Shown here: positions 1 through 64,000 of the stretch, one piece after another
Position numbering within the stretch: the stretch's first letter is position 1
Layout of the letters: every line of letters begins with the position of its first letter
Origin: Escherichia phage vB-Eco-KMB43
Sequence record: OR525698.1
Strand: one strand, 5' to 3'
Length of the DNA: 64,000 nucleotides
Program-made: the position numbers and the translations under genes
Notes under the pieces: generated by a model
Seen by the model: the letters and a program-made list of their open reading frames with translations, nothing else
Told to the model about the DNA's origin: nothing
Databases searched by the model: none

Positions 1-91
1 ATTAGCTTATGCAATTATTCGTTCTGATCATGCAATTAATCTGGTAAACAAAGTTAACCGTAGCGTTGATAATGTTTCTAGGAAGAAGTAA
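1..91 (+). CDS. 3' end of upstream late gene, probably major capsid protein gp23 (partial)
   Basis: Frame open from window edge to TAA 89-91; lies directly upstream of gene 24 as in T4; assignment by synteny only. Confidence 0.4.
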   Translation, partial: LAYAIIRSDHAINLVNKVNRSVDNVSRKK

Positions 92-130
92 GTTTATTTT
101 TGGAATCCTTTGGATTCCTTTTTCTTTTTG

Positions 131-138
131 TATAAATA
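131..138 (+). promoter_or_regulatory. T4-type late promoter TATAAATA upstream of gene 24
   Basis: Exact TATAAATA about 38 nt upstream of the gene 24 ATG. Confidence 0.6.
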
Positions 139-175
139 TGATATATCCATTAAGGCAAATACAGGATTCATAAAC

Positions 176-1417
176 ATGACTCATATTTTTACTGAACTGT
201 TGCGGGAATCTACTTCCTCAGTAGCTAACCAGACAGCGCGACCGCAACTATTATCATTAACTCGCGCGGTAAACAACCTGATTTTCTCTGATCTGGTAGC
301 AATCCAGCCAACGGATCAACCAGTATCTGCATTGTACGGCCTACGTTATCTTAATCATGATGGTCAGATGACTTTCCGAACTGCTGCAACCTACGGTGGT
401 GCGGTTGGTGATCGCACAGAGATTGAAGAGTTTTCAAAAGAAAAATCTTATGACGAAGGCGCACTATTCAAATCAGGCGATGTTGTATACGAAGTTGTGA
501 CCGCTGGTACAGTCGGTGAAGATGCCGAAACTCCAGAAGCTGCGATCTTTAAAGGCGTAATGACAAACAAAATTCGTTTCTATAGCGATTGTGCATCGGT
601 AGAATACTTTGAAGATAAAAACACCGAAATTGCGTCTACCTCTATGCAGTTTGACAAGTGGCAAGTTAATGTAGGTTCTCGTAAACTGAAAACCTCGTTC
701 ACCACTGAATTAATGCAGGATCTTGAGGCAAGCCAAATCAACTCTGAAAACTCTGTAATTGATCTTCTGGCTACTGTTGCTTCAGAAGAGATCAACAAAG
801 ATATTATTCAGAAGTTGATCACTGTATCATCTCGCTATAAAATTAAAGGGATCACCCCTGATGGCGTACTTTCTCTCGTTAGCGTTCAGGATGCACCAAC
901 ACAAGCGCGTGAACTTTACCGCTATGCTTGCGAGATGAGCAATCAAATGTTGCGGACTTCCTCCTTTGCTGGTACATACGTTTTGGCGTCTTCTCGCGTG
1001 GTTGGCCTCCTGCAATCTTCCGGTTGGATGGAAGAAACCGACAATGCTCTAAGCGAAGGTCGTCTACGTTGCGGTCTGGAAGTGTACGCAGACACGACAA
1101 CACCTTTCGATTATATGCTCGTTGGTTGTAAGCACATGATCGGTGATATGGAGAGTGTCGGTTCTCTGTTCTACTCCCCATATACAGAAGCCGACGGCGC
1201 TGGCGCGTATAAGAGCGTAATTGACCCTAATAGCTTCCAGCATCATGTAGCTATTATGAATCGTTATTCACTCTCTGTCAACCCATATACATCAAAAGTT
1301 GATCAGGAAGAACACCAGGTCATCAAGGGTGACGATTGGGGTAAAATGGCTGGACGTTCAGAAATGTCCTACATTTTAGGAATCGAACTGCCACCGCTTG
1401 AGATTGACAACGCTTAA
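176..1417 (+). CDS. 24: head vertex protein gp24
   Basis: Translation from ATG 176 (MTHIFTELLRESTSS...) aligns along its length with remembered T4 gp24; AGGA RBS upstream; ORF track start at 110 is an upstream in-frame extension. Confidence 0.9.
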   Translation: MTHIFTELLRESTSSVANQTARPQLLSLTRAVNNLIFSDLVAIQPTDQPVSALYGLRYLNHDGQMTFRTAATYGGAVGDRTEIEEFSKEKSYDEGALFKSGDVVYEVVTAGTVGEDAETPEAAIFKGVMTNKIRFYSDCASVEYFEDKNTEIASTSMQFDKWQVNVGSRKLKTSFTTELMQDLEASQINSENSVIDLLATVASEEINKDIIQKLITVSSRYKIKGITPDGVLSLVSVQDAPTQARELYRYACEMSNQMLRTSSFAGTYVLASSRVVGLLQSSGWMEETDNALSEGRLRCGLEVYADTTTPFDYMLVGCKHMIGDMESVGSLFYSPYTEADGAGAYKSVIDPNSFQHHVAIMNRYSLSVNPYTSKVDQEEHQVIKGDDWGKMAGRSEMSYILGIELPPLEIDNA

Positions 1418-2005
1418 CTAAATATCTAACCAAGACAAGTCAGATCCGCCCAAGATTTTTTCGACGGCGGATCTATTTTCTTGATGATATAAGTTAAAAC
1501 ATGGTATCCCATGTCTACGGGCAACATAAACAGCAATTCTAGTTCCTCCCGAAACGATTCCATTAACTTCTTTCGCCCAAAATATCACACAATCTACCGG
1601 ATCATCAAGTGTCTCACCTAAGACTTGAGCAACATTTCTAGAAAACAGATTTTGCATGTATAACGGTATAGAACGAGGATTATCATAAACATGTTCTAAT
1701 TCATCCATCGCCAGATTTTTTTGTTCTAAGGTTTGCCATGCAATCACATCATGACCGTTATGCTTGTGGTCATAAAACTTCCAATTTGGAATGAAAATTT
1801 TTCTATAATCTGGATCGTAATACTTCATGAAAGCATTGTCCATACCGTAAGCCCCTCCAGAATGCGCTACAACGCGATTTTCTGACAATACCCTCCCAAT
1901 GGTACTAGCCATTATCAAAATGTCGCTAGGCGCTTTTCTAGAGCCGATTAAAGCACATCTACGAAGTGGTTTTACTCCAAATAGATCTTGTAACTGGTCA
2001 AACAT
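1418..2005 (-). CDS. SLOG/DprA(Smf)-like Rossmann-fold protein
   Basis: 195 aa; segment LIGSRKAPSDILIMASTIGRVLSENRVVAHSGGAYGMDNAF resembles the DprA/SLOG GxR...SGGARGID nucleotide-binding signature; GGAGGAA RBS upstream of ATG. Confidence 0.45.
   Translation of the reverse strand: MFDQLQDLFGVKPLRRCALIGSRKAPSDILIMASTIGRVLSENRVVAHSGGAYGMDNAFMKYYDPDYRKIFIPNWKFYDHKHNGHDVIAWQTLEQKNLAMDELEHVYDNPRSIPLYMQNLFSRNVAQVLGETLDDPVDCVIFWAKEVNGIVSGGTRIAVYVARRHGIPCFNLYHQENRSAVEKILGGSDLSWLDI
1442..1479 (+). terminator. candidate rho-independent terminator after gene 24
   Basis: Inverted repeat AGATCCGCC...GGCGGATCT followed by ATTTTCTT; loop is long (15 nt), so moderate confidence. Confidence 0.45.
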
Positions 2006-2157
2006 AATATTTCCTCCATAGAAAGCAATATCATACTACAAGTTAATAACAAATACAAGTATCCGCGTAGCGGAAGCGAGCACAGCGAGCATTAAAAACA
2101 CTTCCAGTAATTGATTAATAAATGTTCGAAACAAATTTTTATTATTTTATAAGATAA

Positions 2158-2327
2158 GTCTTCGTTTTGATCATAATTTAAACATACATGTAAAACTACA
2201 CAAAAGGATATCGCTTCGCGAACTCCTACGGAGTATAACATTTGTGTTACAATATGTAGTGATTAATAATTAACCAAAGATACATTTTCTATGTTCTAAA
2301 GATCTTTCTTCGTTTTGATCATAATTT
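2158..2327. repeat. imperfect direct repeat pair in a 410-bp noncoding region
   Basis: TCTTCGTTTTGATCATAATTTA at 2158-2179 and 2306-2327, each followed by ACATGTAAA(A)CTA. Confidence 0.6.
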
Positions 2328-2390
2328 AATCAAACAGTATTAATATTGTGCACATGTAAACTAAAATTATGTTAATAATAGATACAAAAA

Positions 2391-2410
2391 AGCCGCCCAG
2401 AAGGACGGCT
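2391..2410 (-). terminator. candidate terminator downstream of ORF 2419-2856
   Basis: AGCCGCCCAGAAGGACGGCT hairpin flanked by an A-run on the plus strand (T-run on the transcribed minus strand). Confidence 0.5.
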
Positions 2411-2418
2411 AATGTTAA

Positions 2419-2856
2419 TTATTTGTTGATAACGATCTGATTTCGGCGAATGGTAACATTACTCTTAGAGATGATCAGATCATCCGGCACTACGTTAGTT
2501 TTGTATGGTTGGAATCGAACAAGCATCTGATTGCGTTTAGACCCTTCCTTAATCTTGATTTCCATCTGGATATTGTTGCCTACGTGAGCAACCGCAATTT
2601 CACCTTTATTCTCATAGACCCACTTGCTGGTAACGTCTCCAGCAAAAGCCTTAATAACTTGCAATGCTTCGTCGTATGCGGTAGAGCTGTGAACTTTCAG
2701 AAGGCCAGCCGTAGCAAGACGGGAGCAGGTGATCGCCGGAGATTGCCAAACATCAACATTAATTTGCTCAATCATAGTAACACCGCCCTGATCAACTGCT
2801 TTGAATGCTTCGAACATTGCCTTTTTCATTGCTACGTGGTTTTTACGGAATTTCAT
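2419..2856 (-). CDS. hypothetical protein (145 aa)
   Basis: Intact ORF with AGGTG RBS; no recognisable motif. Confidence 0.6.
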   Translation of the reverse strand: MKFRKNHVAMKKAMFEAFKAVDQGGVTMIEQINVDVWQSPAITCSRLATAGLLKVHSSTAYDEALQVIKAFAGDVTSKWVYENKGEIAVAHVGNNIQMEIKIKEGSKRNQMLVRFQPYKTNVVPDDLIISKSNVTIRRNQIVINK

Positions 2857-2902
2857 AATTATTCACCTCTATTGATTAGTTATTCAGAATATTAATTACA
2901 AA

Positions 2903-3178
2903 TTAGGACATTGCCCGTTTGAATGCGTCCATTATAACAGTGTTATTTGGCTTGTCAACACGTTTTTGAACTTTATTTTTAAATTTTTTGTTGATGTGGT
3001 GTTTACGATAAACAACCTTTTCACGGCTGGCGTAAGCCTCGCGTGCATCTTTTACCATCAACCATTCCTTAGCCGCATCTTGTCCGCTGATCCCGCCAAT
3101 CTTCTTAGCAATATCAACAAAATTAAGACCGTGGTCTTCGCGTAGCATGTAAACCATTAACGCTGTTTTCTTGTCCAT
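2903..3178 (-). CDS. hypothetical protein (about 91 aa)
   Basis: ORF 2903-3286 in track; likely start is the ATG at 3176-3178, which overlaps the stop of the upstream ORF as ATGA (translational coupling). Confidence 0.5.
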   Translation of the reverse strand: MDKKTALMVYMLREDHGLNFVDIAKKIGGISGQDAAKEWLMVKDAREAYASREKVVYRKHHINKKFKNKVQKRVDKPNNTVIMDAFKRAMS

Positions 3179-3375
3179 CACTTCGCCCCATTGACGATTA
3201 ACAGGATAGTGATCAGTACCGGAAACTGGATCATGACAGTACCAAAAAACCGGATAAACGCATTTTCCGACTTCCACACATGACATGCGACTAGCTGATA
3301 GACCATTGTTGCAACCAAAGCCAGAAAATACATCTCGATTGGTGCTTCTTTGATCAATCGTACAACCTCATTCAT
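3178..3375 (-). CDS. small hydrophobic/membrane protein (65 aa)
   Basis: ORF with two hydrophobic stretches (FLALVATMVYQLVA, VMIQFPVLITILLIV). Confidence 0.5.
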   Translation of the reverse strand: MNEVVRLIKEAPIEMYFLALVATMVYQLVACHVWKSENAFIRFFGTVMIQFPVLITILLIVNGAK

Positions 3376-3538
3376 ACTTCACCTCATACATTCATAAACA
3401 CAACAACGAATAGGACAGTAACAGTTATTAAAGCCATTTTCAACCCCATATTCATAATATTTTCCTCATAGGGTAACGCCCTGTCGATGCGTGCCATTAT
3501 AGGCATCTAAATCGCTCTGTCAAGCACAAAAACAAAAA

Positions 3539-3558
3539 AGCCACCCCGAAGGATGGCT
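3539..3558 (-). terminator. candidate terminator downstream of hoc
   Basis: AGCCACCCCGAAGGATGGCT hairpin preceded on the plus strand by an A-run. Confidence 0.55.
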
Positions 3559-3569
3559 GATAGATTTCA

Positions 3570-4784
3570 TTAAGCAGGATGCGTTTCACGAATGCGTAGA
3601 ACTCGCTCTAACGTCTCTCGGTCCAGTTTATGTAACTTTTTGGACTGATACATGAAACCATTGCGAGATTCCATGCAAGTGCAATCACTATATTTTTCTT
3701 CCGCTGCCGCGATTGTCTCCAGATCTTTGGCGTACTTGCTGGTTGAATAAACTTCTCGGTTACGCCACTCTAACCCAGCCTCATTGAATTTAACAATCTC
3801 GTCAAATACCCACCATCCAATGTAGATAAATGAAGTTTTGCGCCACGGGATCGGGTGTACGTAACGAAACATTTTAACAACTTCCATTGAACATTTTCTA
3901 CTTGTACTTGTTGCAACTTCTACTGTTTCATCTTCGATCTGTTGATATAGTTTAGCAACACACCAGAATTTGGCTGTGTCATCGTAAGTAGCACTCTCTT
4001 TGAACAGATGACCGTCTGGCATGATAGAAAATCCTTCCTGTGCTTCGCCGACCTCACTACCGATCAGAGTCGGTGACAGTTGCCCTTCGCGCTGCAAATA
4101 CCAGTTATATTTGATCGTCAATTCAGGCATACCGCTAGAATCGCCTACAATGTTCTCTGACACAACATAATTAAGTAAGATCTCATTACCTAGTGCCACG
4201 GTCTTTGATTCCACCACATCCTGATCTACGTTCATTGTTGCCAGCATGATTTTAGTCGATGCGCTAGCGGCTGAATCTTCCGACTCACCCCACACTTTTA
4301 CAGTATACACGCCGTTTTTATCTGCTGTAAATTTTTGGATCGTAATATCCTGTGTTGTGTCTATAACGTCTTCGCCCTTACTCCAACTATAATGTAGTTC
4401 ATAGTTGTCTGCTGGAGTATTCCCACCAGAAAATTTTACTGTTGCATGTAATTCTACGTCTGTTTGTGATGATACGTAGAAATGCTGCGGTTCGGTGATA
4501 TTTACGATTAATTCAGCTTCTTCCATGAGGAAAACTTCAGATTCTACTGATTCCGTCGTATCGGTATCTTGTACCGTTACTTTATAGCTACCCGCATTTT
4601 CACTTGTTGCACCTACTACAGATAGCGTAGCTGTGCTATTTTCATGTGGTTGGTCGTCTTTTGTCCATGTATATGTCAAATTGCTGGGTAATGGTTCGTC
4701 ACCCGCTACAGTCGCCGTTAAGGTGAAACCATCTCCAGCAAGAAAACATCTTTTGTCAGATTTAATTGATACTGTGAAAGTCAT
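3570..4784 (-). CDS. hoc: Hoc, highly immunogenic outer capsid decoration protein
   Basis: Starts MTFTV as T4 Hoc; C-terminal YVHPIPWRKTSFIYIGWWVFDEIVK...ESRNG matches the T4 Hoc capsid-binding region (YVHPLPHRSSAYIWCGWWVMDEIQK...ESRNG). Confidence 0.85.
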   Translation of the reverse strand: MTFTVSIKSDKRCFLAGDGFTLTATVAGDEPLPSNLTYTWTKDDQPHENSTATLSVVGATSENAGSYKVTVQDTDTTESVESEVFLMEEAELIVNITEPQHFYVSSQTDVELHATVKFSGGNTPADNYELHYSWSKGEDVIDTTQDITIQKFTADKNGVYTVKVWGESEDSAASASTKIMLATMNVDQDVVESKTVALGNEILLNYVVSENIVGDSSGMPELTIKYNWYLQREGQLSPTLIGSEVGEAQEGFSIMPDGHLFKESATYDDTAKFWCVAKLYQQIEDETVEVATSTSRKCSMEVVKMFRYVHPIPWRKTSFIYIGWWVFDEIVKFNEAGLEWRNREVYSTSKYAKDLETIAAAEEKYSDCTCMESRNGFMYQSKKLHKLDRETLERVLRIRETHPA

Positions 4785-4953
4785 ATAAAGCCACTCCCAT
4801 AGAAAATCCGAATTTAATTAATTGAAATAGTTGATTGCCATCAACCAGATAACCATTGCGAGATTCCAATACATGAGTATTAGAATAGTGATGTAACGAG
4901 GCCGAAATAGTATCGATCTCGTCTGGGTATTTGTTCTGTTTGATGTAATACAT
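4762..4953 (-). CDS. small ORF encoding a Hoc C-terminus-like peptide (63 aa)
   Basis: MYYIKQNKYPDEID...HVLESRNGYLVDG parallels the extreme C-terminus of T4 Hoc (KYYLHRY...DYPEVDVQESRNGYIIH); shares an 18-nt identical stretch AACCATTGCGAGATTCCA with the hoc 3' end; may be a gene remnant. Confidence 0.35.
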   Translation of the reverse strand: MYYIKQNKYPDEIDTISASLHHYSNTHVLESRNGYLVDGNQLFQLIKFGFSMGVALYDFHSIN

Positions 4954-5049
4954 TGATTTTGTTAGAAATGTAGTATCCTCTTTTTAATTGCATAACGGAA
5001 CTACAATTAAAATTATAACAAATATTTCACAACTTTTATCACCCAAAAA

Positions 5050-5775
5050 TTACTTGAGTGTGTGGAATTGGCTGTGTTTAGTCTCTCGCACCTTGACAGA
5101 CCCATCGCGTTTGATATAATAGATCAGCGACTTGAGGGTGTCGTGTACATACGCGTGCGGGAAACGTTCTGGATACTTCTTCCAATCTGGAGTATTAACG
5201 ATCCAGTCGAAAATCCACCACGGGCAGGAGTAGTAACCACGACCGCCACCGATCAAGCAAATGGTCGGACGGAAGCCAGTAAGATCGCAAAATGAATCAG
5301 TGTCATGTGCTGGGGAACGATGCTCTGCTTCGTTAGAGAAAATGTTGGCTACCGGAGATTCCACTTTAACTTCCGGTGCTTCTTCAACATCTGACTTAAC
5401 TTCTTCGACCACTGGTTCAACTGCCGGAGATTCTTCTTTTGTTTCTTCAATGACGATCTCAGGTTCTTTCATTGCTTCAACCAGAGACGGATCAACTTCG
5501 TCGAATACCACTTTATCATCTGCGGTGTCTGCTGCCAGAATAAGATCGTTAATACTGGTTCCTTCTGCCGGAGTTTCTTCTTCCATTTCGGAAGCCAGTT
5601 TAGTTAATTCTGTTTCTACGAACTCGATCATGTTCTCTAGCGAGAGCGTCTTTTTGACCTTTATATCAAATTGTTTTGCGTAGTCCGCTAATTCTGTTTT
5701 AGCGGCTTTCTGTGATTCTTTGTCGTCGGACGCCGCAATAGCGCGGAGTTCTTCGAAATATTCTTTATCAAACAT
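5050..5775 (-). CDS. inh: Inh-like head protein with acidic linker and Hoc-like C-terminal module
   Basis: Position between hoc and uvsW as T4 inh; acidic low-complexity centre; C-terminal CPWWIFDWIV resembles the Hoc GWWVFDEIV motif; identity by synteny. Confidence 0.45.
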   Translation of the reverse strand: MFDKEYFEELRAIAASDDKESQKAAKTELADYAKQFDIKVKKTLSLENMIEFVETELTKLASEMEEETPAEGTSINDLILAADTADDKVVFDEVDPSLVEAMKEPEIVIEETKEESPAVEPVVEEVKSDVEEAPEVKVESPVANIFSNEAEHRSPAHDTDSFCDLTGFRPTICLIGGGRGYYSCPWWIFDWIVNTPDWKKYPERFPHAYVHDTLKSLIYYIKRDGSVKVRETKHSQFHTLK

Positions 5776-5801
5776 GTTATTCTCCTGATTGGGGGTGTTT
5801 G

Positions 5802-5809
5802 TATAAATA
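5802..5809 (+). promoter_or_regulatory. T4-type late promoter TATAAATA upstream of uvsW
   Basis: Exact TATAAATA about 37 nt upstream of the uvsW ATG. Confidence 0.55.
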
Positions 5810-5845
5810 TTTGTATACTGTATTTATTGAGTGAGGCTATTCGCT

Positions 5846-7330
5846 ATGCAAGATATTAAAATTCACTTTCTGAACTATTCCCATGTTCAAATTGAATGTA
5901 GCGATTCAATTTTATTAGAAATGCGAGATTATTTTAGTTTTGAAGTCGAGGGAGCGCGGTTTCAAAAAAGATTTAAGTATGGTGGATGGGATGGGCGTAT
6001 TCGTCTTTTAGACTACAACGGAAAGTTGCCTATCGGCCTAACTAAAACCGTGGGAATCTTCGCTAAAAATATGGGCTATAGCGTATGGGTAGATCCTCGC
6101 TTATTCGAAAAAGAACAAGTTACAGAAGAAGAAATTACAAAATGGTGTAATGACTTAGAATTATATTCCGGTGCTAACAGGATCACCCCGCACTGGTATC
6201 AATCAAAGGCTGTCTTTGAAGGTATCCATCATAAACGCCGTATGTTAGTTTTGCCTACGTCCGCTGGTAAATCTGCGATTGCTTGTATGTTGTCTCGCTG
6301 GTACTTAGAGAACTACGAAGGGAAAGTGCTGATCATCGTTCCTACCACGTCGCTAGTGCTGCAAATGCGTGATGACTTTGTTGATTATCGCCAGTTTCCT
6401 TATGAAGCAATTCATACTATCATGAGCGGTACTAGTAAACACGTAGGTGATCGCCTGATCGTTGTTAGTACGTGGCAATCAGCATGTAAACAGCCTCGTG
6501 AGTGGTTCCAACAATTCGGGATGGTTATTGTTGACGAATGTCACAAAGCCACTGCTAAAAACCTGCTAAACATCGTTACTGATATGGATCATTGCCAATT
6601 TAAGATCGGTATGACTGGTTCCCCTCGTGACGGGAAAGCTAACATGATGCAGTATGTCGGGCTTTTCGGTGATATTTCTAAGATCGTGAGTATTGACCGC
6701 CTGATGGAAGAAGGGCAGGTGACAAAACTGAAAATTAACTGTCTTTTCCTTCGTTATACCGATGAGGAATGTAGCGCGGTTAAGGGTAGAGAATATGCGG
6801 AAGAGATCAAGTATATTACGTCTAACCCACGACGAAATAAGTTTGCTTGTAATTTGGCGCTAAAACTCGCTAAGAAGGGCGAAAACGTATTCCTTATGTT
6901 CCGCAATACTAAGCACGGAAAACTTATGTATGACGCGTTACAGAAGGTACACGACAAGGTTTATTATATTGACGGTGGAGTTAAGACAGAAGAACGTGAT
7001 GAATTTAAGAAATTAGCGGAAGGGGAAACCGGGATCATTTGCGTTGCATCCTATGGTGTGTTCTCTACTGGTGTTTCAATTAAGAATTTGCACCATGTTA
7101 TTTTCGGTCATCCAGTGAAGGAATCAACTATCGTTCGTCAGAGTATCGGTCGTGCATTGCGTAAACATGGTTCTAAGGATATTGCAACGGTCTGGGATCT
7201 TATAGATCATCTGGCGGTGAAGACAAAGAGCAAGAATGCTAAGAAACAGTTTAGTCACCTTAATTATGCTCTTAAACACGCGCTTTTGAGGATACAGCTT
7301 TACAATACCGATAAATTTGAGTATGCTTAA
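5846..7330 (+). CDS. uvsW: UvsW DNA/RNA helicase; 3' end altered by a 55-bp tandem duplication
   Basis: MQDIKIHFLNYSHVQIECSDS... aligns with T4 UvsW (MDIKVHFHDFSHVRIDC...) including helicase motifs (PTSAGKS, DECH); ORF stops at TAA 7328-7330 inside the second repeat copy; native C-terminus ...EYVTKTIEI with stop at 7401-7403 lies downstream. Confidence 0.85.
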   Translation: MQDIKIHFLNYSHVQIECSDSILLEMRDYFSFEVEGARFQKRFKYGGWDGRIRLLDYNGKLPIGLTKTVGIFAKNMGYSVWVDPRLFEKEQVTEEEITKWCNDLELYSGANRITPHWYQSKAVFEGIHHKRRMLVLPTSAGKSAIACMLSRWYLENYEGKVLIIVPTTSLVLQMRDDFVDYRQFPYEAIHTIMSGTSKHVGDRLIVVSTWQSACKQPREWFQQFGMVIVDECHKATAKNLLNIVTDMDHCQFKIGMTGSPRDGKANMMQYVGLFGDISKIVSIDRLMEEGQVTKLKINCLFLRYTDEECSAVKGREYAEEIKYITSNPRRNKFACNLALKLAKKGENVFLMFRNTKHGKLMYDALQKVHDKVYYIDGGVKTEERDEFKKLAEGETGIICVASYGVFSTGVSIKNLHHVIFGHPVKESTIVRQSIGRALRKHGSKDIATVWDLIDHLAVKTKSKNAKKQFSHLNYALKHALLRIQLYNTDKFEYA

Positions 7331-7380
7331 ACACGCGCTTTTGAGGATACAGCTTTACAATACCGATAAATTTGAGTATG
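7271..7380. repeat. perfect 55-bp tandem duplication (2 copies) at the uvsW 3' end
   Basis: 7271-7325 and 7326-7380 are identical: CTTAAACACGCGCTTTTGAGGATACAGCTTTACAATACCGATAAATTTGAGTATG. Confidence 0.95.
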
Positions 7381-7409
7381 TCACGAAAACCATCGAGATT
7401 TAATAAATA

Positions 7410-7431
7410 GGGGCTTTAATGCCCCTTTATT
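7410..7431 (+). terminator. candidate rho-independent terminator after uvsW
   Basis: GGGGC-TTTAAT-GCCCC hairpin followed by TTTATTCT, immediately after the native uvsW stop. Confidence 0.6.
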
Positions 7432-7446
7432 CTACGGAGATTAAAA

Positions 7447-7683
7447 ATGATTAGCTTTAAACGTTTTTTGGTTGAGGCCGCTATTGACGGTTTCATGCGT
7501 AAGATTTATTCTTGTAATACTATCGAGGGATTAAATGAACTTGAGGCATATTATGAGAAGCGCAAGAAAGAAACAGAATTGAAACCTGCTGATGATATTT
7601 CGATCCGTGATGCCATCGCTGGACGCCGTAAGCAACTGGAAGCGGACAACGAGCCAGAAGATGAGCCGGAAGAGGATTTTTAA
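7447..7683 (+). CDS. uvsW.1: UvsW.1-like small protein (78 aa)
   Basis: Intact ORF with GGAGA RBS directly downstream of uvsW, as in T4. Confidence 0.6.
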   Translation: MISFKRFLVEAAIDGFMRKIYSCNTIEGLNELEAYYEKRKKETELKPADDISIRDAIAGRRKQLEADNEPEDEPEEDF

Positions 7684-7694
7684 GATATAAAAAA

Positions 7695-7713
7695 GCCCCA
7701 TCATTGATGGGGC
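7695..7713 (-). terminator. candidate terminator between uvsW.1 and the uvsY cluster
   Basis: GCCCC...GGGGC hairpin flanked by A-runs on the plus strand (T-run on the minus strand). Confidence 0.45.
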
Positions 7714-7746
7714 AAAATAAACCAATTAAAATCGGTTATCAACAAA

Positions 7747-7923
7747 TTACATTAACAGCATTGTTTGCTCTACGAGTTGTTCTTGTTCTTCGCCGTTCGC
7801 ATCTTCACTAATCGAACGTTCTGTTACTAGCTGTAAGCAGTAGCCAGTGTGAACAACGCCGTTTTCTGTCTGGACGGATAACGCATCCTCGACAGGTTGT
7901 TTACAACAAATACAGATTTTCAT
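7747..7923 (-). CDS. small Cys-rich protein, UvsY.-2-like (58 aa)
   Basis: Manual translation MKICICCKQPVEDALSVQTENGVVHTGYCLQ...; below the ORF-track length cutoff; position as T4 uvsY.-2. Confidence 0.45.
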   Translation of the reverse strand: MKICICCKQPVEDALSVQTENGVVHTGYCLQLVTERSISEDANGEEQEQLVEQTMLLM

Positions 7924-7944
7924 AAAAATTCCTCCTGCATGTAT

Positions 7945-8352
7945 TTAGCGACCAGATTCCAGCATACGCAATTCTATAGCATTCTTGATCGCAAAGCCAC
8001 GAGATTTAACGATATCAAGTGCGCGACCAGCAAAATCCATTACCATCTGGTAATATGCAATTTTCGTATCAAGTGGTAAGATCTCGTCGTCTGCTGCCAT
8101 GACAACTTTCAATTCTGATTTCTCATATTCAGCACGACACCAGTCATCACTACGGTTAGTGTAAAAATCAAGACGATTTTTCATAGCCTTTTTCTTTTTA
8201 GCCTCAAGAGCAATCGTCTCTCTTTTCGCCTCGCTGTAAATCCTTAACCACTTTGAGTATACTACCGGATTATTCAGCGCCTCCCATTGCAACTTAGTCG
8301 CATCGATCTTCATGTCAGCTTCTAATTGTTCTTTCAAATCGTTTAGGTCCAT
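7945..8352 (-). CDS. uvsY: UvsY recombination mediator
   Basis: 135 aa; ...LQWEALNNPVVYSKWLRIY...KSRGFAIKNAIELRMLESG aligns with T4 UvsY. Confidence 0.85.
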   Translation of the reverse strand: MDLNDLKEQLEADMKIDATKLQWEALNNPVVYSKWLRIYSEAKRETIALEAKKKKAMKNRLDFYTNRSDDWCRAEYEKSELKVVMAADDEILPLDTKIAYYQMVMDFAGRALDIVKSRGFAIKNAIELRMLESGR

Positions 8353-8399
8353 AATATCCCCTTATTCACACTAAGACCTATATCATATCACACACAAAA

Positions 8400-8798
8400 T
8401 CACTTTGCAAGTCTTATGCGTAGTTGTTCAAGATCATCTGGGTTATCTATTACTGAAAAGTAGATTGATACTATGATTGAGTTATCGTCGTACTGCGGAG
8501 TTACTTCTACTGTCAGGTTTCGGACCCGTGGTTCATAGTTTCGGATCGCCTCATTGATGTTTTTTGATAAGGTGTCCACTGTCAGTGGGTTCATGTTCTC
8601 AAACAGTGATTTATTGAGATCGCATCCAAACAGTGGATCAAATGGACGAGATCCCTTGCGAGTAGTCACGATCAGTAGAATAGAATCCTTAACCGCTTTA
8701 ATCCCTATGTTCTTTTTAACGTCGTTATTCCACGATCTGGATATATTGAGATCCAAATCAGTATACATCTGATTAATAGTTGCCATGTTATACCTCAA
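8400..8798 (-). CDS. 25: baseplate wedge protein gp25
   Basis: 132 aa; TTRKGSRPFDPLFGCDL...FSVIDNPDDLEQLRIRL matches T4 gp25 almost motif for motif. Confidence 0.9.
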   Translation of the reverse strand: MRYNMATINQMYTDLDLNISRSWNNDVKKNIGIKAVKDSILLIVTTRKGSRPFDPLFGCDLNKSLFENMNPLTVDTLSKNINEAIRNYEPRVRNLTVEVTPQYDDNSIIVSIYFSVIDNPDDLEQLRIRLAK

Positions 8799-9424
8799 AG
8801 AATTTTAAGGAAACTGGATAGACCTGATAATGAATATACACCAGATTCCCCGCATTCGCACTTGATCGGTACTGCCAGCGTGATTTGATTTCTTGTTAGC
8901 TCGTCGATCACTTCTTCCACTTTATCCGTGGTAAGCATATCCAGCACACGGTCAAAGTCCTGTGCGTTCAGGTCGTCTATATTGAATTGCTGATCGCCGA
9001 TCACGATATATTCGATACATGCAATTACCATCTGCATAATATCAACATCTTCTGTAAATTTAGGTTGACGAAACTTGATTTTTACTTGTCCTAAGTCTAG
9101 AATATATGGTTCAACTTCTGGTATCTGTGTGCGTGAAACATCAAGAGAATATACTTTCTCTTTATTGCATACACCACACACCCAAGTAGCATCAATTTTC
9201 ATCTTATTGAGGCTGTGACACCATAAGAGAAGAAAAATATATTCTGCTTCGCATTTCTCTAGCTCTAATGCATTGATCCCCGTACATTCATGTATGATCT
9301 CTATAACAACCTCTGACAGCTTGCCAGTCTCTTTTGCTGCTACCAGTTTTTGAAATTCGCCGAAGGTGAAAGCACGGGCGTGTATCAACTTTTCGCCTAA
9401 TTGGATCTTGAAAAAGTATTGCAT
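8795..9424 (-). CDS. 26: baseplate hub protein gp26
   Basis: 209 aa ORF upstream of gene 25 and divergent from gene 51 as in T4; contains CGVCNKEK motif shared with the neighbouring gp51. Confidence 0.65.
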   Translation of the reverse strand: MQYFFKIQLGEKLIHARAFTFGEFQKLVAAKETGKLSEVVIEIIHECTGINALELEKCEAEYIFLLLWCHSLNKMKIDATWVCGVCNKEKVYSLDVSRTQIPEVEPYILDLGQVKIKFRQPKFTEDVDIMQMVIACIEYIVIGDQQFNIDDLNAQDFDRVLDMLTTDKVEEVIDELTRNQITLAVPIKCECGESGVYSLSGLSSFLKIL

Positions 9425-9466
9425 AATAAAACACCCTTTATAAACACATAGAATTATTTAGTATTT

Positions 9467-9474
9467 TATAAATA
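9467..9474 (+). promoter_or_regulatory. T4-type late promoter TATAAATA upstream of gene 51
   Basis: Exact TATAAATA 21 nt upstream of the gene 51 ATG. Confidence 0.6.
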
Positions 9475-9494
9475 CCCGAAAGGGGGATTATACC

Positions 9495-10265
9495 ATGAAT
9501 ATTATCCGAATAAAACTACCGGAAGGTGTGCAGAGATTTAAACCCTTCACGGTAAAAGATTATAGAGATTTCCTTCTGGTGTCAACTGAAATTAAGATGA
9601 ATCCAGAAGAAGAACAAACGATTCTGGATGAGCTATTAGAAGAAATATATCCAGAAGTAGATCCGGCATTTCGTGAATATATTTTCCTGAATGTCTTTAC
9701 TAGTTCAATTGGTAAAACTAAGATACCGCTTTGTTTTACTTGCCCGACTTGCAACAAAGAAAGAAAAATGTTGCTTAACTTACAGGTTGAAGCACTAAAA
9801 CCAATCGTTCTAGAGGCCGCAGGGCTTAAAATAACTTTCCGGTATGTTAAACCATCAACCGACTATGCAAAAACGTTTCTGGATGCGATAGAGCGTGTAT
9901 CTGATGGTATTAATGATTATCTATGGACTGAATTACCGGAAGAAGTTAGAGAACAGGTTATCGATTCAATCTCATTTGCTGAATTTGAAGAAGTTGTTAA
10001 GCAGATGCACACAATCAAGATCGAACAAAAGATATCTTGTTGTGAAAGTCATGACCTGAAATACATAGGTCTTCTTCCATTGTTCAAATTGTTGTTGAAT
10101 CCAGATGAGTTATTCATCTTTTATCGAATAAACCATCTATTGGCAAAATCAAATTATTCTATCAGTGATCTTATGGACATGTTACCCGTCGAGAGAAACA
10201 TTGCACTGACACTGGTCGAGAAAGACGTAAAAGAGGCAAACAATGCAAAGAACGGGGTTTCCTAA
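9495..10265 (+). CDS. 51: baseplate hub assembly protein gp51
   Basis: 256 aa ORF at the T4 gene 51 position; GGGGA RBS; CPTCNKERK motif paralogous to gp26. Confidence 0.65.
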   Translation: MNIIRIKLPEGVQRFKPFTVKDYRDFLLVSTEIKMNPEEEQTILDELLEEIYPEVDPAFREYIFLNVFTSSIGKTKIPLCFTCPTCNKERKMLLNLQVEALKPIVLEAAGLKITFRYVKPSTDYAKTFLDAIERVSDGINDYLWTELPEEVREQVIDSISFAEFEEVVKQMHTIKIEQKISCCESHDLKYIGLLPLFKLLLNPDELFIFYRINHLLAKSNYSISDLMDMLPVERNIALTLVEKDVKEANNAKNGVS

Positions 10266-11352
10266 TGTCTCAATAAAACTTTATCAGGATTATGAGGCAT
10301 TTCTAAATCATCGCTTTATAGAATTGGGTGCTACCTTTGTTACAATGACTCTGCGTGATTCGATTCGTGGGGTGAACGAAGGATTGTTGCAATTCTATGA
10401 TAATAAGGCGATGCATACAAAATTAAACGGGAGAGAGATCATTCAGATTTCTCTATCCACTGCTAATACAGATGAAGTGTTTAACCGAATCTATGGGATC
10501 TCTCATAGTAATGTAACAATTGACCAAAAATCAGACAACATTTTAACATTCCAGTTAAAGAGTTATCATGAAACCCTAAACCTTAAATTTTCTAGCTCAT
10601 TGACAAATAACGCTGTTAATAACGTAACTAGTATGATTGATGCCATCTATAAGGAAGTTCCTTTATGGAAACCTACTATAAAGGGTGATAACGTTGTTAT
10701 TCCTCGTTGTCCGTGGGTTAGTACCATAAATGACTATATGGATTTTGTTAGGGCATACGGGCAAAGCGTAGAAACCGAGTCTTTCGTGTATTGCTGGGAA
10801 GATTTTGATGGTATAACGATCGCTGGACACGATACAATATTAAAAAATGAGCCAATACCAGCTATAATCTGTGAGCCTAGACTCATGGGGCAATTTATTG
10901 ATATGTCGCCTAATCTGATGGTTTTTAATTTCGAGTGGCAGACTAAGAGCAATGCTAAAGTTAAAAATTCATTTAGCAATGTGACATACACAACTATTGA
11001 TTTTGTTACTAAGCAGTATAATAAAATTATTGTTGGTAATGGGGATAATATTGCACACTTTGCTCATGGCGGCGCTTATGGCGATTTAACTTATAAGAAT
11101 GCGTTTTTGGAAGGTTCTAAACTTGCCACAATAGAACAATATGATTCATATGCTACCGCCGTGTGTCACGGTAATTTTTCGTTGCGCCCTGGTATGGTTA
11201 TTCGATTCTTTGATGAGAAGCAACAAGCACGCAATGATTTTATTGTTGACGAAGTTGTGCATGAAATTAGCCGAGAGCAATCATTAACTCACCTGTATAT
11301 GATCGGTAACAGCGAAGAATTACAGGAAGTCAAATTTGAAGGTAAGATATAA
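10243..11352 (+). CDS. 27: baseplate hub protein gp27
   Basis: MQRTGFPNVSIKLYQDYEAFLNHRFIELGATFVTMTLRDS... aligns with T4 gp27 ([31 protein letters not shown]...). Confidence 0.9.
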   Translation: MQRTGFPNVSIKLYQDYEAFLNHRFIELGATFVTMTLRDSIRGVNEGLLQFYDNKAMHTKLNGREIIQISLSTANTDEVFNRIYGISHSNVTIDQKSDNILTFQLKSYHETLNLKFSSSLTNNAVNNVTSMIDAIYKEVPLWKPTIKGDNVVIPRCPWVSTINDYMDFVRAYGQSVETESFVYCWEDFDGITIAGHDTILKNEPIPAIICEPRLMGQFIDMSPNLMVFNFEWQTKSNAKVKNSFSNVTYTTIDFVTKQYNKIIVGNGDNIAHFAHGGAYGDLTYKNAFLEGSKLATIEQYDSYATAVCHGNFSLRPGMVIRFFDEKQQARNDFIVDEVVHEISREQSLTHLYMIGNSEELQEVKFEGKI

Positions 11353-13058
11353 TGACAGAAACTAAACCTATGTTAAAATTTGTTGTTCCTGTAAAAAAAT
11401 TAGAGATAAACGGGAAACATATCAAGATCCCAAAAATGGGGATTAAGCAACATCGATTATTAAAAGATGTTCGTAGCTGTGATGAAACATTAAAGATTCT
11501 TCTTGATTCAATCTGTCCTGGGTTAAACGCTGCCGAGTCTGAATTGGTTATGCTTAACCTTTGTGCGTATGAAGAATTGCAAAAACTCAATAATTTCTCT
11601 TCTCAGATGAATGAGAAATTACGTGGTTTTGGTGTTATGATGGAACGTAGATTTGGTGTTGTCAGTAAAATGGCTAGCGGTATTGGTGCGATTGAAGAAG
11701 CACTGAAAAAACCGGAACAACCGCAAACAATGCCATCACCTCAGCCAGTTTTGCCTACTGTACCGGAACAGCCTAATAATGACAACTATCAAGGTCTTCC
11801 AAAGAAAAAACCAGATGTTGAGGAACGGAAGAAAAAGAACGCCGCAGATAAGCGCAATGCGGATTCTATGGAAAATCTTCTTAAAGTTGTTCGTGGAGGA
11901 TTTAAAGAAACCATAGGTATCTCTAATAAGGTCTTAGGGATGTTATTTAAGATCACCTTGACCGCTATGGCAGAAGCCGCAAAATGGGGCGCTATTTTGA
12001 TGGGTATTGTTTTTGCCATTGATACCCTTATGATTCATTTCAGATATTGGAGTGATTTATTCGAAACAAAATTTGATGAATTTATGGATAAAGCCGGAGA
12101 ATGGGCTGGACCCATTAGTGATATTCTAACAACTATTCGTCAAGTTCGAGATTATTGGTCTAAAGGTGAATATGGAGAATTAATTAAATCTCTTGTTATG
12201 GGTATTGGTGATGCATTCTATAAAACCTTTATCCAACTTGATCGAATTATCACTACTGGTATTGCTAAAATTCTTCGCATGATCCCTGGTATGGGTGATT
12301 ATGCCGATAAGTTAGAATATGGTGCTTTAAAATCTGCTGTCGCTCAAGGTTATACGCCAAATGAAAGAGAACTCGAATTAATGGATAAGGTCGAGTCTGA
12401 ACACGAAGAGGACAAATACGGGGAGCGTACTGGTTGGACCGGAAAAGCCCGTGATATTGGTGAGGCTATCGGTGACTCCATTAAAGATAAAGTTAACGAG
12501 GGTCTTGTTAGTCTGGGTTGGAGAGATCAAAAGGATGTTGACGCAGAGAAGCGACAAGAAGAATTAAAGCGCGGAGAATATGAGTCTGTTTCTGCTGAAC
12601 AACGATCTGCTAGTCGTAAACTTAGAATTAAAAGTGAGGGCGCGATCAACAATATTAATGAAGTTATGGAGAATTTGAGCGGTGACTATGACAAAGAAAG
12701 AATGGGAGAGTTGAAAAAGGATATTGATGTTTACCGTGAGCAAGTTCAAGATCCTACATTAGTTGAAAGTGATCGTTCTCAGTTAGAGCGTCTTATTGAA
12801 AAATTTGATGAGATGTATGCTGATAAAACTAAGGGTGTTGTGCAAACACAGCCGGTTCCTGCAACTGAAACGGAAACAGCAAAACAAGCGGAACGTACTG
12901 AACAAATGCAGAAACAAGCTGCAATCCAGAAACAAACGACAAATCAGACCTCAAACGTAAATAATACACAAATTGTAACAAACAATAGAACTATTAAACA
13001 GGGTGCACCAACAACTAGAATTGATGCCCCCGGTACAATTAATATGGGGAACTTTTAA
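11352..13058 (+). CDS. 29: baseplate hub / tail-tube length determinant gp29-like (568 aa), occupying the T4 gene 28 and 29 positions
   Basis: Single ORF starting with ATGA overlap on the gene 27 stop; Pro/Gln-rich and charged low-complexity stretches typical of tape-measure-like proteins; no separate gene 28 ORF found. Confidence 0.6.
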   Translation: MTETKPMLKFVVPVKKLEINGKHIKIPKMGIKQHRLLKDVRSCDETLKILLDSICPGLNAAESELVMLNLCAYEELQKLNNFSSQMNEKLRGFGVMMERRFGVVSKMASGIGAIEEALKKPEQPQTMPSPQPVLPTVPEQPNNDNYQGLPKKKPDVEERKKKNAADKRNADSMENLLKVVRGGFKETIGISNKVLGMLFKITLTAMAEAAKWGAILMGIVFAIDTLMIHFRYWSDLFETKFDEFMDKAGEWAGPISDILTTIRQVRDYWSKGEYGELIKSLVMGIGDAFYKTFIQLDRIITTGIAKILRMIPGMGDYADKLEYGALKSAVAQGYTPNERELELMDKVESEHEEDKYGERTGWTGKARDIGEAIGDSIKDKVNEGLVSLGWRDQKDVDAEKRQEELKRGEYESVSAEQRSASRKLRIKSEGAINNINEVMENLSGDYDKERMGELKKDIDVYREQVQDPTLVESDRSQLERLIEKFDEMYADKTKGVVQTQPVPATETETAKQAERTEQMQKQAAIQKQTTNQTSNVNNTQIVTNNRTIKQGAPTTRIDAPGTINMGNF

Positions 13059-14116
13059 TGAAAATTAGTGTTATCAATGATGCCGTTGATAGCTTTAAAG
13101 CGGGGGTTAAAACCTCCGCTGGTTTTACCTCAAAAAATAAAGGGAAAACATTAACCGCTCAATTCCCCGCTGAACGTGCTAGCGGTAATGATGCTAGCGG
13201 TTATTATATCAACGACTTATATAATAATGGTCTGTTATTCACTGCATACGATTACACCTCTCGTACTACTGGATCGCTGCGTGATTTCAGGAAAAAGAAA
13301 AATGTTGCTAGCGGTTTTGGTGGTAGCGTTAATATCGCTGGTTTTGATTTAAATTTGGGTGGGAGAAATGCTGCATTTGACCGAGAGGCAATTGCTAATA
13401 TTCTTCTTCCTCGTAGTCAATCTGACGTTGACGCTGCCAGCCATAAGTTTAATGATGTTGGTGAATCTGTTATTTCTCGCGGCGGTGGTACTTTAGGCGG
13501 TGCTCTTTCTAATATGGCATCTACTGCCGTTTTTGGTGGTATCGAAAGTATTACTGGTGGATACCTTGCCGATCACGGTGAACAGATTTATAATACTGCG
13601 CGAAGCATGTATGCGGGTGCTGATGCACGAACTAAAAACTACGTATGGCATCTAACCCCACGTAGTATTGAAGACCTTCGCAATATTCTGATCATATACG
13701 AAACGTTTTTAGAATTGTCTTATGGTTCTAGTGGCATTTCCAGCACCGCAAAAGAATTAAAAGCGGAAGTTGATGCGTGGTATAAAAATACACTATTGAG
13801 AAAATCCACCCCAGAGGAAGCGAAGAGAAATGATACTCTGTTTGAAGGGATCACCGATTTTCTATCAAACGTAATTACTGTATCTAACCCGACAATATGG
13901 ATGATCTCTAACTTCGGCAAGCGTACATCGTTTGAAGGGCGTAGCGATGCATTTGGTCCCGCTCAGATCTCAAGTGTACGTCTGGACAAGTCGCCTGATG
14001 GTAAGTTTAATGGCCTTGCTATTTCTCCTAACTTGCCGAGTACCTTTGTTCTGGAAGTATCATTTAGAGAGATCTTGACACTTTCCCGTGGTACTATATT
14101 TGGGAGTGCGGCATAA
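13058..14116 (+). CDS. 48: baseplate tail-tube cap gp48
   Basis: 352 aa ORF (T4 gp48 is 364 aa) in syntenic position; start overlaps the upstream stop. Confidence 0.75.
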   Translation: MKISVINDAVDSFKAGVKTSAGFTSKNKGKTLTAQFPAERASGNDASGYYINDLYNNGLLFTAYDYTSRTTGSLRDFRKKKNVASGFGGSVNIAGFDLNLGGRNAAFDREAIANILLPRSQSDVDAASHKFNDVGESVISRGGGTLGGALSNMASTAVFGGIESITGGYLADHGEQIYNTARSMYAGADARTKNYVWHLTPRSIEDLRNILIIYETFLELSYGSSGISSTAKELKAEVDAWYKNTLLRKSTPEEAKRNDTLFEGITDFLSNVITVSNPTIWMISNFGKRTSFEGRSDAFGPAQISSVRLDKSPDGKFNGLAISPNLPSTFVLEVSFREILTLSRGTIFGSAA

Positions 14117-14568
14117 TGTTTGATTTAAATGACTTTAACGAACAAGCCGCTAACCTTGACTTTCAGCGATCGAACTTATTCAGCGTGGCATTTGCCACCA
14201 CTCCAAGTAATAAGACACAAGCGATCCTAGAAAGTATGGGTGGTGCGGTATATGATATTATACCAAATGCATTAAATGACTATTTCGGGATTACTCGTGG
14301 TGATTATACTGACGCATTAACAAATCTTGCTGTGCAGGGTGTTAGGCGTGCTGTTGATTCATCTGGTGTCAAAAAGTATCTTTTAGGTGCAATGTCATCC
14401 CGCGTAGTTCAATCTCTTCTGGGGCAATTTGATGTTGGTACATATGCGCTTGACTGGTTCAATCTGGCATATAAGACAAGCGGTCTTCTGGTGTATGCTG
14501 TTAAGGTTCCAGAAAACAGATTGAATTATGAAATGGACCGTAACCACAATGCGCCAAACATTCGATTA
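14116..14568 (+). CDS. 54: gp54 baseplate tail-tube initiator, N-terminal segment (gene interrupted)
   Basis: MFDLNDFNEQAANLDFQRSNLFSVAFATTPS...NRLNYEMDRNHNAPNIRL aligns with T4 gp54 residues 1 to about 150; homology ends at about 14568 and the frame then runs into junk and a stop at 14646. Confidence 0.8.
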
Positions 14569-14945
14569 ATGGTAAGTGTCTGGAAGAAAAAGATGGTCTT
14601 AAGCTGTCTGATGTGTATATTTGTACAGAGACTGAATTTACTTTAAATGGTAAAGTCTTTAAATTTAAAAATCCAATGTATACTTCTGACCCCATTATCG
14701 ATGACGCTGATTTCTTGAGTCATCATTATCACGATCCTAGTGTAGACTTCCATGATTTCCCAGCTTTTATTATGGATTGGGCTACAGGATTAAGAAAAAC
14801 TATTGCACTGGATACACCGGAAGGTACTATCTATGGTGGAATTAACATATTGGATCGCCTATCATGAATGACGCATTAACATCATTTCGCGGGATGCGCA
14901 AGGAAGCGGAAGAAAACCCGATTGATAAACTTAACAAATTAGATA
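14569..14945 (+). other. about 375-bp intervening sequence splitting gene 54 (candidate intron or insertion)
   Basis: gp54 homology stops after NIRL and resumes at NGRDFDPLVLSFRMDSS in a different frame; the insert contains in-frame stops; boundaries good to about 3 nt. Confidence 0.7.
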
Positions 14946-15425
14946 AACGGACGTGATTTCGATCCGCTTGTATTGAGCTTTAGAATGGACTCTAGCGCAT
15001 CAAACTATCGAGCAATGCAGGATTGGGTTAACTCAGTAGAAGACCCCGTTACAGGGCTTCGTGCGCTTCCTGTTGACGTTGAAGCAGATATTCAGGTTAA
15101 CTTACATAACCGAATGGGAGTTCCTCACACGATCATGATGTTTAATGGTTGTGTTCCTGTTGGTGTGAGTGCACCGGAATTAACCTATGAAAATAACAAC
15201 GAAATAACAACATTCGATGTTACTTTCGCATATCGTTCTATGCAAACTGGTGCTGTAGGAGAGCAAGCCGCGCGAGAATGGATTGAGGATAAGGCAATAA
15301 ACGCAATAACAAACACTTTCGGCAATAATTTACTTGATAGTGGGTTATCTGCTGCTGGTAATGCTTTATCGCGTCTAAATGGCGTTGGTGGGCGTGTGGT
15401 GAATACTGTCACTAACTGGTTCTGA
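14946..15425 (+). CDS. 54: gp54 baseplate tail-tube initiator, C-terminal segment
   Basis: GRDFDPLVLSFRMDSSASNYRAMQDWVNSVEDPVTGLRALPVDVEADIQVNLH... aligns with T4 gp54 ITGRELDPLVISFRMDSEACNYRAMQDWVNSVQDPVTGLRALP... to the C-terminus. Confidence 0.8.
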   Translation, partial: NGRDFDPLVLSFRMDSSASNYRAMQDWVNSVEDPVTGLRALPVDVEADIQVNLHNRMGVPHTIMMFNGCVPVGVSAPELTYENNNEITTFDVTFAYRSMQTGAVGEQAAREWIEDKAINAITNTFGNNLLDSGLSAAGNALSRLNGVGGRVVNTVTNWF

Positions 15426-15434
15426 TAATCGAAA

Positions 15435-15459
15435 GGCGGGGATTATCCCCGCCTTTTTA
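15435..15459 (+). terminator. rho-independent terminator after gene 54
   Basis: GGCGGGG-ATTAT-CCCCGCC hairpin followed by TTTTTAT. Confidence 0.7.
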
Positions 15460-15942
15460 TTTTGCTAAATCATTGCAATATTTTAGTGCCTTAGTTTGAA
15501 ATTCTGCGCTGTTAAGTTCTTCATAACGGTCATAATCACCGTTTAATGCTGCTTTTCTTGCTTCTTGCTCTATCTGCATGTCAGACATGATAATACAGCG
15601 ATCCCGTGCTTTCATCTTCTCAAGTTGTATAAACTCTTCTTTCTGTTTGCGCAATTCTTCTTGACGCTTCTTTTCTTCTCGTGCTTTCTCTTCCCGCGCT
15701 TCTTTGATTGCATCCTTGAACATCTGCGTTTGTGGTGCTAAACCAACTTTAACGCGACCCACGTCTCGACGTTCCATTTTAGAAATAAAGCATGATTCGA
15801 TCTGATCATCACTTGCATATGCTGCTTTACATTCACGAAGCAAGAAAACCGGATCTGATTTAGCATTCATCATAGCTTCCATGTTAGCACAACCAGTAAG
15901 CATGAATGCAGACGCAAGACCAATTAGTTTAATCATTTTCAT
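15457..15942 (-). CDS. predicted lipoprotein (161 aa)
   Basis: N-terminal signal peptide with lipobox LTGC; charged Lys/Glu-rich repeat region. Confidence 0.6.
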   Translation of the reverse strand: MKMIKLIGLASAFMLTGCANMEAMMNAKSDPVFLLRECKAAYASDDQIESCFISKMERRDVGRVKVGLAPQTQMFKDAIKEAREEKAREEKKRQEELRKQKEEFIQLEKMKARDRCIIMSDMQIEQEARKAALNGDYDRYEELNSAEFQTKALKYCNDLAK

Positions 15943-16763
15943 TTAGTCACCTCACCGAAAATTGTAAATTGTCTACGATTCTCATCGCCGAAAGATTCTA
16001 CTACGTCGTTTACCTTGACGCAAGTCCCGCGCGGTAAAATTACTTCACATTCGCAAGGATTCCATGCAATTGACCCAACAACAAAACCTTTATGATCTTT
16101 TACGTCAATTACCCACGATACATTACAAGAATGTTGCATCTTTCCGGTCATCGATTCATATCGATTCTCACAATAAAGGCTAGTGCTGTTTGATAGCCAT
16201 CCTCCAAAGATGATCGGTGTCATGCTGGTCGATACAAAGTTTTTAAAGGTAAACTCCTTATCTTCAATGATGCGCTCTATTGTCTGAATGTCAAGATGTT
16301 GACCGCGATAAAGAGTACCGTTTAACTTTTCGGTTTTATCCATGACACAATCCATCAAATCGACAATCTCTGATATCTCGTCGGTCATGTCTTCTTCCCC
16401 TAAGAGAGCACCATTTACCCATTCGTATTGTTCAGATACATAATCACAGATTGCATTATATTCTGCTGGGGTTATGTTGTTATGTTTGTAATGTTTGAAT
16501 ACATTATCTCCAAAGTCTTCGGAATGTACTTCATACATCACATTAATGATTTTCTTGACAAATCCATAATCTTGTGTCTCGCGCTCAAGGAAGCGGATAA
16601 CCTTCACATAATCATCAAAGTTAATCTGATCGCTGATCATCTCAGTGATCATGTAACCATTAATCCCCTCAATGTCATATGTTTCAATATAATTGTCCAT
16701 ACGTTCCATCATTGATTCGCGTGATTCTTCCGAAAGACGAAAATCCTGTAATTTCTTGAACAT
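15939..16763 (-). CDS. Alt-like ADP-ribosyltransferase paralogue (274 aa)
   Basis: C-terminal region YRGQ...FVSTSMTPIIFGG...ECEVILPRG parallels the Alt catalytic R-S-E region (YR..., FVSTSL, EILLPRG) seen in the adjacent alt gene. Confidence 0.6.
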   Translation of the reverse strand: MFKKLQDFRLSEESRESMMERMDNYIETYDIEGINGYMITEMISDQINFDDYVKVIRFLERETQDYGFVKKIINVMYEVHSEDFGDNVFKHYKHNNITPAEYNAICDYVSEQYEWVNGALLGEEDMTDEISEIVDLMDCVMDKTEKLNGTLYRGQHLDIQTIERIIEDKEFTFKNFVSTSMTPIIFGGWLSNSTSLYCENRYESMTGKMQHSCNVSWVIDVKDHKGFVVGSIAWNPCECEVILPRGTCVKVNDVVESFGDENRRQFTIFGEVTK

Positions 16764-16842
16764 TTTAAACCTCCCATATAACAGAAAACGGGGCTAGTAT
16801 AAAACTAGTCCCCGTTTGAGTCAACCATTATTTCTTAAAAAA

Positions 16843-18894
16843 TTACATTTTAAATTTATCTGGCATTGCGTCTACAGATACCAGATCAGCGATAAGCTGA
16901 CGTAGAGTTGCCTTATCTGCTTTCTTACGTTCGGTTTTAGCTTCGCTAATGAAGCTGGAGAAAGACAGGTCAGAAGCAGGTTTAATAACACCTTCACGGA
17001 TGAATGCATCACCGTCTGCGATCATCTCGCCAGATTCTTGTAATGCTGCCAGTTCATTTTTGTTCATAATATGTGCCTCAATGTAATAAGTTTCTTGTGA
17101 ATCCGTCGATGCCGTAGCACGAGTTACCGTATCAAAGGATAACACAACACCGCGAGGAAGTAAAATCTCGCATTCTTTGTAAGCAAATGCTTTGTTACCT
17201 ACTGGCAACACAGGGATGTTTTCCGCGCCAGCAATGGAGAAAGCAACATTAGCGCCACCTTCACCGCGAGAGCCAGCCATAGAATCAACACCAGCAACGG
17301 CACTAGCCACGTTTGCATTCCAGCCGCCAAAAATGTTAGGTGCAAGGGAAGTGCTCACATAGTTTTTAAAGTAAAACGCTTTTTGCTTACGTGCAGTTTC
17401 CCACATTTGAGTCCGGAAGTCCATACCACGATACAGAATAGTACCCGGATCAAGTTTAACGCCATAGTTGGAGAAGGCATTATCCAGTGCATCGCACATC
17501 TTGACCAATTCTTCTGGATCTGCGATGCCTTCAAACTCTTCCAGCTTACGATCAGTTAGGAAGTTGTTCATATTGATGTATGCTGCATCGGCATATTCGC
17601 TCAATACAAAACCTTCCGCGCCCGGCAGATCAAGATCAATATCTGCCATCATTTCACCCATGTTGCTAGCAATTGCTTCAAACATACCGGAAGCAACATT
17701 ACGTAGGGCATCGGTTTTAATCTGGGTGATATGACTACGCAGCATTTCAGCTTTTACATCTGCTGGCATAGACTGGTCTACTCGATCCATTGCCAGGGCG
17801 GTGATCTTGTTTTCGAATACTTCCTCGCTCATGATTTCTTTTAAGCGTTTGATTGATGCTGCGATAACTTCCGCAGACAACGGATCATATTGATCCTGAA
17901 CTTTTACCAGTTCGCTTACTGCGTATTTTGCATCTGCTTCGCTTTCAAAAATAGTACGCATGAAACCATAGCGAGTGATAATATCACTTGTCCAGTCATT
18001 CAGAGAACGGGCGGTTGAACGTTCTAATGCTTGACGATCAATCAGAGTATTAAACTGTTTCTTAGGTTCGGCTTCGGTGATATCTTCTTCCGGTTTAAGA
18101 TTAATTTTTTCTGGATGATTCACATAGTCGCTGTTATAGGTCGCTTGAGTTTTCAGCATTTCTTCTTTAGTCAAACGAGATTTAGCCGCTACGCGTTGTT
18201 CTGCTTCCGCGTTTCGTTCTTCTTCTGACACAAGACTAGCCGCATACGCCTCATCTTTAGTCAGAGATTCACCAGTAGCCTTAGATACCCAGCGATCACC
18301 TAAATCACTTTCTACTTTAGTGAACAAGGATTCATCAAGTTTAATCCCTTTAATCTTATCAATCGCCATCCCGCGACGCTTGACAACAACTAAAGCGATC
18401 TTTTTGCTGGTCATTACTTCCTGCTGGAATACTTCAAACTTCGGTGTACGACGCACCAAACGCTCTATAACGCGCTTAACCAGTTCGGTCTTACCTTTCA
18501 TGCGGGATACGTTAAAACGGAACATAACAGCGTCTAATTGCGCTTTACGGGCTGTTTCCATAACCACATCAAAAGCACTTGCCATAACTGCAATCGGGTT
18601 ATCTCCTAGACCATTTTTAAGCTGTACAATACGACCGCTTTTGTTCATTTCGCACAGTACAACATGTGCGGTCTTGTCACCCATACGAATGATTTTAGGT
18701 GTTTTGTTGGTGAAGTTACAAAGACGGACAATCACATCTTTATCGCGTGTCTGTACTGCAAAAAGCTGTTTAGGATTCTGCTTAGGCTTTAAGCACTGTA
18801 CCGGAGCAATACTGCCAAAGTTTTCTTCCTCTTCCGTCAACAGCCATTTCTCGAAAGATTCAATCATTAGATCGTCGATTTCTAAGTTAAACAT
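16843..18894 (-). CDS. alt: Alt ADP-ribosyltransferase (head-packaged)
   Basis: 683 aa (T4 Alt is 682 aa); LFTKVESDLGD and C-terminal FYFKNYVSTSLAPNIFGG...ECEILLPRG match T4 Alt. Confidence 0.85.
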   Translation of the reverse strand: MFNLEIDDLMIESFEKWLLTEEEENFGSIAPVQCLKPKQNPKQLFAVQTRDKDVIVRLCNFTNKTPKIIRMGDKTAHVVLCEMNKSGRIVQLKNGLGDNPIAVMASAFDVVMETARKAQLDAVMFRFNVSRMKGKTELVKRVIERLVRRTPKFEVFQQEVMTSKKIALVVVKRRGMAIDKIKGIKLDESLFTKVESDLGDRWVSKATGESLTKDEAYAASLVSEEERNAEAEQRVAAKSRLTKEEMLKTQATYNSDYVNHPEKINLKPEEDITEAEPKKQFNTLIDRQALERSTARSLNDWTSDIITRYGFMRTIFESEADAKYAVSELVKVQDQYDPLSAEVIAASIKRLKEIMSEEVFENKITALAMDRVDQSMPADVKAEMLRSHITQIKTDALRNVASGMFEAIASNMGEMMADIDLDLPGAEGFVLSEYADAAYINMNNFLTDRKLEEFEGIADPEELVKMCDALDNAFSNYGVKLDPGTILYRGMDFRTQMWETARKQKAFYFKNYVSTSLAPNIFGGWNANVASAVAGVDSMAGSRGEGGANVAFSIAGAENIPVLPVGNKAFAYKECEILLPRGVVLSFDTVTRATASTDSQETYYIEAHIMNKNELAALQESGEMIADGDAFIREGVIKPASDLSFSSFISEAKTERKKADKATLRQLIADLVSVDAMPDKFKM

Positions 18895-18940
18895 TTTATA
18901 TCCTCTAGTTGATAACCTATAAACCTATATTTATGAAAAA

Positions 18941-18955
18941 GGGGCTTAACGCCCC
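18941..18955 (-). terminator. candidate terminator between ORF 18962-19174 and alt
   Basis: GGGGC-TTAAC-GCCCC hairpin preceded on the plus strand by AAAAA. Confidence 0.55.
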
Positions 18956-18961
18956 CATTTA

Positions 18962-19174
18962 TTATAATGCACCATCGAGCAATTGCTCTAAGGTGTATCC
19001 TGAATAGTCTTTTTCAATCAGGATATATTTTCCTACTCGTTTAATACAACCGCGCATTTCAACGTATTCTGCGTAGTTGATGGTGCGAGTTGTTCCATCT
19101 TCCAGTAATGCAGTACCGATTTCGTTAATGCGGTCATAAGTTACGTCGGTAATGATGATTTCGATGTTAGCCAT
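18962..19174 (-). CDS. hypothetical protein (70 aa)
   Basis: ORF with AGGAG RBS downstream of a promoter cassette. Confidence 0.55.
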   Translation of the reverse strand: MANIEIIITDVTYDRINEIGTALLEDGTTRTINYAEYVEMRGCIKRVGKYILIEKDYSGYTLEQLLDGAL

Positions 19175-19204
19175 TTGATACTCCTTAGTAGTTCGTTTCG
19201 GTAT

Positions 19205-19245
19205 GGGTGTATTATGATATACACCCTCTGTTATGTCAACAACTT
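19205..19245 (-). promoter_or_regulatory. early promoter cassette (sigma70-like, PeSL-type)
   Basis: Reverse complement reads TTGACA, 17-nt spacer, CATAAT, then conserved leader ACACCCATACCGAAACG. Confidence 0.6.
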
Positions 19246-19425
19246 TTAGAACATTTTTGAAATCAATTCTGCTTTGATTTCGCAGAGAACATCTAAAGAT
19301 TTCTCGTCACCTGCTTTTGCTGCTTCTGCTTGCATTTTTGAAATGGCTTCAATGTCGGTGCAATTATAAGCCGCTTGAACTTTAGCGATTGCGATGATTG
19401 CCGATTCGATGGTTAAGTGTTTCAT
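19246..19425 (-). CDS. small hypothetical protein (59 aa)
   Basis: Manual translation MKHLTIESAIIAIAKVQAAYN...; preceded by promoter cassette and GGGGAATCAAAC RBS. Confidence 0.45.
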   Translation of the reverse strand: MKHLTIESAIIAIAKVQAAYNCTDIEAISKMQAEAAKAGDEKSLDVLCEIKAELISKMF

Positions 19426-19454
19426 GTTTGATTCCCCTTTCGTTTCGGTATGTG

Positions 19455-19490
19455 TGTATTATAGGGGATCACCGATCCCCCTGTCAACAA
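19455..19490 (-). promoter_or_regulatory. early promoter cassette with palindromic spacer
   Basis: Reverse complement TTGACA-GGGGGATCGGTGATCCCC-TATAAT; spacer is a perfect GGGGATC/GATCCCC palindrome. Confidence 0.65.
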
Positions 19491-19498
19491 CTTTTTAG

Positions 19499-20050
19499 TT
19501 ATTTTTTTAATTGCTCATCTTGCAATAGGGCAATCACATGCTGGCGATGTTCTTCCGATTGAGGCACACCGAAAAAGTTTGTTTTGTAGAAATACTCTAA
19601 TCGGTCTTCTCGTGTGCTCTCTTCCATCATGATCGCGGGTAGTCCGAGATTTCGGAAACGTCGCTTTTCTGCTGGCGTAAAATCACTGTAATACAACATA
19701 GAATCATCATTACCAGCAATGCTAAACTCATCCTTCATAAAGGAGAATATTGCGTTTAAACGCTGTTTACCGTCCACGATTTCGATCTCATAGCGAGAGC
19801 CATCATCAATCTTAGCCATTGCGATAGCACCGACCGGAAAATCATTAATCAGGTTTTCGATAAACATACGTTTGTTTTCGGTGTCCCATACCAAAGGACG
19901 CTGATAATCTGGGTTCATGTTGATATAGCCATCTTCTAACCATGCTTCGTAAACAGAGATGACAAAGTTTTTAGTATTGGTATAGTAACGGCGTTTAGGC
20001 GTTAAACGGTTCATGTTATAGTCTCCTGAATGGATCATCACGTAAATCAA
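19499..20050 (-). CDS. DUF262 (ParB-like nuclease domain) protein
   Basis: 183 aa; DYQRPLVW...FPVGAIAMAK...EIVDGKQRLNAI matches the DUF262 DGQQR signature region. Confidence 0.55.
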   Translation of the reverse strand: MIYVMIHSGDYNMNRLTPKRRYYTNTKNFVISVYEAWLEDGYINMNPDYQRPLVWDTENKRMFIENLINDFPVGAIAMAKIDDGSRYEIEIVDGKQRLNAIFSFMKDEFSIAGNDDSMLYYSDFTPAEKRRFRNLGLPAIMMEESTREDRLEYFYKTNFFGVPQSEEHRQHVIALLQDEQLKK

Positions 20051-20348
20051 TATCTTTTAAGAACTCATCCCATGAATGGCGGATATTGTTCTTAATTCTC
20101 CAGATAAGCGCAGGGATTGAACGCTCTCCCATCTGGAAGTATGGATCATATGATCCGTATGCCCAATATGCTACTACAATTCCACAATCAGCGCAATAGT
20201 ATTCTATTTCACTTGCTGGCGACCAAAGTCCATCAATATGATCGGTGATCTTGCTTTCGATGTTATGGCTATGACAATCAGGGCAACGGATGCAATGACC
20301 TTGTTTATCGTAATTTGACGTTAGCGAATACTTAAACAATCTCATCAT
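20016..20348 (-). CDS. small zinc-ribbon-like protein (110 aa)
   Basis: CxxC...CxxC arrangement (CIRCPDC, CADCG); start overlaps the upstream stop. Confidence 0.5.
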   Translation of the reverse strand: MMRLFKYSLTSNYDKQGHCIRCPDCHSHNIESKITDHIDGLWSPASEIEYYCADCGIVVAYWAYGSYDPYFQMGERSIPALIWRIKNNIRHSWDEFLKDIDLRDDPFRRL

Positions 20349-21061
20349 AGATCCTTATTTGCTTCAAATACTGCCTTTGCGAATCCTCGCGGGGTAAGTG
20401 ACCTGATAGTCTTTGTTTTCGTTCCTTTCCCGCCTAGCTTAGAATGCTGTTTACTGTACCCTTTATTAATCTGCAAAGGTTTCTTTTCTGGCATTATAAA
20501 GCCTTGTCCGGTCCATAAGCAAGTCTTTTTCGGGTACATATCACGGGCGGCGATATACTCAGGAAAAGTAGGATGTTTATCATCTTCCGGCAAATAACCG
20601 CCATATTCCCACGGATGGAACATATAATCAGGCTTACGCCACATGCTAGAGATAACGCTTACAGGATTCTCTATCATGTAGGGAACTCCTAGCCATTCAC
20701 CCAAATAAGCGGTTATTTTAGCTGCCCGTACATCATGAACTTGAATCAATGGTCCTTGCTCTCGTTTCTTTCGTTCAAAGTGTGCAGCGCCACTAACAGC
20801 TAAATTGGTGCACGGTGGGAATGCAAAGATAATATCCGGTTTCCCCCATTCAAGGTCCATTGCTCTTTCCAGCCAGTTCAAATCAATCCAGGTGTTTACA
20901 TAGGTAATGTTTGGATGTTCAAATCTGGTATTATACTTTTTGTATGTACCGTGGTCGGCGTCATCCGCATTAAAGCAGACTACCTTATGACCTGCTTTAG
21001 CCCATTCTAGCCCCATTATCCCCGATCCGTCAAAGTTACAGAATATTAATTTTTGTTTCAT
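20345..21061 (-). CDS. C5-cytosine methyltransferase-like protein (divergent, 238 aa)
   Basis: FCNFDGSG (motif I-like), IIFAFPPCTNLAVSG (motif IV-like Pro-Cys), MIENP (ENV-like); no clear motif VIII or X, so family assignment is tentative. Confidence 0.45.
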   Translation of the reverse strand: MKQKLIFCNFDGSGIMGLEWAKAGHKVVCFNADDADHGTYKKYNTRFEHPNITYVNTWIDLNWLERAMDLEWGKPDIIFAFPPCTNLAVSGAAHFERKKREQGPLIQVHDVRAAKITAYLGEWLGVPYMIENPVSVISSMWRKPDYMFHPWEYGGYLPEDDKHPTFPEYIAARDMYPKKTCLWTGQGFIMPEKKPLQINKGYSKQHSKLGGKGTKTKTIRSLTPRGFAKAVFEANKDL

Positions 21062-21303
21062 ATACGCCCCTTTAATCCAACACAGATTTTAGAAGGTTCT
21101 TTGCCGTGCCACATTAAGTAAAGTCCATTAATGCGGCCTTGTTTTGTATATGATTCTTTTCTGATCTTCTTATAGTGTCGTGCTTCCTCAGCCGATTGTT
21201 TAGAATACCAATCATAAAGGAAGAGGCACAAAGGCCAACCATTAGCGGCCTTAATGCAGTTATTAAGAAATTCCTTATTGCGTTTAATTAATTTTCTTTT
21301 CAC
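21058..21303 (-). CDS. hypothetical protein (81 aa)
   Basis: Intact ORF, start overlapping the upstream stop. Confidence 0.5.
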   Translation of the reverse strand: MKRKLIKRNKEFLNNCIKAANGWPLCLFLYDWYSKQSAEEARHYKKIRKESYTKQGRINGLYLMWHGKEPSKICVGLKGRI

Positions 21304-21551
21304 GCTGCCCCCATTGGTTTGATAGTAACAGAATCTAAAAGACCTTTGTTAGCCAGTTCGCGGCAAGTTTTCAGATCCGCAACTTCCCAGCCAGCCGCAA
21401 TCAGGTTATCGATGAGGCTGTTAGCAACTTCTTCGCTCATGAAAGAGCACTGTTTGCCGATGGTGTAGCGTACACGCTGTAATTTCAGTTTACGGAAGCC
21501 TTTAACGTTCAGGTCTTTAGCGATTTTCTTTGCGGTTTCGATGTTAGCCAT
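21300..21551 (-). CDS. hypothetical protein (83 aa)
   Basis: Intact ORF with GGAGAATCAAAC RBS downstream of a promoter cassette. Confidence 0.55.
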   Translation of the reverse strand: MANIETAKKIAKDLNVKGFRKLKLQRVRYTIGKQCSFMSEEVANSLIDNLIAAGWEVADLKTCRELANKGLLDSVTIKPMGAA

Positions 21552-21587
21552 TGTTTGATTCTCCTAAGTGGTATCTAGTCTTGATGG

Positions 21588-21622
21588 TTGTATTGTAGGG
21601 GAGTTATCCTCCCCTGTCAACA
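21588..21622 (-). promoter_or_regulatory. early promoter cassette with palindromic spacer
   Basis: Reverse complement TTGACA-GGGGAGGATAACTCCCC-TACAAT. Confidence 0.6.
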
Positions 21623-21634
21623 CTTTTTATAAAA

Positions 21635-21802
21635 TTATTTGTTAATTTCCGGTGCGTTGCTAGGATAGTAACCTTCTTTAACTCCGAGGTATTTCGCAAC
21701 CATCCCTACAATCTTCTGTGCTACTACAATGTCAAATTTCAGATAATCTTCGCCGTGGGTTTCAATGATATATGCTTCACATGCTGCTTTAGTCTCGAAC
21801 AT
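21635..21802 (-). CDS. small hypothetical protein, paralogue A (55 aa)
   Basis: MFETKAACEAYIIETHGEDYLKFDIVVAQKIVGMVAKYLGVKEGYYPSNAPEINK; near-identical second copy at 25256-25423. Confidence 0.55.
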   Translation of the reverse strand: MFETKAACEAYIIETHGEDYLKFDIVVAQKIVGMVAKYLGVKEGYYPSNAPEINK

Positions 21803-21832
21803 TTTGATTCTCCTATTTCGTTTCGGTATGTG

Positions 21833-21868
21833 TGTATTATAGGGGATCTCCCGATCCCCGTCAACAAC
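21833..21868 (-). promoter_or_regulatory. early promoter cassette with palindromic spacer
   Basis: Reverse complement TTGACG-GGGATCGGGAGATCCCC-TATAAT then conserved leader and GGAGAATCAAAATG. Confidence 0.65.
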
Positions 21869-21880
21869 TTTTTTTTAAAA

Positions 21881-22162
21881 TTATTCGTGATTAGTTTCGA
21901 TGTTGTGCATTTTGCACCAGTTCAGCCAATCACCCAGATCCTGATAGTTAATGCTTTTATCTGCTGCCATCGTTTTTGTCTTGATACCCATATGTGCGTT
22001 ATGAGTAAGCATTTTTACAGTGAACTCAATTTTATCACCTTTAGCTTTAACATCAACCAGTTTGGTCCACTGGCTACCAGCGCCGCGAATGTTCATACCA
22101 ACGATGTTTCCGATGTATGCTTCTTTGTTTTTCAGGATTTCGGTTGCTTTGATGAATTTCAT
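21881..22162 (-). CDS. hypothetical protein (93 aa)
   Basis: Intact ORF with GGAGAATCAAAAATG initiation context. Confidence 0.55.
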   Translation of the reverse strand: MKFIKATEILKNKEAYIGNIVGMNIRGAGSQWTKLVDVKAKGDKIEFTVKMLTHNAHMGIKTKTMAADKSINYQDLGDWLNWCKMHNIETNHE

Positions 22163-22192
22163 TTTTGATTCTCCAGTTCGTTTCGGTATGTG

Positions 22193-22226
22193 TGTATTAT
22201 GCTATTTTCTTACTTTGGTGTCAACA
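22193..22226 (-). promoter_or_regulatory. early promoter cassette
   Basis: Reverse complement TTGACA-N17-CATAAT with conserved leader. Confidence 0.6.
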
Positions 22227-22233
22227 ACTTTTT

Positions 22234-22503
22234 TTAGATATTTTCAGAAATAAATTTTAAAACTTGACGTAAATGTTTCTCATCTTTGATAGTCGCCGGA
22301 AGTTCTTCTTTTACTTCCTGTGCAAGATAGATATTTCCGTTCCAAGTGAAAGATCCGTCTTCGTTTACGCGATAGCTGAACATCCACTCGCAATCATTTT
22401 CGATTTCATATACACACAGAAGAGTGTAATCTTCAAAGCTATTGATTTCAAGGTCGAAGCCGTGACGTTTTGCAAAGTTGGTAGTGGTTTTAGTCAGTGC
22501 CAT
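22234..22503 (-). CDS. hypothetical protein (89 aa)
   Basis: Intact ORF with GGAGAATCAAACAATG initiation context. Confidence 0.55.
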   Translation of the reverse strand: MALTKTTTNFAKRHGFDLEINSFEDYTLLCVYEIENDCEWMFSYRVNEDGSFTWNGNIYLAQEVKEELPATIKDEKHLRQVLKFISENI

Positions 22504-22540
22504 TGTTTGATTCTCCTAAGTGGTATCTCGTCTTGATGGG

Positions 22541-22575
22541 TGTATTATGCTATAGGCGTGATCTGGTGTCAATGC
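22541..22575 (-). promoter_or_regulatory. early promoter cassette
   Basis: Reverse complement TTGACA-N17-CATAAT. Confidence 0.55.
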
Positions 22576-22820
22576 TTTTTTTAATTTTATGCAATAAAAA
22601 GACGACACTAAGGTCGGCACATTTTAAAAATTCTTGCCATATATGCAAGCCTCATAATCTAGAGGATGACCGCCAATCCTACCCGGCTTAATATTCCAAC
22701 CGCATCGATATTTGCTGACCATGCTAACAGTTTCGGTTCTTAGAGCATTTTCTTTGCAAATCATACCCCATAAATTCTTTTCTATAAGGACAGTCCGCTT
22801 TGCAAGTTGGCGGTTCTACG

Positions 22821-23012
22821 TCATTTAGCGGGTCGGAAGCAGTTGGCTTTATTATCAATTCTTTGTTTGCAATAATCATAAGCACATCCCATTGAAGACA
22901 ATTTAACATCTTCGCAATAAGTGTTGAATCCGTCAAACACGGTCACTTCGTATTTGACTCCATCAGCGATAGCTTTTACTTTATACCATCCATGCTTGTA
23001 TAAAATCTTCAT
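22821..23012 (-). CDS. small Cys-rich hypothetical protein (63 aa)
   Basis: ORF with promoter cassette and RBS upstream; overlapped in another frame by ORF 22724-22936, which may hold a second small gene from an internal ATG. Confidence 0.5.
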   Translation of the reverse strand: MKILYKHGWYKVKAIADGVKYEVTVFDGFNTYCEDVKLSSMGCAYDYCKQRIDNKANCFRPAK

Positions 23013-23041
23013 CTTTATTTCCTCAATCTCGTTTCGATGGG

Positions 23042-23077
23042 TGTATTATGCTATAGGCTAGACCAGGTTGTCAACAA
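23042..23077 (-). promoter_or_regulatory. early promoter cassette
   Basis: Reverse complement TTGACA-N18-CATAAT. Confidence 0.55.
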
Positions 23078-23104
23078 CTTTTTTAATTTTTTGGAAATAA
23101 AAAA

Positions 23105-23122
23105 GCCGACGCTAAGGTCGGC
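23105..23122 (-). terminator. candidate terminator downstream of ORF 23131-23439
   Basis: GCCGAC-GCTAAG-GTCGGC hairpin flanked by A-runs on the plus strand. Confidence 0.6.
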
Positions 23123-23130
23123 TAATAAAA

Positions 23131-23439
23131 TCATTTAGACAAATAATCATTCTGTGCAATCCGGTCGGCGTATGCTGGTGTTACGTCAATCGCCAACACT
23201 TTAACGCGTGCTTTCTTGCGACCTGGGTTTTCTCGTAACCAGTGCTCATGACCGTGCACATTTTTATATTTTGATGCGGTTTCGAAGGTACGGATCGGAC
23301 CTGGATAATCTGCGTAAAGGATCTCTAGGTCTTCGGTGATGTAAAAATATACATCATAATTACTGTTCTCTAGTTTAAGCAGAGAATTGCGAAATTGTGG
23401 TAAATTCTCGCGGGTAAATTCAACTACAAGATTTTTCAT
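23131..23439 (-). CDS. member 1 of a tandem paralogue family (HxHW...V.P..AD motif)
   Basis: Start taken at ATG 23437-23439 with GAGGA RBS (track ORF extends further upstream in frame); ...YFYITEDLEILYADY...HGHEHWL...KVLAIDVTPAYAD. Confidence 0.55.
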   Translation of the reverse strand: MKNLVVEFTRENLPQFRNSLLKLENSNYDVYFYITEDLEILYADYPGPIRTFETASKYKNVHGHEHWLRENPGRKKARVKVLAIDVTPAYADRIAQNDYLSK

Positions 23440-23488
23440 AGTGATATCCTCATTCAGATAGATTAAAAGGGGCTTAACGCCCCGTATA

Positions 23489-23776
23489 TTAAAACAGTCC
23501 TTCCTGTACACCGTAGTAGAGTTCGTCACTGATAATTTCATTAATGCGACGGTGTGCATATTCCTGATTTGCGAAGTTGTCAGCAAGTTCTACTTTAGTT
23601 TCGCCGTCATGAGTCCATTTAGTGATAACTTTACCATCTGCAAATTTGAAGTTGAACTCTTTAGCTACTGCATCGCGTACCAGACGTGCGAACTTGTTGT
23701 TACGGATTGCATTATCGGTTTCGTGTGCAGCGTGAGCAAATTTGTTAACTTTCAGAGTGATAGTAATGTATGCCAT
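23489..23776 (-). CDS. hypothetical protein (95 aa), paralogous to ORF 26658-26969
   Basis: Shares ...RLVRDAVAKEFNFK... with ...IREVRKALAKEFNTK... of ORF 26658-26969. Confidence 0.55.
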   Translation of the reverse strand: MAYITITLKVNKFAHAAHETDNAIRNNKFARLVRDAVAKEFNFKFADGKVITKWTHDGETKVELADNFANQEYAHRRINEIISDELYYGVQEGLF

Positions 23777-23819
23777 AATTTGATTCTCCTAGTTAGAAAG
23801 TGTATCTCGTTTCGATGGG

Positions 23820-23853
23820 TGTATTATGCTATACACCCGATCCATTGTCAACG
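23820..23853 (-). promoter_or_regulatory. early promoter cassette with palindrome over the -10 region
   Basis: Reverse complement TTGACA-N17-CATAAT; GGGTGTA...TACACCC inverted repeat. Confidence 0.55.
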
Positions 23854-24183
23854 CCTTTTTATAAAATAATTTTCGATATCTTTATGATGTTTTTCTCGTG
23901 CTTGGTCTGCCTCGGCTGGCGATACGTTGGAAGCGATAATCTTCACTACTGTTGCACCTTTTTCGGTGTCCGACACCCAATGATTATGGAAACCGCTATT
24001 ATTAAACACTTGATAAGAAAATGATTTAATGCTAGGGAAATTATATGTGTAATAGCGTACCTTTAATTCTGAATCTATGTATAGATAGATCACCGCACCT
24101 AGATAGACCGTCTCACTCGTTCCATCAACTAACAGTAGAGTATTTCGCAATTCTTCTAAATTGTCTTTTGTAAGAAAAATCAT
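23848..24183 (-). CDS. member 2 of the tandem paralogue family
   Basis: ...YLYIDSELKVRYYTYNF...GFHNHWVSDTEKGATVVKIIASNVSPAEADQAREKHH. Confidence 0.6.
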   Translation of the reverse strand: MIFLTKDNLEELRNTLLLVDGTSETVYLGAVIYLYIDSELKVRYYTYNFPSIKSFSYQVFNNSGFHNHWVSDTEKGATVVKIIASNVSPAEADQAREKHHKDIENYFIKRR

Positions 24184-24197
24184 AGTATAATCCTCAA

Positions 24198-24533
24198 TTA
24201 AACCAAATTAACTTTGGTGTTGTGGTGTTTTTCTCGTGCTTCGTCCGCTTCTTCCGGTGTCACGTTACGAGCGACTACAATAACACTTGCTGCCTCTCCG
24301 TGATGAGAGATCTCTACCCAATGGTTATGATTTGTGAATCCGTGTTTTATTGCGTAAGCGAACGGCTTGGACGTCCAGTAGTTACTATAATATCGTACAT
24401 TTAGATCGCTATCAATGTACAAATATGTGCTGTCGTTTACATTGCCACTAACAACAAAAACAAGACAATTGCGAAGATCTGGCAATATTTTGTCTGTCAA
24501 TTTTATAATGTGACTGTTCATAATTAACACCAC
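24198..24533 (-). CDS. member 3 of the tandem paralogue family
   Basis: ...YLYIDSDLNVRYYSNYW...HNHNHWVEISHHGEAASVIVVARNVTPEEADEAREKHH. Confidence 0.6.
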   Translation of the reverse strand: MVLIMNSHIIKLTDKILPDLRNCLVFVVSGNVNDSTYLYIDSDLNVRYYSNYWTSKPFAYAIKHGFTNHNHWVEISHHGEAASVIVVARNVTPEEADEAREKHHNTKVNLV

Positions 24534-24733
24534 TCAAGAGTTTTTGAAAACACATCTATCCATTGTTGAGTATATGCAGTTTCTTTCCACGAGACAATAC
24601 CAGTAGAATAATGATTCTTGTTTCCAGAAAAGGACGGGCATTTTGATGCATCTTCCATCATCTTTTCGGCGAACTCTGGTTCGTATACTCGCAAGATCTG
24701 TTGATATGCTTTGTAGTCTTTAAATTTGCTCAT
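24524..24733 (-). CDS. hypothetical protein (69 aa)
   Basis: Intact ORF between paralogue-family members. Confidence 0.45.
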   Translation of the reverse strand: MSKFKDYKAYQQILRVYEPEFAEKMMEDASKCPSFSGNKNHYSTGIVSWKETAYTQQWIDVFSKTLEWC

Positions 24734-24998
24734 AATCGTTAACTACCTTATCAGCTTCTTTTATTGTTTTTACATCAACTGCGATAACCCGTAAAGGTTC
24801 GTCGTGGTTCCACCAATGATCGTGAATATCAGCTTGTGATTTATCACCAAAGGAATCACGAATATCATTTTTACATTTATAGCTAATGTGACCGTCATAG
24901 TCAACATAAAGGTAATTATCGAAAATCGGCGTTTTTAAGATCATGCCGAAAAATCTTTCTTTGTGTGTCTTATCCAGTGTTGCAGTAATTCGCATCAT
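24720..24998 (-). CDS. member 4 of the tandem paralogue family
   Basis: ...YLYVDYDGHISYKC...DIHDHWWNHDEPLRVIAVDVKTIKEADK. Confidence 0.55.
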   Translation of the reverse strand: MMRITATLDKTHKERFFGMILKTPIFDNYLYVDYDGHISYKCKNDIRDSFGDKSQADIHDHWWNHDEPLRVIAVDVKTIKEADKVVNDYEQI

Positions 24999-25010
24999 AA
25001 TATATTCCTC

Positions 25011-25190
25011 TTAGAAAGGGATGGTCATTTCTTGAGCTTGTACATTCTCGTTAGGATTAAACTTCATCCAACCGATATTGTCTACCAGCATATGCACATT
25101 TTTATCATATCCTACGTGAGTAGTCAATACTAAATGTGCTTTACCTTCAACGATGATTTCCATGTACTTCTGAACTTCGATAGCTTTCAT
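25011..25190 (-). CDS. small hypothetical protein (59 aa)
   Basis: Manual translation MKAIEVQKYMEIIVEGKAHLVL...; GGAGAATCAAAAATG initiation context. Confidence 0.45.
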   Translation of the reverse strand: MKAIEVQKYMEIIVEGKAHLVLTTHVGYDKNVHMLVDNIGWMKFNPNENVQAQEMTIPF

Positions 25191-25214
25191 TTTTGATTCT
25201 CCGTTTGTTGTCTT

Positions 25215-25255
25215 GATGGGAGTATATTACTACTCCCTTTAATCATTGTCAACTA
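25215..25255 (-). promoter_or_regulatory. early promoter cassette, class with palindrome spanning the -10
   Basis: Reverse complement TTGACA-N17-TAATAT within GGGAGTAGTAATATACTCCC palindrome. Confidence 0.55.
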
Positions 25256-25423
25256 TTATTTGTTAATTTCCGGTGCGTTGCTCGGATAGTAACCTTCTTT
25301 AACACCCAGATATTTTGCGACCATTCCGGTGATCTTCTGTGCTACTACAATGTCAAATTTCAGGTAGTCTTCACCGTGGTTTGCTACAATGTATGCTTCG
25401 CATTCTGCTTTAGTCTGGAACAT
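25256..25423 (-). CDS. small hypothetical protein, paralogue B (55 aa)
   Basis: MFQTKAECEAYIVANHGEDYLKFDIVVAQKITGMVAKYLGVKEGYYPSNAPEINK; about 90 percent identical to ORF 21635-21802. Confidence 0.55.
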   Translation of the reverse strand: MFQTKAECEAYIVANHGEDYLKFDIVVAQKITGMVAKYLGVKEGYYPSNAPEINK

Positions 25424-25454
25424 TTTTGATTCTCCTATATCTCGTTGGTATGTG

Positions 25455-25488
25455 TGTAGTATAGGGGATCACCGATCCCCTGTCAACA
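25455..25488 (-). promoter_or_regulatory. early promoter cassette with palindromic spacer
   Basis: Reverse complement TTGACA-GGGGATCGGTGATCCCC-TATACT. Confidence 0.6.
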
Positions 25489-25493
25489 ACTTT

Positions 25494-25844
25494 TTATTCT
25501 TCATCTTCATCTTTATCTTGATATGCGTACGTCATAAATTTGTCTGCTACTTTGTCCGCGTTTTCAGGTTCTACGTCTGACGCTAGGACAACAGCTAGTT
25601 CTGTTTTGTCGTTTCCATCATACCAATGATTATGAGTGTCGTTTTCTTCGATATAAAACGAATCATTTGGAGTTGTGCGACAATATACGTCTAAATTCCC
25701 ATCGATATAAAAGATCCAATCCGAATACAAAATGATTGTTTTAGCAAGATTTTTATTGCCTTCAACGAAAGGTTCGGCTACAAACAAATTAGTATGTTCC
25801 ATAGTATTTTTCCTCAAAATTATACAGCTTCGTAAACTTCCCAA
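25494..25844 (-). CDS. member 5 of the tandem paralogue family
   Basis: ...IFYIDGNLDVYCR...DTHNHWYDGNDKTELAVVLASDVEPENADK. Confidence 0.55.
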   Translation of the reverse strand: MGSLRSCIILRKNTMEHTNLFVAEPFVEGNKNLAKTIILYSDWIFYIDGNLDVYCRTTPNDSFYIEENDTHNHWYDGNDKTELAVVLASDVEPENADKVADKFMTYAYQDKDEDEE

Positions 25845-26011
25845 TGTCCAACACCAGCACGCTTAACGAAAAGGTTTTCTTTTATGTTATTCATAAACGT
25901 CTGGATGGATTTAATTCGTTTGGAAGGTTTCCAGTCTTCGTTGGTATTGCGTCGATACATCATAACATTACCAGACCGCTTATATTCAGCAACCATTTTA
26001 AGACCACACAT
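25820..26011 (-). CDS. hypothetical protein (63 aa)
   Basis: Intact ORF; start overlaps the upstream stop. Confidence 0.45.
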   Translation of the reverse strand: MCGLKMVAEYKRSGNVMMYRRNTNEDWKPSKRIKSIQTFMNNIKENLFVKRAGVGHWEVYEAV

Positions 26012-26067
26012 AATATTATCCTCAATTTGTGGGAGAGTATTACCCTCCCGATTATTGTTATACTACA

Positions 26068-26388
26068 TTACGCAAAATGGCGTGTCAATGCTTCTTTTGC
26101 TGTTCCGCTAAGATTCTCTATCTCTCCTGGCATAACATCAACCGCCAGAACTTCTACAACATCCTCTGATCCTAACCAGTGAGTATGACCTTTGTAGAAC
26201 TTGATAATCAGACTACCTTCCTCATCCCATTTAACGCTATCGCTAGCCCACCACACATCACCGTCGATAAAGTTGATGTAAAGCACACTACGCCACATTG
26301 AATTAATTACTTTCAATACTGCGCCTTTCATATCTTCCACGGTGTGGTCTTCCATTTTGAAGACCTCGCCTACCTGAACTTTTGCCAT
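26068..26388 (-). CDS. member 6 of the tandem paralogue family (most divergent)
   Basis: ...YINFIDGDVWWASD...KGHTHWLGSEDVVEVLAVDVMPGEIE. Confidence 0.5.
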   Translation of the reverse strand: MAKVQVGEVFKMEDHTVEDMKGAVLKVINSMWRSVLYINFIDGDVWWASDSVKWDEEGSLIIKFYKGHTHWLGSEDVVEVLAVDVMPGEIENLSGTAKEALTRHFA

Positions 26389-26405
26389 TTAGTCACCTCT
26401 CTTTA

Positions 26406-26585
26406 TTACATAACAATTACGCCAGCCGTTGAAAGTTGATGTTTCAACTGAGCATTTTCTGCTACTGTCAAATCAATGATTTCTTGTGACGCTGCAATCA
26501 TATAGCCATTGGTGATATTGTTTTGCATCAGTTCAATGGTTTCTTCGTTGTAGCGGATTTTAGCGATGATTTCGTTGAAGTTCAT
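26406..26585 (-). CDS. small hypothetical protein (59 aa)
   Basis: Manual translation MNFNEIIAKIRYNEETIELMQNN...; GGAGAATCAATTATG context. Confidence 0.45.
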   Translation of the reverse strand: MNFNEIIAKIRYNEETIELMQNNITNGYMIAASQEIIDLTVAENAQLKHQLSTAGVIVM

Positions 26586-26617
26586 AATTGATTCTCCTAG
26601 TTCGTTTCGGTATGTGT

Positions 26618-26651
26618 GTATTATAGGGGAGTTTAACCTCCCCTGTCAACA
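26618..26651 (-). promoter_or_regulatory. early promoter cassette with palindromic spacer
   Basis: Reverse complement TTGACA-GGGGAGGTTAAACTCCCC-TATAAT. Confidence 0.65.
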
Positions 26652-26657
26652 ACTTTT

Positions 26658-26969
26658 TTAAAGTTTTTCCATGATAACGGTCATAATTACATCTTCTGCG
26701 CGAGCGGTCAGATTATCAGCGTCAGCATGTGGGCGGTTGGTTGTTACAGAGATAACACCGTTGCGCACTGGTTTGATATTGATATCAAGATGATCCGCGA
26801 AACGTTCGCCAGTTACAGAATGAATTTTGGTGTTAAATTCTTTTGCCAGTGCCTTGCGAACTTCACGAATCAGGATAGCGTTTTTCAGTTGGTTCTCCGC
26901 GCTCATGGTCTTCTGAGTGTTCATGGTTCCGTCGAAGTCAATCATTGGCAGCGTTACGATGTATTTCAT
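26658..26969 (-). CDS. hypothetical protein (103 aa), paralogous to ORF 23489-23776
   Basis: Shared ...VRKALAKEFNTK... block; GGAGAATCAAAAATG context. Confidence 0.55.
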   Translation of the reverse strand: MKYIVTLPMIDFDGTMNTQKTMSAENQLKNAILIREVRKALAKEFNTKIHSVTGERFADHLDINIKPVRNGVISVTTNRPHADADNLTARAEDVIMTVIMEKL

Positions 26970-27011
26970 TTTTGATTCTCCGTTTAAGAAAGTGTGTTTC
27001 GTTTTGATGTG

Positions 27012-27045
27012 TGTAGTATAGGGGATACGTGATCCCCTGTCAACA
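27012..27045 (-). promoter_or_regulatory. early promoter cassette with palindromic spacer
   Basis: Reverse complement TTGACA-GGGGATCACGTATCCCC-TATACT. Confidence 0.6.
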
Positions 27046-27056
27046 ACTTTTTTGAA

Positions 27057-27401
27057 TTATTTTTTCATGAGCTTAATGGCTTCTTCCATAGCCAGCACAT
27101 TTCGATAGTTAGGGTATCGTGTTAGATCGTCATACATTCGCTTAAGGGTGGAAACTTCCTCAAACTCTGGGTTTTCTAGATACAGTTGAACAAATTGTTT
27201 CTCTACCATCTCGGCTTTTAGCTTGTCTGCTTGTTCCTGTTCATATGATTTCGTTGGACCCAACACCAACAAAATGATAAAGGTGATCAACGGGCTAATG
27301 ATCAATGATAGGATAACATAACCAATAACGCTACGGTTTAAACGGCTTGCGTACATGCCTACAAGGAAAACAAAAAGGATATAGATAAACAGAAAGAACA
27401 T
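27057..27401 (-). CDS. small membrane protein (114 aa, two predicted TM segments)
   Basis: Hydrophobic stretches FFLFIYILFVFLVGMYA and VILSLIISPLITFIILLVLG. Confidence 0.55.
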   Translation of the reverse strand: MFFLFIYILFVFLVGMYASRLNRSVIGYVILSLIISPLITFIILLVLGPTKSYEQEQADKLKAEMVEKQFVQLYLENPEFEEVSTLKRMYDDLTRYPNYRNVLAMEEAIKLMKK

Positions 27402-27408
27402 ATAATGG

Positions 27409-27882
27409 TTACTCCTTATTTTCGCGCTCGTACTTTTCGAAATAAAATTCTACTGGCTGGTCGTGGATTGACAGCAAGCCAAAGCGTTTAGCCGCTCGCA
27501 ATCCCATATTGCGCTGAATGTACTTCTGGAAGTTCTCGCGTATACACTTACGCCAGGATTCTAAGCCCATGCAGCTTTTATAAAGATTGCATTGCACACA
27601 TGCCGGATTCATGTTATCAAGTATATCATGCTCCGGTTTATGCATTCCTACAACCTTATACTTCCACGATCCATCATCATTACGGACAATTCGTCCATTT
27701 TCATCATAGACTACCTTTGAGCGTCGCAATACTGGTTTGATGTGGTCTGCGTGCCAGCGATCCCCTAGTTCCTCGCCACAATAGGCACAACGTCCACCAT
27801 ATTTCATTTTCAGGATCTGGCGTTGCTCTTTCTTTGACAATTTTTTAGGTTTAGGGGCTTTCGCCCCTTCATTATCACACAT
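27409..27882 (-). CDS. HNH endonuclease (freestanding, homing-endonuclease-like)
   Basis: CAYCGEEL...HADHIKPV...NMNPACVQCN: canonical CxxC-HxxH-N-CxxC HNH motif; start overlaps the end of the ligase gene. Confidence 0.75.
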   Translation of the reverse strand: MCDNEGAKAPKPKKLSKKEQRQILKMKYGGRCAYCGEELGDRWHADHIKPVLRRSKVVYDENGRIVRNDDGSWKYKVVGMHKPEHDILDNMNPACVQCNLYKSCMGLESWRKCIRENFQKYIQRNMGLRAAKRFGLLSIHDQPVEFYFEKYERENKE

Positions 27883-29377
27883 CGAATACCTCTTTTACTG
27901 TATTTGCAGTGGTCTTGTCGTAGCGAATACGTTTGATGATTGGGAGAAATAAAGAGAACTCCGGTTCATCTTCTTTACGTGATTTGCTGCGAATGTACCC
28001 GTTGCATGTCATCTCAATGACTTTTCCAATCAGGTTATGACGGTCAGCCCATAACATTTCTCGGTCGAGTTCATTTCGACGATCGAACGGAATTACACGT
28101 TCAGTACCATCATCACCTTTTTCGGTTGTAGTGTCGGTTAATCCCGATCCGGTGTTAGTCATCATTCGTCCGCACGCACTACGGACAGTAAAACCGCCTA
28201 CCTTATTGGGGTCTTTACTATGCGGATATACATCAACAATTTCCGCGTCGAAGTCAATCACTTCTTTAAATTTAACCTGATCTTTACTACGGCGATCTTC
28301 AAATACACCATGTAAATTTTTAAGGATAATACCTTCTAAGCCCATGTTGACATAACGATGATATACTTCGCGAGCTTCATCGATATTGTTAACTACAGTG
28401 TTTTCTATGATCTGAACACGAGGATCGTTAAGTTCTTCAACAATCTGTTTTAGTTCTTCGAATCGATCTTTATATTGCTTCGTTGCTTTCTCGTTTCCGT
28501 AATACACATCACGGTCGATAACATCCCAGACAGTGTAAACAATACATTGGGCTTCTTCTTTTGGAATAGTTCCTTTAAGTGATTTGTTGAGGATACCATT
28601 TCCGGTCTGACGATCTGCAACAACGGATTCTTTCACTGCTTCCGCTACTGGCGTTAATGGCATTTCCTCTTCTTCAAATATCCATGACAGAGTACCATCA
28701 TAAACGCTTTCAACGAAGTTCTGCGCTGGTGTTTGCGAAAGGGTAGGCATATATACCAATTCGCCATCTAGAACAATTCCACGGCCTCGTAGACGCTCTA
28801 AAACCGCAAACAAATCATCAAGCCCTTGATAGGTATTACCTGAGCGGGTATAGATTGCTAATGTTTCCCCGTCAATATCAGCCATACCACGAGCGCCATC
28901 GCTTTTAAGTTGTGCATACGCCGGATACTTGATATTAGCAATAGTCTTATCAGAACATGACGATGCAAGGTGGCACGGTTGCTGGGGGATCAGTTTCTTC
29001 CATACCTTGTTTGCAGTGGTAGCGGAACAGCCGCATTCCAGATCACGATTCAGGACCATCATTGCAACTTTAGCATCATCCTCTGACAAGCAAGTCAGAG
29101 TATCGGTAACTAGCTGTAATGCTGCATTACCAGTTACTTGACGCGTGGCAAGTTTATTTTTAAAGACCTGTAATGCACCGGATAAAGACAATACAGACGA
29201 ATAGCGAGACGGTTTATCGTATTTCTTTACGCCAAACGTAACCTGTTTGCAATATGCCAGATAAAAGCATTCTTTCAGCGTTTCATTGCTCGCGGATTCT
29301 TTCAGAATCTTTTCTTTCAGCGATGTTTTGTCTGTTGCTGCAAGCTGATTAATGATATTAAGAATTGACATTTTCAC
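27875..29377 (-). CDS. 30: ATP-dependent DNA ligase gp30
   Basis: 500 aa; FAQLKSDGARG (KxDG adenylation site), LDGELVY, EGIILKN, and overall collinearity with T4 DNA ligase. Confidence 0.9.
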   Translation of the reverse strand: MKMSILNIINQLAATDKTSLKEKILKESASNETLKECFYLAYCKQVTFGVKKYDKPSRYSSVLSLSGALQVFKNKLATRQVTGNAALQLVTDTLTCLSEDDAKVAMMVLNRDLECGCSATTANKVWKKLIPQQPCHLASSCSDKTIANIKYPAYAQLKSDGARGMADIDGETLAIYTRSGNTYQGLDDLFAVLERLRGRGIVLDGELVYMPTLSQTPAQNFVESVYDGTLSWIFEEEEMPLTPVAEAVKESVVADRQTGNGILNKSLKGTIPKEEAQCIVYTVWDVIDRDVYYGNEKATKQYKDRFEELKQIVEELNDPRVQIIENTVVNNIDEAREVYHRYVNMGLEGIILKNLHGVFEDRRSKDQVKFKEVIDFDAEIVDVYPHSKDPNKVGGFTVRSACGRMMTNTGSGLTDTTTEKGDDGTERVIPFDRRNELDREMLWADRHNLIGKVIEMTCNGYIRSKSRKEDEPEFSLFLPIIKRIRYDKTTANTVKEVFDV

Positions 29378-29837
29378 CTCGTTTTGTTAAACGTTCACGA
29401 ATATCATTGAGGATACTACAAAATTCCGATTCAGTCAATATAGTCTTTAACGGATCAGTTCCACCTATGCTATGACGTAATTTCTTATTTCCGGTAGCAA
29501 GTAATGCTTTACAAAATTCTGGGTTATTCCGTGCCATCGTAACAAATGCCAGATGTACCAGTCTGTAATAATGCTCACTCATTCGATGAATCGGGCGACC
29601 CTGAAAATATAACATGTGATTCTCAATCTTTTCAGTTCTTCCGGTTCTTTTTGCTTTGCCACCGTGCATCAAAAAGATTTCTCTTTGTCTCTGAGGGTTC
29701 TTAAATCTTAGCCCCTGTAAAAATCCTTCTGTGCTGTTAATATCGCAGCCAAATAAACGGAATGGTCTTTTATTGAAATTACTCAATTCACCCGATGGAT
29801 AAGGTCCACCCGCATAGATATCAATTTCAGAAGTCAT
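29358..29837 (-). CDS. NADAR (DUF1768, YbiA-like) family protein
   Basis: IYAGGPYPSGELSNFNKRPFRLFGCDINSTEGFLQGLRF aligns with the E. coli YbiA core (INFYSTSDDYGDFSNFAAWPIKVDGKTWPTSEHYFQAQKF). Confidence 0.6.
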   Translation of the reverse strand: MTSEIDIYAGGPYPSGELSNFNKRPFRLFGCDINSTEGFLQGLRFKNPQRQREIFLMHGGKAKRTGRTEKIENHMLYFQGRPIHRMSEHYYRLVHLAFVTMARNNPEFCKALLATGNKKLRHSIGGTDPLKTILTESEFCSILNDIRERLTKRGENVNS

Positions 29838-29991
29838 TGAAACTAATCTCGCTAATCAGAGAGAACGGATCATAATCGTCATTAGGAATATCGATAGTAA
29901 TCGAATGAGGATTTACCCATACACCAAACTGGTCTTCTTCGGTGAATACTTCGGTATGGATTTCGTGGATGTTTACATTCATAGTTTTCAT
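29827..29991 (-). CDS. small hypothetical protein (54 aa)
   Basis: Manual translation MKTMNVNIHEIHTEVFTEEDQFGVWVNPHS...; overlaps the NADAR start by 11 nt. Confidence 0.35.
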   Translation of the reverse strand: MKTMNVNIHEIHTEVFTEEDQFGVWVNPHSITIDIPNDDYDPFSLISEISFNDF

Positions 29992-30044
29992 AATAAAATT
30001 TCCTTAATAATCAATAACTTACAAAATCATATAGCCAAAATATA

Positions 30045-30063
30045 GGCGGGATTATTTCCCGCC
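30045..30063 (-). terminator. candidate terminator downstream of gene 31
   Basis: GGCGGGA-TTATTT-CCCGCC hairpin. Confidence 0.45.
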
Positions 30064-30074
30064 GTTTAAAATCA

Positions 30075-30398
30075 TTAACCGTAAACTACCACAATATTCT
30101 GTTTGTGTGTTACAGTCCATTTCAGGTCGATCTCTTCTTCCTTCTTAACGCCGTTAATAACGTCTGGATGAGGAACTTTATTCATCTTGCCATGTGGCAG
30201 TAAAACAGTTTTACCCAGCAATTCTTTATCTACCGTTTCACCGATATCAATAATCTTACCTACCAGCGGAATCTCGCCCATAGTGCGCTTTTGCTCAATA
30301 ATGATCCCCATAGAGCTTTTTACTTCTGTCCCTGCGCTTTCTGCTTTAGCTTCAATGATCACATAGTCACCAAGTGCTTTAGGAGTTTTAACGGTCAT
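30075..30398 (-). CDS. 31: gp31 GroES-like co-chaperonin for capsid folding
   Basis: 107 aa; position between ligase and cd; GroES-like pattern ...GDYVIIEAKAESAG...GIIIE... comparable to T4 gp31. Confidence 0.75.
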   Translation of the reverse strand: MTVKTPKALGDYVIIEAKAESAGTEVKSSMGIIIEQKRTMGEIPLVGKIIDIGETVDKELLGKTVLLPHGKMNKVPHPDVINGVKKEEEIDLKWTVTHKQNIVVVYG

Positions 30399-30439
30399 AA
30401 TTTTATTACCTCTTCAAATCAATACAGTTTAATGATGAA

Positions 30440-30760
30440 TTATTTATAAATTTCGACGATCTGCGCTGGAGTCAGCCCGTCTACATTAATCAGACTATCA
30501 AGCCCAAAACTACGGAAACCTTCAACTGCAATTTCATATACTGGCAAAGATGTTTCTGATTCTTTACGCGGTTTTTCAACATTCGGAACTAACCACTTTT
30601 CGTATGTTTCAAACGGCATCAGTGCCGGATCTCGCGTGGCGATCATCTCACGGACAGTACCATCTTTCTTAGTAAACTGCAAAGAGTGAGTACCGACCGA
30701 AAACATTTTCTTTAGTGCTTCACGAAGTGCGATATTATCAACTTGTTCAGTCATTATCAA
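30440..30760 (-). CDS. hypothetical protein (106 aa), 31.1-like by position
   Basis: Intact ORF between gene 31 and cd. Confidence 0.5.
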   Translation of the reverse strand: MIMTEQVDNIALREALKKMFSVGTHSLQFTKKDGTVREMIATRDPALMPFETYEKWLVPNVEKPRKESETSLPVYEIAVEGFRSFGLDSLINVDGLTPAQIVEIYK

Positions 30761-31253
30761 TACCCTTCAAATCAGTCAATAATGCTTTTGGAATACGCGT
30801 GATTGTAATATCTGCATTATTCAGAATATCAGCCCAATCACGCCCACCATTTCGATCATATGTGTCGCAATAGTATAGATGTTTAATACCACTGTTTGCA
30901 ATTGCTTTAGCGCAATCTGGACACGGTGAAGCAGTACACCACATACTAGCGCCTTCAATCGATACACCGCTACGGGCAGCAAACAAAATAGCATTTAATT
31001 CAGCATGGATCTCGTTTTTCTGTGACCATGCACTATGCTCTGGTCGTTTTTCTGGGATCATTTTGCCGTCATCATCCAGCCAACCGTTTTTATGTGCATG
31101 ACAGCTACAATTTACTTGCCCTGCTGGAGTTCCGTTAAATCCAGTAGAAATGATTCGCCCGTCTTTTTCGATCAGTGCGCCTACCTTCCACGAAACGCAT
31201 TTAGAGTTCTTTGCGATTAGATAGGCGATCTGCATGTAAGTTTGTGACAACAT
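30747..31253 (-). CDS. cd: dCMP deaminase
   Basis: 168 aa; SWKVGALIEKDGRIISTGFNGTPAG, HAELNAILFAARSG and SPCPDCAKAIANSGIK zinc-binding motifs match T4 Cd. Confidence 0.9.
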   Translation of the reverse strand: MLSQTYMQIAYLIAKNSKCVSWKVGALIEKDGRIISTGFNGTPAGQVNCSCHAHKNGWLDDDGKMIPEKRPEHSAWSQKNEIHAELNAILFAARSGVSIEGASMWCTASPCPDCAKAIANSGIKHLYYCDTYDRNGGRDWADILNNADITITRIPKALLTDLKGIDND

Positions 31254-31274
31254 AATATAATCCTCACATAGTAA

Positions 31275-31478
31275 TTAACCGTATACGCGAAAGTATTCTA
31301 CTGATCCGTCGCTATACTGTTTTACATTGAATGTATTCACACCATGATTATTTCTCATGATGACATATACACTGCGACGTTCATCGCTAAACGGCATAAC
31401 TGGCGCTGGTTCAATATCAACACTAAAACCACGTTTAGCAAGTGCTTCGCCTAATTGCTTGAGTTTATCGGTAAACAT
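31275..31478 (-). CDS. hypothetical protein (67 aa)
   Basis: Intact ORF between cd and pseT. Confidence 0.45.
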   Translation of the reverse strand: MFTDKLKQLGEALAKRGFSVDIEPAPVMPFSDERRSVYVIMRNNHGVNTFNVKQYSDGSVEYFRVYG

Positions 31479-32377
31479 TAAAAGTCTCCGTAGTTAACCT
31501 GAAAACATTCTACACCAATTGAGCGGTACATGTCAACCACTTGATCACGGTCATCTACCGCCAAAACAACATGATAACGCGGTGCAATTTCAGAGAAGAA
31601 GATCTCTTTCTTCACTTCATGATCAGGACGACGATCATTAGTTTCACGTTGAAAGTGATCACTCGGTTCAATACCCTGTTCACGCAACCATTGCAGAGTA
31701 TCTTCTTCGCAAACATCCTCACGCCCTGAGCATGTAATGATACGATAACCATTATCACGATACAGTTTAAGCATTTCGACCACTTGCGGACGAGGTTTAT
31801 CTTCTTTGACCTTTGTCCAGTCAAACGGATGACGACCGCCCTTATCCGCTAATGTCCCATCAATATCAAAGATCACTGCCTTTGGCAGCATGGTATTCGG
31901 TTTGTATACTTCTTGACCCATATATTCCTGCATCAGATAAAATTGGTTGCGCAAATGAGAAAGTGGAATTGCTTTCTCACCGCGATATAAATTACGTTTC
32001 TTTAGTGTCTCAAATGATTCATTGAACACTTGTTCAGTATACACCGCGTTAAATTCTTTTGCAAGTTCTTTGTAGAATACACGATGTTTTTCTTTCAGGT
32101 TGGTATCGGAGATAATGATACTCAATCCGCGTGATAGAGTCTCACGAGCAATCATTCTCTGAATAGACTCTACCAGCTTTTCTTTTTCCTTAGTATACTT
32201 GTATTTCAAATGTGAGTCAACACCAAACAACATAAGACGAAGATCATCACGATTCACATTACGATAATTACTAAACCGTTTACATGTTTCCATCGCCCAT
32301 GTAGTTTTACCGGACCCAGAACAACCAACGGTTAAAATCACTTCACATTTCGGCATTATTTCTCCTTCGGTTTGCAC
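31478..32377 (-). CDS. pseT: polynucleotide 5'-kinase/3'-phosphatase
   Basis: ILTVGCSGSGKTT (P-loop), NRDD, and phosphatase IFDIDGTL...VDDR...VECWQV...GDF match T4 Pnk; true start may be the internal MPKC Met at 32354-32356. Confidence 0.9.
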   Translation of the reverse strand: MQTEGEIMPKCEVILTVGCSGSGKTTWAMETCKRFSNYRNVNRDDLRLMLFGVDSHLKYKYTKEKEKLVESIQRMIARETLSRGLSIIISDTNLKEKHRVFYKELAKEFNAVYTEQVFNESFETLKKRNLYRGEKAIPLSHLRNQFYLMQEYMGQEVYKPNTMLPKAVIFDIDGTLADKGGRHPFDWTKVKEDKPRPQVVEMLKLYRDNGYRIITCSGREDVCEEDTLQWLREQGIEPSDHFQRETNDRRPDHEVKKEIFFSEIAPRYHVVLAVDDRDQVVDMYRSIGVECFQVNYGDF

Positions 32378-32808
32378 CGTTCCTCATTAAGTTCTTTTCG
32401 ATAATAACACATGATCAACTTACTTTCAAGTGTATATCTCTTAATATCCGCAAGCCAGACTCTGAATTTTTGGGAGTCCTCCCACGACATAGAAACTCTA
32501 GGTTTACCGTCTATTGTATCCACTTTCAGGTCAATGTCAACTTTTTCTATTGGTGCTGGTAGTGGAGGATGTAATTTCGGTTCCTGTGAATAATGGTCCA
32601 TTGTACACGAAGAAAGCGCAAATACAATAGGCAAAGCGAAGACATGGATTATGGAGGTCTGAAAATTCTTATGTGCTTTCTTAAACATCCAGTGTATCAC
32701 GAAAATTGAAAACACCATCAGGATAATAATGCTTGCACCTATCCACAGATAATCAACCAGATTAAAATTGCTTATCTGCTCTTGTGTAGGCAATATTTCT
32801 ATGCTCAT
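32356..32808 (-). CDS. hypothetical membrane-associated protein (150 aa)
   Basis: N-terminal hydrophobic segment WIGASIIILMVFSIFVIHWMF and a second segment IIHVFALPIVFALSSC. Confidence 0.5.
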   Translation of the reverse strand: MSIEILPTQEQISNFNLVDYLWIGASIIILMVFSIFVIHWMFKKAHKNFQTSIIHVFALPIVFALSSCTMDHYSQEPKLHPPLPAPIEKVDIDLKVDTIDGKPRVSMSWEDSQKFRVWLADIKRYTLESKLIMCYYRKELNEERCKPKEK

Positions 32809-33179
32809 TTAGTAGCCTCCTTTAATTCTTCGGTAAACTCCTTAAATGAATCATTAAGCTGTTTCTCTACCAACTTTGGTTTTTGTGCTACTACATAGCC
32901 TCGTGTAGCGTCTTTCATTGCTTTGTTTTGTTCTTCTGCAAACTTAGTTCTTATTCCGTACATCTCCTTTTGTAGTGAGTCTACGACCTTCATCTTTTCA
33001 TCTGTCTTTTTCTTATACTCTGTAAATTCCTGATTCAGTCGATCTACCTCCTTTTTATTTTCCCACCACATATTACCACCTACCCCTAGCAACACAGAGA
33101 TGATAACAATGTATATCAGCTTTGACATATTACCCCCAACGACAAAAGGCGGGGAACTAGCCCCGCTTATTATTACCAA
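32805..33179 (-). CDS. hypothetical protein with N-terminal TM helix and coiled-coil region
   Basis: KLIYIVIISVLLGVGGNMWW followed by a charged helical region. Confidence 0.5.
   Translation of the reverse strand: MVIISGASSPPFVVGGNMSKLIYIVIISVLLGVGGNMWWENKKEVDRLNQEFTEYKKKTDEKMKVVDSLQKEMYGIRTKFAEEQNKAMKDATRGYVVAQKPKLVEKQLNDSFKEFTEELKEATK
33149..33166 (-). terminator. candidate terminator downstream of rnlA
   Basis: GCGGGG-AACTAG-CCCCGC hairpin with flanking A/T runs. Confidence 0.55.
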
Positions 33180-34342
33180 TCAATCTTATCAGCCGGAATA
33201 AGTTTCTTATAATTCCGTAGATAGTAAGTTTTCATTGAATCCAGAATACGGTCATAATCAAGACCATCAAATGCAATCATCAGACACATGAAAATATATG
33301 CTTGTGCATCACCATGTTTACGTGATTCGATAGTCGCATTTGATGCATATGTCTTTCTGTCTTCTCCCGCGTGTGCGTTATAAAATTCTGTTGCTGTCGT
33401 GAAGGCATTGCGAAGAATAGACCTGAATGCTTCCTCGAATAGCTCGATTCGTTCCAGTGCTTCCGGTTCGCCTTCATATGCAGCACGCAAATCATCGGTT
33501 TCGCTTTCTACGACATAGTAGATCAGGTTATTAGGAAACATCGATGTGTTTTTAATGTTATGCACACCAATATACCATTCACTCTTCACTTTGAACATTT
33601 GACCGTCTTTAGTGCGTGCAACAATTCCTTCGATACCTTCTGCGGTCCGAACTTCATCAAGAATATTGCTAAAACGCGCTGAATCAACCTGTAACGCATT
33701 TACCAGATGAGGACGTAGGATTGCGTCAGAAAATAGCATTTGATGCGGTACGTACTCTCCTGTGACGTTATGGCGTACATTCAGAAGTGTTAGCGACGGT
33801 TCAGAATATTCTACAACAATTCGGTTGCTGGGCGCTGTATATTCAAAGTTGAAAGTATAATCAGACCCAATATCAGCAATCTTAGCGCGTAGATCCGCAT
33901 ACTTCTCTGAATACAGAAGACCGTTTGCTCTCTCTGCCTGGCTTGAGTACAAGGCCGCTTTAGACTTCAACTGAACATAGCCGTTATCAATGTATGTGCT
34001 TACTAGACTACCGTCCATTTTGTCCATGACCATTTCCACATCTTCCGGCTTAAAGCGAGCGCGATCATTCTCACCCAAATTAAAAAACTTCTCCATAGGA
34101 CGAGATGCGATGCGGACCGGACGACCTTTATCGTCAATTTCAAACATGATCCCGCGACACTCTAACGCATCTGGTTTATTCCACATTTCCGGTTTGCTCA
34201 AGTACAGATAACTAAAAATGCGCATACGGGTTTGCATCGCCGTAATTTCATCTTTGTAATAGAACGTATCAGATCCGTCACATAGTGCCATCAGATTTTT
34301 GAACAATGCTAAAACTTTTTTGTTGTTTTCTTTTGTTGACAT
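33173..34342 (-). CDS. rnlA: RNA ligase 1
   Basis: LFKNLMALC..., IFSYLYLSKPEMWNKPDALECRGIMFE, RIASRPMEKFFNLGEN, DGSLVSTY, EGIVARTKDGQMFKVKSEWY align with T4 Rnl1; track start overlaps denA by 65 nt, so the true start may be an internal Met. Confidence 0.9.
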   Translation of the reverse strand: MSTKENNKKVLALFKNLMALCDGSDTFYYKDEITAMQTRMRIFSYLYLSKPEMWNKPDALECRGIMFEIDDKGRPVRIASRPMEKFFNLGENDRARFKPEDVEMVMDKMDGSLVSTYIDNGYVQLKSKAALYSSQAERANGLLYSEKYADLRAKIADIGSDYTFNFEYTAPSNRIVVEYSEPSLTLLNVRHNVTGEYVPHQMLFSDAILRPHLVNALQVDSARFSNILDEVRTAEGIEGIVARTKDGQMFKVKSEWYIGVHNIKNTSMFPNNLIYYVVESETDDLRAAYEGEPEALERIELFEEAFRSILRNAFTTATEFYNAHAGEDRKTYASNATIESRKHGDAQAYIFMCLMIAFDGLDYDRILDSMKTYYLRNYKKLIPADKIDW

Positions 34343-34739
34343 AATTTGTGTTCCATTCTGGTTTAAATTTGGTGATCAAAACAGGTTCTTCGATATCGGC
34401 AGTGCTTATAATATCCTTACCCGTTGGATTCTCGATGTACAACTCAAAGCACTGTCGGTAATAGAATGTTACTGTCTTACCTTCCTCTAGCGCCTTATGA
34501 ATATTCTTACTCTTGCGAGTATCCGCTGTTGGTGTTTGTCTGTTAATGCTAGTCCGGTAATAATTGATCCGCTTTCTGAGATTGACAGTCTGACCAATAT
34601 ATACCAGTTCATCATCAACAACAATAGCGTAAAGAACATTTAAACGGTTCTTCTGAGGCGGCAGAATCACATCACCATCTTTACACTCTAAACATGAATA
34701 TTTAACGAATCCATAGTTTTCTATTAGCTCATTAATCAT
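34278..34739 (-). CDS. denA: endonuclease II (GIY-YIG family)
   Basis: NRLNVLYAIVVDDELVYIGQTVNLRKRINYYRTSINRQ matches T4 DenA NKYNVIYAIAINDELVYIGKTKNLRKRINYYRTAINRK. Confidence 0.9.
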   Translation of the reverse strand: MINELIENYGFVKYSCLECKDGDVILPPQKNRLNVLYAIVVDDELVYIGQTVNLRKRINYYRTSINRQTPTADTRKSKNIHKALEEGKTVTFYYRQCFELYIENPTGKDIISTADIEEPVLITKFKPEWNTNYVNKRKQQKSFSIVQKSDGTM

Positions 34740-34764
34740 TATCCTTTCCTCACGTCACAACAAA

Positions 34765-34782
34765 GGCGGGATTTCTCCCGCC
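34765..34782 (-). terminator. candidate terminator downstream of ORF 34790-35188
   Basis: GGCGGGA-TTTC-TCCCGCC hairpin. Confidence 0.5.
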
Positions 34783-34789
34783 CGCCTTA

Positions 34790-35188
34790 TTAACTTTCCA
34801 GAATATCGCGAGCTTCGTTACGCTCCTTGATGATTTTCAGGACAAATTCCAGTTTTTCTTTGTTCAGTGTTCCGTTTTCCATTGCTTCTTTGACGGTAAA
34901 CACTCCGCCACCTTGCCCGTATACAGTGACAGTGATTTCACCTAACATCGTGGTATGAAAACCGCCAATTTTCGGTGATTCGAAAGAAACAATTACCTCG
35001 CGAACAGTATTACCGTCGTTGATTTCTGAGAGGGTAATGTCGTTTTTGTAGGCGGTTGCTTTAACCATACGGATCAACATAGTCTGATCTGGTGAGATGG
35101 TCATTTTGTCCATTGCATGTTGCAATGCAGCGTAACCGAAAACTTTAACGAAGTCCAGAACATCTTTGCGAGTTTGAAATTTAATCAT
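34790..35188 (-). CDS. hypothetical protein (132 aa)
   Basis: Intact ORF downstream of a promoter cassette. Confidence 0.55.
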   Translation of the reverse strand: MIKFQTRKDVLDFVKVFGYAALQHAMDKMTISPDQTMLIRMVKATAYKNDITLSEINDGNTVREVIVSFESPKIGGFHTTMLGEITVTVYGQGGGVFTVKEAMENGTLNKEKLEFVLKIIKERNEARDILES

Positions 35189-35212
35189 CTTGATACTCCT
35201 TAGTTGTTTTGG

Positions 35213-35252
35213 TATGGGAGTATCTTACTACTCCCGTGATATGCTGTCAACT
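35213..35252 (-). promoter_or_regulatory. early promoter cassette, class with palindrome spanning the -10
   Basis: Reverse complement TTGACA-N17-TAAGAT within GGGAGTAGTAAGATACTCCC palindrome. Confidence 0.55.
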
Positions 35253-35258
35253 GCTTTT

Positions 35259-35408
35259 TTATGCAACCGCAAACATCAACATTTGAACATTCTTGGCTGT
35301 CTGGCTTTCAAAGTTCTGACATTCTTTGATAATGTCCTCTACTTTCTCGCCGGAGATCTCCGCGTAAGTTTCGATTGCCATTTTCAGTACCGCGTCAAAG
35401 TTGTTCAT
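35259..35408 (-). CDS. small hypothetical protein (49 aa)
   Basis: Manual translation MNNFDAVLKMAIETYAEISGEKVED...; GGAGAATCAAATG context. Confidence 0.4.
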   Translation of the reverse strand: MNNFDAVLKMAIETYAEISGEKVEDIIKECQNFESQTAKNVQMLMFAVA

Positions 35409-35437
35409 TTGATTCTCCTTAAAGTTTATTTCGTTTC

Positions 35438-35478
35438 GATGGGGGTATATTAATACCCCCGTTATTCAGTGTCAACTA
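35438..35478 (-). promoter_or_regulatory. early promoter cassette
   Basis: GGGGGTATATTAATACCCCC palindrome; shares an identical 27-nt stretch CGTTATTCAGTGTCAACTACTTTTTAA with the cassette at 35720-35758. Confidence 0.55.
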
Positions 35479-35694
35479 CTTTTTAATGACAATTTCGAAT
35501 TTTGCTACCTTGCGTCCTCGTTTATTGAAAGCAACCCACGGACGGTTTTCAATATAGAACAATTCTTCGCCAATAATGAATACTGGCTGATTGTAAAGGC
35601 GACCCATCAGGTCACGCTGGCGAATGGTAGTAGATTCGTATACTTCGCCTACTACAAAGTGTTTGCTGATAGAGTCGGTGCAAGTAAATTTCAT
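35476..35694 (-). CDS. hypothetical protein (72 aa)
   Basis: Intact ORF flanked by promoter cassettes. Confidence 0.5.
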   Translation of the reverse strand: MKFTCTDSISKHFVVGEVYESTTIRQRDLMGRLYNQPVFIIGEELFYIENRPWVAFNKRGRKVAKFEIVIKK

Positions 35695-35719
35695 TTTGAT
35701 TCTCCTTTGTTTCGTTTCG

Positions 35720-35758
35720 ATGGGAGTATCTTACTACCCCCGTTATTCAGTGTCAACT
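35720..35758 (-). promoter_or_regulatory. early promoter cassette
   Basis: Near-duplicate of the cassette at 35438-35478. Confidence 0.55.
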
Positions 35759-35763
35759 ACTTT

Positions 35764-35982
35764 TTACTTGTTGTATTCATTCCACCATTGGGTGAGCTTA
35801 TCAATTATTTTTGTGTTTCTATCCAACTTATCCCACCGTTTTCGAGGGTTTATCAACCGTAATAGGTAAGGTGTACTTGTTAAGTGAACTCGGTCAATAT
35901 AGTGATTGATGTACTGCTTTTCGATTCTAAGTTTCATCTTTTTACGATGAAAATATGCAATGACTTGTTCTTCTGTTTCCAT
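35764..35982 (-). CDS. hypothetical protein (72 aa)
   Basis: Intact ORF with GGAGGAACATATG context. Confidence 0.5.
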   Translation of the reverse strand: METEEQVIAYFHRKKMKLRIEKQYINHYIDRVHLTSTPYLLRLINPRKRWDKLDRNTKIIDKLTQWWNEYNK

Positions 35983-36003
35983 ATGTTCCTCCGTTTCGAT
36001 GTG

Positions 36004-36038
36004 CGTATTATGCTATGGCAAGATCAGATTGTCAACAC
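36004..36038 (-). promoter_or_regulatory. early promoter cassette
   Basis: Reverse complement TTGACA-N17-CATAAT. Confidence 0.55.
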
Positions 36039-36082
36039 CCAATAACAAAAAAGTCGCCACTATGGGCGACTTTGAACAAACA

Positions 36083-36559
36083 TTAATCATGACCGTGATT
36101 TGCAATATCCGCTCGCGTCTTATCTTTGTGATTTCCTACGTCAAAGACACGATAACCATTTTCACGCAAAACTTTAATCACTTCTGGGTTATCCTCAAAG
36201 ACTCCGACAACTTCATCTTTATCAAAGGATTTAATTACCTCTAATTTGATGTGATAGTCTTTACGGGAATCGGTACGGCCTCTCATAAAGATTTTATCAA
36301 AACACACCCCGTTAGAAATTAACCAATCAATTGTTTCCATGTAAGCATGTGAACTTCGTCCTGTGAGGATGTAAATCAAATGCCCGTTGTCGGAAAGAGC
36401 ATTAATAACACGAATTACATCGTAAATGGGGGAATCTCCCCCACATGCTTTGTTATATTCGATCCATGACTCGACTTTATCAAGATTTTCGGTTGGCATC
36501 TTTGCTAGTCGATGCGTTGGATCTGTGATCGTAAAATCTAAATCGACAAAATATATCAT
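36083..36559 (-). CDS. HAD-superfamily phosphatase
   Basis: FVDLDFTIT (DxDxT motif I), LTGR (motif II), GVFEDNP (motif IV). Confidence 0.65.
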   Translation of the reverse strand: MIYFVDLDFTITDPTHRLAKMPTENLDKVESWIEYNKACGGDSPIYDVIRVINALSDNGHLIYILTGRSSHAYMETIDWLISNGVCFDKIFMRGRTDSRKDYHIKLEVIKSFDKDEVVGVFEDNPEVIKVLRENGYRVFDVGNHKDKTRADIANHGHD

Positions 36560-37719
36560 AGATATTTCCCGAATCGGTTGTAGTCATCGTCTGTTAAATC
36601 GGTATTAACCTGAGATACCAGATACATAATCTCTACTTCTTGCGCTGCATTCTGTACTTCGTCAGAGTTTAACCACTTACGCATCCACGGTAAAGGATGA
36701 CGACGAACACTAAACGGGCTTTTCAGTCCGACAGCACGCATACGGGAATCTGCCAGGTATTCTACATAAGTTTTCAGAATTTCCGGTGACAATCCAGGAA
36801 TTGACCCCATTGCGAATAGGTGGTCTACCCATTCTTTTTCTTGCTCGACAACATCCAGAAAGATTTTCGTTGCTTCGCCTTCAAGTTCTTCCGCAATCTG
36901 TTTCCACTCATCACCATCAGCCCCCGTTTGCCATTGACGAATAATGTATTGTGTGCCTTTTAAGTGAAGTTGTTCATCACGCGCAATAAATTTCATGATC
37001 TTCGCGTTACCTTCCAGTAAACCACGTTCGGCAAAGCTGAAAGTACATGCAAAGGACACATAAAAACGGATTGCCTCCAGTGCATTAACGCAATGCATAC
37101 ACAGATAGAGTGATTCCATCAGATTGCGTTTAGTTTCTTCCACGTACGAAATGCTATCAGAATATGCATCAAGGTCAAATTCATTTTCAGAAGAACGACT
37201 AAAACTTTCTTTAGCGTCCTCGTATTCACGGATTTTCACCAGAACATCATCATAATATTTCCCGATAGATTCCGCTCGCTTCATGATAGCAGGGTTATCG
37301 ATGATCTGGTCGAACTCACTAGCCGGATCAATGAAACAGTTACGCATAATGTGTGTATAGCTTCGGCTATGAATCGTTTCGCTGAATGTCCATGTTTGCA
37401 ACCATGTATCGAGAGTTGGATCAGATACAATTGGACCAAATGCTGCGGACGGTGCGCGACCTTGAATAGAATCAAGTAATGTCTGATACTTCAAGTTTTC
37501 GGTAAAGAAACGCTTTTCAACGTCACCCATATTAAGATATTGAATGCGGTCGGTTGCAAGTGAAATCTCTTCTGGACGCCAGAAAAATGACAATTGCTTT
37601 TCGATCAGTTCTTCAAATACTTGATGACGCTGAATATCATAGCGAGCGATACCCAACCCACTACCCAGAAACATCGGTTCGTTCATAATATCAACATGTT
37701 CGCGGTTAAATACGCTCAT
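36556..37719 (-). CDS. nrdB: ribonucleotide reductase small subunit
   Basis: 387 aa; di-iron/tyrosyl radical region ...CVNALEAIRFYVSFACTFSFAERGLLEGNAKIMKFIARDEQLHL...; continuous ORF with no intron. Confidence 0.9.
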   Translation of the reverse strand: MSVFNREHVDIMNEPMFLGSGLGIARYDIQRHQVFEELIEKQLSFFWRPEEISLATDRIQYLNMGDVEKRFFTENLKYQTLLDSIQGRAPSAAFGPIVSDPTLDTWLQTWTFSETIHSRSYTHIMRNCFIDPASEFDQIIDNPAIMKRAESIGKYYDDVLVKIREYEDAKESFSRSSENEFDLDAYSDSISYVEETKRNLMESLYLCMHCVNALEAIRFYVSFACTFSFAERGLLEGNAKIMKFIARDEQLHLKGTQYIIRQWQTGADGDEWKQIAEELEGEATKIFLDVVEQEKEWVDHLFAMGSIPGLSPEILKTYVEYLADSRMRAVGLKSPFSVRRHPLPWMRKWLNSDEVQNAAQEVEIMYLVSQVNTDLTDDDYNRFGKYL

Positions 37720-37734
37720 TAATTCACCTCACTA

Positions 37735-37902
37735 TCACTTTTTAACACAAAAGAACTTAGTATTTCTGTTTATTTCGCTATCCTGCTGCAATTCCTGCAC
37801 AGCTTCAAAACAATTTTGATATGATGAAAACTCTACGCTGGTAACAGTTCCTTTATTATATACGCCTACGCTAACGGAAAGCAATAACCATAATGTAGCC
37901 AT
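37735..37902 (-). CDS. small hydrophobic protein, paralogue 1 (55 aa)
   Basis: MATLWLLLSVSVGVYNKGTVTSVEFSSYQNCFEAVQEL...; TAATG overlap with the upstream paralogue. Confidence 0.45.
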   Translation of the reverse strand: MATLWLLLSVSVGVYNKGTVTSVEFSSYQNCFEAVQELQQDSEINRNTKFFCVKK

Positions 37903-38075
37903 TAGTTCACCTTTTGTTTTTCAACGCAATATAGATTCATAAAGCGTTTATTGTCTTCGCGGATAATCTCGCGAGCTTTAACGCAATCCTGCTTTGTTGC
38001 AAACTCAATGCTTGACATATTTCCGTAATTATACATTGAATTGCTTATTGCAATCAATAACCATACAGTAGCCAT
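37902..38075 (-). CDS. small hydrophobic protein, paralogue 2 (57 aa)
   Basis: MATVWLLIAISNSMYNYGNMSSIEFATKQDCVKAREII... Confidence 0.45.
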   Translation of the reverse strand: MATVWLLIAISNSMYNYGNMSSIEFATKQDCVKAREIIREDNKRFMNLYCVEKQKVN

Positions 38076-38242
38076 TATCCGACAACCTCAAAACATTTAT
38101 CATCAGGAAGAATCGCCCATTCTACACCGTATTCATCCTCAACGTAGTAGCAAGTCCCATCATGTCGAGCATCATATTCATCACCAACAACAAAGCTATC
38201 AGCTAGTTCAAAATCTACAGCAACACATTTTAATTTGGTCAT
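38075..38242 (-). CDS. small hypothetical protein (55 aa)
   Basis: Start taken at ATG 38240-38242 with GTGAGGA RBS (track ORF extends upstream in frame to 38302). Confidence 0.45.
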   Translation of the reverse strand: MTKLKCVAVDFELADSFVVGDEYDARHDGTCYYVEDEYGVEWAILPDDKCFEVVG

Positions 38243-38271
38243 AATAAAATCCTCACTTGTTTTTGATGGTT

Positions 38272-38305
38272 GTATTATAGCGGGGATTTCTCCCCGCGTC
38301 AACAG
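38272..38305 (-). promoter_or_regulatory. early promoter cassette, copy flanking the methyltransferase gene (downstream side)
   Basis: ATTATAGCGGGGATTTCTCCCCGCGTCAACAG, identical over 32 nt to the copy at 39169-39202. Confidence 0.65.
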
Positions 38306-39150
38306 CTATTTGACAATCCATCGCAAGCATCAATGTAAGCACCTACAAAACTTTCTATAAAAAGTGCTCCGACTTGAGGAACTATCGCATTGCCATAACC
38401 GCGCAATCGTCCCATTGTTGAGGATACCCCATCAGCCAACAAGGGAATCGTGGGTTCAACAATTCGTTTTTTCCCGTCTCTGCATAGATACTCTGTTCCA
38501 CTGTCCCAAAACCGTAATACATCTTCACTTGTTCTGATAAATTTCCCGGCGCTAGTGATTTCCTCCCCGTTGCAAGTCTCGCTTCCATTCTCCGTTGCAT
38601 TGCTTCCGGCGATCTTGCTGATATATTCGTTACAGTAGGTGTTTGCCAACTCGTTAATAGCCCCGAAGAAAAGTCTGTCCCGCTTGTGCGGCGCACCGAC
38701 GATATCACATGATAATACCGCAGCCCCGACACTGTAACCTTCTCTTTCCAATTCCTCGTGAAGATCATCCAACCACCCCGTTTCGATAGCTTTTGCAACC
38801 TGTTCCCCAAAGAGCATTGGAGGTTTGCACGCTGACACGAGTTTAAGAAATGTCGGTGCAAGGTGTCTTTCGTCGAACTTTCCTTTTTGCTTTCCGGCTC
38901 TTGAAAATGGTTGACATGGTGGCGATCCGGTCCATAGCCTTGTTGTTTCTGGTACTCCAGCGAGTTGCAATGCTCTTGACCACCCCCCAATCCCCGCGAA
39001 GAAGTGACATTGTGTAAATCCTTCCAGATCTCTAGGGGTGACTTCTGTAATTGATCTTTCATCGACATACCCATAAGGAATTAATTTGTTTGCTATAAGT
39101 TCACGTAACCAGTTAGCCGCGCCTTTATCCCACTCATTGTAATAATTCAT
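38299..39150 (-). CDS. DNA (cytosine-5)-methyltransferase
   Basis: 283 aa; FFAGIGGWS (motif I), GSPPCQPFS (motif IV, catalytic Pro-Cys), GEQV (ENV-like), KRDRLFF (motif VIII), GNAIVPQV (motif X) in canonical order. Confidence 0.8.
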   Translation of the reverse strand: MNYYNEWDKGAANWLRELIANKLIPYGYVDERSITEVTPRDLEGFTQCHFFAGIGGWSRALQLAGVPETTRLWTGSPPCQPFSRAGKQKGKFDERHLAPTFLKLVSACKPPMLFGEQVAKAIETGWLDDLHEELEREGYSVGAAVLSCDIVGAPHKRDRLFFGAINELANTYCNEYISKIAGSNATENGSETCNGEEITSAGKFIRTSEDVLRFWDSGTEYLCRDGKKRIVEPTIPLLADGVSSTMGRLRGYGNAIVPQVGALFIESFVGAYIDACDGLSNSC

Positions 39151-39168
39151 TCTTACAATTCACCTCAC

Positions 39169-39202
39169 ATTATTATAGCGGGGATTTCTCCCCGCGTCAA
39201 CA
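39169..39202 (-). promoter_or_regulatory. early promoter cassette, copy flanking the methyltransferase gene (upstream side)
   Basis: Reverse complement TTGACG-CGGGGAGAAATCCCCGC-TATAAT. Confidence 0.65.
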
Positions 39203-39208
39203 GTTATT

Positions 39209-41452
39209 TTACAGCTTACAGGATGAACACTCGCTAGCGTCTTCCGTACCATCTGCACCGTCGCGAACGTTCGCATAATACAGGGTTTTCAGACCGTAAT
39301 ATTGAGCAAACAACATATCATCTAACACATCAGCAATATCGACTTTACCAGTCTTATAAGTGCTTGGATCGTATGATGTATTGGAACTAATCGCCTGATC
39401 CACAAACTTCTGCATGATCGCTGCCAGTGTCAGATAAGGCTTGTTACCTTTCTTGATCAGTGTCCAAAGCAGGTCAATAACATCAGCATTATTCTCTACG
39501 TTCGGAATAACCTGATTAAATTGCCCTTCTTTCGATCCTTTAACCGATACAATCCCGCGAGGCGGTTCAATACCATTTGTGCTGTTAGACACCTGAGAAG
39601 ATGACTCACAAGGCATCAGCGCCGAAAGCGTACTGTTACGAATGCCATATTTTTTCAGGTCTTCGCGCAGTTCTTCCCAATCCATCTCATACACCGGATC
39701 AACCAGTTCATCTACTGTCTTTTTGTACCAGTCGATAGGAAGTTCACCGCGACCGTAGCGTGTTTCGTGCATCAGTTCGCAAGCACCCTTCTCTTTTGCG
39801 AGTTGCACACTAGCCTTAATCAGAGCATATTGCAAGCGTTCAAACGTTTTATGCGTAAACTCGTTAGCGTCTTCATATGTGAAGAAATTATCTGCTAGAT
39901 ATGATGCAAAGTTAGTAACACCAACGCCCAGAGAGCGACGTTTTTTGGCTGTCAGAGCTTGTTCTACAGGATAATCCTGATAATCTAACAGGTTGTCAAG
40001 TGCACGCACCATAACCATAGCAATGCGTTCTACTTCTTTCATGTTTTCGATATCGAAATTACCTAAAACATATGCTGCCAAAGTGCATAGGCTGATCTCT
40101 GAATCATCACGACCCATCGGTTTAGTAGGCAGTGCAATTTCACAACACAGGTTAGATTGTTTAATCGGTGCTACATTACGAATAAACGCCCCGTGATTGT
40201 TCATGTTGTCTGTGAACGTTGGGTAGATTCGACCAGTGTTAAAACGTTCAATTGCCACCGCTAAAAACAGGTCTTCGGCTTTAACACGAGTTTTACGAAC
40301 ACTCGGATCTTTTTCCAGTTTTTCGTAAAGCTGGCGGAAACCTTCCTCATCTCGGAAGTACAGATCCCACAACAAGCCACCTGCAACATCTGGACTAAAC
40401 AGAGTAATGTAATCCCGTTTAAGGAATCGCTCTACCATCAGGTTATTAATCTGTACGCCGTAGTCAAGATGGCGAATGCGGTTATCTTCCACGCCCTTAT
40501 TGTTCTTTAACACAATCAGACTTTCAAACTCTAAATGCCACATTGGGTAATAGAGTGTCGCTGCCCCGCCACGAATACCGCCTTGTGAGCATGACTTAAC
40601 GGCAGTCTGAAAATGTTTCCAGAATGGGATAACGCCAGTATGACGAACTTCACCATGCCCGATCTTAGATCCTTCCGCGCGAATCATACCAGCATTGATA
40701 CCGATACCAGCACGCTTGCTAATATACTTGATGATTGCATTTGCTGTTTCGTTGATGCCCTGCAATGAATCATCAGATTCGATCACCACACACGAACTAA
40801 ATTGGCGTGTTGGGGTACGCACACCTGCCATAATCGGAGTAGGCAGAGAGATTTGCTTATTCGCAACAGCATTATAAAAATCAATCACATGTTCAAGTCG
40901 ATTTTCTGTCTCTTCTTGATGCAAGCACATACCGATCAGCATATACGCAAATTGCGGTGTTTCGATGATTTTCTTAGTGCTGCGATCCTGAACAAGATAT
41001 TTCTCTTTTAACTGCATCGCACCAGCATAGGTCATTTTAAAATCAAGTTTATGGTCGATGAATTTCTCCAGATATTCCACTTCTTCACGGGAATATTTTT
41101 GCAGAATTTCGCGATCATATTTTCCGGTTGCAATATTACGCTCAATATGGCTATAAAAATCAATAGGTTGGAATTGACCGTATACTGATTTACGAAGCGC
41201 GAACATTGCAAGGTTACTTGCTACATATTGATAATCAGGTGTTTCTACAGTAATGTTATCTGCGGCGACCTTAATCAATACTTTCTGGATATCATTGGTA
41301 GACATACCTTCTGTCAGAAGTGGTTCAACCATATCAAACAATTCATATGGATCAACGTTATGACCTTCGGCTGCCGCTTCCAGAATTTTCATTACTTTTT
41401 CTTTTTCAAACGGAACAGTCAGACCGGAAGACTTAACAACATTTTTAATCAT
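39209..41452 (-). CDS. nrdA: ribonucleotide reductase large subunit
   Basis: 747 aa; N-terminal ATP-cone, catalytic-site motifs (NLCCEIALP, CESSSQ) and C-terminal redox cysteines (CSSCKL). Confidence 0.9.
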   Translation of the reverse strand: MIKNVVKSSGLTVPFEKEKVMKILEAAAEGHNVDPYELFDMVEPLLTEGMSTNDIQKVLIKVAADNITVETPDYQYVASNLAMFALRKSVYGQFQPIDFYSHIERNIATGKYDREILQKYSREEVEYLEKFIDHKLDFKMTYAGAMQLKEKYLVQDRSTKKIIETPQFAYMLIGMCLHQEETENRLEHVIDFYNAVANKQISLPTPIMAGVRTPTRQFSSCVVIESDDSLQGINETANAIIKYISKRAGIGINAGMIRAEGSKIGHGEVRHTGVIPFWKHFQTAVKSCSQGGIRGGAATLYYPMWHLEFESLIVLKNNKGVEDNRIRHLDYGVQINNLMVERFLKRDYITLFSPDVAGGLLWDLYFRDEEGFRQLYEKLEKDPSVRKTRVKAEDLFLAVAIERFNTGRIYPTFTDNMNNHGAFIRNVAPIKQSNLCCEIALPTKPMGRDDSEISLCTLAAYVLGNFDIENMKEVERIAMVMVRALDNLLDYQDYPVEQALTAKKRRSLGVGVTNFASYLADNFFTYEDANEFTHKTFERLQYALIKASVQLAKEKGACELMHETRYGRGELPIDWYKKTVDELVDPVYEMDWEELREDLKKYGIRNSTLSALMPCESSSQVSNSTNGIEPPRGIVSVKGSKEGQFNQVIPNVENNADVIDLLWTLIKKGNKPYLTLAAIMQKFVDQAISSNTSYDPSTYKTGKVDIADVLDDMLFAQYYGLKTLYYANVRDGADGTEDASECSSCKL

Positions 41453-41500
41453 ATTACCTCACTTCATATTTTAGCAGGAACAAGTTTTATCCTCCATATT

Positions 41501-41516
41501 GGGGGCTTTCGCCCCC
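41501..41516. other. GC-rich hairpin in the td-nrdA intergenic region
   Basis: GGGGGC-TTTC-GCCCCC; similar hairpins at 52008-52023 and 57737-57752. Confidence 0.4.
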
Positions 41517-41521
41517 TTTGT

Positions 41522-42754
41522 TTATACTGCCATTTGAGCGGTGATCGCTGGATGGCTTTGATAGTTGTGAATTTTAAAATCTTTCGGAGTCTTTGTCAAT
41601 ACCTCATCTAAAGATTTAAATTCCGGCAACTCAATTGTTGGTTTATCAAACGGAACACGGCTTAACTGTTCCATAACTTGATCAAAATGGTTTTTGTAAA
41701 TGTGAGTATCTCCACCAGAGAAAATCAGTTCTCCTACCTCAAGATCACACATTTTCGCTATGATGTGAGTTAACAGCGCATAGCTGGCGACGTTAAAGGG
41801 CAAGCCCAAAAAGCTGTCTACGCTTCGCTGAAACCACATACAAGACAGTTTACCTTCATTGACGTAGAATTGTACGAACGGATGACATACACCCAATACA
41901 GCATTATGTGTTCCTTGTACGTTCCATGAGTCAATGATGATACGTCGATCCGTTGGATTGTTTTTAATTTGTTCAATCACGTTTTGTAACTGGTCTTCCC
42001 AAATCTTCGGGCGATAGACATATTCTTCATCGTCTTTAGTGCTTGATGTGTCTACGTCCATACTAACAAACATCGTGGTATCCGGTGCTATAATATCCCC
42101 ACCCAGATAATCACTATCAAGCAGATAACCGAAATAACCATCATCTACCCATTCCTGGAATCCCCACAAGCAATATGCATCATTAACAAAATTAGATTGA
42201 GTCTTCCAGTGGTCTGCTACTAAGAATTGATTATATTCAGAATCAAACTCTTCATAACGCATACCACGCCAGATAGCACATAAACGGTCTTCTGTGTCAT
42301 TAGTTGGCGTAAAGTCTTCTACCCACGGGTGCTTAAATGTATGTGTATATTTGCTCTTAACGCGCTTAATTTTGATTTCACCATGTGGATGAATCGGTTT
42401 GCGTCGCCACGCCATACCATACATATTTCCGACATTATAACCATTGAATCGCAATGGATTCTTTTCTTTCATATCAAGACAGTTGCCGCGCCAAATATCA
42501 AAGGCTTCCTCGTCAAACTTGCCGCGTGTAATTTCCTGTAAGCGACGGCGGTCAAGTGATCCCTCCATAAACCATAGCAATTCGCCAATTACAGAGGCTG
42601 TAGCCATCTTTTTAGTGGTCAGTAATGGGAAACCCTTGCTTAAATCAATTCGCATCTCTGCGCCGAATTTAGAGAGCGTACCTACCCCCGTGCGGTCTTC
42701 ACGAGGACAGCCATTATCAAGAACATCACGCAATAGTTTCAAATATTCTTTCAT
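41522..42754 (-). CDS. td: thymidylate synthase with a large internal insertion
   Basis: 410 aa; N-terminal DRTGVGT and FPLLTTKK, catalytic CHPFVQFYV, DSFLGLPFNVASYALL and TS-like C-terminus ...AQMAV; extra segment between the YGMAWR and DRRIIIDSWN blocks; continuous ORF. Confidence 0.8.
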   Translation of the reverse strand: MKEYLKLLRDVLDNGCPREDRTGVGTLSKFGAEMRIDLSKGFPLLTTKKMATASVIGELLWFMEGSLDRRRLQEITRGKFDEEAFDIWRGNCLDMKEKNPLRFNGYNVGNMYGMAWRRKPIHPHGEIKIKRVKSKYTHTFKHPWVEDFTPTNDTEDRLCAIWRGMRYEEFDSEYNQFLVADHWKTQSNFVNDAYCLWGFQEWVDDGYFGYLLDSDYLGGDIIAPDTTMFVSMDVDTSSTKDDEEYVYRPKIWEDQLQNVIEQIKNNPTDRRIIIDSWNVQGTHNAVLGVCHPFVQFYVNEGKLSCMWFQRSVDSFLGLPFNVASYALLTHIIAKMCDLEVGELIFSGGDTHIYKNHFDQVMEQLSRVPFDKPTIELPEFKSLDEVLTKTPKDFKIHNYQSHPAITAQMAV

Positions 42755-43022
42755 CCCACATCACCTTTTTCTTATTGATTGCTTTCTTACGCAGTTTTGC
42801 TACTGTCTCGTCAATGTCTATAAAGATAACACCACGGTCGAATATAGTAGCAGGTCTTGATATATCGCTATTTTCTTGCACAGGAAGCCATGATGCGCTC
42901 GCTTCATCATAGAGATATTGTAAACCGTAATAATCTACGGCTACTGCGTAGTTTTCACTGGTAGCTGACCATAATTGAATAATACCGACTTTCATTATTG
43001 TTCCCGTCCACAATGTAAACAC
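42726..43022 (-). CDS. hypothetical protein (98 aa or shorter)
   Basis: ORF between frd and td; true start may be an internal Met. Confidence 0.45.
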   Translation of the reverse strand: MFTLWTGTIMKVGIIQLWSATSENYAVAVDYYGLQYLYDEASASWLPVQENSDISRPATIFDRGVIFIDIDETVAKLRKKAINKKKVMWDERIFETIA

Positions 43023-43088
43023 CGACTACCAGCAAACATCAAAGATTCACCACAATGTTTGCACTCATAATCTGTCAGAATTTTCATG

Positions 43089-43670
43089 TTACGCCTTCTT
43101 ACGTTCTAAAATTTGTTCGCTGATCAGGTAATCATCAAGGAAGTAATTATGTTCTTCTTTTGTTGCAAAGTCAAAATATAATTCCTGAATCATTTCCTTA
43201 GAGATGCCAACATCATATTCAAACGGATCATTAATTCCTGATCGTTGAACATACGTTAACACAATACGGTCCGCAAAGTCAACTGCTTTTTCAATCAGGG
43301 AAGGTCCGCCAATAACGCTTACCAAACCTTGCAATTTCTCTATGACTTCTAATAATTCCTTCAATCCACCATCATTAGTAATCGCGGTATACACATCTGG
43401 TTGGTCGCCGTTTTTTGCTTTCGGTGCTGGCTTACTGGTATCGGTGCTAACAACCACATTCACACGGCCTTCCAGTGCTTTAGGTAGACTTTCAAAGGTA
43501 TTACGTCCCATTACAACCGCCGCAAGATCAACATCTCCCATAGTGCGCATTTTAAAGTTTTCCATGTCCTTTTTGATTGGACGTCCCCACGGTAAACCGC
43601 CTTTAAAACCAAAAGCCCAATTTTCATCTGACATTTTAGTATCACCAATCGCAAATACACATTGAATCAT
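43089..43670 (-). CDS. frd: dihydrofolate reductase
   Basis: 193 aa; IQCVFAIGDTKM, GGLPWG, and overall DHFR pattern; position upstream of td as in T4. Confidence 0.85.
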   Translation of the reverse strand: MIQCVFAIGDTKMSDENWAFGFKGGLPWGRPIKKDMENFKMRTMGDVDLAAVVMGRNTFESLPKALEGRVNVVVSTDTSKPAPKAKNGDQPDVYTAITNDGGLKELLEVIEKLQGLVSVIGGPSLIEKAVDFADRIVLTYVQRSGINDPFEYDVGISKEMIQELYFDFATKEEHNYFLDDYLISEQILERKKA

Positions 43671-43685
43671 AATATAAATCTCCTA

Positions 43686-44015
43686 TCAAACCAGCTTGAG
43701 ATAGTTTTCGTTAACGTTTTCTTCTGTGATCTCGGTTTTAAACTCATTACCAACATCAGGAGAAACATAATAGCGTTCGGAATAATCACGCCACATTTTC
43801 AGTAGGCTGACACCAACATTAACACCATTTTCCCAGAAACGGAAGATAATTTTATTTGCGGTGTAGCGGTAATCGCTTTGAATCAAGCTGCCATCACCGC
43901 GACGTGATTCATAAACCGTAATACATTCACGGTTAGCGGCTTTAAGACATTCTTCAATAGTGCCGCATGAGATAATTTCGGTTGAGTCGTTTACGATTTG
44001 TTCTACAGTCCACAT
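43686..44015 (-). CDS. hypothetical protein (109 aa)
   Basis: Intact ORF downstream of a promoter cassette. Confidence 0.5.
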   Translation of the reverse strand: MWTVEQIVNDSTEIISCGTIEECLKAANRECITVYESRRGDGSLIQSDYRYTANKIIFRFWENGVNVGVSLLKMWRDYSERYYVSPDVGNEFKTEITEENVNENYLKLV

Positions 44016-44037
44016 AATATAATCCTCTCTTTGTTTC

Positions 44038-44070
44038 GATGTGTGTATTATACATTACCACATCAGCATG
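44038..44070 (-). promoter_or_regulatory. early promoter cassette
   Basis: Reverse complement TTGACA-N16/17-TATAAT with conserved leader. Confidence 0.55.
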
Positions 44071-44103
44071 TCAACACCTTTTTCATAAAATTTTAGGCAA
44101 TAA

Positions 44104-44124
44104 AAAGCCTCCCCGAAGGAAGGC
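44104..44124 (-). terminator. candidate terminator downstream of gene 32
   Basis: GCCTCC-CCGAAG-GAAGGC hairpin flanked by A-runs on the plus strand. Confidence 0.55.
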
Positions 44125-44136
44125 TTTAAAAATTCA

Positions 44137-45160
44137 TTACAGATTCAGAAGTGAGTCCAGGTCATCCAGATCAGAAGCGGAGGAAGTACCGCCACCCAGA
44201 TCCAGCGATGCCATCAGGTCATCAGCGGAAGAATCTAACGCCGTGCTAGCTGCGTTAATACCAACTACAGTGCTAGCTGCGGTAATACCAGAATCGAATG
44301 CATTCATCTGTGCGTCAAAATCGTCAAGCTGGCTGTTAATCGCTGCCGCAGCACTGGAAGCCGCAGCGCCAGCTACCATAGAAACGCCCATAGTTTTCTT
44401 AAATTTGGTTTCCAGTTCATCGAACGGTTTAAACTGGCTAGGCGCTACAATCTCACCCAGATCAACCATGTTTTCCATCAGATATTTCTGATATGCTTCG
44501 TCTTCAATTTTCGGAAGCTGTGATTGCTGCATGAAACGAGAATCATCATAGTTCTGGTGTTTATCAACCTTCTTAGCTTTCAGGAGGAAGTTAGCACCGG
44601 AGAACACACAAGTTACATCTACCGGAACTTCGCCCATGTCGGTATTCACGTTCACCATTGCAACGATCTTATCATAAATTTTCTGACCGAAGCGGAATTT
44701 GAATACCTTACCTTCATTTTCTGGTGCTTGAGGATCTTTCAGTACCAGAATATTTGCGTAGTAAGACGCTTTACGCTTAATCAGTTGCCATTCGGTTTTA
44801 TCGGTATTGTACAGGTCTTTTTCGTTAATATATTTGCACACAGGGCAAGAATCAAAATCACCGTGGGTGCTGGAGCAGTTTTCCCAATACCATTTGCCAT
44901 TAACTTTGAAGGAATGGTTTACCAGTTTCACAATCGGCAGACCGTCTTCTGTCTTAGACGGCAGGAAGCGAATCAGGGCTTCACCGTTACCTGCTGCATC
45001 AGTCTTAATCTTCCACTCTTTCGGATCTTCTTTGGAGAAACCGTTGCCACCTTTCAGTGTTAATCTTCCACTCTTTCGGATCTTCTTTGGAGAAACCGTT
45101 GCCACCTTTCAGTGAGGCCAGTTGAGCTTGCAGTTTGGAAGAATCTTGGCGTTTAAACAT
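44137..45160 (-). CDS. 32: gp32 single-stranded DNA-binding protein; reading frame broken near the 5' end by a 55-bp tandem duplication
   Basis: From ATG 45158-45160: [33 protein letters not shown] (T4: [33 protein letters not shown]), then frameshift and stop at 45005-45007; main frame (44137-45105) carries the rest of gp32 including zinc-site residues [10 protein letters not shown]. Confidence 0.85.
45005..45114. repeat. perfect 55-bp tandem duplication (2 copies) inside the gene 32 N-terminal coding region
   Basis: 45005-45059 and 45060-45114 identical: TTAATCTTCCACTCTTTCGGATCTTCTTTGGAGAAACCGTTGCCACCTTTCAGTG. Confidence 0.95.
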
Positions 45161-45193
45161 ATTCACTATTCCTTCTTTTGATTAATTTACTAG

Positions 45194-45226
45194 ACTATTA
45201 TACAGATTTAAATTTACTTGTCAACT
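45194..45226 (-). promoter_or_regulatory. sigma70-like promoter upstream of gene 32
   Basis: Reverse complement TTGACA-N16/17-TATAAT about 35 nt upstream of the gene 32 ATG; overlaps the 3' end of gene 59. Confidence 0.55.
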
Positions 45227-45901
45227 ATTTGTTTCGGCTTTTAATTGAGATATTTCTTTACACTCTTTAACTACTTTAACAAATAATGCTCTTGCTTTTG
45301 CGGCGTCAATAACAAGTAGTTTCTTGTACGCCTTCATTTTAACACTATAAGTTTGCCAAATCAAGTCTTTGGCTACCTTGTCGTGTTCGTCGATTATATT
45401 TAGAAAGCTATCTAACAACATAAACGACTCAAACGATATAATCCGATTTTGCAGTAGTTTAAAGATACCGCTTGTTTCGGTTGTGGGATTGTATGTAATT
45501 AGCTCTTTAAGAGTAACCCCGCGTTTCTCGGAGAAGTATACCAGACTTTTAATGTCATCGTCAAATCGTGTTGCTGCATCGGTTATCTTTCCTATGTATT
45601 CCATATAAAAGCCGTATGCGTCAACATCAGTGATTTCACCTACCCATGCATCGGTATTAGCTACCAGATTGCTTAGGAATAGGAAGTATAATTCTCTTAG
45701 ATTGTACTTTTCCGCTAATTTTGCGAAATAATACTTATCTCTGCGTTTATTGAATGCGGCATCAGACAACCGCATCCTCCAATTGTATTTTACGCAATCA
45801 TAACGCCCGTTCATGTGAGCTTTCATCATGCAATATAACATATACACAGATTTAGCATTAATTCGCATATCTGGATCTGGAGGAAGACGGTTTCTGATCA
45901 T
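45221..45901 (-). CDS. 59: gp59 helicase loader
   Basis: GKSVYMLYCMMKAHMNGRYDCVKYNWRMRLSDAAFNKRRDKYYF...IISFESFMLLDSFLNIIDEHD matches T4 gp59. Confidence 0.9.
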   Translation of the reverse strand: MIRNRLPPDPDMRINAKSVYMLYCMMKAHMNGRYDCVKYNWRMRLSDAAFNKRRDKYYFAKLAEKYNLRELYFLFLSNLVANTDAWVGEITDVDAYGFYMEYIGKITDAATRFDDDIKSLVYFSEKRGVTLKELITYNPTTETSGIFKLLQNRIISFESFMLLDSFLNIIDEHDKVAKDLIWQTYSVKMKAYKKLLVIDAAKARALFVKVVKECKEISQLKAETNS

Positions 45902-45910
45902 ACATACCCC

Positions 45911-46180
45911 TTAAATATCGAGAGTGTTGGTCGGTTCGTCGATCACTCCCTTCCTGAGCGTTCTATTTACTATACATTCTTGTGTGATCTTGTCAATAAT
46001 GGACACCGGAATATATTTCTGATAGTGACCATATTCGATAGAGTTTTCCTCTACAAACTGAGTGGTCGCTTCAAGATAAGTCAATCCCTCTTCAACAACC
46101 AGTTTTTCGATTGCAAGACCGTTTGCTGTTTTATTCGCGGCTTTTACCGCATGTTCATTAAGCATTGAACACCCGATCAT
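45911..46180 (-). CDS. 33: gp33 late-transcription co-activator
   Basis: ...EEGLTYLEATTQFVEENSIE...YIPVSIIDKI... matches T4 gp33 (...EEFGMSYLEATTAFLEENSIPE...FIPSGIIEKI...). Confidence 0.8.
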   Translation of the reverse strand: MIGCSMLNEHAVKAANKTANGLAIEKLVVEEGLTYLEATTQFVEENSIEYGHYQKYIPVSIIDKITQECIVNRTLRKGVIDEPTNTLDI

Positions 46181-46433
46181 AGAGTTCTACCGCTTCATCG
46201 CGTTCTGCTTCGAAGGTTTCGCGCTGTTGCTGGTGATACAGTTTAAACAGAATGCCCCACATTTTACCGTCTACGCCTAATTCTTCTTTAGCACGCTGTT
46301 TGATCTCTTTGATCTTATCGCCGTATGCTTCTTGAATGGTTTTCTGATCGCTGGCTTCTTTAATCAGTTGTGCCAGGGTATTTCCGTGTACATTTTCGTC
46401 AAATACTACTTTTTCTTTTTTCTGTTCAGTCAT
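46158..46433 (-). CDS. dsbA: DsbA dsDNA-binding late-transcription enhancer
   Basis: ...VVFDENVHGNTLAQLIKEASD...RAKEELGVDGKMW...ELYDRVF matches T4 DsbA. Confidence 0.8.
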   Translation of the reverse strand: MTEQKKEKVVFDENVHGNTLAQLIKEASDQKTIQEAYGDKIKEIKQRAKEELGVDGKMWGILFKLYHQQQRETFEAERDEAVELYDRVFNA

Positions 46434-46437
46434 AATA

Positions 46438-47037
46438 TTAACCCTCTTTCGTCATTAATTGAAAACCACGTTCAGCTTTTGAGATTTCGCTAGGACGTAA
46501 ATCGTCACCCACATATTCTAGCATCATTTCTCGGATAATGTCAAGTGCTTTTTCATCACCTGATTTTAACTCGAACTCAAGTTCATAATGAGCAGTGTCG
46601 CCCAATCCTTCGCCTACTTTGCCATAATAGAAAGTGTCTTTGCACATTTCCACTATACCACAACCCATATCTAGAGTCAATGACTTGCGATATGTCATTA
46701 CTTGCATTGTTGTAGTGATATAGTCTGAGTTTACCCCTATACTATCAATAAAATGGACAAACTCATCCCAATTTGAAAATGTAATTTCCTCGCGGTTGAA
46801 TAGTCCAGATTCATTATCACCCATTTTGACCATGATCTCTGATTTTCGACAGTCAAGTCGTGCATAAATTCCTTTTTGACGTAGCGCATGATCTTCGGTA
46901 TCATAATAAAATTCGTGTTTTAGAATGTTATCTCGGTCTAAGAGATTGTATCCGTCATACATTGCCACCCACAAATCACAGATGGTTTCGACGCCAATTT
47001 GTGAGTGTGCATAGTATTTTAATTCAAGTTCTTTCAT
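46438..47037 (-). CDS. CYTH-domain (triphosphate tunnel metalloenzyme-like) protein
   Basis: N-terminal ELELKYY (ExExK-like) and C-terminal HYELEFEL (acidic ExExE-like) bracketing a ~190-aa domain with conserved Arg/Lys positions. Confidence 0.5.
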   Translation of the reverse strand: MKELELKYYAHSQIGVETICDLWVAMYDGYNLLDRDNILKHEFYYDTEDHALRQKGIYARLDCRKSEIMVKMGDNESGLFNREEITFSNWDEFVHFIDSIGVNSDYITTTMQVMTYRKSLTLDMGCGIVEMCKDTFYYGKVGEGLGDTAHYELEFELKSGDEKALDIIREMMLEYVGDDLRPSEISKAERGFQLMTKEG

Positions 47038-47047
47038 ATGTCAACCC

Positions 47048-47995
47048 TTAGAACTCACCAATTTTCTGCAACATTTTAACTAACGCATTTGTTACAAAAT
47101 AGTTATAAATTTTACCGCGTGGTGCTGGTTTAGATTTTTCCCATGACTCCAGAATCTGATTCTGAATATCATCTGGGATGTAATCGAAATCAATAAGTTC
47201 GCGGTTTTCGTCAAATCGTCGTGCTTCTTCCTCTGTCATCAAAGACTTTGGATCTTCGGCATCGAAAATTTGCTCCAACCATTTGGTTGGAACTGGTTTA
47301 GCTCGTTCCCCTTCCAGTCGAGAGATAATGAAATCACTACGACACTTGACAGAAGCCACACCGTCTTTTGCGTCACCCTTAACACATTTTACCATAAGGT
47401 CTTTGTAAGGGCTACCATATTTGCATTTCTTCCATGCTTTCTGTACTGGCGCCCACTGTTTCACATTTTTGTATTTGTGCAACTGTGTGTAGTCACCATC
47501 GCCGGAGTTGATTAGCACCTGACGACCTTCTACAGAAAACTTTTTAGTTAACACAGCGATTATATCATCTGCTTCAACTTTGTCAACCTTAATAACGTGA
47601 TAAGGCATGTTCTCTTTAAACTCTTCGGTGATCTTATTGATCGCAGCAAAGATCATCTCCCAATCACGCGGATCTGCGTCTCGTTTTTCCTTACGGTTGC
47701 GTTTATAGTAAGGTGCGATATCACGTCGCCAGTAACCTTTGCTTGAATCAAAAGCAAGTACCGTGATTGGGTATTGATCTTTGAATTTTGTCATATTATA
47801 ACGCATGGTGTCAAGAATAAGATGACGGATCATGCCTTCATTAATAGGATCTTCCGGTTTAAAGGTATGCGAGATAGTAGCAATCATAAGCTGCGACATA
47901 TCAATCAAATGCACACCTTCCGGCAGTTTATCTTCTGGATCATCAAAGAAATCATTAAGTGTAGCGGTAGTTTTTGTAAACGGGTTATACGTCAT
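47048..47995 (-). CDS. rnh: RNase H (FEN-family 5'-3' exonuclease)
   Basis: VRHLILDTMRYN, KGYWRRDIAPYYKRNR, EADDIIAVLTKKFS, DGDYTQLHKYKNVKQW, DFDYIPD match T4 RNase H. Confidence 0.9.
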   Translation of the reverse strand: MTYNPFTKTTATLNDFFDDPEDKLPEGVHLIDMSQLMIATISHTFKPEDPINEGMIRHLILDTMRYNMTKFKDQYPITVLAFDSSKGYWRRDIAPYYKRNRKEKRDADPRDWEMIFAAINKITEEFKENMPYHVIKVDKVEADDIIAVLTKKFSVEGRQVLINSGDGDYTQLHKYKNVKQWAPVQKAWKKCKYGSPYKDLMVKCVKGDAKDGVASVKCRSDFIISRLEGERAKPVPTKWLEQIFDAEDPKSLMTEEEARRFDENRELIDFDYIPDDIQNQILESWEKSKPAPRGKIYNYFVTNALVKMLQKIGEF

Positions 47996-47997
47996 AA

Positions 47998-48183
47998 TTA
48001 AGTTCTCTCCACTCTCACAACAACAGACTCATCAAACGAGCTAGATACTTCACGATCATACCCGTATTTCTCCATAACTCGCAGAATTGCATTGTTTAGT
48101 TCTGCGCGAAAATAATTGTAATCCTTATCAGGGATTCGGTCAACTACCCATTTTGCACCGTCTGACAAATCAACTTTAACCAT
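47998..48183 (-). CDS. hypothetical protein (61 aa)
   Basis: Intact small ORF abutting rnh. Confidence 0.4.
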   Translation of the reverse strand: MVKVDLSDGAKWVVDRIPDKDYNYFRAELNNAILRVMEKYGYDREVSSSFDESVVVRVERT

Positions 48184-48221
48184 AATATATCATCCTCTTT
48201 TGTTTCTATCAAGCCTTATTT

Positions 48222-48229
48222 TATAAATA
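48222..48229 (+). promoter_or_regulatory. T4-type late promoter TATAAATA upstream of gene 34
   Basis: Exact TATAAATA 29 nt upstream of the gene 34 ATG. Confidence 0.6.
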
Positions 48230-48257
48230 TGAACATACTATAAAAGGAGACCCAATA

Positions 48258-51200
48258 ATGGCAGATTTTTCTCAACATTTCAAGGCCACATTTGGCTTTG
48301 ACGCTGGTAATGAAAAGGTCGTCAATGTAGCATACGCAGATAAAAACACATCAACGGATGCGGTCAACGTTGAATTTTTCAATTACCATAATGGTATTAC
48401 TCAGTATGACACAACTCGCGGTTATGATCAATACGGAACTACAATCTATCAAAACCGTCCGTATTATGCAAAAGAAGATATCGCAAAACCAGCAGGTGAC
48501 TTTGACCCGACTAAATGGCAAGCACTGCGCACGGACCCACGTTGGGATTATGTTGCAGCAACTTCCGGCGATACTCCTTTAAAGTCCGGTGATTATATCG
48601 CAGCGGACTGTCAGTTTGCAAACTTGACATTCTCAATGCCTACTAATCCGGCAGAGGGCGACACTATAACAGTAAAAGATATCGGTGGCAAGTGCGGTGT
48701 TAATGAGTTATCGTTCCTTGCGGCTGGTCATGAGTTCTATCATAACGGTGTGGTAAACAACCGCAAATGGTATTGTACTACCCCTTATGCAATGAACTAC
48801 TTCATTTTTGTTCGCAATCGCTGGCACGTTTACCAGACGGGAACGGAGCCGCGCGGGGTATATGCACAGCCATCTATTGATCCGATTCAGATGCAAAACG
48901 GTGATCAGGTATTCCGTCGTAGTTCTTTAGGTAACATTGTTTTGATGCTTCCTAAGTTTGCTAATAACGGTGATATGATCCAGACTACCGATCTTGACGG
49001 ATTGACTGCAACCAACCATGTTACAGTAAAAGTACATGAAGGTGCGCAAGAACAATCGATCGGTACTTTCGGGGTAAAAGAAATTGTTGGTAAGCGTAGC
49101 GGTCATGGTGTATTCATCTTTGACAAACCGGAAAACTTATGGCGTTTGTGGGATGGCGATCAGTCTGTTCGCTTGAATCCTATCATTAGTGATACTCGCT
49201 TATCCCCTAATAGCTATGTTGCAGTATTTGGTGATCGTGATGTTACCTTGACTTTACCGACCAATGTCGAGCCGGGTGATCGTATCCAAGTTTCTATGCA
49301 GTATATGCACGGAAACCAGACTTGCCGAATCGTTACCTCAGAAGAGGATACAAAAATCCTTATGCAGAAAAACATGGTTCAGTTTCCTAAGCGTAGCGAG
49401 TACCCATTCAATGGGACCGATACATGGACGGGAGTGTCTGAATTGTCTTTCAACGCTGCAAATGATTATGTACCTTATCTGGAGTTCTCTTATTCAGAAG
49501 GTGATGATGGTAAGAAATACTGGTTGGTTGCACATGCTCACCCGATTGTAGAACGAGTAGATCCTACACGTAAAGATCGTGTTGGTGTAATTGCACTGGC
49601 TACCCAGGATGAAACAAACAAAAACCATGAAGATAATCCTAGCGACGAAGTTGCGGTGACCCCAAAGGTTCTGGCTAATAAAACAGCCAACGAAACTCGA
49701 CGCGGTATTGCTCGCATTGCAACTCAAGCGGAAACGCATCAAGATACTGGTTCCAGCTTCCTGGATGATGTTATCGTTACACCTAAAAAGTTAAATAACT
49801 GTGTTGCTACCGAAGACCGTCGTGGTGTGGTGGAAATTGCAACTCAACATGAAACAAACGAAGGTTTAGACGATACCCGCGCAATCACTCCTAAGAAGTT
49901 AGAAGAACGTCGCGCGTCCGAGGATCTTGCTGGTATCGCTGAAATTGTTCAGGTAGGCGGTAATGCTGCCGCTCTAAGGGGTGAAGCTGGTACGGGGATC
50001 TATAACATCAACGACCACGCTAAAATAGTTACTCCGCAAAACATCAACGAAGTTAAGGCGACCGAAACTTCCCGTGGTGTTGGCTATCTGGCAACTGATG
50101 CGGAAGTGCAAGGGGCTACAGAATCAACCCCGCAAGATGCTTTACTAATCACGACTCGCACGCTAACGAAACGTACTGCTACCGAATCGCGTACTGGTAT
50201 CGCTGAAATTGCAACGCAGGAAGAAACAAACTTAGGTCAAAGTGATAACCATATCATCACGCCTAAAAAGCTGCATACTCGCCGCGCAACGGAAACTTTA
50301 CACGGTTTAGCAGAAATTGCAACTCAACCGGAATTTGACGCAGGTCGTGACGATTCTCGCATTTCTACCCCATTGAAGATTAAAACCTTCTTTGAGAATG
50401 CACAGCGTTTGAAAGTAGATCCGACTCAGGGGCTTAACCTTACTGGTGATTTGTGGCAAGGTATCATGATCAGCGGTCTGGATGCAACCGAAGACACAAA
50501 AGGTGTCGCTAAAGTTGCTACTACTCAGCTTACTGACGCTGGTCAAGATGATACTACAATCATCACGCCTAAAAAGCTGCAAGGCAAAAAGGCCACCGAA
50601 GGTAAAGAAGGTATTATCCGAGTTGGTACTCAAGCCGAAACCGTGGCTGGTACACTGGCTAATGTAGCAATTTCTCCGAAGAACTTCAAATATGTTGTTC
50701 AGACAGAGGATACATGGAAAGCAACCGAAGCGCGTCGTGGATTCTTGAAAGTTGCTACTCAGGAAAACTGTTTTGTTGGTGATAATCTGCAAGGTTCTAC
50801 TCAAGAACTAGGAAACTACCAGCATGACGGAATTGCTGTTACCCCGAAAGGATTAAACTACGCACTTGCTAATTTCTTACCTAAGATGGCAACCGCTCAG
50901 AATAGTTTGAAATTAGGTAACGTAGAGGCCGCTAAATGGGCGCGTAGAGACATTGACCAGACCATAGAGAGCAATTACACGTTTAATAAAAACGTTAACG
51001 TGAAGGGCGATTTAGAGTGCTTAAAATCTGGTTCCTTTGAAACTCTGTCTGTGACTAAGAACTCGACCGATGATCCGAGTAATGGTCATCTGGTGTTGGG
51101 TGAGCGTGGAGTTGACGGTCACACCGGAATTACTCTGCATGGCACAACCGCATCGGAAGGCATGGAAAACTCATGGTCTATTATCGTTGGTGGCACGGGA

Positions 51201-51998
51201 ACAGCGCAAGTTGTTGATAGTAATGCTATCGCTTTCGGTAAAATCAATGATGGTGGATTAGTCGAGCATTACGCCTTTGCTATGGAACACAATGGCGACG
51301 CGACAGCATATAGAGACTTTATTGCAGGTCGTAACCTGTATGCGAAACAAGGCGGTTTATACATTGTTGACCAGTCTAATCCGGCAATGACTCGTTCCCC
51401 AGATGGTATGCTGAATATCGGTCACGGTGGAAGTGTTAACATCAAGGCAGGTCATCAAACGTTAACTACAGAGATCGCCGGACAGAAATATCAGATCGTA
51501 CACGCAGGAAACGCTGACGAAGTTCTTAACCGTCAGTTTGTTAAGAATGCTGGCGATACAATGGTCGGTAAGCTGACTATGGATAATGCGCCTATTGTTT
51601 CTGTTAAGCATGAAGCTAGCGCGGCAACCGCTCCGGCAATCGGTAACATCGGTTTCTGGAATATGCGAGTTACTACCCAGAACATCAAAGAAACTTATCC
51701 AGAGAAGAAAAACGGTACTCTGATGCAATGGGGTACTGACGCGGACGGGCTTACCCAGCTTTGGTCCCCTGATGGTACTCATAAACATTATATCCGTTCC
51801 GGTACTGGTGGTCAATGGACCGCATGGGGCGAAATTTACACCAAACAGAACAAGCCTACCGCTCAGGAAATCGGGGCAGTTGTTGCCGAAGGTGGTTTAA
51901 TGAACTCTATGACGGTTCGTGACTGGATCAAGGTTGGTAATGTTAAAATCATCGCCAATAATCTGACTCGTACCGTAGATTTTATCTGGGAAGACTAA
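48258..51998 (+). CDS. 34: long tail fibre proximal subunit gp34
   Basis: 1246 aa; N-terminus, internal repeats (RRGIARIATQAET..., RRGVVEIATQHETN..., TPKKL...) and C-terminus RDWIKVGNVKIIAN...FIWED match T4 gp34. Confidence 0.9.
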   Translation: MADFSQHFKATFGFDAGNEKVVNVAYADKNTSTDAVNVEFFNYHNGITQYDTTRGYDQYGTTIYQNRPYYAKEDIAKPAGDFDPTKWQALRTDPRWDYVAATSGDTPLKSGDYIAADCQFANLTFSMPTNPAEGDTITVKDIGGKCGVNELSFLAAGHEFYHNGVVNNRKWYCTTPYAMNYFIFVRNRWHVYQTGTEPRGVYAQPSIDPIQMQNGDQVFRRSSLGNIVLMLPKFANNGDMIQTTDLDGLTATNHVTVKVHEGAQEQSIGTFGVKEIVGKRSGHGVFIFDKPENLWRLWDGDQSVRLNPIISDTRLSPNSYVAVFGDRDVTLTLPTNVEPGDRIQVSMQYMHGNQTCRIVTSEEDTKILMQKNMVQFPKRSEYPFNGTDTWTGVSELSFNAANDYVPYLEFSYSEGDDGKKYWLVAHAHPIVERVDPTRKDRVGVIALATQDETNKNHEDNPSDEVAVTPKVLANKTANETRRGIARIATQAETHQDTGSSFLDDVIVTPKKLNNCVATEDRRGVVEIATQHETNEGLDDTRAITPKKLEERRASEDLAGIAEIVQVGGNAAALRGEAGTGIYNINDHAKIVTPQNINEVKATETSRGVGYLATDAEVQGATESTPQDALLITTRTLTKRTATESRTGIAEIATQEETNLGQSDNHIITPKKLHTRRATETLHGLAEIATQPEFDAGRDDSRISTPLKIKTFFENAQRLKVDPTQGLNLTGDLWQGIMISGLDATEDTKGVAKVATTQLTDAGQDDTTIITPKKLQGKKATEGKEGIIRVGTQAETVAGTLANVAISPKNFKYVVQTEDTWKATEARRGFLKVATQENCFVGDNLQGSTQELGNYQHDGIAVTPKGLNYALANFLPKMATAQNSLKLGNVEAAKWARRDIDQTIESNYTFNKNVNVKGDLECLKSGSFETLSVTKNSTDDPSNGHLVLGERGVDGHTGITLHGTTASEGMENSWSIIVGGTGTAQVVDSNAIAFGKINDGGLVEHYAFAMEHNGDATAYRDFIAGRNLYAKQGGLYIVDQSNPAMTRSPDGMLNIGHGGSVNIKAGHQTLTTEIAGQKYQIVHAGNADEVLNRQFVKNAGDTMVGKLTMDNAPIVSVKHEASAATAPAIGNIGFWNMRVTTQNIKETYPEKKNGTLMQWGTDADGLTQLWSPDGTHKHYIRSGTGGQWTAWGEIYTKQNKPTAQEIGAVVAEGGLMNSMTVRDWIKVGNVKIIANNLTRTVDFIWED

Positions 51999-52031
51999 TT
52001 AAAGGGGGCGAAAGCCCCCTATGGGGTTATT

Positions 52032-53171
52032 ATGACACAAGATATAGAATTACGCAACACCGGAATTAAGTTTGCGCATTTCGACGAAGACTCCGCGACA
52101 TTTACAAGCATTTCAGAAAATAACTCTGTGATGTATAAGCTGGAAGTGCGCGGATCTAATGCGGATTCTACCAAACCAGCAAGGATTAGATTTAATGGAG
52201 TGGAGATAGTTGGCACTGGCTATGAAAATGGCCTAAATTTTAAAGTTCTTACTCCAACTGGACAACTACACGAAGAAAAGGTATTCTATGGTCGCGGTGC
52301 TGTTTTGGCAATGCGTGATTATCTCTCTTTGCTGAAAGGTGACTATATCATTGCGATGGCAACGCATGGAGAATTGTTTGCAGATCCGATAAGTGATGTT
52401 GTATTCTCTAAGATGGGATCTGTATCATTCCCGAATCACATTTTGCTACAGCAAATGCCTCGTGTATCCTATGCAGCAATTTATTCTACTAAAATGGGCA
52501 AAATTGTGTGCGAAGGGATGCAAGCAACGAACGGGGAAGGTCAAGATTCGTCTATACAGATCGAGAAAGTTTATGATACTATAGACGATCTTGCAATAAC
52601 AGGAACACCACAACGATTTTTAGATTATCCGGTTGAATATGTTAGCGAAGATGCCGAACATTTCGAGCTAATACAATGGCCTCATGATGAGATCAGCTCA
52701 CCACTTGAAGATTTTAACATAAAGGCAGGTGACAAACTATCAATATCCTTTGAATTGTTCCGTGATAGTGCCGCAGCCGCAGCCAACGTAACAGCGCGTT
52801 TCTATCACAACTACTTCACTGATGGACAATATCAAACTGGCGTTCGTTATAATGCCAGCCAGAAAGATCAATGGGAAAAGTTTGAAGCCGTCTATACCGT
52901 ACCGGAAGGAGTTGATAGTGTTACCACTGGTTGTATCAGATATCCAACCAACTCAAATGAAGGTATTGTTAAAATTAGAAACATACTAATAACGCCGATC
53001 AGTGGAGTCGTCAAAACTACTGGTCCTACTTCATTTGGTGTTAACGGTATTAGAACAACTCACATTCAGGATAACGGCAATTTCGATAACCCTGTTATGA
53101 GTCTTCTTAAATTACCTAGAGACAATAAACATATCACATCCAACAACTTTAAAGAGTTCGATGTTGATTAA
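52032..53171 (+). CDS. 35: long tail fibre hinge protein gp35
   Basis: 379 aa (T4 gp35 is 372 aa) in syntenic position between 34 and 36. Confidence 0.75.
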   Translation: MTQDIELRNTGIKFAHFDEDSATFTSISENNSVMYKLEVRGSNADSTKPARIRFNGVEIVGTGYENGLNFKVLTPTGQLHEEKVFYGRGAVLAMRDYLSLLKGDYIIAMATHGELFADPISDVVFSKMGSVSFPNHILLQQMPRVSYAAIYSTKMGKIVCEGMQATNGEGQDSSIQIEKVYDTIDDLAITGTPQRFLDYPVEYVSEDAEHFELIQWPHDEISSPLEDFNIKAGDKLSISFELFRDSAAAAANVTARFYHNYFTDGQYQTGVRYNASQKDQWEKFEAVYTVPEGVDSVTTGCIRYPTNSNEGIVKIRNILITPISGVVKTTGPTSFGVNGIRTTHIQDNGNFDNPVMSLLKLPRDNKHITSNNFKEFDVD

Positions 53172-53182
53172 CATTTTTAACA

Positions 53183-53210
53183 AGCCGATCCTCGTGGTCG
53201 GCTTTATTTT
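53183..53210 (+). terminator. rho-independent terminator after gene 35
   Basis: AGCCGA-TCCTCGTGG-TCGGCT hairpin followed by TTATTTTTAT. Confidence 0.65.
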
Positions 53211-53332
53211 TATACAGTTGGTTAAAACATAACCAAAACGAAGAAAGATCTTTAGAATAATAGAAAATTTGTTTCGGTTAAAAAGTAGTCAGTGCCTACG
53301 GCACGTCGCGAAGCGATATTTTGTTAACATTC

Positions 53333-53340
53333 TATAAATA
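53333..53340 (+). promoter_or_regulatory. T4-type late promoter TATAAATA upstream of gene 36
   Basis: Exact TATAAATA 34 nt upstream of the gene 36 ATG. Confidence 0.6.
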
Positions 53341-53373
53341 CTCGGAACTATAACTAATTTTTGAGGTTACTTT

Positions 53374-54864
53374 ATGGCAGATTTGAAACATGGATCTACT
53401 GTAGGCGGATCTCCCATTTGGACGCAAGGAAACTTGACGATCCAGCCAGCGGGTGATCAGCTTTTCTATAAAGGTCATAAAATCTATACCGCTTTTGATA
53501 AACCTTCGGCTGCCGATTTTGATGCTGTTAGTGCATCTGAGGGTGGTACATTTCAGAAACTGGTCCATTTTGAGGAAGGTTTAAGCGTAGGTAGCGCATC
53601 CGGTGGAGAAACCAAAAAGAACGGGATCTTTAAAGGAAAGAGCGATGCGGCTAACTTTGATGGTGTAAGTTGGGGTTTGCATTCGTGGAAATCTATTGGT
53701 TTTGTTAATGCTCGTGATGATGTTATCATGGCTTATATTGACACTACCACAGGTGATTTTAAAACTAAAGGGACCATCGAAGGGACAACCATTAAAGACA
53801 CTGGTCAACGCGTCTATAGTCCTGTTAATAAGCCGACAAACAATGATTTGGATTTGGTGTCTCGTCGCGGTGATACTCTCACGGGAACGTATAATTTAAA
53901 CACGGCTACATTTAAACTTGATGTTAATTCGAAAATACTTGCGCGGGATCGTGGTTTCATTGCTTTCGATTCTAATGCCATTTATTTTGGAAATAGTCTT
54001 GATACTTTGGCATTCAGTAGCAAAAACGAGCCGACAATTTCTGTTAATGGCAAGGCAGGTAGATTCTACCACACCAACAATAAACCGACTAAAGCCGATG
54101 TTGGACTAGGTAATGTCACCAATGATGCACAGGTTAAACGTGCTGGTGATATTATGGAAGGTAACTTGCAAGCGCCTAGAATGTTGGCGACAAACGATCC
54201 TGCTGGTCCTAATGAATTGGTTCGTTTGAGCTACTTTGAGAAAAAATCAATGGTAGCAAATCCAACAATCATTGGAAACGTTGATTGGAACACTCTTATT
54301 AATCGCGGTATCTATCGTGTGGAAAATGCTGGATCAGGTACTAATAAACCGTCTGATAGCTATTATAACGGCGTTTTGATGGTATATCGCCCAGAAGATG
54401 CGGTCGGTACTCGTCGAATTGTTCAGGTATACTATCCTGAATCTATTGATCATCCGATGTGCTGGCGTTCTTGTTCTAATGAATCATGGACCGCATGGAA
54501 CTATGTAGATCACCGTAAATTGGCTGATGCTCGCTATGTTAATGTGACTGGCGATACCATGAGAGGTGCTTTGACAGTTCCCGCTGCAAACGGCGTTCGT
54601 ACCGCAAAAGCTAACTATAATGGTGATAATTGCTACGCTGGACTTAATAGCTTAGATGGCACAGCAATGATTCATCGTGTTAGTGATATTAAAGCGCACG
54701 AGAAACTAGGCATCACACATGATTCTAAAATTATTTTCGTTAAATCACGCAACAATACTCAGGACACCGATACATTTGAATTATACCACGAAGGACACAA
54801 ACCAACTCCTGATGATGTTGGCGCTGTTCCGCTTAATGCGGTAATTGATTTTGGTACTTTCTAA
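53374..54864 (+). CDS. 36: long tail fibre distal connector gp36 (extended, 496 aa)
   Basis: MADLKHGSTVGGSPIWTQGNLTIQPAGDQLFYKGHKIY matches T4 gp36 MADLKVGSTTGGSVIWHQGNFPLNPAGDDVLYKSFKIY; more than twice the T4 length. Confidence 0.85.
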   Translation: MADLKHGSTVGGSPIWTQGNLTIQPAGDQLFYKGHKIYTAFDKPSAADFDAVSASEGGTFQKLVHFEEGLSVGSASGGETKKNGIFKGKSDAANFDGVSWGLHSWKSIGFVNARDDVIMAYIDTTTGDFKTKGTIEGTTIKDTGQRVYSPVNKPTNNDLDLVSRRGDTLTGTYNLNTATFKLDVNSKILARDRGFIAFDSNAIYFGNSLDTLAFSSKNEPTISVNGKAGRFYHTNNKPTKADVGLGNVTNDAQVKRAGDIMEGNLQAPRMLATNDPAGPNELVRLSYFEKKSMVANPTIIGNVDWNTLINRGIYRVENAGSGTNKPSDSYYNGVLMVYRPEDAVGTRRIVQVYYPESIDHPMCWRSCSNESWTAWNYVDHRKLADARYVNVTGDTMRGALTVPAANGVRTAKANYNGDNCYAGLNSLDGTAMIHRVSDIKAHEKLGITHDSKIIFVKSRNNTQDTDTFELYHEGHKPTPDDVGAVPLNAVIDFGTF

Positions 54865-54868
54865 TTCT

Positions 54869-54890
54869 AGCGGGGATTATCCCCGCTTTT
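54869..54890 (+). terminator. rho-independent terminator after gene 36
   Basis: AGCGGGGA-TTAT-CCCCGCT hairpin followed by TTTT. Confidence 0.65.
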
Positions 54891-54931
54891 CTAAATAATA
54901 TTATTCTAACAACCGTTAAGGATTTTATAAA

Positions 54932-57730
54932 ATGGCAGATTTACAGAGAATCCAATTTAAAAGAACAAGTACGGCAGGTCGCAAGCCGGATGCGAATATT
55001 CTAACTCCGGGTGAACTTGCTATTAACCTAGCGGATCGAGAACTATATACAAAAGATGACAGCAATAATGTAATTACTTTGGGACACTTTCGCGGTGAGT
55101 TGCCATCTGATGCAAATTTAGATAATTATGGACCTACTGGTAAATTTACTGGCGTTTGGTCTAAATCAACTTCAACAAATGCGCAGCCAGCAAATAAATT
55201 CCCAGAAGAGAATGCTGTAGGTGTATTAGAAGTATTTGTGGCTGGTCAATTTGCTGGCACTCAGCGTTATACTGTTCGGTCTGGTAACGTTTATATCCGT
55301 TCTTTGTCTGCGAAATGGAATGGCGTAGATGGTCCATGGGGTCCGTGGCGCAATATTCAAACTGGCACACGTCCACTATCAACTACACTAGACTTGAATA
55401 CTTTAGGTGATGCTTCTCATTTTGGGTTATGGCGAAATAGTTTAAGTTCCATTGCATCATTTTCTCGAAATTACCCAGAAGAAGGTGGTCTCGCGCAAGG
55501 TCTTTTAGAAATTTATGAAGGTGGTAACTATTCTCGCACGCAACGTTATACTACCCGAATGGGTGTTGTATATGTTCGTTGTCTTGCTGGTGCATGGGAT
55601 CCAGAAGCTCCGAATTGGGGACCGTGGCAACAAGTAGGTATGGTTACTCCAAACACATTCTATGACGGGGATCTTAATAATTTTCGTTCTCCTGGCTTGT
55701 ATAACATTTTAGGGACTGATGCCGTTATTAACCGTCCAGTTGCAGAAGGTGTTCCGGTTGAGATGACCGGATTGCTTGAGGTTAAACAGCGTGCTTCCGG
55801 TGCCGCTATTTTCCAACGTTTCACTACCGCAGGAACGGGTGCAACTACGCGATCTCGCGTGTTTGAACGTGCGATGACAAATAACATCTGGGGAAATTGG
55901 TACGAAGTATATACGTCCTATTCTATGCCGATCACTCTGGGTATGGGTGGTGTTAAATCTCAATTAGCGGAGCTAGACTGGCAAACCTTTGATTTTGTCC
56001 CTGGTAGTATGTTTAGTGTTCCTTTGAACAAAATAAAGAATATGCCAGCAAATATGGATTGGGGGACGATTGACGGAAACTTGGTTATGTTTTCTGTCGG
56101 TCCTAGCGAACATACCGGAACGGGTCGAACTGTTCAAGTGTGGCGCGGTACTGTATCTCAGGCGAACTATCGTTATTTCGTTGTTCGTATCGCTGGTAAT
56201 CCAGGAAGTAGGACTAATACTTGTCGTCGTGTTGTTGTGGAAGATGGTCGCCACACATGGACAGCGCAACAAGATTTTAATGGTGCAGTTAACTTCGGTG
56301 CTCCTACCAATTTTAACTCTACTGTTAACCTTAATAACACTACCACATTTAAAACAGAAGTTAAATTCCGCTCATCTAATGCATTCCGTATGTATGGCGG
56401 TAATTTTGGCACAATTTTCCGTAATGATGGTGAAAGTCTTTATATTCTTTCCACCGACGAAAATGATCAAGATGGAAACTTTAATACAAATAGACCTTTC
56501 CGCTATCAATTAAAAACTGGCGATGTTACTTTGGGTGGCACTAGCGGTGCTAACGCTTTAGTATTAAAAGGCGGTTCTCTTGCTGCTACCTTTAGCGGTG
56601 ATGTTAATTTAAGTAAAGGTACGCTGACGTTTGAAGCGGGTGGTAAGCAATCACGCGATTATTTCCGGTTTAATCATTGGGGTGATAGCAATAACGCTCG
56701 TGATAACATTATTCAGTTAGAAGATAGTAAAGGCGCTCATTTTTCCACTGAACGTACTTTAGCGACGGGCGCAATTAAAACTAAGTTCTTTGGTGAAGTT
56801 GAATCCGATGGTCGATTGACTATTAAACGTCCTGGTGATGCTATTGTATTATCAACAACTGCTGGTAATGCTTTGCATATTCGCGGTGATATAGACGGGA
56901 GTGGTAACTGGTATATTGGCAAGGGTGGTGCTGATAATTCGCTAGCATTTTATAGCTATGCTACTCAGGCGGCAGTACATATAACAAACAATGGTGAGAT
57001 TGCGTTAAACCCGCAAAATACCGCAATGGTTAACGTTAACCGCGACCGTGTACACATTAACGGTTCTGGATGGATTGCTAGACAACCGGGTGATTGGGGC
57101 AACCAATGGCGAGTAGAAGCTCCATTATTCGTTGATCATGGTTATGTTGGTCAAGATAGTTATTATCCTATTCTTAAAGCAAGAAGCGTTATAACCAATC
57201 AAGGATATAGCACCGCTGTTGACTTTGGTATGCGTCGTATTCCATCACAGTGGGGGCAAGCAATCATTCGCGTCGGATCCACGGAGGCTTCTCCTGATGC
57301 TGGACACCCACAAGCTATATTTGAATTCCATCATGATGGATTCTTTTATACACCAGGAAATGGTAGCTTTAGCGATGTGTATATTCGTTCTGACTCCCGT
57401 CTCAAGATTAATAAAGAAGAATTAGAATATGGAGCGGTCGAAAAAGTTTGCCGACTGAAAGTTTATACATACGATAAGGTTAAGTCTATTAAAGATCGTA
57501 GTGTTATTAAACGTGAAGTTGGTATTATTGCTCAGGATCTTGAAAAAGAATTACCGGAAGCTGTGTCTAAAGTTGAAGTTGATGGTTCTGATGTTCTGAC
57601 AATTTCTAACTCGGCAGTGAATGCTCTTTTAATTAAGGCTATTCAGGAAATGAGTGAAGAAATTAAAGAATTGAAAACGCCTCTCTTTACTAAAATTGCT
57701 CGCAAAATTAGTAAATATTTTAAATTCTAA
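54932..57730 (+). CDS. 37: long tail fibre distal subunit gp37 with C-terminal intramolecular chaperone (peptidase S74-like) domain
   Basis: MADLQRIQFKRTSTAGRKPDANILTPGELAINLADRELYTKDDSNNVITLG matches the T4 gp37 N-terminus; C-terminal ...IRSDSRLKINKEELEYG...VGIIAQDLEKELPEAV... matches the endosialidase-chaperone signature. Confidence 0.85.
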   Translation: MADLQRIQFKRTSTAGRKPDANILTPGELAINLADRELYTKDDSNNVITLGHFRGELPSDANLDNYGPTGKFTGVWSKSTSTNAQPANKFPEENAVGVLEVFVAGQFAGTQRYTVRSGNVYIRSLSAKWNGVDGPWGPWRNIQTGTRPLSTTLDLNTLGDASHFGLWRNSLSSIASFSRNYPEEGGLAQGLLEIYEGGNYSRTQRYTTRMGVVYVRCLAGAWDPEAPNWGPWQQVGMVTPNTFYDGDLNNFRSPGLYNILGTDAVINRPVAEGVPVEMTGLLEVKQRASGAAIFQRFTTAGTGATTRSRVFERAMTNNIWGNWYEVYTSYSMPITLGMGGVKSQLAELDWQTFDFVPGSMFSVPLNKIKNMPANMDWGTIDGNLVMFSVGPSEHTGTGRTVQVWRGTVSQANYRYFVVRIAGNPGSRTNTCRRVVVEDGRHTWTAQQDFNGAVNFGAPTNFNSTVNLNNTTTFKTEVKFRSSNAFRMYGGNFGTIFRNDGESLYILSTDENDQDGNFNTNRPFRYQLKTGDVTLGGTSGANALVLKGGSLAATFSGDVNLSKGTLTFEAGGKQSRDYFRFNHWGDSNNARDNIIQLEDSKGAHFSTERTLATGAIKTKFFGEVESDGRLTIKRPGDAIVLSTTAGNALHIRGDIDGSGNWYIGKGGADNSLAFYSYATQAAVHITNNGEIALNPQNTAMVNVNRDRVHINGSGWIARQPGDWGNQWRVEAPLFVDHGYVGQDSYYPILKARSVITNQGYSTAVDFGMRRIPSQWGQAIIRVGSTEASPDAGHPQAIFEFHHDGFFYTPGNGSFSDVYIRSDSRLKINKEELEYGAVEKVCRLKVYTYDKVKSIKDRSVIKREVGIIAQDLEKELPEAVSKVEVDGSDVLTISNSAVNALLIKAIQEMSEEIKELKTPLFTKIARKISKYFKF

Positions 57731-57766
57731 CAACAAGGGGGCATTGCCCCCTTTGGAGTATAAATT

Positions 57767-58549
57767 ATGGCAGTAGTTGGTGTTCCTGGTTGGATTGGAA
57801 GTTCAGCCGCAAATGAAACAGGACAAAGATGGATGAGTCAAGCGGCTGGTCAATTAAGATTGGGTGTTCCTTGCTGGATGATTCAATTTGCAGGTCGCTC
57901 GCGAGAAATTATTCATACACTTGGTGCAGACCATAACTTCAACGGTCAGTGGTTCCGTGATAGATGCTTTGAAGCAGGTAGTACACCTATAGTGTTTAAT
58001 ATCACTGGAGATTTAGTATCATATTCTAAAGATGTTCCTTTATTCTTTATGTACGGAGATACACCGAATGAATATGTTCAGTTGAATATACATGGCGTAA
58101 CGATGTATGGTCGTGGCGGGAATGGCGGTAGCAATGGTCCTGGATCAGCCGGGGGGCATTGTATTCAAAATGATATTGGTGGGAGACTAAGAATTAATAA
58201 TGGTGGAGCTATTGCAGGTGGCGGTGGCGGTGGCGGTGGTGGGTATTATTCTCCTTTTTCACAAATGAGATTAACCTTTGGCGGTGGCGGTGGGCGTCCG
58301 TTTGGTGCGCCGGGCGGATCTATTGATATGCAATCAGGCGCAACTGCTGGTACTCTTTATGCGCCCGGTTCGGGGTCCGTGAACGGTATCTATAATGGTG
58401 GAAGCGGTGGTGAGGTAGGCGCCGCAGGAGGTAGATGTAATATTCGTGGTCAAGGATCTGAATATAATGGCGGCGATTCTGGATATGCTGTTATAGGGTC
58501 TTCTCCAACGTGGCAAAATCGCGGAGCTATTTACGGACCGGCTGTTTAG
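57767..58549 (+). CDS. 38: gp38-type tail fibre adhesin with glycine-rich motifs
   Basis: 260 aa; poly-Gly islands ([37 protein letters not shown]) typical of T2/T6-type gp38 adhesins; position after gene 37. Confidence 0.75.
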
Positions 58550-58612
58550 ACGCAATTATAAAAAGAATTAAGGAAAACTCCCACGGAAGGGAACTACTAA
58601 GGAGAAACGGCT

Positions 58613-58852
58613 ATGGTCTATAATATCGTCATTGGTGCTTTGTCTAATTTCGGAATGAAACTATTGTCAAAGTTAATTAGTGAAAAGATGCTCACTAAAA
58701 TTTTCTTCTATTGCGCTCGTCGTCTTGCGGCTTATACCAATACGCCAATTGATGATCGTTTTGTGGAAGAACTTTATAAGGAGTTTAATAAAGATCAGTC
58801 AGAAGATAGTAACGAGCAAGATAAACCTAATGATAGTCAACTACCTAAATAA
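58613..58852 (+). CDS. hypothetical protein (79 aa) between gene 38 and holin
   Basis: Intact ORF with hydrophobic N-terminal segment and acidic C-terminus. Confidence 0.45.
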   Translation: MVYNIVIGALSNFGMKLLSKLISEKMLTKIFFYCARRLAAYTNTPIDDRFVEELYKEFNKDQSEDSNEQDKPNDSQLPK

Positions 58853-58885
58853 GAGTACACTGTCATAGTTATCTTAGGGCATTAT

Positions 58886-59542
58886 ATGCAAGTTTCTGAA
58901 AAAGGGAAAGACTTTGCTATCTCAAATGTCCTGCGCGCTATTTTCACAACTAAAAGCACGGAGTTGCTCGTACTTCGTGTTTTTGCTGCCGTCGTGTTGT
59001 CCATATTAGCATTTGTCGTTTATAGTAAAAACGAGTTATTTGCGCTTTATAAAGAGACTCGTTATGAGACTTATGCTCACATTCTCCAGGTAGAGAAAGA
59101 CCGCAATTTTGATAATGCAGCACAGGAGCAGTTACAGATAGTTCATGTGTCGGCTGATGCCGATTTTTCTGCTGTTTTTAGTTTTCGTCCGAAAAACCTA
59201 AACTATTTTGTTGATTTGGTGGCATATGAAGGAAAGTTACCGCATACAATCGATGAAAAAAATTTAGGCGGATTCCCTATCAATAAAACGAGTGAAGAAT
59301 ATCGTAGGCATCTTTTAGGTAAATCATATTTTACCGATAAAGATTTCCAGTATATTCCATCAAGAGAAAAGAAATTAGAGAGTATCGATATAGGGTTTAT
59401 GTATTCTTGCCCTATATTCAATCTCGATAATGTCTATTCTGGTAGTATCTCCATTGCATGGAAGAATAAACCGGATATTGACATTGAGAATTTAGATACT
59501 CTTTGCAATCAATCTGCCAGAATCCTCGGTAGGATTAGATAA
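58886..59542 (+). CDS. t: holin T
   Basis: 218 aa; ...EQLQIVHVSADADFSAVFSFRPKNLNYFVDLVAYEGKLP...YSCPIFNLDNVYSGSI...ARILGR matches T4 holin. Confidence 0.9.
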   Translation: MQVSEKGKDFAISNVLRAIFTTKSTELLVLRVFAAVVLSILAFVVYSKNELFALYKETRYETYAHILQVEKDRNFDNAAQEQLQIVHVSADADFSAVFSFRPKNLNYFVDLVAYEGKLPHTIDEKNLGGFPINKTSEEYRRHLLGKSYFTDKDFQYIPSREKKLESIDIGFMYSCPIFNLDNVYSGSISIAWKNKPDIDIENLDTLCNQSARILGRIR

Positions 59543-59550
59543 CTTAAAGG

Positions 59551-59580
59551 GGGAAGCCTTTCGGCCTCCCCTTCTTTTTT
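59551..59580 (+). terminator. rho-independent terminator after t
   Basis: Imperfect GGGGGAAGCC...GGCCTCCCC hairpin followed by TTCTTTTTT. Confidence 0.6.
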
Positions 59581-59827
59581 ATTGACGCATAGACGCGCCT
59601 GAATCGCATTTTGACGCTGTATGATGAAAACATGTAGCGTACCAGTCATCGGCTTGTTTGTCTTCGTCAGAAAACGCGTAATTTCGTTGTATGCCGTTTT
59701 CTACTTTGACCAGTGCAATAGCTGTTTCTGGAAGATCAATCAATCGGACAAAATCACCATCTTCCCACTCTACACGAGCAATATCATAGCCCATCTCAAA
59801 GTATACAATCGCTTGTTCTAATTTCAT
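59579..59827 (-). CDS. hypothetical protein (82 aa)
   Basis: Intact ORF; start overlaps the upstream stop. Confidence 0.5.
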   Translation of the reverse strand: MKLEQAIVYFEMGYDIARVEWEDGDFVRLIDLPETAIALVKVENGIQRNYAFSDEDKQADDWYATCFHHTASKCDSGASMRQ

Positions 59828-60153
59828 TCTGGAAACTTCCCGTAAACATTCTCTGCCAACTTACGTGCATCGTTTACAATATCTTTCATGTAATGACTAT
59901 AATTTTTAGCTAGATCAATGATGCAATCAACAAAGAAGTAATAGCGTCGCAGTGCTACCAGCTCAACATCTTCAAGATGACCATTTTCTCCAATCGCTGA
60001 AATATGTTTAAATTCCTTTCGGATCGCGTCCATCGCTACATTAACTTCTTTTATAATATCTTTCGTATTATATGCACCTCGACTAATCAAAATTTTGGTT
60101 AGGTCTTCTGCTTTTTCGTGAAAGTTGTCAATTTCAAACTCGATCATAATCAC
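59824..60153 (-). CDS. hypothetical protein (109 aa), paralogous to ORF 60262-60594
   Basis: C-termini ...DARKLAENVYGKFPE and ...DEARIMTENIFGKF align between the two ORFs. Confidence 0.55.
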   Translation of the reverse strand: MIMIEFEIDNFHEKAEDLTKILISRGAYNTKDIIKEVNVAMDAIRKEFKHISAIGENGHLEDVELVALRRYYFFVDCIIDLAKNYSHYMKDIVNDARKLAENVYGKFPE

Positions 60154-60261
60154 CTCTCATAATTTCACGCTGTTGTGTCAACATTTTTTCGTGGTTTGCT
60201 AATTCTATACCTTGTAATAGCATAACCAGTGCAATTTTCAATGATTCATCATCTTTCATAA

Positions 60262-60594
60262 TCAAAATTTACCGAAAATATTCTCTGTCATAATTCTTGC
60301 TTCGTCGATTATTTTCGTCATGTTCATGGTGTAGTTATGATCATTTAGTGCTTTAATGACAACGAGCAAGGAATCTAAAAACACTCGATACCGGGTATAT
60401 TCTACGCTATTTGTGAATACCGATGTTTTCTCTACTTTATCGATCAGATAGCCTAAAACCGATAGAGCCTCGTTTACTTCCCTTGTTACTTTATCGGCGC
60501 TAAACAACACCGGATAAAGACGCGGTGTGATTAACCGCGCTGCCTCTTTCAATTCGGTCGCTTTCCATGATTCATATTTGTCATAGTTAAACAT
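60262..60594 (-). CDS. hypothetical protein (110 aa), paralogous to ORF 59824-60153
   Basis: See paralogue; intact ORF. Confidence 0.55.
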   Translation of the reverse strand: MFNYDKYESWKATELKEAARLITPRLYPVLFSADKVTREVNEALSVLGYLIDKVEKTSVFTNSVEYTRYRVFLDSLLVVIKALNDHNYTMNMTKIIDEARIMTENIFGKF

Positions 60595-60606
60595 TGTATA
60601 ATGTCC

Positions 60607-60939
60607 TTACAGATGAAAACCTGTTACAATCACCGCATCGATCATACCGCTAGGAATAAACGGTTCACCCTCTTTTATTTCAACTTTGAATTGATGCCAT
60701 TTCGCTAATACTTCTTCCAGTACACCCAGCGATTCGGCGTCTGCTTTGGTGTCATCTGTCACCCATTCCGGATTCATGAGAGCATAGTTTACATAGTCCA
60801 TTTCTGGGGTCATGTCATCAATGTTAATATATTTGTAGTTGACGCGTTTCAGAATTTCAAATTCTTTATTATCAACCTGTACCATGTATAATTCAGTAGT
60901 TTCTGGAATCAGTTCCCACACAATCAGTACATTTTTCAT
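60607..60939 (-). CDS. hypothetical protein (110 aa)
   Basis: Intact ORF. Confidence 0.5.
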   Translation of the reverse strand: MKNVLIVWELIPETTELYMVQVDNKEFEILKRVNYKYINIDDMTPEMDYVNYALMNPEWVTDDTKADAESLGVLEEVLAKWHQFKVEIKEGEPFIPSGMIDAVIVTGFHL

Positions 60940-60947
60940 AGTTCACC

Positions 60948-61316
60948 TCACTTAACAAAGATTTTCTTTAATGCTTTCAGGATCGTTGCTTCCGGTGCTT
61001 CCTCCGGTGGAGGAAGCAATTCTACCACTTCCTCTTCCAACTCGATATAGTCTACCAGATATTCTACATAGAATGCAAGTGCTTCCATGAAATTAAATGC
61101 TACATCCGATTCACCACAAGCGCCTACATGCATTGTATAAACATCACTGCGATCAAGTTTGTGGATGCTTCCCAGATAGTTCCGGTTATACCAGACTTCC
61201 CACACTTTCAGCTTTCCGGTTTTGGTTGCTGTTTTATAATCGGTTTCGTAATGATGCAATTGACGTTGCAGATCATTGATAATAACACATTTTTCGTAAT
61301 TGTTTTGAATTTCCAT
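60948..61316 (-). CDS. hypothetical protein (122 aa)
   Basis: Intact ORF. Confidence 0.5.
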   Translation of the reverse strand: MEIQNNYEKCVIINDLQRQLHHYETDYKTATKTGKLKVWEVWYNRNYLGSIHKLDRSDVYTMHVGACGESDVAFNFMEALAFYVEYLVDYIELEEEVVELLPPPEEAPEATILKALKKIFVK

Positions 61317-61326
61317 GATGTAATCC

Positions 61327-61518
61327 TCACTTATCGTTAAGAAGTTCTAAAACTTTCTGTCGTACTTTGTCAATATTAGTTGATTCAAAAACTGTATGGT
61401 ATCCCCAACTTTGACCGTATGATCGCGAGCAATCCCCATATCCCCATTGTTCAACCTGATAGTATTCAAGGAATGGGTGCTGCCGAACTATGATACCATC
61501 GCGATTAAAAATTACCAT
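61327..61518 (-). CDS. hypothetical protein (63 aa)
   Basis: Intact small ORF. Confidence 0.4.
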   Translation of the reverse strand: MVIFNRDGIIVRQHPFLEYYQVEQWGYGDCSRSYGQSWGYHTVFESTNIDKVRQKVLELLNDK

Positions 61519-61541
61519 AATATAATCCTCACGTCAACAAC

Positions 61542-61829
61542 TTATTTTCGGTTGTGGTCACGATATGTTTTAAAATATCCCTCGTACCACGGTAAAATAT
61601 CTGGATTTTTACCACTATACAGACCTTTAACCATCATGTCAATAAGACCGTCCGGTGTTTGATAATTACCAGCTTTTATAAGCTCTCTGATTAAAATCTC
61701 TCTGTATATGTCTTTCGGATCTTCGTAATCAACTTGTATTGTTGTTGTGGTCTCATTCAATTTGGTTTCTGGAGTATCTCGCATCGCATCCCACCAATCT
61801 TTTGTGATCTTCATGTTATTGAATTTCAT
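61542..61829 (-). CDS. hypothetical protein (95 aa)
   Basis: Intact ORF. Confidence 0.5.
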   Translation of the reverse strand: MKFNNMKITKDWWDAMRDTPETKLNETTTTIQVDYEDPKDIYREILIRELIKAGNYQTPDGLIDMMVKGLYSGKNPDILPWYEGYFKTYRDHNRK

Positions 61830-61840
61830 AATTTAACCTC

Positions 61841-62599
61841 TTACTTGCAAACGTATTGATCTACATCAATTGCGCCACCGAATGTAGGATGACGTTTTTC
61901 GAATCGAATAGTTCCGTCGTTTGGTTCGAAAACGGAGTATTCATATAGATCTTTCTTGCCAACATTCTTATAAAACCCGCCTTTAGTCATAAGGGTTTCT
62001 TGTACGTTTGCTTTGTGTACGTTGTATTCATCAATGTATACAAAATCAACCATCTTCCCATTTTTAATGGTTACTTTAAGATCTCCTGGTTGATTTCCAT
62101 ATTTGGCATACAGTGGCGCTTCTTTAATTTTTGTGGAAATTCCATCTTTCATACTCCACTCATAACGAACGGTGCATTGATAGGTAAAAGTTTCGACCTT
62201 CGGTTCTTCTACCACTTTTGCTTCCTGTTTCGGTTGTTCTTCTTCAACCTTCGCAGAAGTCTCTGAATCGCTTTCTGACGCGGTTTCTTCTTTAGGTAAT
62301 ACATTCATCAAGTTTTGGATTTGAGCGTTGTATACAGCCTCCAGTGGCTGAATCTGCCCGATATTGATCATTGTATCACGAACAGTTTTATTCCAGTTAC
62401 GTTGCTCTTGTTTCAGAGACGGATCAATCTTAACAGCCTTAACATACACCTCATGAAGTTTAGAGTCCAGTGCGGAGATAGACTCATTAGCACAAATAAA
62501 CTTCTCTGATTTGGTAGTAGCTTTAGCGCAATCAAAGGACGCAGCGTTAGCACCGAAAGCAGTAGCAGAAAGAACGATAGCAGCGATAATGTTTTTCAT
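61841..62599 (-). CDS. secreted protein with LprI/DUF1311-like N-terminal domain
   Basis: Signal peptide MKNIIAAIVLSATAFGANA; CAKATTKSEKFICANESISALDSKL...EQRNWNKTVRD resembles the DUF1311 Cys-x-Cys helical domain. Confidence 0.55.
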   Translation of the reverse strand: MKNIIAAIVLSATAFGANAASFDCAKATTKSEKFICANESISALDSKLHEVYVKAVKIDPSLKQEQRNWNKTVRDTMINIGQIQPLEAVYNAQIQNLMNVLPKEETASESDSETSAKVEEEQPKQEAKVVEEPKVETFTYQCTVRYEWSMKDGISTKIKEAPLYAKYGNQPGDLKVTIKNGKMVDFVYIDEYNVHKANVQETLMTKGGFYKNVGKKDLYEYSVFEPNDGTIRFEKRHPTFGGAIDVDQYVCK

Positions 62600-62612
62600 A
62601 ATATATTCCTCA

Positions 62613-62653
62613 GTGTTTTGTCTTGATGGGAGTATCTTACTACTCCCTTAATC
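62613..62653 (-). promoter_or_regulatory. early promoter cassette, class with palindrome spanning the -10
   Basis: GGGAGTATCTTACTACTCCC palindrome and TGTCAA (reverse complement TTGACA). Confidence 0.55.
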
Positions 62654-62674
62654 CTGTGTCAACAACTATTTTTT

Positions 62675-62887
62675 TTAATTTTTACCCGCTCGTGCATTAA
62701 TACGCATTTTCTGCATAGCCATGATCTGGCTTACTACTTCTTCTTTACGTTCTTGCGTGATAACGTGACCAGATTCCGCAAACTCTCCCGCAACTTCTTC
62801 TACGATCTCGCGAACTTGAGAACGTCCAAAGATGCGGTTTCCTTCGTAGCTCATAAATTCAGTCACTACTTGCTCAATAGATTTCAT
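62675..62887 (-). CDS. hypothetical protein (70 aa)
   Basis: Intact ORF with GGAGAATCACATG context. Confidence 0.5.
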   Translation of the reverse strand: MKSIEQVVTEFMSYEGNRIFGRSQVREIVEEVAGEFAESGHVITQERKEEVVSQIMAMQKMRINARAGKN

Positions 62888-62907
62888 GTGATTCTCCTTT
62901 CGTTTGG

Positions 62908-62947
62908 TATGGGAGTATATTACTACTCCCTTATCTTTACGTCAACT
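62908..62947 (-). promoter_or_regulatory. early promoter cassette
   Basis: Reverse complement TTGACG-N17-TAATAT within GGGAGTAGTAATATACTCCC. Confidence 0.55.
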
Positions 62948-62952
62948 AGTTT

Positions 62953-63195
62953 TTAGAAATTTTTCGCTTCTTCTTCGGTCATCATAACCGCGCATTCGTG
63001 CATAACTTTGAAAACCGGATCAATCATGTCGAATGCTTCGCGGGACAGTTTACGAGAAGCGATTTTGATTGCTTCATCGTCTTCGACTACAGGAACAAAA
63101 ACAGTTTTCAGTTCATCGAGCACGGCAGCTTCTTTTTCATTCAGGAAGATCCCAGCGTCGTACAGTGCAACTTCGATAACATTCACTTTAACCAT
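62953..63195 (-). CDS. hypothetical protein (about 80 aa)
   Basis: Start taken at ATG 63193-63195 with GGAGG RBS; track ORF extends upstream in frame to 63258. Confidence 0.45.
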   Translation of the reverse strand: MVKVNVIEVALYDAGIFLNEKEAAVLDELKTVFVPVVEDDEAIKIASRKLSREAFDMIDPVFKVMHECAVMMTEEEAKNF

Positions 63196-63220
63196 TTTTA
63201 TTTCCTCCAGTTCGTTTCGG

Positions 63221-63260
63221 TATGGGAGTATAATACTACCGATGACCTTTGGCGTCAACT
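63221..63260 (-). promoter_or_regulatory. early promoter cassette
   Basis: GGGAGTATAATACTACC with CGTCAA (reverse complement TTGACG). Confidence 0.5.
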
Positions 63261-63460
63261 AGTTTTTTGTTATTTTCGTGAAAATTTTTCGTCGCCTCAA
63301 GTGCTTTTCGCTGGGCTTCTTGTTGTGCTTGCTGGCGTGCTGCCTCTTGCGATGCCATAACGGAAGCATTTGCGGCAGTTACAGCCGCGACCATCGCTGC
63401 GGTGTTAGCATTTACAGTACATGCGCTCGCCAACAAAGCAATCGCAATCATTTTCTTCAT
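63236..63460 (-). CDS. small secreted or lipoprotein-like protein (74 aa)
   Basis: N-terminal MKKMIAIALLASACTVNA signal-like segment followed by Ala/Gln-rich helix. Confidence 0.45.
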   Translation of the reverse strand: MKKMIAIALLASACTVNANTAAMVAAVTAANASVMASQEAARQQAQQEAQRKALEATKNFHENNKKLVDAKGHR

Positions 63461-63696
63461 AGTTTCCTCTTTAGGTTATCTTCGACCTTCACCCATTCCG
63501 CGTATTCTTGCGCGGCTACTTTCGGATTTAGTCCGTCTTCATACATTGCATCAAGTAATTCTTTGTCGGTGGGCTTATACCCTAGATAAGCCTCCACCTG
63601 ATTTTTCCAAATTTTATACCAGTTCATATTATCACCAATCAAGAGCGCGTGTCTCTGCGTCTTCCCATGCTTGATCCATAACAGCCTTGAAAACAT
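63457..63696 (-). CDS. hypothetical protein (79 aa)
   Basis: Intact ORF; start overlaps the upstream stop. Confidence 0.45.
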   Translation of the reverse strand: MFSRLLWIKHGKTQRHALLIGDNMNWYKIWKNQVEAYLGYKPTDKELLDAMYEDGLNPKVAAQEYAEWVKVEDNLKRKL

Positions 63697-63904
63697 ATTC
63701 TAGAGTATCATCTTTAGAGAATCCGAAGACCTTAGACGGGATATCTTCAATTGCTACTCCAGCAACTTCTGCATTACGCGCTTGGCAATAATGCAACTCT
63801 AAGTTATCGAGATAGCGACCGCCTAATTTCTCCATATCATCCCAGCATTTCCAGTAACCTACTTTATTTGCAATTGCTAACACTTTGCTGTTTTCGTTGC
63901 TCAT
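63632..63904 (-). CDS. hypothetical protein (about 90 aa)
   Basis: Start taken at ATG 63902-63904 (MSNENSK...) with GGAGAATCAAAGATG context; track ORF extends upstream in frame to 63964. Confidence 0.45.
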   Translation of the reverse strand: MSNENSKVLAIANKVGYWKCWDDMEKLGGRYLDNLELHYCQARNAEVAGVAIEDIPSKVFGFSKDDTLEYVFKAVMDQAWEDAETRALDW

Positions 63905-63926
63905 CTTTGATTCTCCTTTTGTTTGG

Positions 63927-63965
63927 AATGGGAGTATATTACTACTCCCATTATTCAGTGTCAAT
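63927..63965 (-). promoter_or_regulatory. early promoter cassette
   Basis: GGGAGTATATTACTACTCCC palindrome and TGTCAA. Confidence 0.5.
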
Positions 63966-64000
63966 AGATTTTATTCGATTATTTCAAATTTTGCTACCGG

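Follow-up and report, generated by a model that had tools for sequence, protein, structure and literature searches.

What are the short, palindrome-bearing repeats that punctuate the small-gene region at 19–27 kb of this Escherichia phage (KMB43), and do they correspond to the promoter-early stem-loops (PeSLs) known from T4-like phages? The window, i.e., the whole stretch of 64,000 nt that was analysed, belongs to Krischvirus (RB49/phi1/JSE group) and shares 94–99% identity with FL37, RB49, JSE, phi1, and LF73P4. Its 19–27 kb region is homologous to ORF185–211 of RB49, the hyperplastic region (HPR) in which PeSLs were defined (Arbiol et al. 2010, PMC2839356). Our analysis revealed one repeated cassette of about 80–100 nt in 23 copies, 12 of them inside 19.2–27.1 kb, which agrees with the more than 20 copies claimed in an earlier note on this DNA and places them correctly in all five regions named there. 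All 23 lie on the minus strand with an ORF immediately 3', the start of which is located 50–75 nt past the -35 in every case. An unprimed repeat search of the window detected overlapping direct-repeat families of 43–79 nt at the same places, and a profile HMM trained on the 23 cassettes and run over the window returned precisely these training copies, on the minus strand only (E = 1e-7 to 1e-17). In a leave-one-out analysis, each cassette was recovered by a model of the remaining 22, with E <= 2.4e-8 for 21 of them, 2e-5 for c36035, and 1e-3 for c39200 (names give the plus-strand coordinate of the first T in TTGAC, e.g., 19239 for c19239), and in 20 random order-1 windows (1.28 Mb) the HMM gave nothing better than E = 0.2. 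Near-consensus sigma-70 promoters, with at least 11 of 12 hexamer positions matched, were found 28 times on the minus and once on the plus strand of the window (about 1.5 expected), and every such site in 18.8–27.5 kb is a cassette. Promoters are also annotated at homologous sites in the GenBank record of GEC-3S. The repeat family is confirmed as real and lies well above chance.

A cassette consists, in this order, of an A-rich tract, AAAAAGTTG-TTGAC(A/G), a spacer of 17–18 nt, a TATAAT-like -10, ACNCNCAT, a short A-rich leader, and the RBS, with AAAAAGTTG 5' of the -35 and ACNCNCAT 3' of the -10 being the elements conserved outside the hexamers. The promoter scan bore out the spacer length given in the earlier note, while the leader described there, CATACCGAAACGAAC, occurs in exact form in just six cassettes and is replaced by the variants CATCGAAACGA, CATCAAGAC, or CATACCAA in the remaining ones. 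The RBS GGAGAATCAAA is present in 15 cassettes (15 occurrences at no more than one mismatch versus 1.9 expected) and resembles a RegB/S1 cleavage site, a modest and tentative addition to what is known of PeSLs. The upstream gene has its stop codon within the A-rich tract, and it is this stop codon and the start codon of the following ORF that delimit the cassette. A location upstream of nearly every small ORF was an overstatement, since cassettes precede 12 of the about 27 genes in 19–27.4 kb (13 if the divergent member at 26088 is counted). The other genes there are organized in operons of 2–5 genes behind a single cassette, and these cassette-less operon genes carry a different RBS, TGAGGAnnAnAnTATG. 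Apparent assembly errors were seen elsewhere in the window sequence.

A G+C-rich hairpin was identified in 21 of the 23 cassettes. Its stem lies inside the -35/-10 spacer (class A, n = 8) or across the -10 (class B, n = 9), or the hairpin is located 5' of the -35 and followed by a T-run (class C, n = 4: c22572, c23074, c36035, c44074). The stem search and folding z-scores confirmed classes A and B as originally described, to which the third class and two stem-less copies (c22224 and the degenerate c63258) have to be added. Perfect stems of -8 kcal/mol or lower were present in 18 of 23 cassettes versus 2% of shuffled sequences, and three further cassettes revealed an imperfect upstream hairpin of the terminator type; z-scores ranged from -1.6 to -5.1 with a stem and from about 0 to -1.2 without. 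The 12 cassettes in 19–27 kb, all HMM matches, are listed here with their neighboring ORFs and with differences from relatives in a comparison set of 17 related genomes:

19172..19259, minus strand: c19239, class B, 5' of 70-aa ORF 18962..19174 (RB49 ORF185 homolog); promoter TTGACA-17-CATAAT, RBS GGAGTATCAAATG; stem GGGTGTAT/ATACACCC at 19226..19205, -10.6 kcal/mol, z -2.5
19423..19507, minus strand: c19487, class A, 5' of 59-aa ORF 19246..19425 (ORF186 homolog), which some relatives have lost by cassette-to-cassette recombination; promoter 12/12, 18-nt spacer; stem GGGGGATC/GATCCCCT at 19481..19463, z -3.1
21549..21640, minus strand: c21620, class A, 5' of ORF 21300..21551, leading an operon that includes methyltransferase, Zn-ribbon, and GmrSD_N-like ORFs; stem AGGGGAG/CTCCCCT at 21615..21597, z -4.5
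21800..21884, minus strand: c21864, class A, 5' of 55-aa ORF 21635..21802 (ORF191 homolog); single-cassette topology of phi1 type (PMC2839356 Fig. 3), with insertions carrying an extra ORF precisely here in RB49 (545 nt, ORFan192), JSE (367 nt), and G2494 (529 nt)
22160..22244, minus strand: c22224, 5' of 93-aa ORF 21881..22162 (ORF193 homolog); promoter TTGACA-17-CATAAT; no stem-loop found by the hairpin search, z +0.2
22501..22620, minus strand: c22572, class C, 5' of ORF 22234..22503 (ORF194 homolog); imperfect hairpin plus T-run 5' of the -35; right edge of the 407-nt segment 22618–23026, missing from most relatives, with a junction overlap of 95–98 nt
23010..23123, minus strand: c23074, class C, also found by promoter and terminator scans, 5' of 63-aa ORF 22821..23012; canonical terminator-like hairpin 23123..23104 plus TTTTTTATT; left edge of the 22618–23026 indel
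23774..23871, minus strand: c23851, class B, 5' of 95-aa ORF 23489..23776 (ORF198 homolog); stem GGGTGTAT/ATACACCC at 23838..23817, z -2.8, in orthologs of relatives GGGGATAT/ATATCCCC and the G-U intermediate GGGGGTAT; replacement breakpoint nearby at 23892
25188..25272, minus strand: c25252, class B, 5' of 59-aa ORF 25011..25190 (ORF204 homolog); stem GGGAGTA/TACTCCC at 25237..25218, z -4.1; RBS GGAGAATCAAAAATG
25421..25506, minus strand: c25486, class A, 5' of 55-aa ORF 25256..25423 (ORF205 homolog); stem 25481..25463
26583..26669, minus strand: c26649, class A, 5' of 59-aa ORF 26406..26585 (ORF209 homolog, preceded in relatives by other stem variants, i.e., chimeric cassettes); promoter 12/12; stem AGGGGAG/CTCCCCT at 26644..26625; left edge of the 26675–27422 deletion (3 relatives)
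26967..27063, minus strand: c27043, class A, 5' of 103-aa ORF 26658..26969 (ORF210 homolog); stem 27038..27020; left edge of the 27064–27422 deletion (6 relatives)

The remaining cassettes are located outside this region; the last two lines give probable divergent family members, judged from their sequence, both of which were missed by the family HMM over the window:

35186..35270, minus strand: c35250, class B, 5' of 132-aa ORF 34790..35188; stem 35235..35216, z -2.9
35406..35495, minus strand: c35475, class B, 5' of 49-aa ORF 35259..35408; stem GGGGGTAT/ATACCCCC at 35460..35441, z -3.3, with a compensatory A-U to G-C change versus the remaining class B copies
35692..35776, minus strand: c35756, class B, 5' of 72-aa ORF 35476..35694; stem GGGGGTA/TACTCCC at 35741..35722 with a sense-strand G-U pair
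35980..36075, minus strand: c36035, class C, 5' of 72-aa ORF 35764..35982; upstream hairpin AAAGTCGCC/GGCGACTTT at 36073..36050, T-run tail 6/8 T
38240..38322, minus strand: c38302, class A, 5' of 55-aa ORF 38075..38242; stem GCGGGGA/TCCCCGC at 38297..38280, z -5.1; downstream copy of a cassette duplicated around a methylase insert
39148..39220, minus strand: c39200, class A, before the 283-aa C5-cytosine DNA methylase ORF 38299..39150 (Pfam PF00145, E 4e-19); upstream copy, 95% identical to c38302 over 43 nt
44013..44125, minus strand: c44074, class C, 5' of 109-aa ORF 43686..44015; upstream hairpin GCCTTCC-TTCG-GGGAGGC plus TTTTTATT
62597..62682, minus strand: c62662, class B, 5' of 252-aa ORF 61841..62599 (LprI-domain protein)
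62885..62965, minus strand: c62945, class B, 5' of 70-aa ORF 62675..62887; left edge of the window-specific segment 62966–63470
63193..63278, minus strand: c63258, degenerate class B, 5' of 80-aa ORF 62953..63195; 5' arm of stem mutated, z -1.2
63902..63984, minus strand: c63964, class B, 5' of 90-aa ORF 63632..63904; 10-bp stem AATGGGAGTA/TACTCCCATT at 63952..63927, -14 kcal/mol; RBS GGAGAATCAAAGATG
26009..26100, minus strand: probable divergent member, TTGACA-17-TAGTAT, 5' of ORF 25820..26011; stem-loop GGGAG...CTCCC 3' of the -10, fitting the subclass of RB49-type PeSLs with the stem downstream of the -10 (PMC2839356)
16761..16845, minus strand: probable divergent member, TTGACT-17-TATACT, read directly in the sequence; imperfect stem GGGGACTAG/CTAGCCCC across the -10

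The stem sequences vary (GGGGATC, GGGGAG, GCGGGGA, GGGAGTA, GGGTGTAT, GGGGATAT) around loops of 3–6 nt. Three stem pairs change compensatorily via G-U intermediates, a covariation that is limited to these three variable pairs and exceeds shuffle controls just moderately. Interior G-U pairs were detected four times independently on the sense strand and A-C pairs never; as a further modest and tentative addition to known PeSLs, these wobbles favour a sense-strand RNA hairpin. Hairpins of classes A and B are followed by merely 0–3 U in the next 8 nt and were not called as terminators in the hairpin-plus-T-run scan, and thus are not canonical intrinsic terminators; the lacZ reduction described in the literature for a stem of this type could reflect another effect.

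The explanation that we prefer, with a probability of about 0.9 for the whole, combines a promoter cassette, a read-through hairpin, and a recombination substrate. The near-consensus sigma-70 promoter would be used by unmodified host RNA polymerase straight after infection, with a predicted start at the A of a near-invariant CAT, 7 nt past the -10, and a putative A-rich, unstructured leader of about 28 nt that closes with a strong RBS followed by the start codon. Since the hairpin of each of the three classes is located 5' of this predicted start, it would be transcribed only by read-through from the upstream gene; in such RNA, it may terminate or attenuate transcription, might in addition stabilise the 3' end, and may insulate each small early gene or operon. 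As units of about 80–100 nt repeated many times in one orientation, the cassettes should also be substrates for general homologous recombination of the phage, in which exchange between two of them would delete, insert, or swap the intervening ORFs and leave one chimeric cassette behind.

Cassette-mediated exchange had been proposed before, and comparison of ORF content revealed both cassette-bounded indels and chimeric cassettes among the 17 relatives. The HPR yielded 12 distinct indel events, of which five were cassette-to-cassette with junction overlaps of 24–98 nt; over all cassette-bounded indels, the junctions overlap by about 21–98 nt of common cassette sequence. It is possible, if doubtful, that the cassettes are ordinary strong early promoters, kept similar by common descent, selection, and gene conversion, for which recombination is incidental and which drive gene shuffling no more than other gene junctions. 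This would agree with four HPR events in which neither end lies at a cassette (microhomology of at most 17 nt) and with breakpoint use in the HPR, where the difference between cassette junctions (9/12) and other gene junctions (7/14) was not significant. The long cassette-to-cassette overlaps argue against it, as do the chimeric cassettes left, seen where the promoter/stem halves before a given ORF vary from phage to phage. Furthermore, cassettes are rare outside the HPR, yet all four indels between window and RB49 found there touch one (methylase insert, p240 endonuclease, ORF263, and 62966–63470). The methylase insert (38315–39171) is absent from RB49 and all other Krischvirus records listed (37 of the 40 listed, the best 40 of 82); among the matches listed, it was found solely in LF73P4, Delraymugoa, and Aragogtheria. 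While RB49 possesses a single cassette at this site, the window harbors a duplicated flanking pair, as expected from integration of a one-cassette circle, and mini-circles with cassette junctions were shown experimentally in RB49 and phi1 (PMC2839356). At the c44074 site, two cassettes of RB49 enclose a 1.43-kb endonuclease gene (p240), whereas the single cassette of the window is a chimera of both with a 74-nt overlap; at c62662, RB49 is longer by about 200 nt (ORF263).

Protein binding to the palindromes, either by a shut-off repressor or by a dedicated recombination protein that would drive site-specific cassette mobility and mini-circle formation, appears rather unlikely to us. Arbiol et al. 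speculated that a specific DNA-binding protein might recognize the stem (PMC2839356), most class A stems share a GGGG...CCCC core, and the palindromes lie within the promoter, as would suit an operator. However, the stems differ in sequence, loop length (3–6 nt), and position (spacer, -10, upstream), and compensatory changes and sense-strand G-U pairs fit selection on structure over one recognition sequence. As the stems keep pairing despite their varied sequence and position, an RNA hairpin is favoured over an operator, both of which the earlier note had considered. Moreover, crossover points are distributed over the cassette (A-tract, -10-to-leader stretch, promoter core), in line with general homologous recombination, and these genomes are without a known recombinase. 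Very unlikely is a hairpin that works as DNA (cruciform or single strand) and tunes the promoter by supercoiling or replication instead of being read-through RNA. Palindromes within the promoter core, two GATC (Dam) sites in five of the eight class A stems, and sequencing reactions that stall at PeSL stems without betaine (PMC2839356) would be consistent with it, but stems of 7–8 bp with loops of 3–6 nt are short for cruciform extrusion, and in class C the hairpin lies outside the promoter and is an ordinary terminator. In addition, the restriction of G-U pairs to the sense strand (4 versus 0; the opposite strand would carry A-C mismatches) indicates a sense-strand single-stranded molecule. 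The numerous, dispersed, and short copies with their internal palindrome would fit miniature transposable elements (MITE-like or REP-like) spread by transposition, but these are hardly credible, since all copies are in gene orientation at gene starts (209/209, window and 17 loci), their limits match upstream stop and downstream start codons, and terminal inverted repeats, target-site duplications, and a transposase are absent.

Altogether, the combined reading as promoter, read-through hairpin, and recombination substrate agrees with what has been described for RB49, of which PeSL193/192, 206/205, and 211/210 were tested by Arbiol et al. (2010, PMC2839356). The window cassettes have every defining sequence feature of PeSLs, and c27043 is identical to PeSL211/210 (100/100 nt), the stem-loop of which cut downstream lacZ as much as rrnB T1 (PMC2839356). 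Compared to PeSL206/205, with a promoter activity of about 13,000 Miller units (PMC2839356), c25486 revealed just two differences in the promoter-to-ATG core, in and right after the -10, and a slightly different aligned upstream A-tract. Promoter strength, terminator-like activity, and mini-circles are taken from the literature on these identical or near-identical sequences; for the KMB43 phage, we infer start sites, early timing, and termination mechanism. These results support the earlier interpretation, and the feature is already known: judged by sequence, the window repeats are the PeSLs described for RB49-type T4-like coliphages, i.e., strong early promoters before small accessory genes that are also sites of recombination through which genes are gained and lost.

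The repeated module could be read directly on the minus strand between 19.0 and 27.2 kb, and a blind repeat search returned overlapping families of direct repeats of 43–79 nt exactly at the sites named in the earlier note. Since the leader proved too variable to define the family, a search with CATACCGAAACGAAC and up to 3 mismatches finding only 6 true copies, we switched to a profile HMM. Built from 23 copies of this cassette, it recovered the same 23 in the window, all on the minus strand, and none other above noise. In leave-one-out runs, every cassette was detected by the model from the other 22, 21 of them at E ≤ 2.4e-8; the weakest were c36035 (2e-5; cassettes are named by the first T of their TTGAC) and the truncated c39200 (1e-3), and the best match in 20 random order-1 windows reached only E = 0.2. 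Motif discovery over the window thus confirmed the repeat family, with clusters of copies in three regions:

19–27 kb, minus strand: cassettes in the hyperplastic region (HPR), homologous to RB49 ORF185–211
35–36 kb, minus strand: cassettes in the region of RB49 ORF225–228
62.6–64 kb, minus strand: cassettes in the region of RB49 ORF262–266

Two details of the original description had to be narrowed, namely the full leader CATACCGAAACGAAC, which is present in 6 copies and missing from the rest, and the occurrence of the module before nearly every small ORF, as it precedes only 12–13 of about 27 genes in the region and the others lie in operons. Most ORFs downstream of cassettes gave no match in Pfam, and no Rfam family matched anywhere in the window. 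Near-consensus sigma-70 promoters (at least 11 of 12 positions) numbered 28 on the minus and 1 on the plus strand, with about 1.5 expected, and all such sites between 18.8 and 27.5 kb are cassettes. About 13 more near-consensus promoters on the minus strand, in 45.2–48.2, 31.5–32.5, and 1.3–3.5 kb (e.g., 45224, 45996, 46544, 47044, and 47586), are without the extended cassette features, some of them seemingly inside coding sequence.

Megablast assigned the window to Krischvirus (RB49, phi1, JSE, FL37, LF73P4, and others) with 94–99% identity; no single record covered the whole 8.2-kb cassette region, which is therefore highly mosaic. This region is homologous to RB49 ORF185–211, the locus in which promoter-early stem-loops (PeSLs) were defined in RB49 and phi1 by Arbiol, Comeau, Kutateladze, Adamia, and Krisch (2010, Genome Biol Evol 2:140; PMC2839356). 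About 51–52 PeSLs were counted per genome, mostly in hyperplastic regions and preferentially upstream of ORFans, with a stable, often polyG...polyC stem-loop at any of five locations with respect to the promoter (PMC2839356). Cassette c27043 matches RB49 PeSL211/210 at every position over 100 nt; c25486 differs from PeSL206/205 at two positions of the promoter-to-ATG core, in and just after the -10; and RB49 PeSL192/191 and phi1 193/191 are almost identical to c21864, which has the phi1-type single-cassette topology by which loss of ORFan192 was illustrated in that paper. For RB49 sequences identical or nearly identical to these cassettes, promoter and terminator/attenuator activity was reported in vivo: PeSL206/205 is a very strong promoter, and the stem-loop of PeSL211/210 lowered downstream lacZ like rrnB T1 (PMC2839356). 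The observation is confirmed and its interpretation as PeSLs supported, the feature being already known in this genus and at this place. A MITE or transposon origin was ruled out, since the copies share one orientation, lie at gene starts, and have neither terminal inverted repeats nor target-site duplications.

All 23 copies carry TTGAC(A/G), a spacer of 17–18 nt, and a TAnnnT or CATAAT -10, followed, 50–75 nt after the -35, by an RBS and ATG and an ORF of 49–283 aa; 11 of the 12 HPR copies match at least 11 of the 12 hexamer positions. Alignment on the -35 revealed AAAAAGTTG directly before TTGAC(A/G), and the 20 nt upstream are 78% A+T (52% A) as compared to 59.5% A+T for the window, with stop codons visible in this A-tract. 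Alignment on the -10 revealed ACNCNCAT after the hexamer at 1.3–2.0 bits per position; the A of the conserved CAT is the inferred transcription start. Leaders counted from there are about 28 nt long, about 50% A, and predicted to be essentially unstructured (mean MFE -0.8 kcal/mol). The 11-mer GGAGAATCAAA occurs 11 times exactly and 4 times with one mismatch, as compared to 1.9 expected when up to one mismatch is allowed, and always serves as the RBS for the ORF that comes first after a cassette; operon-internal genes use another RBS, of the TGAGGAnnAnAnTATG type by sequence reading, or TGAGGAnnAnAnUAUG. In the GenBank record of GEC-3S, the homologous sites are annotated as promoters.

A perfect stem of -8 kcal/mol or lower was found in 18 copies as compared to 2% of shuffled sequences, and ViennaRNA z-scores ranged from -1.6 to -5.1 with a stem and from +0.2 to -1.2 without. 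Palindromes in the spacer and across the -10 were both found as originally described, and a third class, upstream of the -35, had been missed:

Class A, 8 copies, minus strand: stem fills the spacer; GGGGATC/GATCCCC, GGGGAG/CTCCCC, or GCGGGGA/TCCCCGC
Class B, 9 copies, minus strand: stem across the -10; GGGAGTA/TACTCCC, GGGGGTAT/ATACCCCC, or GGGTGTAT/ATACACCC
Class C, 4 copies, minus strand: terminator-type hairpin with T-run upstream of the -35, in an AT-rich region
Stem-less cassettes, 2 copies, minus strand

One divergent copy has its stem downstream of the -10. Whatever its class, the hairpin ends upstream of the inferred start site, so that it would be transcribed only by read-through from upstream.

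Several natures of these stems were considered. Canonical Rho-independent termination, i.e., a G+C-rich hairpin followed by a U-run, applies to the upstream hairpins of class C only; for classes A and B it was ruled out, since merely 0–3 U occur in the 8 nt after the stem, and a scan for hairpins plus T-runs called none of these stems as a terminator. The stems vary in sequence, loop size, and position, which argues against a single operator protein, one of the two roles suggested in the earlier note. The other suggested role, as an RNA hairpin, was approached via covariation, counted for two class B registers only; class A is described by enumeration, because its loops and spacer lengths vary too much for an alignment in fixed columns to be free of bias. 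Stems keep their pairing in both orthologous and paralogous comparisons. In class B, U-A changed to G-C and G-C to A-U at adjacent pairs with one G-U intermediate, and A-U changed to G-C with two G-U intermediates. With 3–5 of 500 in one subclass and 43 of 500 in the other, shuffle controls were exceeded only moderately, and the covariation is therefore supportive and not decisive. Interior non-Watson-Crick pairs in credible stems were sense-strand G-U four times independently and never A-C (one-sided p of about 0.06), which is suggestive of an RNA hairpin on the sense strand. In five of the eight class A stems, two GATC (Dam) sites also fall in the promoter spacer (e.g., 19463–19481, 21842–21859, and 25463–25481); GATC is over-represented across the window, with 358 sites observed and about 231 expected from base composition.

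For recombination at the cassettes, the homologous region was taken from 17 relatives among the GenBank Krischvirus records, as a scan of IMG/VR with the ORF190 protein yielded only 2 loci, and chained BLAST alignments were made against window positions 17.0–29.5 kb. Twelve distinct events were found in the HPR, with a cassette at both ends in five, at one edge in three, and at neither in four. In the cassette-to-cassette events, a single cassette aligns to both cassettes of the other genome with an overlap of 24–98 nt:

HPR, minus-strand cassettes: ORF186 lost
HPR, minus-strand cassettes: 2.3-kb deletion in MIZ4
HPR, minus-strand cassettes: ORF191 lost
c21864, minus strand: differing inserts in RB49, JSE, and G2494
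22618–23026, minus-strand cassettes: 407-nt segment, missing from most relatives

Overlaps at cassette-free junctions did not exceed 17 nt, and it is this length of junction homology that sets the cassette events apart. Breakpoints fell at 9 of the 12 HPR gene junctions with a cassette and at 7 of the 14 without, an enrichment that is not significant; within the HPR, ordinary gene junctions show microhomology events about as often. Among 209 cassette copies over all loci, the same ORF start was found with different stem variants depending on the phage, in one case of a different class, which shows crossovers within cassettes. The proposed cassette-mediated exchange was thus borne out by the ORF content of the 17 relatives as far as cassette-bounded indels and their long overlaps are concerned, without a significant excess in the HPR, and the comparison adds support for recombination via cassette homology.

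Two further observations concern duplications. Upstream of the ORF210 homolog of phage G2248 (L016), the cassette is partially duplicated in tandem (...CATCAAAACGAA|GGGGATCACGTATCCCCTATACTACACAC...), consistent with unequal exchange within cassettes. In addition, two 55-aa paralogs (homologs of ORF191 and ORF205; 21635–21802 and 25256–25423, minus strand), each between two cassettes, share 89% amino acid and 87% nucleotide identity and represent a unit of cassette plus ORF that was duplicated within the genome.

Overlaps at cassette junctions, inside and outside the HPR together, were 21–98 nt. Outside the HPR, the window differs from RB49 by four indels, every one of which touches a cassette:

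38299–39150, minus strand: ORF of 283 aa for a C5-cytosine DNA methylase (Pfam PF00145), in an insert of 855 nt
38240–38322 and 39148–39220, minus strand: duplicated, 95%-identical promoter/stem copies flanking the methylase; RB49 has one
44013–44125, minus strand: c44074, at the site of RB49 ORF240 "endonuclease" (p240; 1.46 kb, RB49 L001 42055–43512, between gene 32 and ORF239), absent from the window
ORF263: indel between RB49 and the window
62966–63470: segment, indel between the window and RB49

The methylase ORF sits between nrdA and the ORF233 homolog, and the duplicated cassette around it is the footprint that would be expected from integration of a one-cassette circle. Mini-circles arising by PeSL recombination were described for ORFan192 and ORFan210 of RB49 and phi1 (PMC2839356). 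The insert was present in 3 of the 40 records listed, out of 82 matched, namely LF73P4, Delraymugoa, and Aragogtheria; the methylase is probably a recent acquisition with an anti-restriction function. Cassette c44074 is chimeric, being composed of the two cassettes found on either side of p240 in RB49.

Among the neighboring genes, a tandem family of paralogs of about 100 aa was detected by BLASTP (E 1e-4 to 1e-23) in 23131–25802 on the minus strand (23131..23439, 23848..24183, 24198..24521, and 25494..25802), with probable further members at 24720..24998 and 26068..26388 on account of a shared HW...V(L/I)A(V/I)DV motif; Pfam gave no match for this family, and a replacement at 23892–24519 swaps its members among phages. 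The operon behind c21620 (19499–21551, minus strand) comprises ORF190, ORF189.1, a DNA methyltransferase, which is annotated as such in relatives and gave no Pfam match in the window, a Zn-ribbon protein, and a protein of 172 aa that has a GmrSD_N/DUF262 nuclease-type domain (PF03235, E 4e-20). The gene 34 homolog for the long tail fiber (49584–50640, plus strand) contains periodic repeats of 42–57 nt encoding GxxGxxEIATQxE-like units at spacings of 108–372 nt.

Some anomalies appear to originate from the assembly. Near the 5' end of gene 32 (minus strand, ATG at 45158), a tandem duplication of 55 nt (44999–45108, 1 mismatch between copies) shifts the frame and truncates the essential ssDNA-binding protein after about 52 aa. 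It is absent from all 58 related phage records, which have a single copy, and is probably an assembly artifact; 55 is a common de Bruijn k-mer size. A second tandem duplication of the same unit length (7271–7380, copies 100% identical) alters the C-terminus of a uvsW-like helicase ORF (5831..7330) at its 3' end. At about 11568, in the gp28/gp29 baseplate region, the window lacks 542 nt that are present in RB49, phi1, and GEC-3S, and a 386-nt piece of this segment (99% identical) lies inside gene 54 (14563–14948); since such a cut-and-paste would disrupt essential genes, misassembly is likely. Together, the 55-nt duplications and the baseplate rearrangement look like artifacts that leave the cassette analysis unaffected.

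The cassette RBS may have a second role. RegB/S1 targets in T4-type phages follow the consensus GGAGRAYARAA in single-stranded RNA (Durand et al. 2006, PMC1702504), and RB49 encodes a divergent but active RegB (PMC3014915). The cassette RBS GGAGAAUCAAA matches this T4 consensus at 10 of 11 positions and was found in 15 cassette RBSs (e.g., 21803–21813, 25425–25435, and 26971–26981, minus strand), where it lies in the predicted unstructured A-rich leaders of early genes; it is restricted to the first ORF behind cassettes and absent from operon-internal genes. However, GGAGAAUCAAA has a C at position 8, for which there is a strong preference for A, and RegB acts poorly on a T4 RNA that has C at both positions 8 and 10. 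A RegB-type site in the cassette RBS is not discussed in the PeSL papers. Tentatively, at a rough probability of one in four, the cassette could form a complete on/off module, with a candidate RegB/S1 site in the RBS as shut-off and the hairpin as a sense-strand RNA. As a RegB/S1 target, GGAGAAUCAAA would provide each PeSL-driven gene with a built-in post-transcriptional shut-off, and the hairpin would define or protect the 3' end of the upstream message. If true, capture between two cassettes would by itself be enough to give any gene early-on, early-off kinetics.

The published picture of PeSLs, a documented route by which large lytic phages shuffle accessory genes without disturbing regulation, is unchanged by our results, which raise the possibility of an additional role for the cassette RBS as a RegB site. 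Recognizing PeSLs accounts for the mosaic nature of the small-ORF regions in the genome and flags recent acquisitions. Compared to other systems, integron gene cassettes (attC/attI) are similar as small promoter-dependent ORF units moved via circular intermediates at repeated structured sites; in contrast to them, each cassette here has its own promoter, recombination is apparently general and homologous, and neither an integrase nor an attC-type site is present. Lambdoid "morons" (Hendrix et al. 2000) are likewise lone accessory genes with their own promoter and terminator, and the linker-mediated modular exchange of Botstein and Campbell also proposes conserved linkers as exchange points; in comparison to both, the cassettes carry the junction homology in the repeated unit itself. 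The PeSL-like motifs of PST/T4 and nt-1/KVP40 (Comeau, Arbiol, and Krisch 2014; PMC4122927) and the elements at the internal-protein loci of T-even phages are composite promoter-plus-stem-loop units as well, flanking variable genes in hyperplastic regions and marking indel junctions. All of these are analogs that use early promoters of the T4 type and have weaker, AT-rich stems, in contrast to the E. coli sigma-70 consensus and the G+C-rich stems of the present cassettes. With the PeSLs of RB49 and phi1, finally, they share the genus, the genomic region, the A-rich tract with an upstream stop codon, the sigma-70 consensus promoter, the polyG/polyC stem in the same alternative positions, the Shine-Dalgarno sequence and start codon, and the association with ORFan indels; they differ in nothing essential apart from their own combination of ORFs, e.g., the 407-nt segment and the C5-methylase insert.

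Follow-up and report, generated by a model that had tools for sequence, protein, structure and literature searches.

A gp30.3-type NADAR protein of an RB49-like phage: probable ortholog of the T4 anti-DarTG1 factor AdfN, with arginine at the catalytic lysine position

We analyzed a stretch of 64,000 nucleotides of Escherichia phage vB-Eco-KMB43 (OR525698.1), called the window below, which is a genome segment of the Krischvirus type (RB49-like, Straboviridae). The gene of interest lies in the local order rnlA, pseT.3, pseT.2, pseT, cd.2, cd, 31.1, 31, a 54-aa open reading frame (ORF), 30.3, 30 and an HNH endonuclease gene; this is the early cluster of T4 minus several small genes. The 2.7 kb surrounding 30.3 were 100% identical to Escherichia phage FL04, the closest genome, and matched RB49 at 98.5%. 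RB49 has the gene under the label "30.3, gp30.3 conserved hypothetical protein", followed directly by gene 30 (DNA ligase), and the name 30.3 is also given in the annotation of JSE. The features at the locus are as follows.

29358-29837, minus strand: ATG-to-TAA ORF, adfN/gene 30.3 ortholog, encoding a putative 159-aa single-domain phage-type NADAR ADP-ribosylglycohydrolase
29827-29991, minus strand: 54-aa ORF ("31.-1" in RB49, AJ550428 annotation; phrog_15277), overlapping the start of 30.3 by 11 nt
29358-29380, minus strand: junction of 30.3 and the ligase gene, read directly from the sequence, with a GAGG Shine-Dalgarno sequence (29380-29377), a 5-nt spacer, the ligase ATG (29371) and the 30.3 TAA (29360-29358)

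The 159-aa ORF had been proposed in a sequence-only reading of the window, and its frame proved to be exact and the gene to be real. The encoded protein matched Pfam PF08010 (Phage_30_3) at 132.5 bits (E = 1.2e-38; cutoff 36) over positions 2-138 of the 138-position model, and phrog_652 at E = 2.5e-45. By tblastn, 1509 phage records had a homolog, among them phages of Escherichia, Klebsiella, Shigella, Aeromonas, Acinetobacter and Vibrio, and an exhaustive HMMER scan for gp30.3 homologs yielded 973 representatives of clusters formed at 50% identity. In comparison with L003, a syntenic metagenomic relative of 69% identity, dN/dS was 0.12, with synonymous sites near saturation; the gene is under purifying selection. 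Because of the family matches, the many homologs and this dN/dS, the ORF is not a chance frame.

The same reading had aligned the protein with the YbiA/NADAR core. This alignment was true, weak by sequence and decisive by fold. Profile searches for NADAR homology gave marginal matches: the Pfam NADAR model scored 15.5 bits (E = 0.021) under its cutoff of 35.1, and the NCBIfam model "NADAR family anti-phage protein" gave a sub-threshold match (E = 0.023). A profile of 12 family sequences reached YbiA at E = 0.12 and one of 68 sequences reached YbiA (PDB 2b3w) at E = 0.0015, across the SNF...E..Q..K region. Individually, 34 of the 68 family members touched Pfam NADAR, the best at E = 1.1e-6. The model of the window protein has a predicted NADAR fold, with an alpha-helical core and small flanking sheets and with the core domain only. 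Its best matches among the predicted viral structures of BFVD were of the gp30.3 type (TM 0.87-0.93); dozens of viral proteins annotated as NADAR came next. Two further searches were negative: no solved structure of T4 gp30.3 exists, and the PADLOC defence models matched neither the window protein nor its T4 counterpart. The window protein is thus confirmed as a member of the NADAR superfamily and, within it, of the phage subfamily "gp30.3".

Identity to T4 gp30.3 was 38% over the full length (E = 2e-30), and the alignment reached the end of the T4 protein. The functional positions were placed as follows.

29727-29729, minus strand: GAA codon of E37, equivalent by alignments to the catalytic E36 of T4, E88 of the E. 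coli C7 NADAR and E43 of PnNADAR
29706-29708, minus strand: AGA codon of R44, aligned with the catalytic pyrophosphate-binding lysine (T4 K43, C7 K95, PnNADAR K50)
29472-29474, minus strand: CAT codon of H122, the last-strand histidine that marks phage (gp30.3) NADARs, present in 158 of 160 family representatives
29358-29432, minus strand: C-terminal helix (residues 136-155) and short tail, from the AF2 secondary structure

Across the 160 representatives, E37, Q41, A62/K63, R85, H122, T135 and E138 were invariant or nearly so. The glutamate at position 37 was found in 157 of them and at all of the 84 viral loci compared (84/84). The C-terminal helix is predicted to be intact in the window protein; its equivalent is absent from the inactive allele of RB69, where a 15-residue truncation correlates with sensitivity to DarTG1 (PMC11257639).

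The last-strand residue distinguishes the types of NADAR, with histidine in phage gp30.3 proteins, glutamate in the YbiA type and aspartate in the DarG1 type (PMC11125620; PMC11543638). We rejected a YbiA-type NADAR, since H122 stands at the position of the conserved glutamate and the Pfam NADAR score is below threshold. Identity of the window protein to E. coli YbiA (PDB 2b3w) and to the P. nicotianae NADAR (PDB 8bau) was about 21-22%. YbiA-type proteins act on riboflavin intermediates. That the window protein might be a YbiA-like housekeeping N-glycosidase of this pathway is scarcely credible when the glutamate that defines YbiA is a histidine. The same low probability is given to a functionless, decaying remnant, against which stand the dN/dS of 0.12 and the near-invariant active-site residues. 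We also rejected an antitoxin of the DarG1 type, as found in DarTG1 operons. The neighbors of 30.3 are the 54-aa ORF and the ligase gene, with no DarT1 toxin gene, and the protein had no PADLOC match. In contrast to the NADARs associated with DarG1 and DarT1 (E. coli C7; G. lovleyi, PDB 8bat; Schuller et al. 2023, PMC11543638), it is phage-encoded, lacks an N-terminal extension and has a histidine for the catalytic aspartate; without an adjacent DarT1 it may be called an "orphan antitoxin".

The exception in the active site is position 44, which we located by the ungapped motif EGFLQGxK/R, seven residues past the glutamate. Lysine occupied this position in 146 of the 160 representatives and arginine in 10, with other residues in 4; at the 84 viral loci, there were 78 lysines and 6 arginines. 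The arginine was carried by all Krischvirus copies, among them RB49 and two contigs of IMG/VR, by the 69%-identical relative and by one unrelated T4-like contig of 159.8 kb. Since Krischvirus and the 69% relative share it and a 62%-identical relative retains lysine, the change to R44 is, by sequence comparison, derived and fixed, and maintained under selection rather than a recent lesion. The substitution keeps the positive charge. The equivalent of T4 K43 contacts the pyrophosphate and adenine of ADP-ribose. In the E. coli C7 NADAR, the mutant K95R kept guanine-ADP-ribose (ADPr) hydrolysis in vitro and lost rescue from DarT1 in vivo (PMC11543638). By analogy, therefore, arginine here would be compatible with catalysis, possibly with a cost or with altered behavior in vivo.

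The function of the T4 ortholog has been established by experiment. Resistance to DarTG1 was mapped by phage crosses to T4 30.3 (PMC11257639; PMC11825919), and its product gp30.3 was renamed AdfN, for anti-DarT factor NADAR (Johannesman et al., Nat Commun 2025; PMC11825919, the same work as PMC11257639). Deletion of adfN from T4 or T2 caused a plating loss of about four logs on DarTG1 hosts, and ectopic AdfN restored RB69, whose own allele is 15 residues short (PMC11257639; PMC11825919). The substitutions E36A and K43A abolished function (PMC11257639). Purified T4 AdfN strips ADP-ribose from DNA modified by DarT1; it does not bind DarT1 and has no effect against DarTG2 (PMC11257639; PMC11825919). 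Hydrolysis of guanine-ADPr by the T4 protein in vitro was demonstrated independently (Toxins 2024; PMC11125620). In the literature, the protein is both necessary and sufficient against DarTG1, and it is a guanine-ADPr hydrolase on DNA and RNA in vitro with no activity on thymine-ADPr. It does not hydrolyse cytidine-ADPr, and the phage-type histidine goes with this guanine-only specificity (PMC12945103). In a transposon screen, 30.3/adfN was conditionally essential only when DarTG1 was present (bioRxiv 10.1101/2025.11.20.689424). The gene is non-essential on K-12, and sensitivity to DarTG1 is the sole reported phenotype of its loss.

We therefore regard the window gene as probably the Krischvirus ortholog of T4 AdfN, an eraser of guanine-ADPr that would act against DarTG1. 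Orthology and the conserved place in the early cluster from gene 31 to gene 30 were seen here, together with a NADAR fold in the model and conservation of E37, H122 and the C-terminal helix. The suggestion that this NADAR removes guanine ADP-ribose set by DarT-type toxins is thus supported by a T4 ortholog of the same family, fold, glutamate, histidine and helix in which the activity has been demonstrated. Its scope is narrower than DarTG in general: the part on DarT1 and guanine (DarTG1) stands, and DarTG2 falls away, as T4 AdfN has no effect there. A function of this kind has been in print since 2024 (an in vitro assay and a preprint, then Nature Communications in 2025), so that the idea was right and not new. 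The new element is that arginine has replaced the active-site lysine, and this in a phage that normally carries unmodified DNA.

The proposed mechanism is that of AdfN, which is a minimal single-domain NADAR N-glycohydrolase produced early in infection. On phage DNA, AdfN splits ADP-ribose from N2 of guanine, erasing the marks that DarT1, of the DarTG1 toxin-antitoxin defence, sets during replication. Removal of these marks lets phage replication go on. We infer that the Krischvirus protein may act likewise on its own DNA, which has canonical cytosine in RB49 and TB34 and is hydroxymethylated in T4, and that Arg44 can stand in for the pyrophosphate-coordinating lysine.

Two features of the neighborhood might point to other roles. 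One is the ligase gene. The sequence-only reading had placed 30.3 immediately upstream of it, which was borne out, the genes in fact overlapping. The RB49 annotation starts the ligase at the ATG at 29371, which makes the overlap 14 nt long; a mechanically chosen GTG start at 29377 would give 20 nt. Both the RB49 annotation and the 69% relative have the 14-nt overlap and the same gene order. This conservation would favor a DNA-repair accessory of the ligase, in which 30.3 processes a ribosyl or abasic-type lesion for sealing by the co-translated enzyme. We consider such a role very unlikely. Overlaps are the norm in the region (20 of the 58 same-strand neighbor pairs in the early region of RB49), the ligase has its own GAGG Shine-Dalgarno sequence, and in T4 the genes 30.1 and 30.2 separate 30.3 from 30. 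Among 80 IMG/VR loci with a homolog, a T4-type ligase abutted it in two Krischvirus contigs and one other and lay 0.8-2.9 kb away in two more; 75 had none within 4 kb. With a ligase 2.9 kb upstream of the homolog also counted as unlinked, the figure is 76 of the 80, and over these viral loci we rejected ligase linkage as a functional signal. Furthermore, NADAR hydrolysis regenerates intact guanine, leaving no nick to seal (PMC11543638). Of the earlier claim of translational coupling in a DNA-repair context, the overlap thus stands and the implication of repair does not. The adjacency is most simply explained as T4 synteny, inherited after loss of 30.1 and 30.2. On the other side of the gene, translation of 30.3 may be coupled to the 54-aa ORF, which is conserved in L003, because the Shine-Dalgarno sequence of 30.3 itself is weak. 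A scan for promoters and terminators over 27000-31500 gave counts not above those in shuffled sequence, with no dedicated 30.3 promoter assignable; the sole site of note was a hairpin after gene 31.

The other feature is a pair of ADP-ribosyltransferase (ART) genes, read as Alt-type from the start. Both indeed match Pfam ADPrib_exo_Tox and T4 Alt.

16843-18894: full-length Alt, 683 aa
15939-16763: Alt-C-terminal-like ART, 274 aa

One could imagine that 30.3 reverses marks which Alt or Mod transferases of the phage itself have set, given that these two, one Mod-like ART elsewhere in FL04, and 30.3 are all NAD-linked and in one genome. In T4, the targets of Alt, ModA and ModB are protein arginine side chains. 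In contrast, the NADARs characterized so far cleave N-glycosidic bonds between base and ribose (PMC11543638; PMC12945103). The phenotype of adfN loss in T4, confined in the reports to DarTG1 sensitivity, and the dispensability of the gene on K-12 also speak against this role, as does the distance of about 10 kb, with some 30 genes, between the Alt genes and 30.3. We found nothing in favor of the suggested management of phage-derived ADP-ribosylation, and such reversal is very improbable.

The reading as an AdfN ortholog has to take account of the DNA on which the protein would act. Rescue by T4 AdfN was poor or absent where the DNA was unmodified, as in T5 and Bas25, and there was none in uninfected E. 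coli; its authors proposed an adaptation to hydroxymethylcytosine (hmC) DNA (PMC11257639/PMC11825919). We searched FL04 (1-50000 and 114000 to the end) and the window for T4 proteins, with positions 113843-113999 (about 160 bp) and an FL04-specific indel stretch of 872 bp lying outside this scope. Between window positions 30500 and 64000, the window and FL04 differ by about 872 bp. The dCMP hydroxymethylase gp42 was not found in the searched FL04 pieces and the window, the sole match being the td paralog at 23% identity. Neither the alpha- nor the beta-glucosyltransferase (a-gt, b-gt), nor AdfA (gp61.2), 30.1 or 30.2 was found there, and the controls gp43, UvsX, gp56 and Dam were recovered in the same search. 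In agreement, hmC synthases are reported absent from Krischvirus genomes (PMC13390438), and RB49 DNA is cleaved by enzymes sensitive to cytosine modification (PMC4041780). Krischvirus SAP has cytosine modifications, which are missing from TB34, a sibling at 99.96% identity (PMC13390438).

Because no hmC pathway genes were found in the sequence searched and RB49 DNA is unmodified, the window protein, if protective, must normally act on canonical-cytosine DNA. Because AdfA (61.2) has no homolog in the searched parts of FL04, 30.3 would be the sole recognizable anti-DarT1 factor in this closest complete genome. The efficacy of T4 AdfN in vivo cannot simply be transferred to the window protein, since the catalytic lysine is an arginine here, and since AdfN is poor on unmodified DNA and no gp42, a-gt or b-gt was found in the sequence searched. 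The published DarTG1 panels included no Krischvirus among the tested phages (Bas46 and Bas47 are relatives of RB69), and our literature search for RB49 or Krischvirus with DarTG found nothing.

The same fold and chemistry might serve a shifted target. The substitution at the contact with the ADPr pyrophosphate is rare (the 10 of 160 above) and has remained fixed over at least 31% protein divergence in the lineage. The target could be another base-ADP-ribosylation, set by a further ART of the host that acts on DNA or RNA, such as a YarT-like or pierisin-like toxin, or guanine-ADPr on RNA, or it could be DarT1 marks on canonical-cytosine DNA, with a broader activity that is not phage-specific, like that of NADAR-Bas32 and NADAR-Bas60. 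NADARs of all subfamilies hydrolyse guanine-ADPr on RNA and some hydrolyse cytidine-ADPr (PMC12945103), NADARs that share an activity in vitro differ in specificity in vivo (PMC11257639/PMC11825919; PMC11125620), and a phage lacking the hmC pathway would be a suitable setting for such a shift. Against it, all other active-site positions are as in T4 AdfN, the histidine is of the type that accompanies guanine-only specificity there, and no alternative toxin is known to act against these phages. On this evidence, a shifted target is unlikely.

We offer more tentatively than the orthology itself the idea of a retuned AdfN, with arginine for lysine, acting on canonical-cytosine DNA and without AdfA. 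Such an enzyme may differ from T4 AdfN in being efficient on unmodified DNA, rescuing heterologous phages and uninfected cells from DarT1, or its substrate range may have shifted; we think this possible, with the odds against it. If it were true, in either form, the dependence of T4 AdfN on hmC would be a specialisation of the T-even phages and not a trait of the family, and the two proteins would form a natural sequence pair for mapping the determinants of DNA-context specificity in NADARs.

The window protein is like T4 AdfN in its PF08010 assignment, its NADAR core, a single domain of about 150 aa, the catalytic glutamate, the phage-type histidine, the intact C-terminal helix and its early-cluster place between genes 31 and 30. 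It differs in the arginine for T4 K43, in nine extra C-terminal residues and in abutting and overlapping the ligase gene, 30.1 and 30.2 being absent. The phage, moreover, is without the hmC/glucosyl-hmC pathway and AdfA, and the window protein is known from sequence and a model. [quoted passage not shown] They belong to other, independently acquired NADAR clades, unlike the window protein, which is of the AdfN clade. The anti-DarTG2 factor of T4, AdfM (Tk.4), is different again, with a macrodomain fold that acts on thymine-ADPr from DarT2 in place of a NADAR (bioRxiv 10.1101/2025.11.20.689424). In FL04, a 151-aa macrodomain protein is encoded beside tk, where T4 has tk.4/AdfM, and outside the window. 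With this protein, the phage lineage seems to have two candidate enzymes for the removal of ADP-ribose from DNA, the NADAR and the macrodomain.

For annotation, the entry "hypothetical protein" can be replaced by a likely anti-DarTG1 factor in dozens of records of Krischvirus, which helps the prediction of host range for RB49-like phages in therapy or in screens of defence systems. Little biology is added beyond the published work on AdfN, save that R44 occurs in a phage that lacks hmC DNA. A natural AdfN-clade enzyme with R44 is the obvious comparison for the hypothesis that the specificity of AdfN comes from hydroxymethylated DNA.

In the genome of Escherichia phage FL04 (PP358550.1), the closest complete relative of the window, a gene for a Macro-domain protein was found outside the part that the window represents:

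FL04 158157-158612, + strand: Macro-domain protein, 151 aa (Pfam Macro, 1.3e-6)

Thymidine kinase lies directly downstream of it. This position is shared with T4 tk.4/AdfM, a macrodomain for which an anti-DarTG2 role was recently reported (bioRxiv 10.1101/2025.11.20.689424). Because the Macro-domain protein occupies the tk.4/AdfM position, the same phage probably carries two DNA de-ADP-ribosylases, one NADAR (the 30.3 protein) and one macrodomain.

Alt-type ADP-ribosyltransferases (ARTs) are encoded twice in the window:

16843-18894, - strand: full-length Alt, Alt-type ADP-ribosyltransferase, 683 aa
15939-16763, - strand: separate short ART, 274 aa, ART domain only (Pfam ADPrib_exo_Tox, 4.3e-16)

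The 274-aa protein outscores the 683-aa Alt against Pfam ADPrib_exo_Tox. At the corresponding position, T4 carries nothing more than alt.-1 and alt.-2, which are short fragments of an alt duplicate.

Two features lie between gene 31 and 30.3:

30045-30063, - strand: GC-rich hairpin GGCGGGAAATAATCCCGCC with a T-rich tract behind it, directly 3' of gene 31
29827-29991, - strand: 54-aa ORF, RB49 '31.-1' (phrog_15277)

The hairpin looks like a terminator separating 31 from a block of the 54-aa ORF, 30.3 and 30 (DNA ligase), and a scan of 27000-31500 found no consensus promoter downstream of it. The 54-aa ORF, which had no match in Pfam or NCBIfam, overlaps the start of 30.3 by 11 nt and is also kept in a metagenomic relative with a 69% identical 30.3 protein. 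The Shine-Dalgarno sequence of 30.3 is weak, and its translation may be driven by the 54-aa ORF.

Two further ORFs of this neighborhood carry database labels of their own:

30440-30760, - strand: gp31.1 homolog, WYL_2 / SH3-like beta-barrel domain (Pfam, 1.2e-9)
27409-27882, - strand: HNH endonuclease ORF, 157 aa (Pfam HNH; phrog_2118)

The gp31.1 homolog is called a 'tail fiber protein' in several GenBank records, probably a mis-annotation inherited from a weak PHROG match. The HNH ORF, for which the RB49 annotation notes similarity to a protein of a Salmonella plasmid, is directly downstream of the ligase gene, shares 8 nt with the 3' end of that gene, and may be a mobile homing-endonuclease insertion. 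For the 30.3 protein itself, phmmer against PDB sequences gave an unexpected match (E=3.8e-4) of residues 45-151 (window 29385-29705) to the C-terminal part of DltA, a D-alanine carrier-protein ligase (7vhv_D); fold searches gave this likeness no support, so it was put down to chance.

Across 30500-64000, window and FL04 coordinates are offset by about 872 bp. At the very start of the window, a few hundred bases had no match in FL04 from 114000 to its end. The source of the window is therefore a close relative of FL04, or FL04 with an indel difference; the indel is possibly a mobile endonuclease.

Two other Krischvirus isolates, SAP and TB34, are each 98.2% identical to window 27800-30500. They are 99.96% identical to each other, yet their cytosine modification is completely different, and they have no known hmC or glycosyltransferase genes (PMC13390438). 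This difference in modification is relevant to which DNA substrate the Krischvirus AdfN homolog encounters.

Follow-up and report, generated by a model that had tools for sequence, protein, structure and literature searches.

Why should a T4-like phage that encodes denA, cd and td also carry a C5-cytosine DNA methyltransferase (MTase) gene beside nrdA, enclosed by two identical promoter repeats, and how did the gene get there? The question was raised by the 64,000-nucleotide stretch of Escherichia phage vB-Eco-KMB43 analysed here (the window), whose source is a Krischvirus, an RB49-like coliphage of the RB49 type. We consider it likely that the locus is a single-gene cassette bounded by promoter-early stem-loops (PeSLs), that its cargo is an orphan, early-expressed anti-restriction C5-cytosine DNA methyltransferase, and that recombination between PeSLs drives gain and loss of the gene in Krischvirus.

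The locus and its flanking repeats

The genes nrdB, nrdA, td, cd and denA named by a first-pass annotation of the window were confirmed through the list of open reading frames (ORFs) and the annotation of a 98%-identical phage, and the MTase ORF lies between nrdB and nrdA, as had been claimed (Table 1). The ORF, which runs from an ATG start to a TGA stop and encodes 283 aa, exists over the extent first reported, and its strand was corrected to minus. The gene is already labelled "DNA methyltransferase" in GenBank. It was also true that T4 has no MTase in the nrdA-nrdB interval, yet this interval is not empty in T4 and contains mobE and nrdB.1. The neighbours of the MTase gene were nrdA and ORFs of 55-57 aa without Pfam matches, the 55-aa RB49p233 homologue included, and no restriction nuclease gene was adjacent. 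A type II restriction-modification system was thus ruled out, and the MTase is an orphan methylase with no cognate restriction endonuclease gene next to it. A second MTase-like protein (20345-21061) gave no meaningful match to the MTase family alignment in hhalign.

Table 1. Positions of the MTase gene, its flanking repeats and neighbouring genes in the window
Feature	Position	Strand	Details	Basis
nrdB	36556-37719			ORF list, annotation of 98%-identical phage
55-aa ORF, RB49p233 homologue	38075..38242	(-)		RB49 and Delraymugoa annotation
Downstream PeSL copy	38274..38305	(-)	-35 38297-38302; stem-loop 38280-38297; -10 38274-38279	
C5-cytosine DNA methyltransferase gene	38299..39150	(-)	phrog_363 family, catalytic Cys79	
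Shine-Dalgarno (SD)	39161..39166	(-)	GAGGTG, 10 nt upstream of MTase ATG	sequence reading
Upstream PeSL copy	39172..39203	(-)	-35 TTGACG 39195-39200; stem-loop GCGGGGAGAAATCCCCGC 39178-39195; -10 TATAAT 39172-39177	
nrdA	39209..41452	(-)	upstream neighbour of MTase gene	ORF list, annotation of 98%-identical phage

The gene had been described as flanked by the same 32-nt promoter cassette on both sides; the exact repeat and its sigma-70 boxes were found, while the coordinates first given for it were off by 1-3 nt. The 32-nt string ATTATAGCGGGGATTTCTCCCCGCGTCAACAG occurred exactly twice, as a direct repeat, with no further copy within 3 mismatches and none in 100 dinucleotide shuffles. When 2 mismatches were allowed, the repeat grew to about 42-43 nt (38274-38315 and 39171-39213) and took in the nrdA stop codon region (TGTAAAATAACTG). 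On the coding strand both copies consist of TTGACG, GCGGGGAGAAATCCCCGC and TATAAT, agree with the sigma-70 consensus at 11/12 positions with a 17-nt spacer, and hold the stem-loop GCGGGGA-GAAA-TCCCCGC, for which a dG of -15 to -16 kcal/mol (z = -2.7) was calculated. As read from this layout, both repeats are PeSLs of the subclass whose stem-loop lies between -35 and -10, and the window holds six more PeSLs of this subclass, none of them on the opposite strand.

The upstream PeSL lies 5 nt past the nrdA stop codon, and the intergenic region reads nrdA ...CTGTAAAATAACTG-TTGACG...TATAAT-AATGTGAGGTGAATTGTAAGAATG, in which the upstream stop lies in an AT-rich stretch and is followed by the SD and the start. 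This copy would act as the early promoter of the MTase gene and as an attenuator of read-through from nrdA. Two features count against such a role or qualify it: the stem-loop has no T-run, so that the scan does not call an intrinsic terminator, and the leader is very short (5 nt from -10 to SD, and 2 nt in the other carriers), so that translation from the upstream PeSL transcript could be inefficient and the MTase may partly use nrdA read-through. At the other end, the MTase TGA stop (38299-38301) sits within the -35 box of the downstream PeSL, which probably serves as promoter for the RB49p233 homologue; in MTase-less phages this small gene comes directly after the single PeSL.

PeSLs have been studied in RB49 and phi1 (Arbiol et al. 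2010, PMC2839356; Comeau et al. 2014, PMC4122927), which belong to the same genus as the phage carrying the MTase cassette. They were reported to mediate insertion and deletion of genes in both phages, and experiments showed that other PeSLs of RB49/phi1 act as promoters and terminators and form mini-circles (PMC2839356). The published elements and the MTase cassette share the stop codon in an AT-rich stretch, the sigma-70 -35/-10 boxes, the GGGG...CCCC stem-loop between them, the SD and the start, and in both, one small optional gene stands between two PeSLs, whereas phages lacking the gene have just one PeSL there. The cargos of published PeSLs are mostly ORFans, whereas that of the MTase cassette has a recognisable function; the MTase pair lies between the conserved nucleotide-metabolism genes nrdA and nrdB and outside the large hyperplastic regions. 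This PeSL pair is absent from the main text of PMC2839356 and PMC4122927.

Distribution and probable spread of the module

The proposed origin of the module by recombination between cassettes was supported when the interval was compared in related phages, nearly all of which had one PeSL and no gene. The MTase gene was present in 3/82 matching phage records and in two metagenome contigs. The 37 MTase-less records listed each spanned 901-904 bp, consistent with the empty site. In the RB49 alignment one PeSL and no gene were found, the outer flank of the downstream PeSL was continuous with this single-PeSL site, and Phi1 and about 79 other records likewise had a single PeSL without the gene; the indel amounted to exactly one repeat period, 898 bp. 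The direct PeSL copies could recombine homologously, which would delete the gene and leave one PeSL as in RB49, and the same event could free the module as an 898-bp circle, which might then integrate again at a different PeSL. In this manner the module would come and go and would move from one Krischvirus to another during co-infection. The nrdA-nrdB interval of T4, a related phage, holds another optional mobile element, the homing-endonuclease gene mobE; mobE spreads by endonuclease-driven homing, whereas the MTase element encodes no nuclease or recombinase and would depend on homologous recombination between short repeats.

An ancestral gene has to be weighed against this account. It could be that the MTase gene is ancestral to Krischvirus and that the present pattern reflects repeated loss, with the PeSL pair marking the state before deletion and the gene already gone from most lineages (RB49, Phi1, TB34 and others), but we regard this as unlikely. 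PeSL-PeSL recombination explains deletion equally well, and in one carrier, LF73P4, a 2-nt deletion shifts the frame and truncates the protein, which indicates that the gene is dispensable and may be read as decay. Composition gave a weak signal of recent import: the overall GC of the gene (46%) differs from that of the window (40.5%), yet its GC3 (0.41) is near that of nrdA/nrdB (0.38-0.39). Against ancestry stand the small number of carriers and the divergence of the module, which was 0.4-1.0% (identity 99.0-99.6%) among carriers compared with 1-2.2% in the flanks. These flanks are mosaic with MTase-less phages, and the nearest match of the left one is RB49 (99.4%), which has no MTase gene. 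At the protein level the Krischvirus carriers were 94.7-98.6% identical, and close homologues were confined to three Krischvirus records; the next best homologues, at 69%, occur in unrelated Seunavirus phages in a non-PeSL context, an identity gap which implies that the databases searched do not contain the direct donor. The low divergence of the module and its mosaic flanks are easier to reconcile with a young module that spread laterally than with old vertical inheritance.

Protein family and motif order

That the ORF encodes a C5-MTase was borne out by profile searches, Pfam among them, and by the fold match. PF00145 was matched with 69.6 bits (E=4e-19, gathering cut-off 22) over residues 72-170 only, and the profile of phrog_363, a phage family that counts its members in the thousands, was matched over the full length (E=1.3e-71), while the TIGR00675 (dcm) score of 49.7 bits did not reach its cut-off of 100.65 bits. 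M.HhaI was the best PDB sequence match and also the best fold match. The top Foldseek matches, M.HhaI and M.HaeIII, had E about 1e-7 and probability 1.0 at a TM of only 0.35-0.40, a low value that reflects the poor model of the TRD and the non-sequential order. In the AF2 model pLDDT fell below 50 over residues 170-252, the target-recognition region, which counts against the preferred reading. Based on profiles and predicted fold together, the 283-aa protein was shown to belong to the C5-MTase superfamily.

The five motifs named by the first-pass annotation were all located (FFAGIGGW 50-57, PPCQ 77-80, GEQV 115-118, RDRLFF 157-162 and GNAIVPQV 253-260) and were invariant or nearly so among 56 homologues of about 60% identity. 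They correspond to motif I (F51-A-G-I-G-G56), motif IV, whose nucleophile P78-C79-Q80 was invariant in 56/56 homologues, motif VI (G115-E116-Q-V), motif VIII (R157-D-R159) and motif X (G253-N-A-I-V-P258). The catalytic residues (Cys79 in PPCQ, Glu116 in EQV and Arg157/Arg159) and the AdoMet-binding residues (E6/W7 of motif II, D30, FAGIGG of motif I and GNAIVP of motif X) were intact. The fold, the PCQ cysteine, the motif VI glutamate, the motif VIII arginines, FxGxG and GNxxxP are shared with M.HhaI and M.HaeIII (PF00145). Compared with these enzymes, the phage MTase has II-III before I, about 22 residues between motifs I and IV, EQV in motif VI, where the N of ENV is replaced by Q, a short variable region (about 80 aa) and no cognate restriction enzyme.

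The motif order along the MTase was II-III-I-IV-VI-VIII-TRD-X. The canonical order claimed earlier therefore held for the five motifs listed and failed for the whole protein, in which motifs II-III are N-terminal to I. The HhaI alignment placed motif II on residues 3-12 and motif I on residues 36-66, the TIGR00675 alignment began at residue 3, corresponding to profile position 25, and the order of secondary structure in the AF2 model agreed. In a de-permutation test, residues 38-66 were placed ahead of 1-37 and the whole protein was rescored: the PF00145 score rose from 69.6 to 92.5 bits, with coverage now starting from profile position 5, and the TIGR00675 score from 49.7 to 70 bits, still under the 100.65 cut-off. 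Two comparisons were less informative. With the family HMM against E. coli Dcm, which is too diverged, motif IV alone was significant, and a Pfam scan of 44-, 40- and 55-aa fragments holding motifs II, I and X separately gave no matches, the fragments being too short. The II-III-before-I order is a rearrangement shared across this protein's own family. The orphan members of phrog_363 in Seunavirus SalP219 (69% identity), Kagunavirus K1G/K1H (about 60%) and rV5-like CarlMeissner (55%) share the full length, the motif order and the N-terminus MNYYNEWD, and in those phages the gene lies in tightly packed operons without PeSL flanks.

A non-canonical motif order in an otherwise standard C5-MTase has likewise been described for M.BssHII, M.Alw26I, M.Esp3I and M2.BsaI (Slaska-Kiss et al. 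2018, PMC5944983). Those enzymes are circular permutations with IX-X before I-VIII, whereas the phage MTase displays an internal block swap, with II-III ahead of I and IV-X in place. The REBASE screen of that study looked for motif X before motif I and so could not have detected a II-III/I swap. In the limited literature covered, no published account of this swap was found and only IX-X-first circular permutants turned up. The protein may be a permutant in which the beta2-alphaB-beta3 block (II-III) is encoded before the beta1-alphaA block (I), a topology that may not be among the natural permutants catalogued so far, all of them IX-X first. We suggest tentatively, and with more doubt than belief, that phrog_363 represents a natural non-circular permutation class and that its member here is a self-contained, circularisable 898-bp promoter-plus-gene unit, in effect a mobile anti-restriction cassette of T4-like phages. 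Structural biologists who work on methyltransferases may find the unusual motif order, a by-product of the analysis, of interest.

Cytosine chemistry and the probable role of the enzyme

The presence of denA, cd and td, tied in T-even phages to replacement of cytosine, had been taken to make the role of a C5-MTase unclear. This tension dissolved with the chemistry of the genus. According to the literature, Krischvirus genomes have no homologues of the 5-hmdCMP synthase (the dCMP hydroxymethylase, gene 42) or of the glucosyltransferases, and the window-equivalent annotation, in contrast to T4, shows no alc in the interval from the spanins to rnlA. RB49 lacks the hydroxymethylase and beta-gt, and HpaII and NheI, both methyl-sensitive, cut its DNA; in TB34 DNA no modification was detectable. 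With ordinary cytosine in RB49 and TB34, a C5-methylase has its substrate.

With this substrate present in phage DNA, the most likely role of the enzyme, as far as sequence can indicate, is early-expressed orphan anti-restriction methylation; among the three roles first proposed, self-protection was by far the best supported, and a modification intermediate or an inactive binding protein were less so. Host sigma-70 RNA polymerase would start at the upstream PeSL right after infection. The enzyme would then methylate replicating phage DNA, whose cytosine is ordinary in this genus, at C5 of a cytosine within a short motif, and residues 165-250, a region modelled poorly, would recognise that motif. 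Methylation would shield the phage from cognate host restriction enzymes, and it would at the same time make the phage more sensitive to McrBC and other type IV enzymes that depend on methylation. A trade-off between protection and exposure to McrBC would explain both the rarity of the gene and the frameshift in one carrier. A point against this role came from the BASEL study, in which MTase genes of Drexlerviridae had no simple link to restriction resistance. No experimentally determined target motif for the MTase family was found in the papers on Vequintavirinae, BASEL and Certrevirus.

It is very improbable that the enzyme makes something other than plain anti-restriction 5mC, either by transferring another group (e.g. 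carboxymethyl from Cx-SAM) or as the first step of a hypermodification, possibly linked to Krischvirus SAP. The DNA C5-carboxymethyltransferase 8yf3 was among the fold matches, but at rank 11 and weaker than ordinary methylases, and the single-gene cassette has no adjacent CmoA-like, TET/JBP or glycosyltransferase partner. SAP does show an unexplained full cytosine modification (glucosyl-hmC) without known pathway genes (PMC13390438); a link to it was rejected, since both SAP and its unmodified twin TB34 have no MTase gene at the site. Still less credible is a protein that is inactive, RNA-acting like Dnmt2, or directed mainly at host DNA to alter host gene expression: Dnmt2 tRNA methylases did appear among the sequence and fold matches (6fdf, E=3e-5), motif VI is EQV rather than ENV in an unusual motif order, and one carrier tolerates a frameshift, but DNA methylases were the best matches, the Q of EQV is invariant in the family and thus a family trait rather than decay, and the invariance of all catalytic and AdoMet-binding residues across phrog_363 argues for retained enzymatic activity.

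The MTase module is a clear, functionally readable example of PeSL shuffling, a mechanism already published, and not a new kind of system. PeSL shuffling has been known mainly with cargo of unknown function, and here the function of the cargo can be read and tested. In Krischvirus, cytosine replacement need not follow from having denA, cd and td, and the apparent paradox is removed. Natural isogenic partners with and without the gene, such as Delraymugoa and GoldenSnicker, which have adjacent accession numbers and differ at the MTase site, provide a convenient measurement system. With them, the trade-off of an accessory methylase, type II protection versus McrBC-type exposure, could be measured in a T4-like phage with unmodified cytosine, as could the rate of PeSL-PeSL excision and the transfer of genes by mini-circles between co-infecting phages.

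Identity and motif order of the methyltransferase

The ORF recognized between nrdB and nrdA in the first-pass annotation was confirmed in the ORF list, and its identity as a C5-cytosine methyltransferase (MTase) was borne out by profile and structure evidence. Pfam PF00145 scored 69.6 bits against a cut-off of 22 and aligned only to residues 72-170, PHROG 363 'DNA methyltransferase' was matched over the full length (E=1.3e-71), and M.HhaI was the best sequence match among solved structures. In the AlphaFold2 (AF2) model, based on 56 homologues, residues 1-165 and 255-281 formed a core predicted with confidence (pLDDT 70-90) and residues 170-252 were predicted poorly, and Foldseek ranked M.HhaI and M.HaeIII on top, followed by C5-carboxymethyltransferase, DNMT1 and Dnmt2. 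Among the 56 homologues at ~60% identity, F50/F51/G53/G56 (motif I), P77/C79/Q80 (motif IV), E116 (motif VI, EQV), R157/R159 (motif VIII) and G253/N254/P258 (motif X) were invariant, and Y4/N5/E6/D8 and D30 were invariant or nearly so. Since these key residues are retained, the enzyme looks catalytically competent.

The canonical motif order claimed at first did not hold, as motifs II-III were N-terminal to motif I. In HMMER alignments, HhaI residues 37-46 (YSNEWDKYAQ, motif II) paired with query residues 3-12 and HhaI residues 3-33 (motif I) with query residues 36-66, and the TIGR00675 alignment began at profile position 25, query residue 3. When residues 38-66 were placed ahead of 1-37 in silico and rescored, the PF00145 score rose to 92.5 bits with profile coverage extended from 64-166 to 5-166, and the TIGR00675 score, 49.7 bits before the move, reached 70 bits, its alignment now beginning at profile position 4. 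The AF2 order of strand 2-4, helix 9-20, strand 28-30, strand 47-50, helix 56-63 and strand 72-75 was consistent with motifs II-III ahead of I. Based on the alignments, de-permutation scores and AF2 strand order, the motifs run II-III-I-IV-VI-VIII-TRD-X; this arrangement is shared by the entire phrog_363 family and amounts to a swap of internal blocks rather than a circular permutation. All natural permuted C5-MTases known to Slaska-Kiss et al. (2018) have IX-X before I-VIII, and their screen was unable to detect the phrog_363-type pattern (PMC5944983). No published description of the II-III/I swap was found in a limited literature search.

The phrog_363 family is large, with ~8000 database matches, and 242 phage records contain a member. 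Outside Krischvirus, the most similar members were those of Seunavirus SalP219 and its relatives (only 69% identity), followed by Kagunavirus K1G/K1H (~60%) and rV5-like phages (55%). Unlike the gene in the window, that of SalP219 is part of a compact operon and has no annotated PeSL-like (promoter-early stem-loop) intergenic gaps on its flanks, and a direct donor was absent from the databases searched.

PeSL cassettes around the gene

The identical repeats said to flank the ORF were present, yet their coordinates had been wrong by 1-3 nt. Two exact copies of the 32-nt ATTATAGCGGGGATTTCTCCCCGCGTCAACAG, 898 bp apart, were found in the 64-kb window (38274-38305 and 39172-39203); no third copy within three mismatches was detected in the window, and no such repeat arose in 100 dinucleotide-preserving shuffles. 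With two mismatches allowed, the repeat grew to ~42-43 nt (38274-38315 and 39171-39213), taking in the stop-codon region of each copy's upstream gene; the upstream copy begins 5 nt past the nrdA stop codon. On the coding (minus) strand the repeat reads CTG-TTGACG-CGGGGAGAAATCCCCGC-TATAAT: the -35 and -10 boxes of a sigma-70 promoter, the latter perfect, are 17 nt apart, and the spacer is nearly filled by a hairpin with a 7-bp G/C stem and a 4-nt loop (dG ~ -15 to -16 kcal/mol; z = -2.7 vs shuffles). Both copies scored 11/12 in the promoter scan.

This anatomy matches the PeSL as described for RB49 and phi1, where the upstream gene has its stop codon within AT-rich sequence, and a consensus early promoter, with a GGGG...CCCC stem-loop mostly between -35 and -10, then precedes an SD and start codon (Arbiol et al. 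2010; PMC2839356). Promoter and terminator activities were demonstrated for other PeSLs, and single genes were shown to be inserted or deleted when the PeSLs on either side recombine, which also gives mini-circles (PMC2839356; PMC4122927). A scan for hairpins of -10 kcal/mol or stronger revealed eight PeSLs of the same subclass in the window, among which the two around the MTase ORF were the sole identical pair. The simple terminator scan made no call on their stem-loop, which has no T-run; based on the published experiments on other PeSLs, it may act as an attenuator.

Features of the window and its annotated equivalents
Feature	Position	Strand	Remarks
C5-MTase ORF	38299-39150	-	283 aa
SD GAGGTG	39161-39166	-	downstream of upstream PeSL, ahead of MTase ATG at 39150
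PeSL starts	19458, 21592, 21836, 25458, 26620, 27015, 38274, 39172	-	scan
RB49p231/RB49p232 homologues	37735-37902 and 37902-38075	-	55 and 57 aa
cd	~30750-31256		Delraymugoa annotation
denA	~34281-34742		Delraymugoa annotation
td	41522-42754	-	window ORF; 41518-42750 in Delraymugoa annotation

A 3-nt insertion (39174-39176) was observed right behind the upstream PeSL -10 box in the window (TATAATAATGTGAGG vs TATAATGTGAGG in four other carriers of the module). In those four the -10 box ends only 2 nt ahead of the SD, so transcripts started there may have an incomplete SD, and the insertion may allow better translation from the PeSL promoter.

The RB49p231/RB49p232 homologues are tandem paralogues without a Pfam match; they share a MAT(L/V)WLL start, are hydrophobic at the N-terminus and have Cys at conserved positions.

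Distribution of the module among Krischviruses

The window region shared 99.2% identity with Krischvirus LF73P4, 98.2% with Delraymugoa and Aragogtheria, and 95-98.5% with RB49, Phi1 and many other Krischviruses. Only these first three, among 82 matching records, covered the whole interval, and 37 listed records without the MTase gave two-piece matches spanning 901-904 bp, the query minus 898 bp. In alignment, the RB49 site from nrdA to the RB49p233 homologue shows one PeSL, and the window and Delraymugoa show the ORF with a PeSL on each side; the polymorphism is therefore exactly one repeat period. This supports the recombination between cassettes proposed at first, since PeSL-PeSL homologous recombination would produce such an indel. 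Two metagenome contigs (ENA ERZ28655925 and Logan SRR31730439) also encode this protein, unchanged and with matching flanks.

The module was 99.0-99.6% identical among carriers and the mosaic flanks 97.8-99.0%, with the left flank of the window nearest (99.4%) to MTase-less RB49. The less diverged module and RB49-like left flank, in small numbers of records, point weakly to recent lateral spread among Krischviruses rather than to long-standing vertical inheritance. The Delraymugoa ORF stops at a TAA belonging to the extended repeat; two substitutions abolish it in the window, where four extra codons lead to a TGA inside the -35 box. The LF73P4 gene carries a 2-nt deletion (window 38604-38605), with a frameshift after ~residue 181 and loss of motif X; either the gene has truly decayed or this unannotated record contains an assembly error.

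T4 indeed has no MTase between nrdA and nrdB, as first stated, yet the interval there is occupied by mobE, a different optional mobile gene, and nrdB.1. With mobE in T4 and the MTase here, the interval is therefore a recurrent landing site.

Cytosine chemistry and putative role

The first-pass annotation had linked denA, cd and td to cytosine replacement. All three genes are present (ORF list and Delraymugoa annotation), yet Krischvirus cytosine is kept. The dCMP hydroxymethylase and glucosyltransferase are both lacking according to the literature: RB49 has neither hydroxymethylase nor beta-glucosyltransferase, and its DNA is cut by the methyl-sensitive HpaII and NheI (PMC4041780); 5-hmdCMP synthase and glucosyltransferase homologues are missing from the genus, and TB34 DNA has no detectable modification (PMC13390438). 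Canonical DNA is moved by RB49 in generalised transduction even though this phage possesses homologues of DenA and dCTPase (PMC8056088). In the window-equivalent annotation, alc was missing from the syntenic position (~32800-34350), where spanin genes run straight to rnlA; in the T4 stretch compared (135132-137464) it lies between pseT.3 and rnlA. T4 alc blocks transcription of cytosine DNA, and its absence is consistent with a phage having cytosine in its own DNA. Taken together, RB49, TB34, the gene content of the genus and the absence of alc indicate that Krischviruses do not replace cytosine.

The window thymidylate synthase is intronless, in contrast to T4 td, which is split by a group I intron with I-TevI. 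It has 410 aa, ~125 aa above the usual ThyA/Td, with the extra sequence inserted at roughly residues 120-245, and the RB49 protein is equally long.

Ordinary cytosine DNA is a C5-MTase substrate and is open to host restriction. No nuclease gene adjoins the MTase in the ORF list or annotation, so the MTase is an orphan. Given this substrate, the exposure to restriction and the orphan gene, early-expressed self-protective methylation of a short motif would be the best-supported role. DNA methylation has a cost, sensitivity to methyl-dependent restriction, which would explain the rarity of the gene and its frameshifted copy.

Krischvirus SAP is reported to carry hmC and alpha-glucosyl-hmC, a full and unexplained cytosine modification with no known pathway genes, and is 99.96% identical to TB34, from which its modification differs wholly (PMC13390438). 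The MTase was ruled out as the source, because the cassette is missing at the nrdA-nrdB site from SAP as well as from TB34, its unmodified twin.

A second, very divergent C5-MTase-like gene (20345-21061, minus strand, 238 aa) was located in a PeSL-rich hyperplastic region, with FDGSG, FPPCT and IENPV recognized by eye. Its protein matched phrog_757 'DNA methyltransferase' (E=8e-91) and weakly phrog_363 (E=0.002), with no Pfam or PDB sequence match. In all, 1520 phage records contain the gene, 56 of them at ≥90% identity, and SalP219 holds both this type and the phrog_363 enzyme. This putative MTase is too short for a normal target-recognition domain, and is notable as RB49 and TB34 DNA were reported to be unmodified.

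Neither component of the module is new in kind: PeSL cassettes and orphan C5-MTases of phages are both known, and the gene is already labelled 'DNA methyltransferase' in GenBank. What is modestly new, besides the non-canonical motif order of the phrog_363 family as a side observation, is that a PeSL cassette carries a gene whose function can be recognised, in a location that the PeSL papers do not discuss, and that natural plus/minus siblings are available for experiments.
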